Shown here in pieces: positions 1 to 32,000 of a DNA stretch of 32,000 nucleotides. Under the pieces are notes generated by a model. That model was not told where the DNA came from. It saw nothing but the letters and a program-made list of their open reading frames with translations, and ran no database searches. Made by a program: the position numbers and the translations under genes. The stretch is taken from positions 210,001 to 242,000 of the forward strand of contig NC_009925.1 in assembly GCF_000018105.1 (NCBI RefSeq), read 5' to 3'. This stretch comes from Acaryochloris marina MBIC11017 (lineage in GTDB: Bacteria; Cyanobacteriota; Cyanobacteriia; Thermosynechococcales; Thermosynechococcaceae). How positions within the stretch are numbered: position 1 is the first letter of the stretch; the number at the start of each line of letters is the position of its first letter.

Positions 1-1164
1 CCCTATAAGAGTCTTTGCTTAGCAACAATTGCCTTTGCGATCTCATTTGCCAGTTGGGGGGTGATCGCTGGGGTTGCTCCCTTACTGAAACAAGAATTAG
101 GACTCTCGGCTACTCAAGTTAGCCTCATGGTCGCTATCCCGGTTCTACTGGCGGCCTTGGGTCGGATCCCCTTAGGCATCCTCACAAATCGGTTTGGGGG
201 GCGTTTGGTCTTTAGCCTATTATTGATTCTCGGGATTATTCCTCCTGTCGCTTTGGCGCTGAATCACTCTTACCTCAGCCTCCTATTCTAGGGACTCTGG
301 CTAGGTTTAGCAGGGAGTTCCTTTACCGTTGGCATTGCCTTTGTATCCACTTGGTTCCCTACACGAGCACAAGGGACCGCTCTAGGCATCTATGGTTTGG
401 GAAATATTGGGCAATCGATTGCTTTGATTGGGGGACCATTGTTAGCCCATCGCTTTGGAATTGCGGCTCCGTTTCTCTTATTTGGTCTAGCGTCCCTCAC
501 TTGGGGGATTGTTTTCGCTATTTTTGCGCGGAACGCAAGAGGGAAAAGGGTGCCCAAGACTATTGGGCAGAATTTCAAGTTCCTCCGTCGAACAAAGCTG
601 GCCTGGGTACTCAGCCTGTTCTATTCACTGACTTTTGGTGGGTTTGTGACTCTCAGCATCTATTTGCCCACGATTTATCAAGAGACCTTTTCAATCAATT
701 CAACTACTGCAGGGGCACTCACGGCTACCTTTGTGATCGTCGCGACGGCTTGTCGGCCTTTTGGAGGATGGGTGAGTGATCGCATAGGCGGCAGAAAACT
801 CTTATTAATTGTCTTGTTAGGGGTCTTCCTCATTGGATGGACTTTGGCTATCCAATCAATGCTCCTCTTTACTCTAGGTAGCATTGGGAGTGCGGTTCTT
901 CTAGGACTAGGCAATGGAGGAGTCTTCAAACTTGTTCCCGAATATTTTCCTAAACAGACTGGCACCGTCACAGGCTTAGTGGGAGCAGCAGGAGGGCTGG
1001 GCGGTTTCTTTCCACCCATCTTTCTAGGAGTGATGAAAGATATGATGGGCAGCTATACATTCGGTTTTTTAGCTTTAAGTCTATTTGGCCTTATTTGTGC
1101 TGGAGTATTATGCATCACTTTCTTAGAAGTAAATCCCCCCAATTCGACTGTCCCTTCTCGATAG
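1..1164 (+). pseudogene. NarK/NrtP-type MFS nitrate/nitrite transporter. The 5' end lies outside the window and the reading frame is interrupted by an in-frame TAG at 289-291.
   Basis: Frame 1 is open from nt 1 to 288 and resumes in the same frame (ORFs 61-291 and 397-1164 are both frame 1). The translation is multi-TM. It shows NNP-family-like motifs: GRIPLGILTNRFGGR, LGLGNGGVFKLVPEYFP, GAAGGLGGFFPP. The single stop falls inside a conserved TM segment (LSLLF*GLWLGLAGSSF). Confidence 0.6.
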
Positions 1165-1293
1165 TGTTATTGATGAACTCGTGGTTGCGCTGGAGAATAG
1201 CGAACCCCAAAACAGATTTGGCATGTCAGTATCAGTTACTTCAGACTTATGATTGTTTCCAATCTTTGAGCTGGGTTTTAATTGCAAGTATGT

Positions 1294-1680
1294 TTAGTTA
1301 TGTCCTTTTTGGGCCGCTGCATCGATGCTGATTGATCCAGCCCCAGTGTAAATCACCATCAGGAGTCCCCCGATTAAACCCACATTTTTCAAGAAGGCAT
1401 TGACTTGGCTTGGATCGCCAATGAAATTATGAAATACCAGCGTGGCTGGAATCAGAAACAGAATCAGCAATAGTGCACCAAGTTTAACTTTATAGCCCAT
1501 GACCAGAGATAAGCCTCCCACAAGTTGAAAAACAATGGTGCCAATAGCGAGTGCTGGGGCCAAGGGGAGAGTTTTACCAATCATCTCAACGAAACCAGAA
1601 AATCCCAGTAGATGGTCAATTCCAGCCTTGAAAAAGATAAGGGACAAACAGATGCGAGCTGCCAAGGGTATGTATGTCAT
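1294..1680 (-). CDS. DoxX-family small integral membrane protein
   Basis: 128-aa ORF with four hydrophobic segments. The N-terminus (RICLSLIFFKAGIDHL) and overall layout are typical of DoxX-family proteins. Confidence 0.75.
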   Translation of the reverse strand: MTYIPLAARICLSLIFFKAGIDHLLGFSGFVEMIGKTLPLAPALAIGTIVFQLVGGLSLVMGYKVKLGALLLILFLIPATLVFHNFIGDPSQVNAFLKNVGLIGGLLMVIYTGAGSISIDAAAQKGHN

Positions 1681-1932
1681 CAGCTTTATCCTTTATGAGG
1701 TAAGGGGGGCTTTTATATCTTGAAGAATTTGACTGACATTTGTCAGGGTTCATTCAGGTTCAGACAACCCTATTATTTCGAGTGATTGAAAGCAGCGATT
1801 AACGTGAAGGTCTTAAGAGTGCGGTTGCTCCCTGTATCAATTGGATTTCCGTAAACTCTCGGATACAGAAAACACAAGAGCTTATTTACTATAGAGGAAT
1901 AAATATATAAATAAATCTAGTAATCAATAACT

Positions 1933-2049
1933 ATGTCACCGTTAGAAAAAGAACTTCTTCCTATAGATGAGACTGAAGTATTCCCAGAAAATGACGAGCT
2001 AGAGATTGTAGACCTTGATGATCTACTGAAAGAACTACAGCAAGATTGA
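1933..2049 (+). CDS. Possible 38-aa highly acidic small protein (MSPLEKELLPIDETEVFPENDELEIVDLDDLLKELQQD)
   Basis: ATG-initiated ORF read by hand. It ends 35 nt before the 2085 ORF on the same strand. No homology was recognised. Confidence 0.25.
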   Translation: MSPLEKELLPIDETEVFPENDELEIVDLDDLLKELQQD

Positions 2050-2084
2050 GGCTTAAAAATACTACTCGAAAAGATTAACCCTAC

Positions 2085-2531
2085 ATGGATCCTAATAGCC
2101 TTGCAGTCTGGAAAAACTTAGAGACTCATCTGGGTACTCCTTTCAGGAGAAATATGGTGGATCTCGTGTTGGAGATAGCCCGTGACCGGACTACCGATCC
2201 GCATAAGATTGCCACTTGGATGGTGACGACCTCTACTTCCATCTGTCATGCAACTTTCGGGACAAATGATCCCATGCCCTTGCTCTCACTCTATATCCGG
2301 GCATTAGATACCCAATATCCAGCCACCATGCAGGAAATTTATCAAATATTAGCCAATGAAGGCTTAGTGAAATATGCTCCTTCATCACTGAAACGTGACG
2401 ACTTCACGAGTATCCTCTGGGCTGCGGGTTCGACCTTTGCTAACGGCGAATTAAAACTGATAGAAGATAAGATCTATATCAGCCCTCAAGGATTACAGCG
2501 TTTGAGATCGATCTGGAAAGCACCAACGTGA
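2085..2531 (+). CDS. Hypothetical protein, 148 aa
   Basis: ATG-initiated ORF with balanced composition. No recognisable motif. Confidence 0.5.
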   Translation: MDPNSLAVWKNLETHLGTPFRRNMVDLVLEIARDRTTDPHKIATWMVTTSTSICHATFGTNDPMPLLSLYIRALDTQYPATMQEIYQILANEGLVKYAPSSLKRDDFTSILWAAGSTFANGELKLIEDKIYISPQGLQRLRSIWKAPT

Positions 2532-2897
2532 CAAACCAACAATCCTCGACTTTTATCGAAATAGAGCAGATTCAGGTACTTCTTAATTCGGACAGTTTCA
2601 AACTCAACTGTCAGCTCTGGCGAAAGGATTACTCTCTGCTTATAGTCTCAGCTCTTTCAATCATCAGACACTCAATCGCTTTGCCCTACTAAGACGAATG
2701 TTTTTGTGCTATTGACTTTAGGCATTGTTTTCATCAAAAATCTAGCAGCAACTCGAAGTTAATCTCTGATTGTAGTTAACCCCAATTCGGGTTAAGCCCA
2801 TTTTTGAGCCTCTTCTACGAAAGGATGAAGGTTTCAGCCTTTATCCCGAACTCAGGTTTCATTAAATAAATTCTTTTATTCCTAGAAGAAATTTTTT

Positions 2898-2934
2898 AAA
2901 AAAAAAGGGACAGTTCACGGTACTGGAACTGCCC
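2898..2934 (-). terminator. Intrinsic-terminator-like hairpin plus U-tract, read on the minus strand
   Basis: Minus strand reads GGGCAGTTC-cagtaccgt-GAACTGTCCC followed by TTTTTTTTT. On the plus strand this is an A-run at 2898-2906 and the stem-loop at 2907-2934. No annotated minus-strand gene ends nearby. Confidence 0.5.
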
Positions 2935-3180
2935 ATAAATATTCTGTGATAGATGAGAGAATTGCTCTATTCTCATCTCTTTCAATTGAGAATACCCAGG
3001 TCGGGAGCATACCTGACAAAGTGATGCGAATGAATTTCAAAGTCTTACTCAATTAAGATGTTCCTACATCAGAAGGCGTATAGTTCGAGATTTCACTGAG
3101 ATTGTCAAGGTCTTTAGTACAGCTAAAACACGACTTCCTCTCGCTGACCAGCTCATTCCCTTATTCTTCTGGCGATGTCC

Positions 3181-3381
3181 GATGACAACATCTACTCCAT
3201 TTTTTAGCTCGACCACTGCCAACTGTCATTCCAAAATGCTAGCGACGACGGTAATCAACATTGGGTCAAAGCTGGAGAGTTGATTGGCTACATGAGCAAC
3301 ACAGAATGGTCTACTGCTCCTTATCTGAGAAATGAGCGTGAAGACTCTAACTATACGAATGTTATTTGGAGATGTGTTTAA
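3181..3381 (+). pseudogene. Possible decayed C-terminal fragment of an M23 (LytM-type) peptidase
   Basis: The frame-1 translation VKAGELIGYMSNTEWSTAPYLRNE resembles the M23 motif V.kGq.IG.vG.TG.STGPHLHFE. The upstream part (DDNIYSIF*L) contains a stop. There is no start and no intact ORF. Confidence 0.3.
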
Positions 3382-3920
3382 CGCTTATTTCTAAGCATAT
3401 TGACAATCTACAAACTCGAATTATAAAAAAGCTGTTGTTTGATGTGATAAATATCACTATTTATGAAAAAGATTTCCATAAAAACTTCAGGTTTTATGGA
3501 AACTATTCTCTCATAAAATGCTTTAAATAAGTTATATATTTGAAATATTTGGGAATTTTAAATCGTAAGATGTTCACTTTAGTTTCTTGGTGATGGACAA
3601 CCAAAAGATAAACATCTTCAGGCAGGGACGAGTTGTGAACTATTTTCCTTAGTCTTGAGCTGGACCCTCATACGATGGGATTTACAACTTAGTCTCTGTC
3701 TGCATCTAATTGAGATATAAATGAGGATGCGACAACGCCTCGAAATACCCATTACCTAACAAAATGGCCTGTATTTTGCTGCTAAAGCACTGCCGTTACG
3801 TCACTTCAATATATAGAGTTGCTCATCTCTATACGAAATTGGTATTGGCTGCTTTCCTGTAACTAGGCTTTGATGCGCTTTCTTCAAGAACCAGCATTAG
3901 ATTGTATTATTTCATTGGAA

Positions 3921-4691
3921 TCAATCATTTTTATGGAGGTTAGGATTGCTGCGGGCAAAGCTTAAGTCGGTAGTCACAGCTCTGAAGCTAGGCTTTGCAA
4001 AGTAATAGCCCTGAAATAATTGGAGACCTAATTCCCTAAGAACGTCTAATTCTAAATCTGTTTCAATGCCTTCTGCAATCGGTTCAATGGCTAAATCTCG
4101 ACAGACTTGCACAATTCCTCGAACAATGGCCTGCCGCGCTTTGTCTTTATCAATATTCCGAATCAAAGCCATGTCTATCTTAATAAAGTCAGGTCGGAAA
4201 TCAGCCAGAAAGTTAAACCCAGAATAACCGGCTCCAAAGTCATCCAACGCTGTTCTAAACCCCAACTTTTGATAGTGCTTAATGATGGATTGAACATGGG
4301 CATAATCTATAACCTTTTCAACTTCCGTTAGCTCAAATAGAATTCGGCTAATGGGAAAATTACATCGTTCAGCCGTTTCAAGTGTTGTCTGAAGACAAAG
4401 TTCTGGATGGTACACTGCATTGGGCAAAAAGTTGATACTCAATATCGATTGAATGTCTAACTCTGCGGCAAGCTGAATCGCCTGAACCCGACAAGCTTGA
4501 TCAAAGCGATATAGGTTCTCATCCGTTACTTGCTCCAAAATACTGATCGCTGATTCATTATTCATGCCTCGAGCCAGCGCTTCTTGCGCAAAAATACTGC
4601 CATCTGCAAGATTCACAATGGGCTGAAAGGCCATTGTGAAGCGAAAGTTCAGCCTAGACGAATTCAGACAACCGTCACACTCCCTAGCCAT
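3921..4691 (-). CDS. Stand-alone EAL-domain c-di-GMP phosphodiesterase
   Basis: All canonical EAL motifs are present: QEALAR, NFLPN, ELTE, DDFGAGYSG, KIDMALIR, EGIET, QGYYFAKP. There is no GGDEF or sensor domain, only a short N-terminus with a CDGC motif. Confidence 0.9.
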   Translation of the reverse strand: MARECDGCLNSSRLNFRFTMAFQPIVNLADGSIFAQEALARGMNNESAISILEQVTDENLYRFDQACRVQAIQLAAELDIQSILSINFLPNAVYHPELCLQTTLETAERCNFPISRILFELTEVEKVIDYAHVQSIIKHYQKLGFRTALDDFGAGYSGFNFLADFRPDFIKIDMALIRNIDKDKARQAIVRGIVQVCRDLAIEPIAEGIETDLELDVLRELGLQLFQGYYFAKPSFRAVTTDLSFARSNPNLHKND

Positions 4692-5131
4692 TGAACTCTA
4701 CACAACCGCAGCTGGAATTCTTGGACATGAGGCTAGACATAGGCCAGATCAAGATAAACAATATCTGCAAATTGTGCTGCTTCTTGGCAACCCAGGCAAG
4801 TTGATGCTGTTTACCTCATCGACCAGTATGCCCACTGCGTCAACGTGGAGCCTCTCATTCCCCAAAATTCTGGATTGGGCCTTCTGGGGGCTTATTAAAA
4901 ATATTCAGCAGAAATCTGACGAACAACCATCATTCTGAATCTTCAAAAGTCGTCCTCTTTTTGAAATATTTTTAACTTTAATATTGCCTTGAGATAGATA
5001 TAAATGATTGGGGACCTATTCAGATTATTAGTTCATATAAATGGGTACTCTACGGACATCAGTTAATGGGTGAGGTGGGGGAGTATCTCTCCTTATCACT
5101 AGCGGTCCAATTTACTCCGTGAGCGTTTCAA

Positions 5132-7399
5132 GTGTTTAAGCTACTGCGATACTATTCCATCACCAGCTTTGTGGCTTTCGTAGTGGCCATTGCTGCCCTG
5201 AATCAGTACACGCGAGATCGTGCCATTCAGAGCTTAGTCACAGTTACTGAGAATAAGAATGTTGCCCTGACTCAATCCTTTGCTAATACCCTCTGGAAGA
5301 CCCATGGATCCTTCTTAAGCAATACTCAATCTTTGACAGCAAAACAGTTAAAGTCCCATCCCCAAACCCTGAAGCTGACGAAGGATATCGAATCCTGGGC
5401 AGAAGGACTCCCCGTGTTGAAAGTAAAGGTCTTTGATACACAAGGGCGGACTGTCTTTTCAACGAGTACCAAGCAAATTGGCCAAGACAAGCGTCAATCA
5501 AAAGGCTTCCAGGCAGCCATTCAGGGGCAATCCCGCTCCTTCATCAACCATAAAGACACCTTTACAGGTATGAAGGGCCAGATGAAGGATCGCAATCTTC
5601 TGTCGAGCTATCTACCTCTGCGTCCCGATGGCCCAGACGGCTCCATTGAAGGGGTATTTGAGATGTATACCGATGTCACCCCGTTGCTGGAACGAGTGGA
5701 AACCACCCAGCGCAATATTTTGTGGGGAACCAGTGGGGTGCTTGGGTTGTTGTATGGAGTTCTGTTTGCAATTGTCTATCGAGGTGATCGCATTATTCAA
5801 GAAAAGCATGCTGCCGCTGCTGCCGCCGCCCGAGCAAAAGACGACTTCTTGGCGATGATGAGTCACGAAATTCGCACACCAATGAATGGCGTGATTGGCA
5901 TGACTGGCTTGCTCCTGGATACAGAGTTAACGCCTCAACAGCAAGAATATACAGAAACGATTCGTAAAAGTGGGGATAGTCTCCTCACGCTTATTAATGA
6001 CATTCTGGATTACTCCAAAATTGAAGCCGGTAAGCTGGATCTGGAAAAACAGGCATTTAATGTCCGGGTTTGTGTGGAAGATGCCTTAGAGCTGGTGGCC
6101 TCTCGGGTGGGTCCCAAGGAGATTGAGTTGGCAGGGGTGGTTGAACCCGATGTTCCCCAGGCGATTTTGGGAGATGTGACCCGCCTACGCCAGATTCTCG
6201 TCAACCTGTTGGGCAATGCCATCAAGTTCACCCAATCTGGGGAAGTCGTGGTTAACGTTTCGGCTGAGCCCTTTGCAGCGGATACTCCTTTGTATGAACT
6301 CAGTTTTGCCGTCAGAGATACGGGTATGGGGATTCCTGCTGAACGCCAGAATCGTCTATTCAAATCCTTTAGCCAGGTGGACTCATCGACCACCCGTAAA
6401 TTTGGTGGAACAGGGTTGGGGCTAGTCATCTGTAAGCGTTTAAGTGAACTGATGGGCGGTCGGATTTGGGTTGAAAGTGAAGAAGGTCAAGGGTCCACCT
6501 TTGCCTTTACGATTCAAGCCGAAGAGACGGAAGATACAACGGTGTTGGCTCAATCGCTACCTGCTGTTACCTTGAAGGACAAGCGGGTGCTGCTTGTGGA
6601 TGATAACGACACCAATCAACGGGTTCTCACCCTGCAAACAGAATCTTGGAAAATGAAACCTCAGGTGGCTGCGTCTGGCTACGAGGCTTTAGGGCTGTTG
6701 GAACATGCGGGTCCTTTTGATATCGCGATTCTGGATATGCAAATGCCTGAAATGGATGGCCTCACTTTGGCTCAGAAAATTCGCAGTCATCCTCGGGGGG
6801 TAAACTTCCCAATGGTAATGTTGACCTCCATTGGTCAGGCTCCTGACTTAGCCCATCACAAAGGTCTGTTTTCAGCCTGGCTCAATAAGCCGATCAAACA
6901 ATCCCAGCTCTATAGCGCCCTGGTCAAATCCTTAACGGGAAATGAAGTCAAAACTCAAAAGTCTACTACTCTTCAGCTAGATACAGAGATGGCGGATCAG
7001 CATCCCTTGAAGATTTTGCTGGCGGAAGATAACCCCGTCAACCAGAAACTGGCTGTGTTGATTTTAGCCAAAATGGGCTATCGCCCTGATGTTGTGGGCA
7101 ATGGTTTGGAAGTTCTGCAAGCCCTCAAGCGCCAATCCTATGATGTCATTCTGATGGATGTTAATATGCCGGAAATGGACGGGCTGACGGCAACAACCCA
7201 TATTTACCAATCGATAATGCCGGAAGAACGACCCAGGATTATTGCGATGACCGCCAATGCCATGCAGGGGGATCGCGAAAAATGCCTGGATGTTGGCATG
7301 GATGACTACGTGACCAAACCCATCAATATTCAGGAACTTGTGGTTGCCTTGGAGAATAGCGAGCCTCAAACAACAGAAAGTCAGCCGATTAAAACATGA
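5132..7399 (+). CDS. Hybrid sensor histidine kinase. Layout: TM, extracytoplasmic domain, TM, HisKA, HATPase, two receiver domains.
   Basis: H-box [17 protein letters not shown] boxes [23 protein letters not shown]. Two REC domains (VLLVDDND...[11 protein letters not shown] and ILLAEDNP...[11 protein letters not shown]...K). GTG start as given in the ORF track. Confidence 0.9.
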
Positions 7400-7594
7400 G
7401 GTTGAATCATTTAGTTAGAGTAATGAGAGCTTGGGTTTTAATCAAAATATCCTTTGGATTCTACTGAACTGGGATAAAATCTCTCAATAATTTCAAGAAA
7501 ACGACCATTTAGATCAGAATTGGATTACCCATAGCCAATATCGCACTATACCGCTGCCCTTCAGTCTAAAATCGATTTGCGTACAACGATAGAC

Positions 7595-8455
7595 TTAATC
7601 TAAGTGGGGCAACTGACGAGCCATTGCTTTACAATACCCAAGAGCAATTTCTGCATTTGCCGTTTTACCTTGTTCTCGAAATAACTCCGCAGCGGCCTGG
7701 AAATCAGCCATTGCTCCTTGTGGGTCTCCTAAGATGGCCCGTAGCAAACCTCGACTCCCATAAGCCTGTGCATGGTCAGAGCACAATTGAAGTGCTTCCG
7801 TATAGAGTGCCACAGCCTGCCTAGGAGCCGCACTCTCCGCTTGCATTGCTGCTTTAAGTAGCGTTTCTGCTTTTTGTTTGATTGCACCGTATGAACCGGG
7901 GGGATCAAAATCTGGGCTGTGCTCAAACAGAGCTTCCAGATTAGCCACTTGCTGATGATGGAATTGCTGGAACTGCGCTAAAAGTCTTAGGGCAAGCTCT
8001 TGTTCATCTGGATCTGCTAGTAAGGTTGCCACTGCCTCAGTTGCTACAGCTCCTATCTCCCATAATTTTTGGGCGATGAGGTAGTCAAGGCTCTGATCTT
8101 CACAAGCTTTAAGCATATCAATCAGCCCCATAACCTGTTGCTGAGGCTCAATTTTACTGAAGGTCAAATTGACCAAAGATTTCAAATCAGCATCCAGGAC
8201 GTGTTCTTGCTCTATGAAGACTAAGTTGGGGACTGCCTTAGCACCAAACAGCGGTATTATTTGAGCGACTTGGGACCGAAGTTTAGAATCCGTCTCACTT
8301 AACAAGATATGGAAAGCCAAGCCTAAAAAACTTTCAATATTCCACCAGTCCAGGTCAACGGATTGTACTCTTTCACTCGCAATTGGAAGTAGTTGTTGAA
8401 GGCAAATACTATATAAATCTTGGTGGGGTTCTAAGAAGCAAGAATCAGACATCAA
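7595..8455 (-). CDS. Hypothetical protein with C-terminal TPR-like repeats
   Basis: 286-aa ORF. The C-terminal segment AVALYTEALQLCSDHAQAYGSRGLLRAILGDPQGAMADFQAAAELF fits the TPR consensus. Confidence 0.6.
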   Translation of the reverse strand: MMSDSCFLEPHQDLYSICLQQLLPIASERVQSVDLDWWNIESFLGLAFHILLSETDSKLRSQVAQIIPLFGAKAVPNLVFIEQEHVLDADLKSLVNLTFSKIEPQQQVMGLIDMLKACEDQSLDYLIAQKLWEIGAVATEAVATLLADPDEQELALRLLAQFQQFHHQQVANLEALFEHSPDFDPPGSYGAIKQKAETLLKAAMQAESAAPRQAVALYTEALQLCSDHAQAYGSRGLLRAILGDPQGAMADFQAAAELFREQGKTANAEIALGYCKAMARQLPHLD

Positions 8456-8880
8456 AGGACCTCTTGCTAAACTTCAAACAGATAAAAACTTATTTTTACT
8501 GTAGAGTATTTAGCATTTGAAGTGCCATGCGTTCATGCCAGGATTCTATAAAAATTAGTAATTACCTTACTGCAGTAAGACATTCTGGGGTATGACAATC
8601 ATCACTCAAAGTGAAGGCCAAAAGATAATAGCAGTATGTATACTGGTTTGCAGCTCCACTAATTCCTGAGAATTGTGAAGTCATATCGTCCTTGCGACTA
8701 TTTATGAATATTAATCAAGAAAACAACCCATTCCTATTAGTAGGTGGGTCGTTTAGGTTTGCATAATATTTGGTGTTGTCAGCATAGACCTAGCTTTAAA
8801 AGAAAGAATATGAGAATTCTTCGTCTTTGGCTATGCCTTAACCCCTCCGATTTCGATCAGCGAACCATCGATATGGAACC

Positions 8881-9339
8881 TTAATCATTAACAGGCCATT
8901 TCCATGTAAAGAATGGCTCATTGCCATCCTTACGATAGGCATTTGCAACAATCACTCCGGCTGAATCATCTGCAGATAGAATAAGATGTTTCTGAAAAAA
9001 ATCATTACGAGGTTGCTGGGCTGATTGAACCCAGACCGTTTGAGCAGGTCGAGGTCCTTTATACTGAGAGGCAGCGTCGGGCTCGTATTCTTCGCTGGGG
9101 GGCGTTAGCTCTGCAGTACCAGCGGTGGAAGTCATATAGTTCACAATCTCGGAAGGGGTTTCGAGGGTCGGACGATCTTCTAACTTCTCAATAATGGATA
9201 GAGAAAACGCTGCCGTCTGATCCATTTCGGCATCACCAGAGCTTTCAAGTTGGGTTGTCTTGCTTGAGCAGCCTATCAATAGTAGAAGACTGATCGTCCC
9301 TGGAATGACCCATTCTCTTAATCTCAGTAAGGTATTCAT
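8881..9339 (-). CDS. Putative lipoprotein
   Basis: N-terminal signal peptide ending in the lipobox LLIGC followed by SS (MNTLLRLREWVIPGTISLLLLIGCSS). Confidence 0.7.
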   Translation of the reverse strand: MNTLLRLREWVIPGTISLLLLIGCSSKTTQLESSGDAEMDQTAAFSLSIIEKLEDRPTLETPSEIVNYMTSTAGTAELTPPSEEYEPDAASQYKGPRPAQTVWVQSAQQPRNDFFQKHLILSADDSAGVIVANAYRKDGNEPFFTWKWPVND

Positions 9340-9718
9340 GGCTGAATTGTTGGAGTATCAACGTTGAAATTCTCTAGAAGAGGCTGGCTGACATTACTTG
9401 CTGGTATGACCATAACGGGTCCAAATCAATGCCAGTTGAATGCTTTCGTGTTTTTCTTCCAACCGTGATGGTACCCAAATACGGTGTGTTCTATTCATCA
9501 GTAGCTAGGATGTCACCAACCAAGTTGGCGGTCATAAGGTCTGGGTTAAAGCAACTGAATAGATATGATTCTTCGATATGTGCTATGAGATAAATCCAAT
9601 GGCTTGAACAACTTCATATCGGCGCGTTAGCTCTTGATAAAGACAGAATTATTTTTCCTGAGATGAACAAATCATCATTAATCGATTAAAAAGAAGTAAC
9701 ATTTAGCCCAGACCTTAT

Positions 9719-9741
9719 CCCTCTTTTATCACTTTAGACAG
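9719..9741. repeat. Left terminal inverted repeat of the IS (CCCTCTTTTATCACTTTAGACAG)
   Basis: Exact reverse complement of 11088-11110. Confidence 0.9.
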
Positions 9742-11047
9742 AGAGAAAATCAGGATGCTTGAGCAATTTCCTCACCAGTGGACAGCAAAATGCCTCCATC
9801 TTTGATGTGAGTTGCTCAAACCCCTTTTTCAAAGCACGGCTGGGAAAGACTTCTAACCAGCGCTTTAGAAGATTCCAACTGATTAACGGTTGAATGATCA
9901 AGCGCACATTATTGAGCAGATTCTTCCACCCGTTTTGGTTATCCCACCAAGGATGCTGCGCAAAGTGTTGATGTGCCACTGGACAAGAGTCATTGAAGAC
10001 ATCAGCGAACAAACTCACCATCAAGAAAGCGCTCATCACTATCTCCCACCACTTTTCAATTTGTTCGTAGTGCGTCATGCGAAAATCAGCCCAACCCAAG
10101 GTATCTTTAGACTGTTTGAGACCATACTCAATCCAAGTTCTGAAGCCATAGCAATCCCCAATTTCATCCAGCTTGATCTCGGGTGCCGCTGCCATGACAT
10201 AAGAGGTTGAGTTCTCTGGTAGCGTTTGGGGGTCCGTGGTTAATAGCCAATAGCGCTTCTGGTGGTGTCGCTGGCCATAAATGATCTCTTGCCTGTAACG
10301 AGTTTCAGTGGTGCCATTGCTGAAGGTTCGTTCAAATGACTGCCACGGTTCGGCAAAGACTGCTTGTTCTGCGGGTAACCACACCGCATGATTGCTACGA
10401 ATCGCTAGGATATAGGGCAGCTTTAACTCCTCTAAGACATTCACAAAGTTTGTTTGAGCTTCCCCATACAAGCTGTCAGCCAGGACGAGCTCAAAGCAAA
10501 AGCCCATCCCTTGCAACTGTCGGATCATTCCAGCAGCAATTTGGGGTTTGCTGAGATACTCATCCTCCTCTTTAAGACGTTCTCGGGGTTTGTACACTTC
10601 AAAGGACAAAGGCAAAATCATCCCTTGAAACAGCCCGTAGGCAGTGACTGCGACGATGCCATTCTCTTTCTTGCCCACATTGCCGATATACTGCCGTTTC
10701 ACATAGTCGGTACTCTTGCCTTTTTTGCAATCGCCCGTCTCATCGATCAATAGAATTAACCTGCGCCCATCCAGTATTTTCAAGATGATGTCCAATCTCT
10801 TGTCAGACAAATGTGACGCTACCCAAGGTGATTCACTCAGAAAATGATGCAGGCTTTGATGGTTCTCCAAGCCCACTGCTCTTGCAATGGCGGGCAATGA
10901 TTTACGTTTGATATCACTAATCATCCCCAGATGGAGATGCTTGAAGGCTTCATAACTGCGGACTTGGGGAAATAACTCTGCAAATAGTTGGCAGTACTCA
11001 TCAACAAAGCCAATGGTTGGTTCTGGACTTCTTGAAGCTGACATCAC
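9734..11047 (-). CDS. IS701-family (SRSO17-like) DDE transposase
   Basis: 437-aa ORF with the family-typical block LLIDETGDCKKGKSTDYVKRQYIGNVGKKENGIVAVTAYG and downstream acidic catalytic regions (LADSLYGE). Confidence 0.85.
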   Translation of the reverse strand: MMSASRSPEPTIGFVDEYCQLFAELFPQVRSYEAFKHLHLGMISDIKRKSLPAIARAVGLENHQSLHHFLSESPWVASHLSDKRLDIILKILDGRRLILLIDETGDCKKGKSTDYVKRQYIGNVGKKENGIVAVTAYGLFQGMILPLSFEVYKPRERLKEEDEYLSKPQIAAGMIRQLQGMGFCFELVLADSLYGEAQTNFVNVLEELKLPYILAIRSNHAVWLPAEQAVFAEPWQSFERTFSNGTTETRYRQEIIYGQRHHQKRYWLLTTDPQTLPENSTSYVMAAAPEIKLDEIGDCYGFRTWIEYGLKQSKDTLGWADFRMTHYEQIEKWWEIVMSAFLMVSLFADVFNDSCPVAHQHFAQHPWWDNQNGWKNLLNNVRLIIQPLISWNLLKRWLEVFPSRALKKGFEQLTSKMEAFCCPLVRKLLKHPDFLSV

Positions 11048-11087
11048 TCATTAGAAAAATAGAAACTGAGAATAGTCTATTTTTTAT

Positions 11088-11110
11088 CTGTCTAAAGTGA
11101 TAAAAGAGGG
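11088..11110. repeat. Right terminal inverted repeat of the IS (CTGTCTAAAGTGATAAAAGAGGG)
   Basis: Exact reverse complement of 9719-9741. Confidence 0.9.
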
Positions 11111-11174
11111 TTATAGCCGCCAGCTGTATATTCATTTCAGCAATCTAAGGTGATCGAGTGGATGTACACCTAGC

Positions 11175-13541
11175 TTATTTATAGATGGGGAGTCGCACCG
11201 TAAAGATTGTCCCTACCGTTTCTTGGCTGGTGAGTGTTATTTCACCCCCATGCAAGTCAACGGAGCGTTTGACAATAGCCAAGCCTAATCCTGTCCCCGA
11301 AATATTACCCACATTCGTGGCTCGATTAAAAGAATTGAATACATGACTACATTCCGATGGCGGAATTCCTAAACCATGATCTTGAACCTTGAGAATGGCT
11401 TCATCGCTTTCAAACACTAAATCAAAATTGATTATTCCCCCCTGGGGGGAGTATTTGATGGCATTCGATAGTAGATTCGTAAAAATATGACGAAGTAATT
11501 TTTCGTCCATTTGCACTTCAGTCAATTGCTCTTGCAAACGACAAACAATCTCATGGGTTTGGGTCGTGATCTGCAACTCTTCAGCCAAACCTGTGCAGAA
11601 CTCGGTGAGTTGCATCGGGACGGGATTAAAAGCAAGGTTACCGGATTCTGCCTTACCCAGTAACAGTACATCATTGAGCAAACCCGTCATATGATCAACG
11701 GATTGCTGAATTTGACTTAAATGCTTGAGCTTGCGAGTCTCATCCCACTTATGACCATAGTGCTCTAACAACTCCGCAGAAGACAGGATCGTTGCCAAGG
11801 GTGTCCTAAATTCATGGGATGTCATCGCCACAAACCGTGACTTGAGTTCATTGAGTTCCCTTTCCTTGTTGAGCGCGTTGCGAATATCGTCTTCAGCTCG
11901 TTTGCGTTCAGTGATATCGCGAATCACAGCCATCACTTCATTCTCAGCACTGACTGCAAACCGAGCCTCAAACACGAACGAGTTTCCTTCAGCGTCAAAC
12001 TGATATTCAAACAGCTGCATCTCATGCCTATCGAGTGTTTTTTCAATGCACTCCATAAATGGTTGGGCCGTAGCTTTGGGGAAAACATCATAAAGAGATT
12101 TTCCTAAGAATGCTTCACTAGGCAGGGGCAGTTTCGTATTGGGTGCATCTTTATAATTGACAAAAATGCCATCCGCACTGAATCGAAACATCCAGTCGGG
12201 CATGGCATTAATTAAGGCTCGGTTAGTGGCAACACTGGATTGCAAAGCAGCTTCAGCGCGCTGTCGCTCAACAATCTCGCTTCTCAAGTGTTCATTACTC
12301 TGCTTGAGTTCAACCGTTCGTTGTTGGACTCTTTGCTCTAGCTCGCTATGTGCTCGCTGTAAGTCTGATTCAACTTGCTTGTGATCGCTGATATCACGAC
12401 CTTCGAAAATCAGCAAAACAACATTATCCACCTCATCATGGACGGGCTTTAAGGAAAAATCGATAGTGGCAACCTTGTCCTCGGCTCCAAGTATATCCAC
12501 TTCATACCGAACGAACTTTCCCCAAGCTGCCTCAATAACAGCATTTTTAAGTCGGCTTTGTGTTTCTGCTGATTTAGACCACCATCGAGTTTCCCAGAGT
12601 GGAGTATTAATGACGTCGTCTAAATGGAGACCCCCAAACTCTAAAGCAGTTTGATTCGCCTCCAACAAAATTCCATCGGGGTTCAGAAGACCCGAGAACT
12701 GGAAGGTTTGGTTGAATATAGCCTTAAATCGTCGCTCACTATCCTTAAGGGCAGCTTCCATTCTCTTCCGTTTAGTAATATCAACGATATAAGTTCGAAT
12801 CAAATCACTCTCTGCAATGTAATGAACGGATTGCTCAAAGATTTGAGATCCTATTTCAACTTCTCTAGCGAAGTTTTTTTCGTCCTCTTGGCCAATTAAA
12901 GTCGTTACCCCTGCCATGATTGGGTGATCAGTTTGCATCTCCCGTAATTGTGGGAACTGGGCCACCGCAGCGGGATTCAAGTAAGTAATCTTACCGTTTA
13001 AGTTACTCTCGATAATGGGGTTCGTAAAGAGTTCTGGGAAGGAGGCTAGCCGGACGATTGCAGCCTCATTGGAGTGGGCAAGTACTTCACTGGGTGGTGT
13101 TTGGCTCTGCATCGGATTGTGAAGATTGGACAAAAAGCCCGTCACCTCATCCGATTCACAAGACTCTAAAAAATGGACATCGGCAATATTGTTCGTCATA
13201 TAATACCGAGCCCGGACCTCCTGACCAAACATGACTTCATCGCCATGATTCAAGTCGTGCGTGGTACACTTTTGGCCGTTGACTGTTAAACCATTCATGC
13301 TCCGTTTACCCTGAAGGTTTCCATCAATCAAACGAAAAAGATGGCTATCAATATCAGGTTTAGTCACCCGCATCAGCAAGGCATGTTGACGAGATACTGA
13401 TGGTGATTTAATCACAATCGAGTTACTAGGATCTCGACCAAGAGAGCAAGTCGAATCTATTAGTGGGACAGTTCGTTTCCCTAGCTCGTCTTCAATAACT
13501 AGAAAATGCTGAATTTTTGGAGAAGATGTGGAGAAATCCAT
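11175..13541 (-). CDS. FHA-domain / multi-PAS sensor histidine kinase
   Basis: N-terminal FHA signature (SLGRD...SRQHALL...NG..VNG). Repeated PAS-like blocks are separated by coiled-coil linkers. H-box FVAMTSHEFRTPLATI. N/G boxes LLSNAIKYSP, DHGLGIP, GTGLGLAIV. Confidence 0.9.
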   Translation of the reverse strand: MDFSTSSPKIQHFLVIEDELGKRTVPLIDSTCSLGRDPSNSIVIKSPSVSRQHALLMRVTKPDIDSHLFRLIDGNLQGKRSMNGLTVNGQKCTTHDLNHGDEVMFGQEVRARYYMTNNIADVHFLESCESDEVTGFLSNLHNPMQSQTPPSEVLAHSNEAAIVRLASFPELFTNPIIESNLNGKITYLNPAAVAQFPQLREMQTDHPIMAGVTTLIGQEDEKNFAREVEIGSQIFEQSVHYIAESDLIRTYIVDITKRKRMEAALKDSERRFKAIFNQTFQFSGLLNPDGILLEANQTALEFGGLHLDDVINTPLWETRWWSKSAETQSRLKNAVIEAAWGKFVRYEVDILGAEDKVATIDFSLKPVHDEVDNVVLLIFEGRDISDHKQVESDLQRAHSELEQRVQQRTVELKQSNEHLRSEIVERQRAEAALQSSVATNRALINAMPDWMFRFSADGIFVNYKDAPNTKLPLPSEAFLGKSLYDVFPKATAQPFMECIEKTLDRHEMQLFEYQFDAEGNSFVFEARFAVSAENEVMAVIRDITERKRAEDDIRNALNKERELNELKSRFVAMTSHEFRTPLATILSSAELLEHYGHKWDETRKLKHLSQIQQSVDHMTGLLNDVLLLGKAESGNLAFNPVPMQLTEFCTGLAEELQITTQTHEIVCRLQEQLTEVQMDEKLLRHIFTNLLSNAIKYSPQGGIINFDLVFESDEAILKVQDHGLGIPPSECSHVFNSFNRATNVGNISGTGLGLAIVKRSVDLHGGEITLTSQETVGTIFTVRLPIYK

Positions 13542-13928
13542 CGACTCAAGATGATAATTCCATCTATGCTTTTCCTAATATGCCCTTTAAAAGGTATATC
13601 TAACTATCGGAATTCGATTGAAATAAATTATTCCTTAATATAATTAAGGATATTTTTTCTGTCGGCTAGTTTAGTAGCCTAAAAATAAAAATCTATTGTC
13701 AATAAACTGGATTTGAAACGGGAAACACATACACTTCAGAAAATAGAAATCAGGACAACTTGAATCAATCGTTCTGAATGAAAAGCTAGGCAACCGAATT
13801 GATATAATTGTACTATCGTGCGATAGTCTCGGACTCAGGATAACTGGTCAATCCTTCTTATATTCTCATTACGAATAATCCCACGTCCATCTACGAAGAG
13901 TATGGATAGCTCGGATGTACAACTCAAA

Positions 13929-14312
13929 TCATTCATCGGAAGTTAAACTATCAGGACGCAGAGCATTCAGCTTTGATAAAAGCCTCTGAATCGCTGCTAG
14001 GGACTCAATCAGATCTGATAGCTCTGTTTCTAATGTTGATGCTAGTAATTCCGTCAGATCTGATAGCTCTATTTCTAATGCTAATGAGAGGTCAAACATT
14101 TCTTGAGCATTCGTTGTCACTCCTTTATCAACGACATCAGTTGCCAGTTGATATAGCTGTATTAAGTTCCTTCTTAAATCAAGTAGTCTACCAGCTAAAT
14201 GTTCACCTGGAGGGTTAATCAACCTATAAAGAAGATTCACTGCAGCTAACAAATCAACCGTCTCAAAGTGTTGATTTAAATACTTCCATTCTTCATAAGA
14301 CATCGAGGACAT
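13929..14312 (-). CDS. Hypothetical helical/coiled-coil protein with an internal 15-residue duplication
   Basis: 127-aa ORF with Leu/Glu-rich heptad-like sequence. It contains the in-frame 45-bp tandem repeat at 14009-14098. Confidence 0.5.
   Translation of the reverse strand: MSSMSYEEWKYLNQHFETVDLLAAVNLLYRLINPPGEHLAGRLLDLRRNLIQLYQLATDVVDKGVTTNAQEMFDLSLALEIELSDLTELLASTLETELSDLIESLAAIQRLLSKLNALRPDSLTSDE
14009..14098. repeat. Two tandem 45-bp units inside the CDS 13929-14312
   Basis: TCAGATCTGATAGCTCTgTTTCTAATGtTgATG (from 14009) and TCAGATCTGATAGCTCTaTTTCTAATGcTaATG (from 14054). The period is 45 nt, i.e. 15 codons. Confidence 0.8.
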
Positions 14313-14676
14313 AGGCTGCCAAAATTATTCACTAAAGCAACTTTTACAAGCTCAAACAAATGCATCTCCTCAAGCAGCTTGAGGTTGCATGTCATCACTA
14401 AGATAAAACAATTCATGAAAGGGACTAAGGCTTTTATAAGTATATAAACCAATAAAAGAATTAAAATCAATTAACCCTCATACTCCGTTAGATTGGCTTG
14501 AATACGGAACACTCTGCAATTATTCCAAGCCTTCTCTTCACTGGATCAGCCCGTTGGCCCCGAACAGTAACACCCTCTCGCATCTAGGTCGGAATGGTGT
14601 CCATTCTGTTCAACCCAATGAAGGGATTCTACATCGAATCAAGCTTGAACGATTTCTTATGAAGCAAGAGACGTAA

Positions 14677-15048
14677 TTATCTCATAGTTTTTTTCAAACC
14701 CAGAATCCAAAATATTCGTCGCTCTACTTTAGCTAATTGACCCAGAGGTTGACTGCTAGTACTGGTTGATCTGCTCAAAATTGTTTGGAGTTGAACGATT
14801 ACTTCAAGATCCCGAGCCATCAGACTAATATCCAGTTCTTCTAGGTACAAACTTTCTAAAACATGGTTGATATCAGATTTCTCATCGGCTACTATTCCCG
14901 CACCTTCTACAATAAAGGACTGAAGTTGATTGGCAGATTGTGCAAGGAGTTTACGCAAGTAATAGCAGGTGGTCACTGTTACTTGATCACTAATAGGTTT
15001 CGCTGAGAGGGGTGATGAGTGGGTGGTCAAAATAGGTGCAGTTTTCAT
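14677..15048 (-). CDS. Hypothetical protein, 123 aa
   Basis: ATG-initiated ORF on the same strand as the neighbouring ORFan. No motif recognised. Confidence 0.45.
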   Translation of the reverse strand: MKTAPILTTHSSPLSAKPISDQVTVTTCYYLRKLLAQSANQLQSFIVEGAGIVADEKSDINHVLESLYLEELDISLMARDLEVIVQLQTILSRSTSTSSQPLGQLAKVERRIFWILGLKKTMR

Positions 15049-15835
15049 GGTCTTGGGGAATAGATATAAAGGTTGTCAGAGATAGGGTTTTAAGCTTCAT
15101 ACATGCCCATAAGGTCTTAATCCCACTAAAATCATGAATCCGTTAATGGACTACCTCTGATGTGCAGTTGTGTGATTTTCACCGATCACTCTATTGAGCA
15201 AGTAGTATTTCCTAACCAAAAATAGAGAAGATGATTTGATAGCTCATGATATAAGAACTATCATTTTTTAAGAAAAAATTTATTCTCAGATTCAGCATTT
15301 AACACTAATCATTATCTCAATCACAGATTTATCTTTATGATTGAAGTGATGCTTACGATATTTAATTTAGTGTATTTCTTTGAGTATTTTCCCTGCGATT
15401 CTAATTTAATGCATGATTTATCAAATTTCTATTCTGTTTTAATCTAAAAAACAGAATTATAGCGTTAGTTTTGGATTCACACATTATTGGATATACTTAA
15501 AAAGTTTAATTATGAGTAATATTTACTCAATCATGCGCATGATCTTTGTTAGTTTAAGCGGACGTAAAGCATTTCAAACAGGTGTTCTAAGCGTTTTGTG
15601 ACTCAGATCACAGTAGCTTGAAATAATTGTCATTGTAATGAACTAAATGGATATTATGCTTTGCCCTTTCATGATTATTCAATAAATTATTCAACTCTTC
15701 CGATGCTTCTGTGCAAGAACACTTTTGGATGAGTATTATTAGAGATATAACTTATATTGGGATTTAAGTTTTGATACTTGTCATTCCCTTAATAAAGTCT
15801 AGTTATTTTAATAGTTAAAGTTTTCTTCCACTGCT

Positions 15836-16582
15836 ATGAAAAAAATCAAATCAGAGGCTTGTGAACATCATCTACTAGTGATTGATGATGGAAAGGAACG
15901 GCGCATTGTCAAGTTAACCGAAGTTGCTTATTCAATCGGTCGAGACGCAACCAATGCCATTGTCTTGAATAATCCGTCTATTTCCAGACAACATGCCATG
16001 CTAGTGAGAGTCCCTCTCCCACATCAAGCTCATCGGTATCGCATCATTGATGGCAATTCTCAGGGTAAACCCAGTGCTAATGGGATTTACATCAATGGTC
16101 GGCCATCTTCAACCCGTGAACTTGAGACAAAAGATCTCATTAACTTTGGCAAGGATATTAAAGCGACTTATCTCACGCTTGAGATGGGCCAAGTGGAATT
16201 GCTGAATTATATTGAATCGCTCTCTTACAAGAGCCTTAAATCTGACACCCTAGACCATAAGGCAACGGTGTTTAATTCAGCCAATGTACCAGTGGCTGAA
16301 TTAAACACCGTTCTAGCATGTCATCATTCACCCACCCCAGAACAGGACCATGACTCGCTTCAGCAGGCTCCTCTTCAGGCAAAAGAGACGGTTCGGTTAT
16401 CCAGAGAGGAGATCCTCAAAGAGCTAAATAAACCTGTCAGCCGTCAAATGTGGATGGTTATAGCTGGAGCGATCCTATCCTTCTGTACACTAATCGGTTG
16501 GTTGATGCTCGATGCTAGAAAGAGCAGTCCAGCATTGGAATTTACCCAAGCACCCAGCAGTTTGGGGGACGCTAGACTTTAA
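15836..16582 (+). CDS. FHA-domain protein with a C-terminal transmembrane anchor
   Basis: The N-terminal FHA domain (SIGRD...SRQHAML...IDGNSQGKPSANGIYINGR) is clearly paralogous to the FHA of 11175-13541. A hydrophobic helix (MWMVIAGAILSFCTLIGWLML) lies near the C-terminus. Confidence 0.85.
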   Translation: MKKIKSEACEHHLLVIDDGKERRIVKLTEVAYSIGRDATNAIVLNNPSISRQHAMLVRVPLPHQAHRYRIIDGNSQGKPSANGIYINGRPSSTRELETKDLINFGKDIKATYLTLEMGQVELLNYIESLSYKSLKSDTLDHKATVFNSANVPVAELNTVLACHHSPTPEQDHDSLQQAPLQAKETVRLSREEILKELNKPVSRQMWMVIAGAILSFCTLIGWLMLDARKSSPALEFTQAPSSLGDARL

Positions 16583-16636
16583 AGTTCAATTTAACGATTC
16601 GGTCTGCCCTTTGTTGAACTAGTAGTTAATCAACAA

Positions 16637-16766
16637 TAGACCTCTTGCAATATTCGTTTCATGATGTGCTACTGACGAAAGAAATTCAGCGATCTGACTC
16701 GGATTTTAGTCCTCTAGCATATCGTTAGTTGAATTATGCAAGAGGTCTAATAACAGTCGCTGAATT
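16637..16766. repeat. Two interleaved perfect inverted-repeat pairs in the leader of ORF 16802
   Basis: Pair A: TAGACCTCTTGCA (16637-16649) with TGCAAGAGGTCTA (16737-16749). Pair B: AATTCAGCGA (16683-16692) with TCGCTGAATT (16757-16766). The order along the sequence is A1-B1-A2-B2. Confidence 0.75.
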
Positions 16767-16801
16767 AAGACAAATAACAGTGAGAAGTATTAGGATTAAC
16801 G

Positions 16802-17083
16802 ATGATAGCTGAGGATCTGATTGACTATTATTTAAACAATTTCAATTCATCCCTTGATGCGACTGGAAACGCTGCTGTGGATATACCTATTCTTCAATCA
16901 TGGGATTGTGTTGATATTAATAATCAGACAAAAGTTCATGGGCATTTATTTCAGCATCACACACTTCCACCTGGTAAGTATTTAGAATCTTCTGCTGTTC
17001 AGCGATATTTTGTGTATCAAGGTCATGTTTGTGTGGCCACTAAAAACTCAACCTATAGGTTAGGCATTCCTCTCCTCTTCTAA
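16802..17083 (+). CDS. Small hypothetical protein (93 aa), paralog of 17133-17450
   Basis: Shares the pattern SW...G.L..H...P.G.....S.V.RY....GHV.h.T.NS.Y.LG.PL with the convergent neighbour. Confidence 0.5.
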   Translation: MIAEDLIDYYLNNFNSSLDATGNAAVDIPILQSWDCVDINNQTKVHGHLFQHHTLPPGKYLESSAVQRYFVYQGHVCVATKNSTYRLGIPLLF

Positions 17084-17132
17084 GGATGATGTCCAAATCA
17101 TTTGTAGTCTGCATTATGATGAATGGAATTTC

Positions 17133-17450
17133 TTACTGGGTCATTCGTTCTAATTTTTGGAAATCAGTTGTTTTCAGAGGTTGACCCAACTCATATAGGG
17201 AATTTTGAGTTTTGATGTATACGTGACCATCACCCGCTAAGTAACGATGGACTGTTGAGGTCATCATCTTAACCCCGTCGGGATAATCAGGATGGCCCAG
17301 GAGTCTTCCTTTGATAACAGCACTCTTTCCCTTTCGTATAGCAGTCCAGGACTCAATAACGGTTATTTTTTTTGGTGTTTCAAAATGATCGTCTGGAATA
17401 TTAGAAGTATTCTTTTGGAAAAAAACGGATATATCAGTAACTTGCAACAT
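17133..17450 (-). CDS. Small hypothetical protein (105 aa), paralog of 16802-17083
   Basis: Same conserved C-terminal block (VHRYLAGDGHVYIKTQNSLYELGQPL), in convergent orientation. Confidence 0.55.
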   Translation of the reverse strand: MLQVTDISVFFQKNTSNIPDDHFETPKKITVIESWTAIRKGKSAVIKGRLLGHPDYPDGVKMMTSTVHRYLAGDGHVYIKTQNSLYELGQPLKTTDFQKLERMTQ

Positions 17451-17642
17451 TAGAGCTCAGATTAATCAGGGGAACTTGCATCAGTAATATGAGGAGAGTT
17501 TTGTAGGTATTCCTCACTATTAATTTTAATTTGTGCTCAGATTTAATTAAACCGTATTATCCCTGACCTTTTTTTGACGAGTGATTTGGCTTCATCTTAT
17601 GAATAGCCCTTCCGCTGCGCCCTCATTGTCTTTTTCGGCATC

Positions 17643-17963
17643 TTGCCAATCTTGGCCATTGGCATTGGTTTTCGGGCCTATCCGCCCTTAAAGCGGACTT
17701 ACGTCATTTGGCAAGATATTCGCAATGGCCAGGTACAGTTTGATATCGGCACTGTTAATCCACAGATGTTTGCTGCTGGACGTAACGTCCAAATGGTGCT
17801 CGTGGTCGATGGTAACCGCACATACTCCGCTCTTGACTCAGTCCTACGCAGTATCCGCAATCCTGACACCCATGGGAGCCAAACAGACGAACGCTATTGC
17901 CTACGTATTGCGCCACGTTCACGCATTGTTGTGAATATTGTGCTAGTTTCCGAATCTGTATGA
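17643..17963 (+). CDS. Doubtful ORF (106 aa, TTG start)
   Basis: It is the only open frame in this interval. It has a non-ATG start, no motif and no ribosome-binding site. Confidence 0.2.
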   Translation: MPILAIGIGFRAYPPLKRTYVIWQDIRNGQVQFDIGTVNPQMFAAGRNVQMVLVVDGNRTYSALDSVLRSIRNPDTHGSQTDERYCLRIAPRSRIVVNIVLVSESV

Positions 17964-18004
17964 GCGTATCAATTGCAGATGCGGGTTGTAGGCTGGAGCA
18001 GCAA

Positions 18005-18757
18005 TTACGGAGAATCCGGTTGGACGCGCATATTCCGAATGTCGAGTACAGCTTGACCAGATATCAAGTGTCCGTCTCCCTTAAGGCCCAGTTCTAGCGT
18101 CACTAAAGCCAAGATATCTGCGTCTAAAGTTTGGTTGCCTAGATCAACATTGCCACTGTGAGGGAAATGGAACCAACCTGGATGTTGGGCACTCAGAGGT
18201 GCTTTAAAAGTGGTCCATTCCTGATTAGAAGAAACACAAAGCGGTTGATATTCGAGTCCGGGGTTACCATATCCCCAAACCTCACCATCGCGTTCCATCA
18301 GGCGAAGGCCAATACAGACTGGATCTGAGGAGCGGGCTTCAAAGGTGAGAAGACTCTGCTTGGGAAGCCGCTCTGGAATGAGTCTTTTAGGCGCAATACT
18401 GATATTGGCTCCATACCCTTCTCGGGAGAACTGAATGCTGAGATGGGGCAAAGTCCCTTGACGATCAATGAAGCTCTTAACCCAGCTATTGTCTAAGCCT
18501 TCATGTTGTTCAGCGTCTGGATCAGCCCAAATTTTGGCTAGGTTGTCTGATTGCAACTTGAAGTCTTGAAAGATGCCATCTTTAGACGCTTGACCAATTG
18601 CGGGCTTAAGCCCATGGTAGCGGTAAATATCTAGAGTCTTCTGAGTTGATAATTGGGCAAAGCTACTGCTTGGTAACCCGCTCATAATCAAGAGACTGAA
18701 TAGGATAAAGCGTAAAGCCATGAGTCTAGAGAGAATGACACTGGCTATAGCGTGCAC
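18005..18757 (-). CDS. Secreted hypothetical protein. The likely true start is the ATG at 18721.
   Basis: From the ATG at 18721 the protein begins with a typical Sec signal peptide, MALRFILFSLLIMSGLPSSSFA followed by QLS. The longer form in the track begins with a GTG. Confidence 0.7.
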   Translation of the reverse strand: MHAIASVILSRLMALRFILFSLLIMSGLPSSSFAQLSTQKTLDIYRYHGLKPAIGQASKDGIFQDFKLQSDNLAKIWADPDAEQHEGLDNSWVKSFIDRQGTLPHLSIQFSREGYGANISIAPKRLIPERLPKQSLLTFEARSSDPVCIGLRLMERDGEVWGYGNPGLEYQPLCVSSNQEWTTFKAPLSAQHPGWFHFPHSGNVDLGNQTLDADILALVTLELGLKGDGHLISGQAVLDIRNMRVQPDSP

Positions 18758-18809
18758 AAGTGAACTGGTGAATTAACGCATCCATGAAAACCGATAATAT
18801 GTTCGACTC

Positions 18810-18840
18810 TCCCCGCTCTAAAGAGACGGGGATTCTTTTG
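18810..18840 (+). terminator. Terminator-like GC-rich hairpin followed by a T-rich tract (plus strand)
   Basis: TCCCCG(c)TCT-aaag-AGACGGGGA followed by TTCTTTTG. No plus-strand gene was identified upstream. Confidence 0.3.
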
Positions 18841-19413
18841 CTAACGGGGTAAAATGTTTTGGGGCGATCCAAAATTTTACCCTTGCTACGGTTGTCAACT
18901 GCGGAGTGCTTCAATGCTATCGGTTTGGCTGGTCGTTGGGGCCTGTGATTTGCTAGTGCTAATGTACTATCTTGACCTGGACTTCACTGTTGCGGAGCAA
19001 CTCTTGAGCGAAGCGATCTGCGTGTGGGGGATGGGTATCGGTCAAGGGACGTGGAATAAGCGGACCGGAGGGAGCATTATGCCGCGAAAGGGCTGGACTG
19101 GCAGGGTCCTAGAGCTACCCTGGAAAGCGTTAAACAAAGAAGAAAACCCCGGTATAGACAGGAGGGTAAGGCACCCCATAAATTTTCTTTTTTGTTTAAC
19201 TGCCCAAGCGGCGAGCTTTTCGCAGCGGAGCAAAGCGGAGCGAGAATCTTGCTTTCTACTCAGCGATAGCTACCCAAAAGCCTTACTCACCAAGCCTTAC
19301 AGCCAATCTCGACGACTCCGGTCTCATCATCGAACAGGAATATTTGGTCATCCAGCGTCCCACCGTTGATATAGTCAGGGCAGTAACCTGAGCAACGTTA
19401 GCCAGTAGATCAA

Positions 19414-20028
19414 GTGCCTGACATCCACCCCAGAAGCAAAGCCCGCCGCTCTCAGAATCAGATTCCTGGGTTTCCAGAGAAAAAACGAGAGTTGTTCATG
19501 CAAAAAATTAGCCTGGGCTTAGGAGTGGGTGACGCTTGCCTTTTGGTTGATTTAGACCCGTGGAAAGTCCAATCTCTATTGGACGAGGGTCAAGCTGTTT
19601 TTGAGTCCAGAGGATTAGAAACTACAGGCGTTATTTCTATCACGAAATCGGAGATAAAAACCCCAACAGAGGGTCTATACCTGGACTACCAAAAGGCCCG
19701 AATCGCCCTCAAGGAAAAGGCCCTGACTTCTATCGTCAAGTCTAAAAACATATTCCAATGTCATAAAGGAAAATTGATGTTGGAGCTATTTTTCGGTGGT
19801 GAATTTAACAGTTCTAGTATCAAAGAATCCGAGATTCAAACAACTATTAGTGTCGTTATGGCCTATGTCATGGAGCAGCTAGGACCCAGCCACAAAAAAG
19901 CATTGAAAGCCGTTCTAACCTCCAACAAGGACATTTTAGATATCCCCAAGTCAGAGTACAGAGCAATCAAGCGTATTGCAAAAAAGATACGCTCAGATAA
20001 GCAAATGACCATAGATTTCGCTGCATAA
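19414..20028 (+). CDS. Hypothetical protein with an N-terminal HTH-like segment. The probable start is the ATG at 19498 (176 aa).
   Basis: It is the only plus-strand ORF in the element. The ATG at 19498 is preceded by GAGAG. The N-terminus ISLGLGVGDACLLVDLDPWKVQSLL is HTH-like. Resemblance to small-terminase-type proteins is only weak and motif-level. Confidence 0.5.
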   Translation: MPDIHPRSKARRSQNQIPGFPEKKRELFMQKISLGLGVGDACLLVDLDPWKVQSLLDEGQAVFESRGLETTGVISITKSEIKTPTEGLYLDYQKARIALKEKALTSIVKSKNIFQCHKGKLMLELFFGGEFNSSSIKESEIQTTISVVMAYVMEQLGPSHKKALKAVLTSNKDILDIPKSEYRAIKRIAKKIRSDKQMTIDFAA

Positions 20029-20132
20029 CTTCAAATTACTCGCCATAGCTTCAAATAGCTTAACGTGCCTTACGTTTACTTTTGTTAACGAACTATTGGG
20101 CTAGGTGGGTGAGGGTAAGCTGGGATTGCTGT

Positions 20133-21101
20133 CTAATAATACCTGCGATATCTTTGTTGAATTTTGGATACTTGCTTGTTGAAGGTTTTCAAGGCACTCT
20201 CAAACTCGTGGGGGCCATGGATTGCAGTTGACAGGTGACCTGAGACAAACTCAGGTGCTAGCTCTGGGATATAACTTTCCAAACTAGGGAACCTATTGCC
20301 CAGACCTTTTCTGATCCGCCGTCGTATTGCAATTTCAAGGCCATCAGGAGGACCTAGCGGGATCTTTAGCTCACTAAAAATCGGGGATTCGTGCTGTGTG
20401 CGTCGTTGGTAAAAATTTACACAAGCTTTTTGCTGTTGTTCAATCCAACACTGGTCTATGGCTTGAACCCAGGCATAGGCAAATTGGAGGTAAGGATCAT
20501 CAGAAGCCTGGATGCTTTCGGCATTGGTAGGGGTTCCTGAGATTATCCGCTCTCTGTAGGCGTCCAACCCTTCATTGATTGCTTCGATTATCGTGTAGGG
20601 TTCAAATCCTGCTCGTCTTGCACTATCTACGATCGCAGCCCCCTGATTCGTCCGGTCAGTGAAGCAATGCAATCTTGCCGTATCGATAAAGTTAAGGGCT
20701 TTGGCTTCTAATACTGCAATAGTGGCAGGGCCAGTCAGAGGTTCAAAGCGGTATCTGCAGGCTTTTATTTCGCGATAGATCTGAACCGAAACACCAGCTT
20801 GTTTTGCTAGTGCCGCAGTGTCAGGGATTGGGGGGAGTGGATCGGGTTCTGAGACAAAGATCATCTCTGGATAATCCATGCGCAAGCTAGCCATAGTCCG
20901 CTGTCGTTCTACAGGATCGCTCCTGAGCTGGGCTTCCATTTCTTGCATTTCCCACTTATCGGCCAACCGGAGATCTGTAGCACTAGCACAGCCATAGTAA
21001 GACAGCGGTAGCCCTGGCAGGTGCCCGGTCGCCTGGTATATCGCCAAAAGTCGCTCAGGTGCAGAGAGATGGTTAATTTTTTTGGGGCTTTGCTCAAACA
21101 T
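20133..21101 (-). CDS. Hypothetical protein, 322 aa
   Basis: Long ATG-initiated ORF, last in the minus-strand gene train. No motif recognised. Confidence 0.6.
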   Translation of the reverse strand: MFEQSPKKINHLSAPERLLAIYQATGHLPGLPLSYYGCASATDLRLADKWEMQEMEAQLRSDPVERQRTMASLRMDYPEMIFVSEPDPLPPIPDTAALAKQAGVSVQIYREIKACRYRFEPLTGPATIAVLEAKALNFIDTARLHCFTDRTNQGAAIVDSARRAGFEPYTIIEAINEGLDAYRERIISGTPTNAESIQASDDPYLQFAYAWVQAIDQCWIEQQQKACVNFYQRRTQHESPIFSELKIPLGPPDGLEIAIRRRIRKGLGNRFPSLESYIPELAPEFVSGHLSTAIHGPHEFESALKTFNKQVSKIQQRYRRYY

Positions 21102-21147
21102 TTGCTTGGGGTCCTTACTGGGATTTTTGGAGTGGGGATGGCAATGC

Positions 21148-21179
21148 TATTTTCTCTGGTCAGAGGATTTTACTTGGCT
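21148..21179. repeat. Copy A of a 32-nt direct repeat with a dyad-symmetric core
   Basis: TATTTTCTCTGGTCAGAGGATTTTACTTGGCT matches 21440-21471 at 30 of 32 positions. Confidence 0.85.
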
Positions 21180-21427
21180 TGGGTTCTTTTGGCCCTGGAT
21201 CGAGTCCCTTTGGGAAGTTGCCGAGTCCAGGTTAGAAGGTTTAAGGGACTGCAAGCTCTGTGATTGTCCGAGAAAACATGCAGGACTCTGGCATAGTCCG
21301 ATCGCTCTCGGTCAATCGAAAGTCTTCCGCCACAAACAGCGCAGTAGGCCCCTTGGTCATCCTCTAGGACTTTGGGCTGATACCGGGCTGACTGAGACTT
21401 GGAAGCTTTGGCTTGGGGGTTTGACAT
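21170..21427 (-). CDS. Small basic protein with a possible zinc-ribbon (CAVCGG...H..C), 85 aa
   Basis: ATG-initiated ORF in operon spacing with its neighbours. It has Cys/His pairs and basic termini. Confidence 0.45.
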   Translation of the reverse strand: MSNPQAKASKSQSARYQPKVLEDDQGAYCAVCGGRLSIDRERSDYARVLHVFSDNHRACSPLNLLTWTRQLPKGTRSRAKRTQAK

Positions 21428-21439
21428 GGCTAACTGAGT

Positions 21440-21471
21440 TATTTTCTCTGGTCAGAGGATTTCACTAGGCT
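21440..21471. repeat. Copy B of the 32-nt direct repeat
   Basis: TATTTTCTCTGGTCAGAGGATTTCACTAGGCT. It lies 13-44 nt upstream of the ATG at 21427 on the minus strand. Confidence 0.85.
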
Positions 21472-21845
21472 GCTTTGGCTAAGTGCCGGGACTTGCTTGC
21501 AACAGTTGAATCGGACCAGTCAGGTAAACGCCATTCTGGTACGTCTAGACCATCAGGGAAAGCAGCACAAGGGCCAATACCACGAGGTTGAGGGTTGCAA
21601 GTGTCGGGGTTAATTGCGTTGAACTTAAGCCCGTTACATTGATAAGAATGCAAGGTTTGCCATTGAAAAATCTTTTCGAGTAGAACAGGGATTTTCTGTA
21701 GCTGCGACTGAAAATAATTAGGCTGATTTTTTTTGAGCCAATACTCAAATTGCCCGCAAAAATCAAAATACAAAATAGTAATCAATCTGCTTTTGAATCT
21801 TGGGAATGCAATCGATTTGATTTTGAGTATCCAAAATTGTGCCAA
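21465..21845 (-). CDS. Hypothetical Cys-rich ORF. It is probably the C-terminal part of a frameshifted gene continuing from 21763-22158.
   Basis: It overlaps the upstream ORF by 83 nt in a different frame. The sensible-looking sequence starts only around ILYFDFCGQFEYW, at the T-rich overlap. Confidence 0.4.
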   Translation of the reverse strand: MAQFWILKIKSIAFPRFKSRLITILYFDFCGQFEYWLKKNQPNYFQSQLQKIPVLLEKIFQWQTLHSYQCNGLKFNAINPDTCNPQPRGIGPCAAFPDGLDVPEWRLPDWSDSTVASKSRHLAKAA

Positions 21846-22158
21846 GAACTACAAAATCATTTTCGTCTAAAAAGTGGTTCTGACCAAAGTAATCAAATTT
21901 TGGATTTCTGAGTTGGCATAAACGCCATTGTTCAAAAATCTTGTACTGACCGCTTTTGTCAGACCTTGCTATCGGGGAAAGGAAGAAATGACTATTAGAA
22001 AATCGCCCTGCATTTGGAACACTAAAGAAAATAGGTAAAGCCCCAAAGGTATAACTGCCCTGCTTTGAGCCGTTTTTTATTGTTATGGGTTGCGGCGTCA
22101 AACGCGAGGATAATTTTATTTTAGGTGAGTCAAATCCTGGAGCGAGTAGGGGGTACAT
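21763..22158 (-). CDS. Hypothetical ORF, 131 aa. It is probably the N-terminal part of the same split gene.
   Basis: ATG-initiated ORF that terminates in a T-rich run (minus strand tattttgtattttgattttt). Confidence 0.45.
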   Translation of the reverse strand: MYPLLAPGFDSPKIKLSSRLTPQPITIKNGSKQGSYTFGALPIFFSVPNAGRFSNSHFFLSPIARSDKSGQYKIFEQWRLCQLRNPKFDYFGQNHFLDENDFVVLGTILDTQNQIDCIPKIQKQIDYYFVF

Positions 22159-22199
22159 TGCTTGAAGAAAAGTGCAATTACCCCCTAGTTTAGCTATGT

Positions 22200-22883
22200 T
22201 TAATTAAGGCCGCAAAGTTTTTTGTAGGGAACGCCCAATTGAATAGACAACCCTTGGAGGTGTAGCTCAAGAAAACCTAGCGATAAGTTGAACGTCTCCA
22301 TAAAAATGGAAAAGTCCTCCCCTAAATACTCTTGTAAAAGGTCTTCTAGTTGATCCCGGCGTGCCTTTAAGCGGCAACCTAAAAGAACAATGTGGTTAGC
22401 TATCTGGTCTTCTGCGGAAAAGCTTGACTGGCTTTTCATGTCTGCTAGTATCTCGTCGTGGCACTCTACGCACTCGCGGCAATCGAGAAAAAAATTTGTC
22501 CAATCCTTGGTTAGGTGTTTCTTTTCCGTAGGGTCCATTGTGGTTTCACCTCCCCCCGCTTCTCTTGCTTGATCAGCGGCATACTCCCATTCTGCGGGAA
22601 GGATTTTACAAGTAAAGGGCGTTTCAACTAGTACAGCTAAATCTGTGGCTGAGGGAGGCATACCTTGTTTAATGTTCTTTAGTCTATCTAGCACTTGATC
22701 GCTCAGCGTGGAATCATCACGAGGTCCCATAGATGCATAGTGCCGTGTGTTTTTTGAGTGCTTTGCGGCTTTAAGCCCCTGACGGCGTTCTGCGAGTCTT
22801 TTCTTAGCGACAGATTTTGTTTTAGTTCTTCGTGCAGTTCGCTTTTGTCTTTTTGCTGCCTTGATCTTGGCATTCTTGCCCAT
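22200..22883 (-). CDS. Hypothetical protein with an extremely basic N-terminal arm, 227 aa
   Basis: MGKNAKIKAAKRQKRTARRTKTKSVAKKRLAERRQGLKAAKHSK followed by an acidic, Cys-containing body (CRECVECH). Confidence 0.6.
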   Translation of the reverse strand: MGKNAKIKAAKRQKRTARRTKTKSVAKKRLAERRQGLKAAKHSKNTRHYASMGPRDDSTLSDQVLDRLKNIKQGMPPSATDLAVLVETPFTCKILPAEWEYAADQAREAGGGETTMDPTEKKHLTKDWTNFFLDCRECVECHDEILADMKSQSSFSAEDQIANHIVLLGCRLKARRDQLEDLLQEYLGEDFSIFMETFNLSLGFLELHLQGLSIQLGVPYKKLCGLN

Positions 22884-22901
22884 GTCTTTAATGCTCCTCA
22901 G

Positions 22902-23924
22902 TTAATTGCTCAATCCAACATGCGTAGGCGCAATAAATACCCAACGAGTGAGGGTATTGCCTTTCCCGTAGTGCTGCCTTCTCCAATGCCCACGACGCCA
23001 ATGAGGAGACTTACTTCTATCGCTGCCATCCGTGCTGTGACTGGAAGCAGATCGATACCCTTCTCCGATCATCAAAGGATGATAAGTTGTATGTCGCTTT
23101 CCTCTGCGGGCTATCCCAGTAGTAGAAGAACTTTTCCGTTTCCCGGTCCTATATTCTGGCGCGTTCTGTTCAGCCCAAAGAATCGTAGAAAGCAGAACAG
23201 ACAGGGCCGTCTCTACCTCGCCTAGGTCGTTTGACTGGGATCCAGGGTTGAGATCAATCCCTTTGTCAACGCGCAAGAACCCGGATTCTTCCCTGAAGGT
23301 TACCAGTCCTCCAACTACGGATTTCCCCGTCTCTATCCCACCCCAAACCAAAGACCACGAATCTTGATCCTTCCGATCTCGGCTAAAAGCATATTCTGCT
23401 CTCCCTTCAGAAGACGTGCTTACTATTGAGGGGAGTTCCTTTGTGCCTGGCTCTACCAAAGAATAGACAAGACACACCATCTCTCCTGTTTTGCTAACGA
23501 TACTGCTCCGAGGCAAGACAACTAGACCATATTTAGGCAATGTGAATCTGTTCGGGATTTCGGTTGGCAAATCCGTTTTCAAAAAATCAGAGAGCAGATC
23601 CTCGTCCAAAAAATAGTAAGGAAAATGGGGGCTGGCTGTTAGTGCAGCGGTAGCATGGTAAACATTGGCACGCACAGGGTCTCTAGCTACTGATTCCGCG
23701 TTTGAACCAGCGGACACCGACACCAAGGCATCAGCAACCATGCGGTTGGAGTAATGACTGCTCAGTCTAGGTGAGAATTTTCGTTCGTAGCTTTCCCGAA
23801 GGTCCTCACGAGATGGTGTCAACACCCCCGCACCTCTCATCATTTTTCTAAAAGTCTTAGGGTGCATCCCCGCTTTTTTCATCGATTTTTCCATGTCTTT
23901 GTAAATCTTCTGGGCATCTATCAT
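22902..23924 (-). CDS. Hypothetical protein with a basic His/Arg/Trp-rich C-terminal motif, 340 aa
   Basis: GGAG lies about 9 nt upstream of the ATG. The C-terminus reads KSPHWRRGHWRRQHYGKGNTLTRWVFIAPTHVG. Confidence 0.65.
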   Translation of the reverse strand: MIDAQKIYKDMEKSMKKAGMHPKTFRKMMRGAGVLTPSREDLRESYERKFSPRLSSHYSNRMVADALVSVSAGSNAESVARDPVRANVYHATAALTASPHFPYYFLDEDLLSDFLKTDLPTEIPNRFTLPKYGLVVLPRSSIVSKTGEMVCLVYSLVEPGTKELPSIVSTSSEGRAEYAFSRDRKDQDSWSLVWGGIETGKSVVGGLVTFREESGFLRVDKGIDLNPGSQSNDLGEVETALSVLLSTILWAEQNAPEYRTGKRKSSSTTGIARRGKRHTTYHPLMIGEGYRSASSHSTDGSDRSKSPHWRRGHWRRQHYGKGNTLTRWVFIAPTHVGLSN

Positions 23925-24119
23925 TTAAGTTCTCCGTTAATCATTGGTTAATTAGGAATACGGTTTTAGATTAGGAGGATTCTCCAGAGCAGCCAAAACA
24001 GCCGTTACAGACCAACTCACCCCGGCCAACACTCCGCCTGCGCACCAGAGACCAACCCCGCTTATCGGGGGAGGTATTTCTTTATTTCTGTTGCCTCTTT
24101 GCTTGACCTTTGAGCTTGA

Positions 24120-27100
24120 TTACTCAATCAATTTGTCGAGTTCCGCTATCTGATCTTCAATCGATCGTCTAAATTCGAGAAACCATTTGGGATAAGATCC
24201 ACTGTTTCTATCTAAAGAGTCATTAGAGTTATAAAACAGTGGATCTGCAAGGCTTCGGGCGTCTACACAGTCTTTAGCGCAAGCGTCATCAATCTGCTTT
24301 TTGACGTATAGCACGGTGCCCCGAAGCAGTTGCTTGCGGATTTCATGAACGTCTTTGTTCACGATCGCAGCATATCTGCGCTGAGATCCCCCGTTACCCG
24401 TTCGAGCGACACAGGGCATCGGATCATAGCTCAGGCGCTTTACAAGCCGATTTATGACGGCTATAGGGCTGTCGTTGGCTGTTTGGAGCTGGAAAAGGTC
24501 CCATAACTCTTGCTGATGTTCAACGAGATAAGCCCAAAACTGGGACTCCCTAACCTCAGCTTCACTGATATTGTTGCCCCGGCCATGAGTGCGGTAAAAA
24601 TCGGCTACCCCCGAATCATTAATAAAAATCTGTTCTCTCAGGGTTCCCCGTAGGACTCCATGCAAATGATCACCGTTGGCGGCATCTCGCTTAAATTTTT
24701 GACATTGATCTTTCGTAAAAAGATCGGAGTTCAGCAAATATCGGGCTAGCCGTGTGGCACATGATCTCAACTGTCCGTTCTTGTGGACGAGGGTGTAATA
24801 GATAAAGTCAGGATCGGACCATTGAGACTCTGGGTACTCCAATCTCAATAAGGCCAAGTCAGCCGCTCTCTGCTCTGCAACCGTGGAAGTAGGTGAATTT
24901 TTTATTCTCCGGGCTTCTGCCTCGCTTTGAATAAAATGACTTTCTTCTACGACTTGCAGATACTGATGAGTTCTCAGATTCTCAAGGATGCAGGCAACAT
25001 CACCTTGACGTGATCTGATTTCGTCCGGTTCTCTGCCACCATCAAAAACAACTCTTCCTTGGCTGTTGTACTCTTTTAGATTTTCACGCTCAATAAAAGT
25101 GATGCCGTTCTCTGTGTAATCGGCATAATGATCAAGAAAGCACTCAGCAAAATGGTAAGTTTCGTATTTTAATTGGGCCATCCGTTGAGCATTTACTAGG
25201 GATAGAAATTGCCCCGTATTCTTTGAACTGGATAGGGCGTCAACAAAAGATGTACCTTCCTTGATCTCCCAGCCCTGCAGGTTCTTAGCAGACTGACTCC
25301 CTGTAACTTCCACATGTCGGGCAATTTGTTCCTGCTCAATAGCGCAGAACACAAAGAACTCGTAAACTCGATCTTCGCATTCGACAACGTTATCCAAAAC
25401 GTCGAGATAATCCTCTGCAAACTTAGAACCGAACAACCACTCTAAGAAAACATCGTTGAAGAACTCCCCAAAAAAGGCTCTATCTTTGTGGAACCTTTCA
25501 AGCCAATTGTCGGCTAGTACAAGCGTACCACCCCCAGCACAAGCAAAAGCGCAGGCTCTACCCTGAGCAAATAGCTCAAGTGCGCGGTAGGTAAAGCCTT
25601 CCATACGTCCGTGGATTGCTTCAAAGCACGCGATCGCATCGTTAAGATTGAAACGATTACCTGTTTTCCCCAGTAACTTCAACTCAGCTCGATTCTTTCG
25701 GGACTGATTAGCATGATTGTCTTTCCACTCTTGGGTGATATCCAAAGCAACCCGATTATTTAAAACTCTTGGTGCATAAACAATAGTCTCTGGTCTCGAT
25801 CTGTTCCGGGACAACGCCTGAGAGATATCCTCTAGGCTTCCCCAGGACGCCAATACCAGCGTTGCACTAATATCAAGTGCATCACCATAGAACGACAATC
25901 CTGTACCAATCAGCGGCGATCTCATAAGGTGCTGACCGTCTTTGGTCCCTTCGGCAATCACATTCTGCAATTCCTTCGTTTTCTTGCCAGATCTCATACA
26001 GTCACGGGTTGCGGCAAACAGGGGGAAAACCAGCTCCTTAGAATCTAGAAATGCCTCATGCATTAATCGGATCAAAGCCTTGGCTGACTCCCAGCTTAGC
26101 CCCATCCCTAACAGCTCTTGCCACGGTGCCCCATAGCGTTGCTGAGTGACAAATAGCTCCTTAGTCCATCCCTTATCTTGAGTCTCTAACCACTGCTCGA
26201 CCTTCAGCTTTTGGTGATTCTTTTCGCCACCGATCCAGCCGTCATACTTTCCAACTGGCGAAAAGTCCCAATAAACCAGGTGCTGTGTAACCTCATTCCC
26301 TGCCGTATCTTTTTTGCTGGTAGACTTCACCAAGACATGCTGATCCGTAACCTCATCCACCCAAAATGGCTGCTGTAGTGCTTCAAGGAAACGCCATAGC
26401 TTCAGTGCCTCCGGGCTGAAGTCTATGGCCTTAATTTCAAAAAGAGGGGCCTTAGCGTACTTATCCCAATCTTCAGCCCCCAACTCTTTAAGCGCTTGCT
26501 TAGCCTTGGCATCCCTAAAAATATGCTTGAGATATCGTTGAGGTCGAGTAAACTCCTGAAACTTAAGGATGTCATTTGCACTTTGGCAGTGAATATCCAG
26601 CCGACGAACGCTTTTAGGCTGAGTGAACTGTAGTCTGCTATCCTTGCCAAACCCAAAAGCTTCATGGTCGCCCGTCAAATGAGCGCTGACTGCTCCTAGA
26701 TAACTTTCCTGAGTCAACGTCAACCCGTCTTTGAATTGCTCCTTATATTGATTGACAAAGACGTTGGCCTCGACATCCATCCACCACTCGAAGAACCTAA
26801 CCGCGATTTCACTCAGATTTTGCTGGGCAATGATCACGGGCCAATCATTCTCCTTGGCATGATCAAGAATCCTCTTGAGCTGATTGAGATTGGCCTGTCG
26901 TTGGGTGGCGTGGGTGCTGCCTAAAAGATCCAGGATTACCCGATCGGTCTCATCAATAAAGACCACAACCTTATCCGTAGCAAATTTCTCAAAACGACCA
27001 AAGTTAAAAAAGCCTTGCAAACATGCCGAGATGTCACCTAATCCTAGACCCTCATATTCCGCCGCTTGTTCGTCGTTCCTATCTGTTGCCAATGCAGCCC

Positions 27101-29729
27101 CGTTCTCAAGTGCCAAAATTTTCAAGGGTGCAGCATAAAACTTTTTGCACTCCAACAGCTCAAGCAATTGCTCTACTAACGTTGTCTTACCTGTTCCGGT
27201 GGGACCACTGAGGGCAAAAAGATTAGATTTAGACTCGTCCTGATGAATCTCAATGATCTTGTCAGCCAGCTTCACCCCGTCAATCAGACCCGCTGCCATA
27301 TATCGGGCATTGAACACCCCGGACCCTGCTCGATCCTGCAACTTTGGCAATGTATGCTGATAAATCCGCTGATTAATCAACTTACTCAGATGACCTGTCA
27401 GCTCATTCAGGCTGGTGTATAGGTGCTTTTGGCTGTCTATCCTCACCAACACCTTGCAACCATTCCCTTCCAATGCAAACCAAGTCCGCATCAGATTGAA
27501 CTTAAGCCGGGTCAACCCTTGGGCGTCGTTACCAAGTCCCTCAACATCCGCATGGAGCGCGATAGTTCGATCCTTTAGGACCTCTGTGTACTCAGGTCTT
27601 AGCTGCGAGTCGATGCATTTGGTTGAGATGCCCTTGAGGGTCAAAGATGTCAAGCGATCGAGTTGAATCGCCTGGAGTTTAACGTTATCAAGCTCAATCT
27701 CTGTATCTAGCTGACTGGCATCACTGGTTAACAGAGGTACAACCCCCTCACCTAATGAAGCCAAACCCTCGCTTATATTGGTTGCTTCCAATGCGTTAGC
27801 AGCATTCTTTGATTTAGCTACAAGGGTTCTAACTCGTTCTGAAGGCTTCCACGTCCCATCTACTTGGCCGTGAATATTCCTGATGATCGACGATAGACCG
27901 ATTGAATAACAGGTACTGCCCAGCTCCTTAGCGACATAAGCCTCATCCAGACCAAAATTATCAACACCAAAATTTTCTGCTAATTCGTATCGCTCCTCCG
28001 CAGTTCCGCCGTCACTGTGATAAATGCCAAGCAGAATTGACCAGCGCTGGTGGCGATCACTAAGTTCAGTACCCTTTTGGTGATAGGTTAGCCCTTGATT
28101 GATTGGGTCGCTGACAACCTCCAAAATTTCTTCTGTAGTAAGACCGTGACCTGTAATCCCGGCTGCAATCCTCGCTTCTTGAGCCAGTCTTAAATTTTTA
28201 TGCTCCTCCACGTTTTGAGTGGCAACAGCTTCCACAGGCGTCTTAGGAGCTTTGGCCTTCACTTTCTTGGCTTTGATACCTTTAGCCCGCTTCCCACCCA
28301 GTAAGGCGTCGTTCTCCTCGTCTGACTGTAGGAAAACATCAGTGACCTTACGGCCCGTTACGTCGATAGTGTTGTTACCTTTGGGGGCTTTAACAATCTG
28401 AAGTCCTAAGCTCTGGTAATACTTCCAATCTTTACCGCTTCGGTAGTCTTTCCCGTATTCCTGTCTAAAAAAGGATAAAAGCCCGTCATTCAGCTCACTG
28501 AACGATAGGTCCCTCGACCCCAATTGCATGATCGATTGATTAGTGATCACATTCTCATTGCCGACCCGCACCGCACGGAAAGCACCAGCCATGCGCAATG
28601 CCCTACCTGCAGAAGCAACCGCATAGTCACCCCCTGTCACAGAAATAGCGGTCTTCAAGACCTCGTAGTACTGATCCCTGCTTTCAGGATGATCGATTGT
28701 TGGGATATAAAAATGAATGGATTTTTTGCCAGACCACAACATCAGAAATTTGGTCCCAAGAAATTGTTGCAGCGTCACCAACCTGGCAAGCTGTTCATTC
28801 AAGCAACCGTCATCAATCTCTAGCCCTATGAAATCAGGCATTGTCCCAGGTAAACTGGTCGCTTTACGATCTTTGATCTGACCGTGGGGGAACCAAGTAA
28901 CGGCTTTTCCTTCAGCCCTGGCTAAAAACTTCAGCAGTTTCACTGGGTACACGGCCCTCGACCCATCCTTGAGCCATCTTCGAGTCCCATCATCATTAAT
29001 TCTTACTAGCTCCTCAACACCAGAGCTTCCTAGGAATCCTCTATATCCTGACCACTTGTCAACAGCGGCCAAAAAGCGCCCATGCTCACCAACCAGCTCA
29101 TTAAAAAACAAGTTTGCTGCCTTGGCTCCCAGGAAGTCTGGATTGCTAGTGCAAACCAGATCCGAGGTCACTTGATCGTAGGGTTTACCCCAAGCAATCA
29201 ATCCCAGCTCGTCTAACACCTCTGGACGGTTAGGCTGAGGATTCCTGACATCCACGGTATTCTTGCGGCGCAATGCCAAGTTCTCAGCAGAACTCAGTCC
29301 CTCAACAAGCTCAGGAACAATCAAATAAGGATTAACCTTGGCCTCTTTTTTTGCTCCACTCGCTGAAACGTTTGTACTACCTTTGAGGCCGTTAAATTCT
29401 AAGGATGCCGTTTTCTCGGCTGGAGAATCTAAGAAAGCTAGCCGTTCAGCATGAGTCATCCCCTCAGGCGCATACTTTGAAGGGTTGGCGCAGATATCCT
29501 TGGCTCGAAATGTTACAGAATCGTTACAATTTTCTACTTTTTTCTCGGTCTCTTTTGAAATATTTTTTGAATCGCTAGAAGCGTTGCCCTCTGTGGCTTT
29601 GGGGCTGACACCACTGGCGAGTGGTTCACTTGTACTTGCGTTTGTAGTGGTTGATTGATTACAATCGCATGTAACAAATTGTGCGATTTTTAAAGGTGCC
29701 GACATGGGAATTCTCTTGATTGCTTGCAA
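24120..29729 (-). CDS. Giant (1,861-1,869 aa) multidomain protein: AEP-type primase-like domain, P-loop NTPase (helicase-like), and a large uncharacterised C-terminal region
   Basis: AEP-like motifs: LEIDDG (res 303-308), SGKKSIH-FY (res 333-341), D368 followed by RALRMAGAFR. Walker A is GPTGTGKT (from res 842, nt 27183-27206). Walker B is VVVFIDETD (about res 920). The track start is a TTG at 29729; the ATG at 29705 (MSAPLK) is a likely alternative. Confidence 0.85.
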   Translation of the reverse strand: MQAIKRIPMSAPLKIAQFVTCDCNQSTTTNASTSEPLASGVSPKATEGNASSDSKNISKETEKKVENCNDSVTFRAKDICANPSKYAPEGMTHAERLAFLDSPAEKTASLEFNGLKGSTNVSASGAKKEAKVNPYLIVPELVEGLSSAENLALRRKNTVDVRNPQPNRPEVLDELGLIAWGKPYDQVTSDLVCTSNPDFLGAKAANLFFNELVGEHGRFLAAVDKWSGYRGFLGSSGVEELVRINDDGTRRWLKDGSRAVYPVKLLKFLARAEGKAVTWFPHGQIKDRKATSLPGTMPDFIGLEIDDGCLNEQLARLVTLQQFLGTKFLMLWSGKKSIHFYIPTIDHPESRDQYYEVLKTAISVTGGDYAVASAGRALRMAGAFRAVRVGNENVITNQSIMQLGSRDLSFSELNDGLLSFFRQEYGKDYRSGKDWKYYQSLGLQIVKAPKGNNTIDVTGRKVTDVFLQSDEENDALLGGKRAKGIKAKKVKAKAPKTPVEAVATQNVEEHKNLRLAQEARIAAGITGHGLTTEEILEVVSDPINQGLTYHQKGTELSDRHQRWSILLGIYHSDGGTAEERYELAENFGVDNFGLDEAYVAKELGSTCYSIGLSSIIRNIHGQVDGTWKPSERVRTLVAKSKNAANALEATNISEGLASLGEGVVPLLTSDASQLDTEIELDNVKLQAIQLDRLTSLTLKGISTKCIDSQLRPEYTEVLKDRTIALHADVEGLGNDAQGLTRLKFNLMRTWFALEGNGCKVLVRIDSQKHLYTSLNELTGHLSKLINQRIYQHTLPKLQDRAGSGVFNARYMAAGLIDGVKLADKIIEIHQDESKSNLFALSGPTGTGKTTLVEQLLELLECKKFYAAPLKILALENGAALATDRNDEQAAEYEGLGLGDISACLQGFFNFGRFEKFATDKVVVFIDETDRVILDLLGSTHATQRQANLNQLKRILDHAKENDWPVIIAQQNLSEIAVRFFEWWMDVEANVFVNQYKEQFKDGLTLTQESYLGAVSAHLTGDHEAFGFGKDSRLQFTQPKSVRRLDIHCQSANDILKFQEFTRPQRYLKHIFRDAKAKQALKELGAEDWDKYAKAPLFEIKAIDFSPEALKLWRFLEALQQPFWVDEVTDQHVLVKSTSKKDTAGNEVTQHLVYWDFSPVGKYDGWIGGEKNHQKLKVEQWLETQDKGWTKELFVTQQRYGAPWQELLGMGLSWESAKALIRLMHEAFLDSKELVFPLFAATRDCMRSGKKTKELQNVIAEGTKDGQHLMRSPLIGTGLSFYGDALDISATLVLASWGSLEDISQALSRNRSRPETIVYAPRVLNNRVALDITQEWKDNHANQSRKNRAELKLLGKTGNRFNLNDAIACFEAIHGRMEGFTYRALELFAQGRACAFACAGGGTLVLADNWLERFHKDRAFFGEFFNDVFLEWLFGSKFAEDYLDVLDNVVECEDRVYEFFVFCAIEQEQIARHVEVTGSQSAKNLQGWEIKEGTSFVDALSSSKNTGQFLSLVNAQRMAQLKYETYHFAECFLDHYADYTENGITFIERENLKEYNSQGRVVFDGGREPDEIRSRQGDVACILENLRTHQYLQVVEESHFIQSEAEARRIKNSPTSTVAEQRAADLALLRLEYPESQWSDPDFIYYTLVHKNGQLRSCATRLARYLLNSDLFTKDQCQKFKRDAANGDHLHGVLRGTLREQIFINDSGVADFYRTHGRGNNISEAEVRESQFWAYLVEHQQELWDLFQLQTANDSPIAVINRLVKRLSYDPMPCVARTGNGGSQRRYAAIVNKDVHEIRKQLLRGTVLYVKKQIDDACAKDCVDARSLADPLFYNSNDSLDRNSGSYPKWFLEFRRSIEDQIAELDKLIE

Positions 29730-30056
29730 TTAATTGGTTTTTGTGTCTTCGGTGGCACCGTTGGAAGTTGTGTCCGCCAAGATCTCGCTTCCTTCGGTGT
29801 TTTGACTAAGACCCGGCGGCCCTAGTGATTTAAGGAATCCTCGCTTTTTTGAGCGGGGGTTTTTGCTATCTGGGGTCTGTTGCAGTTGGCTGACCATGCC
29901 GTTAGTCTCCTTTTGGTTGGTTGTGGCGATCGGGGTGAAAGCTCGGGCGAAAGACATTTTGATTGGCTCCTTTAAGTGGTTGCTTAGGGTTATGGTTTGC
30001 CCGATTGGAATACTAGGCTTGCTCGAAAAAAGAGAGAACGTATCCCTAAAAATCAA
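29730..30056 (-). CDS. Small low-complexity protein. The likely start is the ATG at 29957 (75 aa).
   Basis: AAGGAG lies 9 nt upstream of the ATG at 29957. Its stop directly abuts the start of the giant ORF. The sequence is Ser/Thr/Pro/Lys-rich and looks disordered. Confidence 0.45.
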   Translation of the reverse strand: MIFRDTFSLFSSKPSIPIGQTITLSNHLKEPIKMSFARAFTPIATTNQKETNGMVSQLQQTPDSKNPRSKKRGFLKSLGPPGLSQNTEGSEILADTTSNGATEDTKTN

Positions 30057-30140
30057 TTAGGGTGATTTCCAAACTTTTCCAAAAAACGGTTTTGACCGGG
30101 GCCAAAATTCCCAGTAATTAGGGGTACGGTTTCTGAAAAA

Positions 30141-30446
30141 TCACCCCTGTTTCAGCAGACTCCAACCACTTGGAAGCCTGTCAAAGAAATTCTTAATAGC
30201 CCTTTGGTGTGTAACCTCGTCCTCCCAGTGGTGAAGCCGATCCAAAACCAAAGGCAAACACCAAAGTTTTTTTCGGCCAAGTCGCACGAAATGAACCCCC
30301 TGGACCCATTTACCTGCTTGAGTCTGCACGTACAGCGTTGGGGCTGGGATGCCAATCAGTTGCTGCAACTCAACCTGAGAGCAATAGATTTGCCCCCCTA
30401 ACAACTCTGGAAGTGTGGTGATTTCTGGTTCTGGAAAATTTGTCAT
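30141..30446 (-). CDS. Excisionase/AlpA-like HTH DNA-binding protein (putative recombination directionality factor or regulator)
   Basis: The segment SQVELQQLIGIPAPTLYVQTQAGKWVQGVHFVRLGRKKLW fits the Xis/MerR-type HTH pattern (l..El..l.G....tly.....G......v..G.r..w). Its position near an integrase is consistent with this role. Confidence 0.5.
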   Translation of the reverse strand: MTNFPEPEITTLPELLGGQIYCSQVELQQLIGIPAPTLYVQTQAGKWVQGVHFVRLGRKKLWCLPLVLDRLHHWEDEVTHQRAIKNFFDRLPSGWSLLKQG

Positions 30447-30622
30447 TTGTTGCGCTTCTGAGTATCCGAAGCCGATCGCAACCGTGATCCTCAGCCGCCA
30501 CGCATAAGGAATCAGGCCCGATAGGTTCGGGTTAGTTCGTCTCGTTCAGCCGCTAACCAATTTCAGAAATTGCAAAACTTCCTACACAGTTTCCACGCCT
30601 GTGGTTTTTGGAGAGTTTGGTT

Positions 30623-30769
30623 GTGCCCCCGGCAAGTGGGGTTAGTTGCGATTCCTCTAAATTTGGTTTTGGCCTCGACCTGCTCAGAAATGGAATTGAA
30701 AACTTGTTGGATGAGGCTCTTTTAGCCTTTTTGACTGACCGACCGCTGAAACCCAGTGCCTGTCAGTGA
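30623..30769 (+). CDS. Possible 48-aa ORF divergent from the element operon
   Basis: GTG start preceded by GGAGAG (30610-30615). The translation ...KFGFGLDLLRNGIENLLDEALLAFLTDRPLKPSACQ looks protein-like. A weak hairpin plus T-run lies at about 30855-30875. Confidence 0.2.
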   Translation: MPPASGVSCDSSKFGFGLDLLRNGIENLLDEALLAFLTDRPLKPSACQ

Positions 30770-30966
30770 TTTAACAATAGCTCGACCCCTATAAAAAGCG
30801 CATCCGGGGCCTAAACTTTATTTTTCTTAACAATTAACGGTCTATACGCAGCAAGGCTTTCAGCCGTTTTTTTCGTAAACTTGCGTAAAGGTAAAAAATC
30901 GTTGGAGAATTTCGCACTTAAGAATAGTTCTTAGATAGGCACGGTGCCCTGAGAACGCCAAAAGCC

Positions 30967-31812
30967 TTAACTAGCAAGCCTCCCAAGCTTTTTCTTTGTT
31001 CTACCGTGTCGAGGATTGCAAGCATTAGCAATCTCGGAGTCTAGTCTTTGTTTAGTCCTGTAGTAGCGTTCTAGTAGGTTATCGAGGGTGTATTGATGTT
31101 GTATTGACTTTGGTAGTTTACCGAGCCAATTCAACAGCCACAGCCGCGAACCGTGTCTAAGGTTAGATAGTCGTTCTTCGTCAGATGCCAAGTGTTTAGT
31201 AGCCAAGGCGAGAAGTTTATCTGACAGCTCCACACTCCCCCCGGTTAGCTGGTGACTGATTAACTTCTTGAGCTTGCCCCTTTCGTTTGCTCGGTAGGAC
31301 GCTAAAGATGTTTGACTTTTGCCTTTTAAGGCTTCACCTACGAATTCGGGACTGCACATCCACAGGTCGAAAGCAGCCTCTAAAGTGAGAATTGTCCGAA
31401 TAAAATCACCTGGGTTGTCAATCTTTCGATCGATAATCCCTTCCAACGTTTTCAAAGGGGAGTCTTTTCTCGTAACAATCAGGGTCCAAGAATACTGTGC
31501 AAGGGCGCATAGGTCCTCTAGTTGCGTTACTTCCAACCTAAAAATTCTTTGTTTTTGGACAGATAGTCCCCGAGGAAGGATTACTTCTCCATATGTATTG
31601 AGGTCGGAGAGCGCATCAAAGATCTCTTTGTACTTCTTTTTTAGATGGTTGAACTTAATCTGTGATTCTTCGTTGATCCTTCTCTCGGCAATGTCATCCG
31701 GGGGCATCCCATCTACAGCATGCTTAGATAAGGCATTAATCCTCTCTTTTCTGGTTGATGTCGATTTCTTGCTTGATCGGGCTAACTGGTTCTTCTTTTT
31801 GCGCCCTGCCAT
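30967..31812 (-). CDS. Hypothetical protein with a basic N-terminal arm, 281 aa
   Basis: ATG-initiated ORF immediately downstream of the integrase on the same strand. The N-terminus is MAGRKKKNQLARSSKKSTSTRKE. Confidence 0.6.
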   Translation of the reverse strand: MAGRKKKNQLARSSKKSTSTRKERINALSKHAVDGMPPDDIAERRINEESQIKFNHLKKKYKEIFDALSDLNTYGEVILPRGLSVQKQRIFRLEVTQLEDLCALAQYSWTLIVTRKDSPLKTLEGIIDRKIDNPGDFIRTILTLEAAFDLWMCSPEFVGEALKGKSQTSLASYRANERGKLKKLISHQLTGGSVELSDKLLALATKHLASDEERLSNLRHGSRLWLLNWLGKLPKSIQHQYTLDNLLERYYRTKQRLDSEIANACNPRHGRTKKKLGRLAS

Positions 31813-31891
31813 TAGAAGTCCTCCAAAGCTGCCACCACCTTAACCTCTAAGTGAAATCCTCTGTTCAGATAAAAATCATCAGCTGATCTGG

Positions 31892-32000
31892 CTAACAATC
31901 TCTTTCCAGCTCATCCAAATAATCGGCCCAAGCCTGCATCATTTCCCGCCGTTCTTCAAGAAACTCGGTCCTATTATATGCACGCCCCAAAGGACCCCGA
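31892..32000 (-). CDS. Tyrosine recombinase (P4/CP4-57-type integrase), last 36 codons only. The gene continues beyond the window.
   Basis: The hand translation of the minus strand is RGPLGRAYNRTEFLEERREMMQAWADYLDELERDC*. This matches the characteristic C-terminus of P4-type integrases (catalytic-Tyr AYnR...l.eRr.mMq.Wadyl). Confidence 0.65.
   Translation of the reverse strand, partial: RGPLGRAYNRTEFLEERREMMQAWADYLDELERDC

Follow-up and report, generated by a model that had tools for sequence, protein, structure and literature searches.

An integrase-bearing block of putative plasmid-like origin, encoding a giant protein with a CyRepA1-related P-loop domain, in the chromosome of Acaryochloris marina MBIC11017

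The window analysed here, a 32-kb stretch of the Acaryochloris marina MBIC11017 chromosome, ends on its right in a co-directional train of minus-strand genes, which is present where a preliminary description had placed it and is far beyond chance expectation. Stop-free stretches of at least 200 aa on its sense strand sum to 3,060 aa, as against a mean of 2.3 aa in 200 shuffles, where the longest stretch was 260 aa. Genes make up 91% of positions 20133-33091, with intergenic gaps of 18, 37, 41 and 68 nt in the distal part and of 195, 24, 183, 520 and 79 nt in the proximal part. The train belongs to a strain-specific block of 14.5 kb that runs from 18782 to 1,271 nt beyond the window end. These limits supersede the span of 19400-32000 proposed earlier, because homology to the plasmid pREC3 runs up to 18781; no att site marks the supposed left edge at 19.4 kb, which lies near the end of this homology. 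Exact copies of the block's proteins are found in MBIC11017-type assemblies only, and no match to the block was found in E. coli genomes, PLSDB or INPHARED. Its features within the window are as follows.

18782-19497, mostly non-coding: left-end segment, starting at the end of the pREC3 homology
19498-20028, plus strand: orphan gene on the opposite strand, 176 aa from ATG (204 aa from GTG at 19414)
20133-21101, minus strand: 322-aa orphan gene, the final gene of the train
21148-21179, minus strand: element-specific motif, copy 3, 47-78 nt upstream of the 322-aa gene
21170-21427, minus strand: 85-aa orphan ORF with a Cys/His-rich segment, between motif copies 2 and 3
21440-21471, minus strand: element-specific motif, copy 2, a 32-nt version just upstream of the 85-aa gene
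21465-22158, minus strand: 230-aa orphan gene, one gene, intact in three independent assemblies
22200-22883, minus strand: 227-aa orphan gene, highly basic N-terminus and CxxCxxC stretch
22902-23924, minus strand: 340-aa AcrVA2/FinQ-family protein, PF26125 (AcrVA2-like)
24120-29705, minus strand: giant protein AM1_0239, 1,861 aa from ATG, putative replication protein
26538-27227, minus strand: P-loop ATPase/helicase-like domain, aa 835-1064 of the giant protein
28530-28874, minus strand: conserved N-terminal block, aa 286-400 of the giant protein, AEP-primase-like motif pattern
29730-29957, minus strand: 75-aa low-complexity ORF (108 aa from an upstream TTG)
30141-30446, minus strand: 101-aa gene, directly preceding the giant gene at each of the two known loci
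30447-30966: 520-bp non-coding region upstream of the 101-aa gene
30967-31812, minus strand: 281-aa orphan gene, product strongly basic at its N- and C-termini
31849-31874, plus strand: element-specific motif, copy 1, core AAATCCTCTGTTCAGA, 37-62 nt upstream of the 281-aa gene
31892-32000, minus strand: 3' end of the integrase gene, with the window-end translation ...RGPLGRAYNRTEFLEERREMMQAWADYLDELERDC*

The C-terminus of a P4-type integrase noted at the window edge extends into an intact gene that reaches 1,091 nt beyond the window, which we read from a contig of the same genome with 99.99% identity (L001, 6120-7319). Its 399-aa product (369 aa from an alternative start) contains Arm-DNA-bind_3 (4e-24), Phage_int_M (1e-29) and Phage_integrase (1e-16) domains and matches PRK09692 (6e-68) over profile positions 5-395 of 413. 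The protein is an intact P4/CP4-57-type tyrosine recombinase, and its catalytic box residues can be read off the sequence. In the plasmid database, the integrases nearest to it are proteobacterial, with 43-45% identity. As in P4/CP4-57-type islands (PRK09692-like, Arm-DNA-bind_3), with which the integrase shares its domain architecture over full-length profile coverage, the gene occupies the outermost position in the island and is transcribed inward. However, those islands usually occupy the 3' ends of tRNA or tmRNA genes and are bounded by direct repeats, whereas the block lies at an intergenic site 20 bp upstream of a protein gene, with no repeat found.

Synteny breaks cleanly and directly at the integrase. 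In three relatives (L017, L012 and L014, with flank nucleotide identities of 97%, 83.5% and ~70%), a folP-like (Pterin_bind) gene, divergent from a DUF1400 gene, stands where MBIC11017 has the integrase, and collinearity with the extension of the window begins at 33272. Therefore, an empty site exists in relatives, as the preliminary description had envisaged. The insertion point lies ~20 bp upstream of the DUF1400 start codon and is not a tRNA. Neither the adjacent tRNA or tmRNA gene nor the att direct repeats of that description were recovered: no tRNA or tmRNA target was found, and no direct or inverted att repeats or attB-like sequence occur anywhere in the window.

On the left, the breakpoint falls between …AACGCAT and CCATGAAAA…, and the left-end segment that follows contains hairpins at 18847-18882 and 19129-19200; it yielded no Rfam match and no att-like sequence. 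No left junction was found in the window, and the assemblies of three samples break near 18697. Positions 1841-18781 are 95-97% identical, in three segments, to pREC3, a conjugative plasmid of the sister strain that is the closest relative, and this DNA carries sensor-kinase, EAL and FHA genes. Plasmid-like DNA thus occupies the left flank, where the folP-like gene would be expected; the left edge of the block is therefore a recombination breakpoint. With plasmid-derived DNA directly beside it, the element belongs to a larger mosaic island, and the inserted or rearranged region as a whole exceeds 37 kb.

This setting bears on whether the block is the backbone end of a larger integrated plasmid or ICE of at least 37 kb, which would include the pREC3-like genes and would have entered whole via the integrase's att site upstream of DUF1400. 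The close identity to a conjugative plasmid, the absence of the flanking folP-like gene from all 32 kb of the window and a further 3.7 kb leftward, the lack of an internal att copy between the block and the plasmid-like DNA, and the T4SS surroundings of the giant protein's one relative (see below) are all consistent with such an origin. However, the plasmid-like part is itself a mosaic, with an IS, a 7.6-kb insertion and a non-collinear third segment that suggest stepwise accretion, pREC3 contains nothing found to be related to the block, and window positions 1-1840 and the locus L019 resemble ordinary chromosomal genes (MFS, DoxX, globin, Crp, SDR). We accordingly regard the entry of one large plasmid as possible but doubtful.

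A similarly tentative standing is given to the idea that the block is the decayed remnant of an old integration, unable to excise, with integrase and cargo surviving as a fossil island. No excision was seen: a Logan contig crosses the right junction without a branch, and the assembly graphs give no sign of an excised form there. The missing att repeats and the rearrangement of the left end against plasmid DNA point the same way, as does a frameshift in the reference, where an extra A near 21770 splits the 230-aa gene into ORFs of 131 aa (21763-22158) and 126 aa (21465-21845). Yet three independent assemblies lack this frameshift, so that an error in sequencing or a recent change is its probable cause. 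Moreover, all other ORFs are intact, including one of 5.6 kb that would quickly gain stops if neutral, and the integrase gene still encodes the complete protein, catalytic boxes included.

The ATG at 29705 is the most likely start of the giant gene; the TTG at 29729 would give the 1,869 aa stated previously. Among ~15 billion proteins, its product has one full-length relative (P0007; 24% identity over ~1,500 aa), encoded on a cyanobacterial conjugative-type contig (L008) between VirB4 and the coupling protein. These T4SS neighbours are VirB4/TraC-like and a T4CP closest to those of cyanobacterial plasmids. The P-loop domain, with Walker A at G842-T849 and Walker B at D926-E927, is matched by Pfam AAA (5.5e-8) and, over 230 residues, by the profile of CyRepA1 (NF042913; E 3.5e-15, profile positions 2-212 of 595), the protein that initiates replication of pSYSA and other cyanobacterial plasmids; the same profile matches P0007 at 9e-20. 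The score of 55.9 bits is far under the 200-bit cut-off of the family and comes from the ATPase third of the profile alone. In addition, the giant protein aligns collinearly, C-terminal motif included, with a true CyRepA1 member (P0008; 463 bits) that also has DUF3854 (28% identity, E 1e-11). On this sequence evidence, we consider its P-loop domain homologous to that of the CyRepA1 plasmid replication family. Of the earlier label "primase-like/P-loop protein", the P-loop half is thus upheld by homology, and the primase half found no profile or fold support.

The conserved N-terminal block comprises E304-x-D306, S333-G-x-K-S-x-H339 and D368...R376..R379, invariant between the giant protein and P0007. 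Its likeness to AEP primases is a resemblance of motif only; it gave no Pfam or PDB profile match, and its AF2 model has a pLDDT of 35. The giant protein is closest to CyRepA1 and CyRepA2 (Slr7037 of pSYSA and ORF B of pCC5.2; NF042913), whose function is described in PMC10079941. Both kinds are cyanobacterial mobile-element proteins with homologous P-loop domains, a short C-terminal motif in the same order and a like logic, in which an N-terminal priming-type domain (in the giant protein, a motif resemblance) precedes a helicase-type domain. In contrast, the giant protein is about twice as long, with ~850 C-terminal residues that lack a CyRepA counterpart, and in place of the Toprim-like DUF3854 it has the unrelated N-terminal region with the AEP-like motif pattern. 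Furthermore, its gene is chromosomal and integrase-linked, whereas CyRepA proteins are encoded on free plasmids.

The P-loop also invites a reading in which a genomic island carries a defence or conflict system made up of the giant protein, as a large NTPase, and its neighbours, as effectors, with the integrase simply lying next to it. Weak matches to PADLOC models and to nSTAND and NPHP3_N NTPases that are restricted to the P-loop, the orphan nature of the cargo and the adjoining AcrVA2/FinQ-like gene, from a conflict family, would agree with this. We nevertheless judge it improbable: the PADLOC matches, none with an E value better than 5e-4, are limited to ~30 residues around Walker A, the best specific match is to CyRepA1 with a collinear C-terminus, and the homologue is flanked by VirB4 and T4CP within a conjugation cluster. 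The block yielded no known defence system.

The 101-aa gene recurs upstream of the giant homologue (tblastn to L008 4571-4828; 34% identity over 91 aa, E 1.7e-16), and its product is presumably a DNA-binding or regulatory partner. No Pfam, NCBIfam or PDB match was found for it (AF2 pLDDT 46), and its former description as an Xis/AlpA-like HTH protein was a motif reading that no profile, fold search or model supports. Both the "primase" and the "HTH" assignments failed every profile, fold and model test run. The disordered protein of 75-108 aa does correspond to an ORF, for which we favour 75 aa and whose stop lies 24 nt ahead of the giant gene's ATG. The 520-bp region is a candidate promoter or origin region, in which no iterons, Rfam match or recognisable origin was found. 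Beyond it, the 281-aa gene may be the positional counterpart of a 329-aa gene upstream of the giant homologue (L008); the similarity of the two products (alignment z-score 3.1) is confined to the basic N-terminus and is not significant as homology.

The order of integrase, small putative DNA-binding protein and large replication-type protein resembles that of P4 and PICIs, and the integrase is of P4 type. The proposal derived from this, a phage satellite of P4-like, PICI-like or other kind that hijacks a helper phage, is in our view very improbable for the block. As the preliminary description had it, capsid, terminase and portal genes are absent; nor were capsid-remodelling, terS, cos or head genes found in the block, and no gene supports a satellite. 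Searches of the block with tblastn gave no match in 50,697 phage records, PHROG matches are limited to the P-loop and one family of unknown function, there is no tRNA site, and the giant protein's relative lies in a T4SS rather than a phage context.

Directly after the giant gene lies that of the 340-aa protein, which had been counted among six ORFans. PF26125 is precomputed for it and for all 4 of its homologues, and its nearest relatives are found on phage-like contigs. A PDB search with the family profile returned AcrVA2 (7ci1) as the sole match, aligned at the invariant C-terminal motif SPHWRRGHWRRQHYG (22965-23009). The H-x-R-x-x-H within it equals H286, R288 and H291 of AcrVA2, which are needed for activity (preprint 10.1101/2022.11.29.518452). 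The 340-aa protein shares this motif with AcrVA2/FinQ (PF26125; PDB 7CI1), and is likewise encoded on a mobile element; however, its N-terminal two thirds are unrelated in sequence, and the target-recognition part of this family is variable.

The block thus combines a conserved two-gene module (the 101-aa and 1,861-aa proteins) behind an integrase with an AcrVA2/FinQ-family gene directly after it. Our verdict is that it is most likely an integrative replicon-like element, in architecture a familiar integrase-plus-replication-module island that is made of unusual parts. More specifically, we give a probability of roughly 0.55 to its being a horizontally acquired, integrated plasmid-like mobile element. 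Site-specific recombination by the integrase would have placed the element in the chromosome. Once excised, it would replicate as an episome by means of the 101-aa and giant proteins, with the latter as initiator/helicase. The N-terminus of the giant protein possibly provides an AEP-type priming domain where CyRepA has the Toprim-like DUF3854. The AcrVA2/FinQ-like protein would counteract a defence of the host or a rival element.

Integrative plasmids and replicative ICE/AICE-type elements (e.g., pSAM2-like) combine a site-specific integrase with their own replication protein. The block has an integrase and a putative replication protein, and the relative's gene accompanies VirB4 and the coupling protein; however, the A. 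marina block shows no recognisable transfer genes, relaxase or oriT, and none of its genes could be confirmed as an excisionase. The tycheposons of Prochlorococcus, whose definition comprises a recombinase specific to their lineage, hallmark gene profiles in common and sites associated with tRNAs (bioRxiv 10.1101/2020.12.28.424599), are likewise cyanobacterial and have an inward tyrosine recombinase at one end, with a small replication module beside it and then cargo. As in the block, these genes lie proximally in an additive island, with other transferred DNA making up the distal part. They differ from it in that the block has no tRNA, a P4-type integrase and a replication protein of a different family.

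The six ORFans of the preliminary description reduce to five genes, as two of its ORFs form the 230-aa gene. One of the five is the PF26125 member; the genes remaining beside the named ones are, by their sequences, true orphans. The five left in the element might be cargo or regulators. Three orphan genes are preceded by the element-specific motif, whose 16-nt palindrome-like core could act as an operator. Copy 1 is inverted relative to copies 2 and 3. The three matches of the motif compare with 0.09 expected, and among 21 loci it is present in the A. marina element only.

The strain-specific DNA at this locus forms a block of about 14.5 kb (GC 46.8%) that is best supported as an integrated plasmid-like element combining an integrase, a replication module, an anti-defence/competition gene, and orphan cargo. 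The block is part of a longer stretch, over 37 kb, in which synteny with relatives is lost. Its extent, from 18782 to 1,271 nt past the window end, follows from two observations: homology to pREC3, a conjugative plasmid of the sister strain A. marina MBIC10699, ends at 18781 (…AACGCAT|CCATG…), and collinearity with relatives starts at 'GATTTCTCAAGGAGGATTCCATG', extended position 33272, 1,272 nt past the window end. The right-hand part comes from a contig in a public assembly of this genome (99.99% identity, single indel) that reaches 7.2 kb past the window end. The features that recur in the discussion below are the following:

Principal features of the block (window coordinates)
22902-23924, minus strand: gene for a 340-aa protein
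24120-29705, minus strand: giant ORF, AM1_0239 of Acaryochloris marina MBIC11017, 1,861 aa
30141-30446, minus strand: gene for a 101-aa protein
21148-21179, 21440-21471, and 31849-31874: palindrome-like motif, 16-32 nt, one copy inverted

The final 109 nt of the window encode an integrase C-terminus, ...AYNRTEFLEERREMMQAWADYLDELERDC*, which the extending contig completes to a protein of 399 aa (369 aa if a later start codon is used). This full-length protein contains the Arm-DNA-bind_3 (4e-24), Phage_int_M (1e-29), and catalytic Phage_integrase (1e-16) domains, matches PRK09692 at 6e-68 over profile positions 5-395 of 413, and, in a by-eye reading made without alignment to a solved enzyme, displays the catalytic R...K...H-x-x-R...H...Y residues (VRPGELR, SKTE, HGFR, HAV, and RAY). 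The P4-type tyrosine integrase that the preliminary description had recognized from the C-terminus is thus a complete enzyme. Its closest relatives in the plasmid database are proteobacterial, with 43-45% identity. The extension continues past the integrase with two DUF1400 genes, XdhC, and an M23 peptidase. Orthologues of the integrase-adjoining DUF1400 protein are present in other strains, and in three of these a Pterin_bind (folP-like) gene is found divergently upstream of DUF1400, in the place occupied by the integrase in MBIC11017.

Similarity to MBIC11017 of the flanks in the three relatives
L017: 97% amino acid, 97% nucleotide
L012: 83.5% nucleotide
L014: about 70% nucleotide

The adjacency of the folP-like and DUF1400 genes in these three loci represents an empty site, definable for the right junction only, and the objection that relatives might offer no such site therefore fails. 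The integrase marks the exact edge of the strain-specific DNA and points inward. A tRNA or tmRNA gene had been anticipated as the target; ARAGORN and Rfam detect none in the window or its extension, and no other Rfam family either, and the junction lies instead 20 nt upstream of the DUF1400 start codon. The folP-like/DUF1400 intergenic region contains a 36-nt stretch, CCTGTAAATATTTACATGGAT(G/A)CATTTACAAGAGAA (within L017 1060-1227, L012 5940-6133, and L014 9810-10000), which is probably a regulatory site, as it is kept even where flank identity between strains drops to about 70%; in MBIC11017, the insertion has separated it from DUF1400.

Within the block, the ORF listing displays a co-directional train on the minus strand from 31812 to 20133, with a sole plus-strand ORF at 19414/19498-20028. 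Genes cover 91% of 20133-33091, and the distal gaps measure 18-68 nt. Sense-strand stop-free stretches of at least 200 aa sum to 3,060 aa, against a mean of 2.3 aa and a longest stretch of 260 aa in 200 shuffles, indicating that the train reported earlier is not a product of chance. Scans for consensus promoters and terminators both scored under the shuffle expectation. The loci AM1_0236 to AM1_0243 find no mention in the literature.

The most distinctive component of the train is the giant protein. A word-indexed search of 5.8 billion clusters recovered only the protein itself; it has no tblastn match in PLSDB or INPHARED and no sequence match in the PDB, and viral and metagenome contigs, scanned with its alignment, contained nothing similar. 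An exhaustive phmmer search with residues 150-1349 against 1.84 billion representatives yielded two further proteins. The first, P0007, is its only full-length relative (1,918 aa) and aligns over about 1,500 residues with 24% identity. The second, P0008, has 996 aa and serves as a positive control, being a genuine member of the CyRepA1 plasmid replication proteins (NF042913, 463 bits; DUF3854, 6e-46). CyRepA proteins are experimentally supported cyanobacterial plasmid replication proteins that combine a Toprim-related DUF3854 domain with a DEXDc helicase-type domain (PMC10079941). Residues 835-1064 of the giant protein match the CyRepA1 profile NF042913 (E 3.5e-15; profile positions 2-212 of 595), with a score of 55.9 bits against a family cut-off of 200 bits that places the protein outside the family; P0007 matches the same profile at 9e-20. 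In direct comparison with P0008, the ATPase region is 28% identical (E 1e-11), and a C-terminal motif also aligns, with the order kept. These similarities support the prediction of a replication-family ATPase domain in the giant protein. The giant protein shares with CyRepA1 the ATPase homology and the C-terminal motif order, whereas the DUF3854 domain found in CyRepA has no match in either the giant protein or P0007.

In place of that domain, the N-terminal block presents a pattern reminiscent of AEP primases that is invariant with P0007: E304-x-D306, SGxKSxH at 333-339, and D368...R376..R379. Pfam, searched with this region alone up to E 10, gives no AEP catalytic domain, and PDB profiles give no match either; searches with fragments against Pfam (E up to 1-10) and PDB profiles gave nothing except the P-loop. 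An AF2 model of residues 200-480, computed from the two-sequence alignment, has a mean pLDDT of 35, too low for a fold to be read from it. Given this absence of profile support and the low model confidence, the earlier label "primase-like" is backed by the motif pattern and should be treated as hypothetical.

The genomic context of P0007 provides a further link to plasmids. On its contig, L008 (17.6 kb, GC 47.6%), P0007 has a VirB4/TraC-like ATPase (E 1e-12 to 3e-15) on one side and a coupling protein on the other, and the closest relatives of this coupling protein are from Nostoc, Gloeothece, and Acaryochloris plasmids. Directly upstream of P0007 lies an uncalled ORF whose product is 34% identical to the 101-aa protein (E 1.7e-16). 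As the two genes occur in the same arrangement in both contexts, the pair formed by the 101-aa gene and the giant gene downstream of it constitutes a module conserved in cyanobacterial mobile elements. An Xis/AlpA-like character had been ascribed to the 101-aa protein; neither profile nor fold searches bear this out: Pfam, searched up to E 10, yields no family (HTH_17 and Phage_AlpA included), NCBIfam yields no match and the PDB no relevant one, and the Foldseek matches of its AF2 model (pLDDT 46) are noise. Because it is conserved in a locus without a visible integrase, a role as a replication or regulatory partner fits it at least as well as one as an excisionase. No iterons were found in the 520-bp intergenic region. 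Homology between the 281-aa gene and a329, its positional counterpart in L008, was considered and rejected, as the z-score of 3.1 derives from an alignment limited to the basic N-terminus. Both the 101-aa gene and its homologue at L008 4571-4828 were overlooked by the gene caller of the public collection despite their 34% protein identity; small conserved genes beside giant ones can thus drop out of protein databases.

The cargo had been regarded as consisting entirely of ORFans, and this does not hold for the 340-aa gene. Its product and all four of its homologues are assigned to the AcrVA2/FinQ family PF26125 in precomputed Pfam annotations (E 1e-5 or better). The C-terminal SPHWRRGHWRRQHYG is invariant in the alignment and includes H308-W-R310-R-G-H313, an H-x-R-x-x-H motif with the spacing of AcrVA2 H286/R288/H291, residues that are needed for AcrVA2 activity and conserved in the family, including FinQ (preprint 10.1101/2022.11.29.518452). 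The sole PDB match of the family profile is AcrVA2 itself (7CI1), weak at E 4.6 and aligned at the PHIRRGHW motif. The nearest relatives of the protein are on phage-like contigs. The family assignment and motif identify the 340-aa protein as AcrVA2-like, a cyanobacterial member that adds a new branch to the AcrVA2/FinQ family. Its putative role would be that of the family, down-regulation of a specific target such as Cas12a or F transfer genes. The remaining genes stand as ORFans: Pfam, PHROG, PADLOC, and NCBIfam searches gave no match for the 281-, 75-, 227-, 230-, 85-, 322-, and 176-aa products, and neither did tblastn against plasmids and phages. The ORFs at 21763-22158 and 21465-21845 are a single 230-aa gene, split by an extra A near 21770 relative to three independent public assemblies, which is likely to be a reference error or a very recent frameshift. 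A 16-nt motif, AAATCCTCTG(NN)CAGA, occurs in three copies against 0.09 expected, always 13-78 nt ahead of a start codon, namely those of the 281-, 85-, and 322-aa genes, and has no other occurrence across the 21 loci fetched. It looks like an element-specific operator. Two of the copies flank the 85-aa Cys/His-rich ORF as 32-nt direct repeats with 94% identity.

The design of the block matches that of integrative plasmids, P4-type islands, and tycheposons, and its component parts are rare. As defined, however, P4-type tRNA islands, CyRepA1 proteins, satellites, and ICEs do not accommodate it. P4-type tRNA islands target tRNA or tmRNA genes at their 3' end, which is not seen here. The P4-like satellite/PICI reading is not sustained, as the block has no genes for packaging or helper exploitation (capsid size redirection, terS, cos, head), its only PHROGs are the P-loop and one family of unknown function, and it has no match to phage genomes. 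Its gene order and orientation are those of tycheposons, but these have a lineage-specific recombinase, a tRNA-associated site, and hallmark gene profiles in common, whereas here the integrase is P4/PRK09692-like and there is no tRNA. Pfam and NCBIfam searches of 18782-33271 detect no T4SS, coupling protein, relaxase, or oriT; in contrast to ICEs and IMEs, VirB4 and T4CP are present only beside the homologue of the giant protein in L008.

At the left boundary, three window segments are 95-97% identical to pREC3 (1841-7371, 15025-17601, and 17604-18781), and the folP-like side of the empty site is absent from the whole window and from a contig reaching 3.7 kb further left. The att direct repeats expected to flank the element did not emerge: searches with the integrase-proximal 550 nt and the L017 attB region against window 1-21200 (exact k-mers, blastn-short, and Smith-Waterman versus shuffles) detected no direct or inverted repeat or attB-like sequence above chance; the window may not reach the true left end. 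A search for terminal inverted repeats of the block was likewise negative. Assemblies of three samples all end near 18697, as expected at a boundary between unique and repeated DNA. We rejected this break as an excision signal, as the same contig crosses the right junction and the break coincides with the onset of repeated plasmid-like DNA. Two histories may account for this arrangement. The block may be a discrete element that landed beside plasmid-derived DNA or was later joined by it; alternatively, a single large plasmid may have integrated, with the block as its backbone end. The lack of att repeats and the rearrangement at the left end count against present mobility of the element, while the intact 5.6-kb ORF and the intact integrase count for its recent function. 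The 700-bp non-coding left end of the block also contains an 18-nt inverted repeat at 19129-19200 (94% complementary, 36-nt spacer) with no Rfam match.

Acaryochloris strains have very large genomes and many plasmids, and have acquired whole gene clusters by unknown means (PMC9324425). Here, plasmid-derived DNA lies in the chromosome next to a replication-type protein and a site-specific integrase that is intact, which makes the locus a concrete and testable setting for studies of gene flow from plasmid to chromosome. A more far-reaching proposal, which we consider unlikely at roughly one chance in five, is that the integrase and the giant replication module form an active platform for plasmid docking, in which plasmid DNA would move between episome and chromosome in Acaryochloris by means of a P4-type integrase together with a new replication protein of AEP-like/CyRepA-like type. 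If so, this would explain the 96%-identical pREC3 DNA directly behind the module in the MBIC11017 chromosome and provide a mechanism for the known gain of large gene clusters in the genus, and the giant protein would be the founding member of a new replication initiator family, with an AEP-type domain where CyRepA has the Toprim-like DUF3854. Together with its single relative, the giant protein takes the CyRepA-type replication ATPase into an architecture that is new and extremely rare. The search for replicons for cyanobacterial genetic tools was a practical motivation of the CyRepA work (PMC10079941), and if the giant protein supports replication, it could offer a new compatible replicon for such tools. 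The locus overturns nothing in current understanding.

Several further observations concern the DNA to the left of the block. The three pREC3-like segments are chromosomal in MBIC11017, and the first of them begins, in pREC3, about 100 bp past an unrelated tyrosine recombinase gene. A 44-nt direct repeat (1168-1211 and 7327-7370, 84% identity) places a copy of the 3' end of a hybrid histidine-kinase gene directly behind an MFS ORF and may mark a past recombination event at the border of the plasmid-like DNA. The MFS transporter gene itself (61-1164) is split over two frames in the window and in independent assemblies and is probably a pseudogene. The 7.6-kb stretch at 7372-15024, absent from pREC3, harbors a complete insertion sequence (9716-11113), in which a 437-aa DDE_5 transposase is bounded by terminal inverted repeats of 35 nt that are 91% complementary. 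A tandem 45-nt repeat (13995-14084; 2 copies, 82% identity) lies within a 127-aa orphan ORF, and GC falls to 33-40% over 13.5-16 kb. The 250-aa ORF at 18005-18757 corresponds to no exact protein on record with either of two start codons. Finally, a MITE-like pair of 35-nt inverted repeats with 43-nt spacing is found at 16637-16749, and plasmids of Acaryochloris sp. 'Moss Beach' carry similar DNA beside transposase genes.

Follow-up and report, generated by a model that had tools for sequence, protein, structure and literature searches.

What is the role of the 1869-codon open reading frame (ORF) that, together with its stop codon, occupies positions 24120-29729 of the minus strand in the 32,000-nucleotide stretch of Acaryochloris marina MBIC11017 DNA analysed here (the window), and are initiator, primase and helicase functions combined in its product? 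The ORF corresponds to AM1_0239 (WP_041658586) and had been described in an initial annotation as a fusion of an archaeo-eukaryotic primase (AEP)-type domain, a P-loop NTPase and about 900 residues of unrecognised sequence. As shown in the ORF listing of the minus strand, on which all of the features described below are located, the 1869 amino acids are encoded with no internal stops, and there was no sign of a gene split by frameshifts: the 1861-residue form of the protein is present in nr, NCBI, Logan and MetaClust, and a homolog, P0002, is an unbroken ORF of 1918 residues. The TTG codon at 29729 is the first codon past the stop of the upstream ORF, with both ORFs in the same frame; the RefSeq start is M9 (ATG at 29705, 1861 residues) and the GenBank start is M91 (1779 residues), and the true start is likely to be one of these two. 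Because of this uncertainty, part of the Ser/Thr/Asn-rich N-terminus may be untranslated. This serine-, threonine- and asparagine-rich part shows hardly any conservation in P0002, and the N-terminal region as a whole (residues 1-274, 28908-29729) is poorly conserved (20-23% identity with many gaps) and was assigned no function.

In an exhaustive search of approximately 15 billion sequences, P0002 was the only other protein with this domain combination; it is homologous over its full length, with 24% identity. The identity is 32% in the AEP core, 33% in the first RecA-like domain (RecA1) and 42% in the block of helicase motifs V and VI, and 18-24% elsewhere. Since the identity is highest in the same blocks that contain the motifs, the motifs are beyond chance; all of them were found at the residues first reported, and the numbering was checked against invariant columns. 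A tblastn search of plasmids and phages with the whole of AM1_0239 and a scan of a genome collection with the family alignment gave no match, and in metagenome and viral contigs, scans with degenerate patterns yielded matches at the chance level only.

The PrimPol-like AEP domain comprises residues 275-445 (28395-28907), with a core that extends to around residue 395 and a conserved extension at residues 400-445, as delimited by tblastn, hhalign and comparison of a family profile with 6ZP9 and the LigD PolDom. Three motifs were placed by direct alignment to the PrimPol of cyanophage S-2L (S-2L PrimPol), for which the residue roles have been described (PMC8065100). In motif I (LEIDDG, residues 303-308, 28806-28823), E304, D306 and D307 correspond to E85, D87 and D88 of S-2L PrimPol; in motif II (SGKKSIHFY, residues 333-341, 28707-28733), S333, K336, S337 and H339 correspond to T112, K115, S116 and H118; and in motif III (D368...R376..R379.....R385, 28575-28628), which includes RALRMAGAFR at residues 376-385, D368 and R379 correspond to D146 and R157. 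The spacing of motif III is identical to that of human PrimPol (D280/R288/R291/K297). Motif I also aligns with FDLDP of the LigD PolDom, and SGKKSIH aligns with TGGKSIH of S-2L PrimPol and SGSKGLH of LigD. In an alignment of 13 sequences, the acidic pair of motif I ([D/E]xD), the sGxxxH of motif II and the Asp plus RxxR(h)(P/A)G element of motif III are all present, with E304 and D306 invariant or nearly so, H339, D368 and R379 invariant, and S337 and G382 nearly invariant.

Residues 280-445 are similar to cyanobacterial plasmid proteins, which were reached by tblastn using the 166-residue AEP core as the query at a relaxed E-value (E = 6e-4), and which align by hhalign with E = 3.2e-7 and 1e-4. 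The 13-sequence family profile, which consists mostly of these plasmid relatives and is joined by AM1_0239 at the latter two E-values, matches the AEP crystal structure of S-2L PrimPol (6ZP9) with E = 1.3e-26, RSF1010 RepB' (3H25) with E = 1e-4 and LigD (2IRU) with E = 0.2. A two-sequence profile of AM1_0239 and P0002 matches S-2L PrimPol with E = 6.8e-5 and with all catalytic motifs in register, and the score of the AEP region against the LigD PolDom, 22.2, was equalled by none of 400 shuffles and none of 86 decoys. This chain of significant similarity to S-2L PrimPol, with the catalytic motifs in register, supports the AEP-type primase domain proposed at the outset and establishes, at the level of sequence comparison, that AM1_0239 contains a PrimPol-type AEP domain with a full set of predicted catalytic residues.

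The Pfam, NCBIfam and PHROG models gave no AEP match in AM1_0239, or in residues 131-500 at E-values of up to 10, and neither did the curated AEP models (Pfam Prim-Pol, AEP-TOTE, DNA_primase_S and others); searches of PDB sequences and profiles with segments of AM1_0239 itself also gave no match. Human PrimPol is not in register with the AEP region (E = 0.44), and PriS has motif II in register without significance (E = 0.18). An AlphaFold2 model of the N-terminal region built from two sequences had a pLDDT of 34.9, at which its Foldseek matches are meaningless. AM1_0239 showed no helper domain of the zinc-finger or PriCT type, and a relaxase domain was ruled out by the lack of any HUH or relaxase signal. 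The AEP domain of S-2L PrimPol has the classical AEP fold and polymerises DNA, and primase activity of S-2L PrimPol itself was absent in standard assays (PMC8065100); this last property was counted against the assignment of AM1_0239 as an initiator, primase and helicase.

Beyond the AEP domain, a lysine-rich linker evident from the sequence (K480-K496, 28242-28292) leads to a middle region (residues 497-830, 27240-28241) with approximately 22% identity to P0002, which matches neither any family nor the N-terminus of CyRepA1. This region is followed by RecA1 of a CyRepA1-type helicase (residues 831-1000, 26730-27239), which was located using NCBIfam, Pfam, PHROG and hhalign and contains the Walker A sequence GPTGTGKT (residues 842-849, 27183-27206) and the Walker B sequence VVVFIDETD (residues 920-928, 26946-26972). 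RecA1 matches the NCBIfam CyRepA1 model with E = 3.5e-15, a PHROG family described as 'replication origin binding' and, by hhalign, a set of 10 CyRepA1 sequences with E = 2.9e-8, and residues 840-971 match Pfam AAA (PF00004) with E = 5.5e-8 (33.8 bits versus a gathering threshold of 21.2). The two halves of the helicase are separated by an insertion relative to CyRepA1 (residues 1001-1260, 25950-26729, 21% identity to P0002), after which motifs V and VI (SPLIGTGLSF ... QALSRNRSR, residues 1261-1330, 25740-25949), located by hhalign, form the most conserved block of the protein, with the motif-V-like SPLIGTGLSFYGD at about residues 1271-1283. This block lands on SPSLETGVSI...RQ.LAR.RE of CyRepA1 with a weak hhalign E-value of 0.018, collinear with RecA1. 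The P-loop NTPase and the helicase-like motif V noticed initially are thus confirmed by NCBIfam, Pfam and hhalign to CyRepA1. No AAA lid family in Pfam matches AM1_0239, which instead shares the motif V/VI-like block with CyRepA1. An AlphaFold2 model of RecA1 from three sequences had a pLDDT of 58.7, with p97 D1 as a Foldseek match (E = 3e-3, TM 0.36); at this low confidence it indicates a 'P-loop alpha/beta' fold, by which SF2 and AAA+ are not separable, and its resemblance to AAA+ p97, as close as to any other structure, was counted against the assignment as an initiator, primase and helicase. Members of the CyRepA1 family match ResIII, DEAD and Herpes_ori_bp, and these family-level matches suggest that the NTPase of AM1_0239 is a CyRepA1/UL9-like SF2 helicase.

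The comparison with helicases of the pRN1 and P4 alpha type made in the initial annotation does not hold, as Pfam, NCBIfam and PHROG gave no SF3, D5_N, Pox_D5, DUF5906 or DUF3987 signal in AM1_0239, although relatives of its AEP domain do carry DUF3987. pRN1 ORF904, poxvirus D5 and P4-family proteins have in common with AM1_0239 the general principle of joining a primase to the replicative helicase of a mobile element or virus, whereas their helicases belong to SF3. The primase of P4 alpha is of the Toprim type rather than an AEP. A P4-alpha-like organisation of AM1_0239 was rejected on the absence of SF3 and D5 signals.

Towards the C-terminus, the least conserved segment (residues 1331-1585, 24975-25739, 18% identity) precedes a homolog of the CyRepA1 C-terminal domain (residues 1586-1800, 24330-24974) that was identified by hhalign: residues 1588-1795 match residues 745-949 of a true CyRepA1 member, P0003, with a probability of 83% and E = 9e-6, and a local hmmsearch gives a second stretch at residues 1730-1793. 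The last 900 or so residues are therefore no longer unrecognised at 1261-1330 and 1588-1795; from the collinear homology to CyRepA1, much of this part is a CyRepA1 module with insertions. The size of the protein, which had been taken as a possible sign of further activities, is accounted for by the insertions and by the conserved 330-residue middle region, with no identifiable extra enzymes. With the CyRepA1 model NF042913, AM1_0239 scores 55.9 bits and P0002 71.1 bits, whereas P0003 scores 463 bits; the cut-off of 200 is not reached, and a score so far below it was counted against the assignment as an initiator, primase and helicase. No DUF3854 or Toprim match was found in AM1_0239, the N-terminal and middle regions of which do not align to the N-terminus of CyRepA1, whereas P0003 matches DUF3854 with E = 6e-46. 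Taken together, the alignments demonstrate that the predicted helicase and C-terminal domain of AM1_0239 are those that define the CyRepA1 family, placed here behind an AEP domain.

CyRepA1 (Slr7037 of Synechocystis pSYSA; NCBIfam NF042913) and CyRepA2 share with AM1_0239 homologous RecA1, motif V/VI and C-terminal regions in the same order, a nucleotide-polymerising domain in front of the helicase, a cyanobacterial host and a small gene just upstream. In contrast to CyRepA1, AM1_0239 has an AEP domain in place of the DUF3854/Toprim-like domain, is twice as long owing to the middle region of about 330 residues and the insertions at approximately 1001-1260 and 1331-1585, and is chromosomal rather than plasmid-borne. 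CyRepA1 is needed for the replication of pSYSA and carries a plasmid into another cyanobacterium (PMC9978351, PMC10079941), and homology to this experimentally required plasmid Rep protein (PMC9978351) suggests that initiator, primase and helicase are indeed combined in one polypeptide, as had been supposed. Another member of the CyRepA1 family is RepA, the primase-helicase of N15-like linear phage-plasmids (for example WP_263452881, 1331 residues), likewise a single polypeptide, in which primase, helicase and DNA-binding functions are said to be united; its helicase is named CyRepA1 family by NCBI and matches Pfam Herpes_ori_bp. The N15-type RepA differs in having a Toprim_3 primase domain (the L002 protein contains Toprim_3 and Herpes_ori_bp), and its direct comparison with AM1_0239 gave no significant similarity (hhalign E = 0.16). 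These relatives thus carry a Toprim-type domain, DUF3854 or Toprim_3, at the position before the helicase where AM1_0239 carries its AEP domain. The AEP motif set of AM1_0239, E-x-D-D, (S/T)GxKSxH, D and RxxR, is found in S-2L PrimPol and in domains at the N-termini of proteins from cyanobacterial plasmids that are named 'DUF3987 domain-containing' or are related to these; such proteins differ in being combined with PriCT and SF3-like, DUF3987 or VirE-type helicase domains or with a separate SF2 helicase gene, and none of the AEP-domain relatives checked contains the CyRepA1 module. The likeness to the herpesvirus origin-binding protein UL9, which differs in having no primase domain, is weak and indirect and lies at the family level of the helicase (PHROG 3712; Herpes_ori_bp in CyRepA1-named proteins), with weak PDB matches of the CyRepA1 profile to solved herpesvirus origin-binding proteins (E = 0.005); it suggests that the helicase of AM1_0239 may be an origin-opening SF2 helicase.

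From these homologies, AM1_0239 is best read as a single polypeptide that serves a mobile element as replication initiator, primase and helicase; the element, plasmid-like or a conjugative island, would now reside in the A. marina chromosome, and we put the probability of this reading at roughly 0.6. The context was counted in favour of a mobile element: all ORFs of the window from around 19.4 kb onward have no family match, the AEP-domain relatives are located on cyanobacterial plasmids, one of them adjoining ParA-like and RHH genes, and the P0002 gene (locus L001, on a contig from SRR17348483) lies in a type IV secretion cluster, a location that hints at mobile elements of cyanobacteria that have been sampled poorly. 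The setting of P0002, the sole full-length homolog, between the genes for a VirB4-like ATPase and a TraG/VirD4 coupling protein also brings into view a function in conjugation instead of vegetative replication, as a primase-helicase that would work with the relaxosome or pass through the type IV secretion system and prime and unwind the transferred strand in the recipient. By analogy with the TraC and Sog primases and helicase-bearing relaxases such a role is conceivable, and the gene for the nearest AEP-domain relative, from Leptolyngbya, directly follows a MobA/VirD2 relaxase gene and precedes an SF2 helicase gene, while DUF3854, the domain replaced by the AEP, is also found fused to MobF relaxases. 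However, the 10 kb downstream and the 2.3 kb upstream of AM1_0239 contain no type IV secretion or relaxase genes, and the helicase and C-terminal module come from a family with an experimentally shown replication function (PMC9978351). We consider this conjugative role unlikely as an alternative, and the two roles can coexist.

The immediate surroundings of the gene also bear on its assignment as a replication initiator of a mobile element. An upstream ORF of 101 residues (30141-30446) shows 34% identity (E = 4e-18) to positions 4529-4840 of L001, the only related locus, where it forms the same two-gene module with the giant gene; it has no Pfam, PHROG or NCBIfam match, and its product is possibly a small DNA-binding protein or regulator. 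The intervening ORF of 75 residues (29730-29957), which has a good ribosome-binding site and ends one base before the giant ORF, has no conserved counterpart in L001. A 25-nt repeat occurs at three promoter-proximal sites. Searches of the window, which ends 2.3 kb upstream of AM1_0239, revealed neither an origin nor iterons nor an integrase, and this was counted against the assignment; the vicinity of the gene showed no tRNA, no Rfam family, no iterons and neither a promoter nor a terminator that was convincing. As AM1_0239 is chromosomal, it may be a relic, a further point held against the initiator assignment. The A. marina gene would then be the inactive remnant of an integrated plasmid or element, with an intact but disused ORF, in agreement with the extreme rarity of the family and with the absence from the window of any origin, integrase or transfer gene that could be recognised. 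Against this stand a 5.6-kb ORF free of stops, the retention of all catalytic residues, conservation centred on the catalytic blocks and an upstream partner gene that is likewise intact, and we judge a relic to be distinctly improbable.

A further proposal, participation in a defence or conflict system, arises from the location of AM1_0239 in an island of ORFs with no known function. Several such systems use AEP domains together with large NTPases. The Leptolyngbya relative matches the AEP domain of the TOTE conflict system, but only weakly and under the threshold (E = 0.072), and the weak P-loop matches of AM1_0239 to PADLOC models span the Walker A stretch only, at 10-17 bits; the PADLOC scan gave no defence assignment. 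Since collinear homology ties AM1_0239 far more strongly to a family of replication proteins, a defence function appears highly improbable.

If AM1_0239 is a replication initiator, the C-terminal CyRepA1-like domain and the helicase would recognise and open an origin located in or beside the gene module, with the UL9-like SF2 helicase unwinding it at the expense of ATP through K848 of Walker A and D926 and E927 of Walker B. The tethered AEP domain would then lay primers on the exposed single strand and, as a relative of PrimPol, may extend them as DNA; replication of the element would start in this way after excision or transfer, and the upstream 101-residue protein probably regulates or assists the start. 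More tentatively, this lineage may have exchanged the Toprim-type primase that precedes a CyRepA1/UL9-like origin-opening helicase for a PrimPol-type AEP domain. Such an initiator would be self-contained, could lay primers as well as elongate them as DNA and, with its small partner, might constitute the minimal replicon of conjugative or integrative elements of cyanobacteria that form a class not yet described; further activities would reside in the middle region and in the insertions.

Among the known replication initiators of cyanobacterial plasmids, CyRepA-type proteins are the principal ones, and new shuttle vectors are based on them. Judged by its predicted domains, AM1_0239 indicates that the CyRepA helicase and C-terminal module can stand behind a wholly different primase fold, and it would represent a clean natural case in which, inside a single initiator architecture, one primase superfamily has been swapped for another that is unrelated to it. 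If AM1_0239 and its flanks replicate autonomously, they may provide a replicon compatible with CyRepA1 and CyRepA2 vectors. In addition, unnamed 'hypothetical' and DUF3987 proteins of cyanobacterial plasmids are now tied to the AEP structure of S-2L PrimPol.

The giant ORF AM1_0239 (WP_041658586; 24120–29729, minus strand) lies on the 6.5-Mb A. marina MBIC11017 chromosome and is real and uninterrupted over 1869 codons, as proposed in the initial annotation, all of whose listed motifs were found at their residues. The start differs between databases, being M91 in GenBank (1779 aa) and M9 in RefSeq (1861 aa, named "AAA family ATPase"); the TTG start of the 1869-codon form, from which residues are numbered here, is mechanical, namely the first codon past the stop of a same-frame upstream ORF of 75 aa (29730–29957, minus strand; AAGGAG 9 nt before its ATG) that stops one base short of the giant ORF. 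When 5.8 billion clusters were searched by word index, the protein itself was the sole match, and an exhaustive phmmer search of 1.84 billion representatives with residues 131–1330 returned three proteins: AM1_0239, P0002 (1918 aa), encoded on a 17.6-kb Logan metagenomic contig (L001, from SRR17348483), and P0003 (996 aa), a true member of the cyanobacterial plasmid replication family CyRepA1 (463 bits, DUF3854 present). P0002 aligns over nearly its full length with ∼24% identity, which is highest in the motif V/VI block (42%), the first RecA-like domain of the helicase (RecA1; 33%) and the core of the archaeo-eukaryotic primase (AEP) domain (32%). Pattern scans of metagenome and viral collections gave no members of the family beyond these two.

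In AM1_0239 itself, AAA was the sole Pfam match (E = 5.5e-8), NCBIfam returned CyRepA1 (NF042913; E = 3.5e-15, 56 bits, below the cut-off of 200) and PHROGs returned "replication origin binding". In a profile–profile comparison with a 10-sequence CyRepA1 reference alignment, residues 834–995 matched RecA1 (E = 2.9e-8), residues 1267–1325 (SPLIGTGLSF and QALSRNRSR) fell in exact register on SPSLETGVSI...RQ.LAR.RE, collinear and weak (E = 0.018), and residues 1588–1795 matched the C-terminal domain (E = 9e-6, probability 83%). Since these three matches are collinear, the CyRepA1 helicase and C-terminal module spans ∼831–1800, lengthened by insertions at ∼1001–1260 and ∼1331–1585. The stretch previously read as helicase motif V-like thus coincides with the SPSLETGVSI block, and the C-terminal ∼900 residues, in which nothing had been recognized, belong to CyRepA1 at 1267–1325 and 1588–1795; the insertions, like residues 497–830, gave no match in our searches. 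The CyRepA1 profile also weakly matched solved herpesvirus origin-binding proteins (E = 0.005). The SF2 assignment of the helicase rests on sequence, since an AlphaFold model of RecA1 (three sequences, pLDDT 58.7) gave weak p97-type matches and no others.

The N-terminal domain showed no DUF3854/Toprim signal and did not align to the CyRepA1 N-terminus; curated family models reported no AEP in this region, and AlphaFold with two sequences gave no usable fold. The earliest positive AEP signal was the hhalign comparison of a two-sequence profile (residues 280–445) with the LigD PolDom, the sequences of which were verified against the PDB: the score of 22.2 (E = 0.018), with LEIDD paired with FDLDP and SGKKSIHFY with SGSKGLHLY, exceeded those of all 400 column shuffles, which averaged 13.1 and peaked at 20.8, and of all 86 real-ORF decoys, which peaked at 17.9. 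A tblastn search of plasmids with the 166-residue AEP core found two proteins, both upheld by hhalign: Leptolyngbya WP_198808350 (E = 6e-4 and 3.2e-7, respectively) and Chroococcidiopsis WP_015163094 (E = 0.08 and 1e-4), which carries DUF3987 and weakly matches PriCT_1. In a 13-sequence alignment of the plasmid relatives with AM1_0239 and P0002, D306, H339, D368 and R379 are invariant and E304, Q313, S337 and G382 nearly so. Among solved structures, this profile matched the AEP domain of cyanophage S-2L PrimPol (PDB entry 6ZP9) with E = 1.3e-26, RSF1010 RepB' with E = 1e-4 and the LigD PolDom with E = 0.2; the two-sequence AM1_0239/P0002 profile alone matched S-2L PrimPol with E = 6.8e-5 and motifs I–III in register. 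The S-2L residues conserved across AEPs, E85, D87, T112, K115, H118, D146 and R157 (PMC8065100), correspond to E304, D306, S333, K336, H339, D368 and R379, and D88 and S116, additionally conserved in its close relatives (PMC8065100), to D307 and S337. Because the profiles match solved AEPs with the motif residues in register, we conclude that the N-terminal domain is a predicted PrimPol-like AEP; the initial call of an AEP-type primase is supported by the S-2L alignment and the LigD controls.

CyRepA1 (Slr7037), which is needed for pSYSA replication, has been described as a Toprim-related DUF3854 domain joined to a DEXDc helicase (PMC9978351, PMC10079941). In Nostoc plasmids, the DUF3854 domain known from CyRepA1 also occurs as a fusion with MobF relaxases. 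The NCBI name "CyRepA1 family" further covers the 1331-aa RepA (Toprim_3 and Herpes_ori_bp) of N15-like telomere phage-plasmids, as in a Shigella sonnei plasmid (L002, 3423–7418), and is also used in Klebsiella and Escherichia; for N15 RepA, primase, helicase and DNA-binding functions are reported to reside in one protein. Whereas CyRepA1-type helicases have a Toprim-type domain in front, AM1_0239 has an AEP there instead; and whereas the AEP-domain relatives carry a DUF3987-type helicase or have an SF2 helicase encoded by a separate gene downstream, AM1_0239 carries the CyRepA1 module, which the CyRepA1 HMM did not detect in the Fischerella and Planktothrix relatives checked. Among the proteins found, AM1_0239 and P0002 alone join the two. 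AM1_0239 most likely serves a mobile element as its replication initiator, primase and helicase, a predicted function in which the AEP would replace the usual Toprim-type domain; this supports and sharpens the earlier suggestion of several replication activities in one polypeptide.

The settings of the relatives bear on the main alternative, that AM1_0239 would act in conjugative DNA processing. The P0002 gene is flanked by genes for a VirB4/TraC-like ATPase (L001, 226–3042) and a TraG/VirD4 coupling protein (15255–17432); three more large ORFs there have no family match, and the contig is a candidate undescribed conjugative element. In the Leptolyngbya sp. BL0902 plasmid, the gene for the 470-aa AEP protein, annotated merely as hypothetical, directly follows that for a MobA/VirD2 relaxase in an apparent operon (L027, 4467–11718) that continues with a ResIII/Helicase_C helicase, a DUF3560 protein and RecG, and a Planktothrix relative adjoins ParA-like and RHH genes. 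Such a conjugative role is compatible with the preferred initiator role.

In its first ∼15 kb the window carries ordinary chromosomal genes; there, a DDE transposase (DDE_5, E = 2e-34; 9734–11047, minus strand) lies between sensor kinase genes, ∼8 kb before the block of uncharacterized ORFs begins. From ∼19.4 kb to the window end, this block, or island, contains only ORFs without family matches. Its sole other ORF with any match, of 340 aa and directly downstream of AM1_0239 (22902–23924, minus strand), weakly resembles phrog_15934 (E = 2.3e-5), a phage protein family without assigned function. The neighbourhood of AM1_0239 yielded no tRNA, integrase or Rfam family and no iterons. Just upstream, a 101-aa ORF (30141–30446, minus strand) shares 34% identity (E = 4e-18) with L001 4529–4840, and because this homolog also lies just upstream of the P0002 gene, the two genes travel together; the 101-aa protein has no family match and, judged by its sequence, looks like a small DNA-binding protein. 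The 75-aa ORF is not conserved in L001, and its arrangement recalls that of the small ssr7036 gene, which precedes slr7037 in pSYSA.

The 25-nt repeat TTTTCTCTGGTCAGAGGATTTYACT, whose core (CTCTG-GT-CAGAG) is palindromic, is absent from L001 and occurs in the window three times (21150–21174 and 21442–21466, plus strand; 31850–31874, minus strand), against none expected by chance. Each copy precedes, by 15–62 nt, the start of an ORF on the minus strand (21101, 21427 and 31812), and the repeat may be an operator linking the transcription units of the island. Elsewhere, two 33-nt direct repeats, 91% identical and 45 nt apart, lie at 14009–14086 within an ORF (13929–14312), and two FHA-domain proteins are encoded close together, one an FHA-PAS-histidine kinase and the other an FHA protein of 248 aa whose C-terminal part includes a hydrophobic segment (11175–13541, minus strand, and 15836–16582, plus strand).
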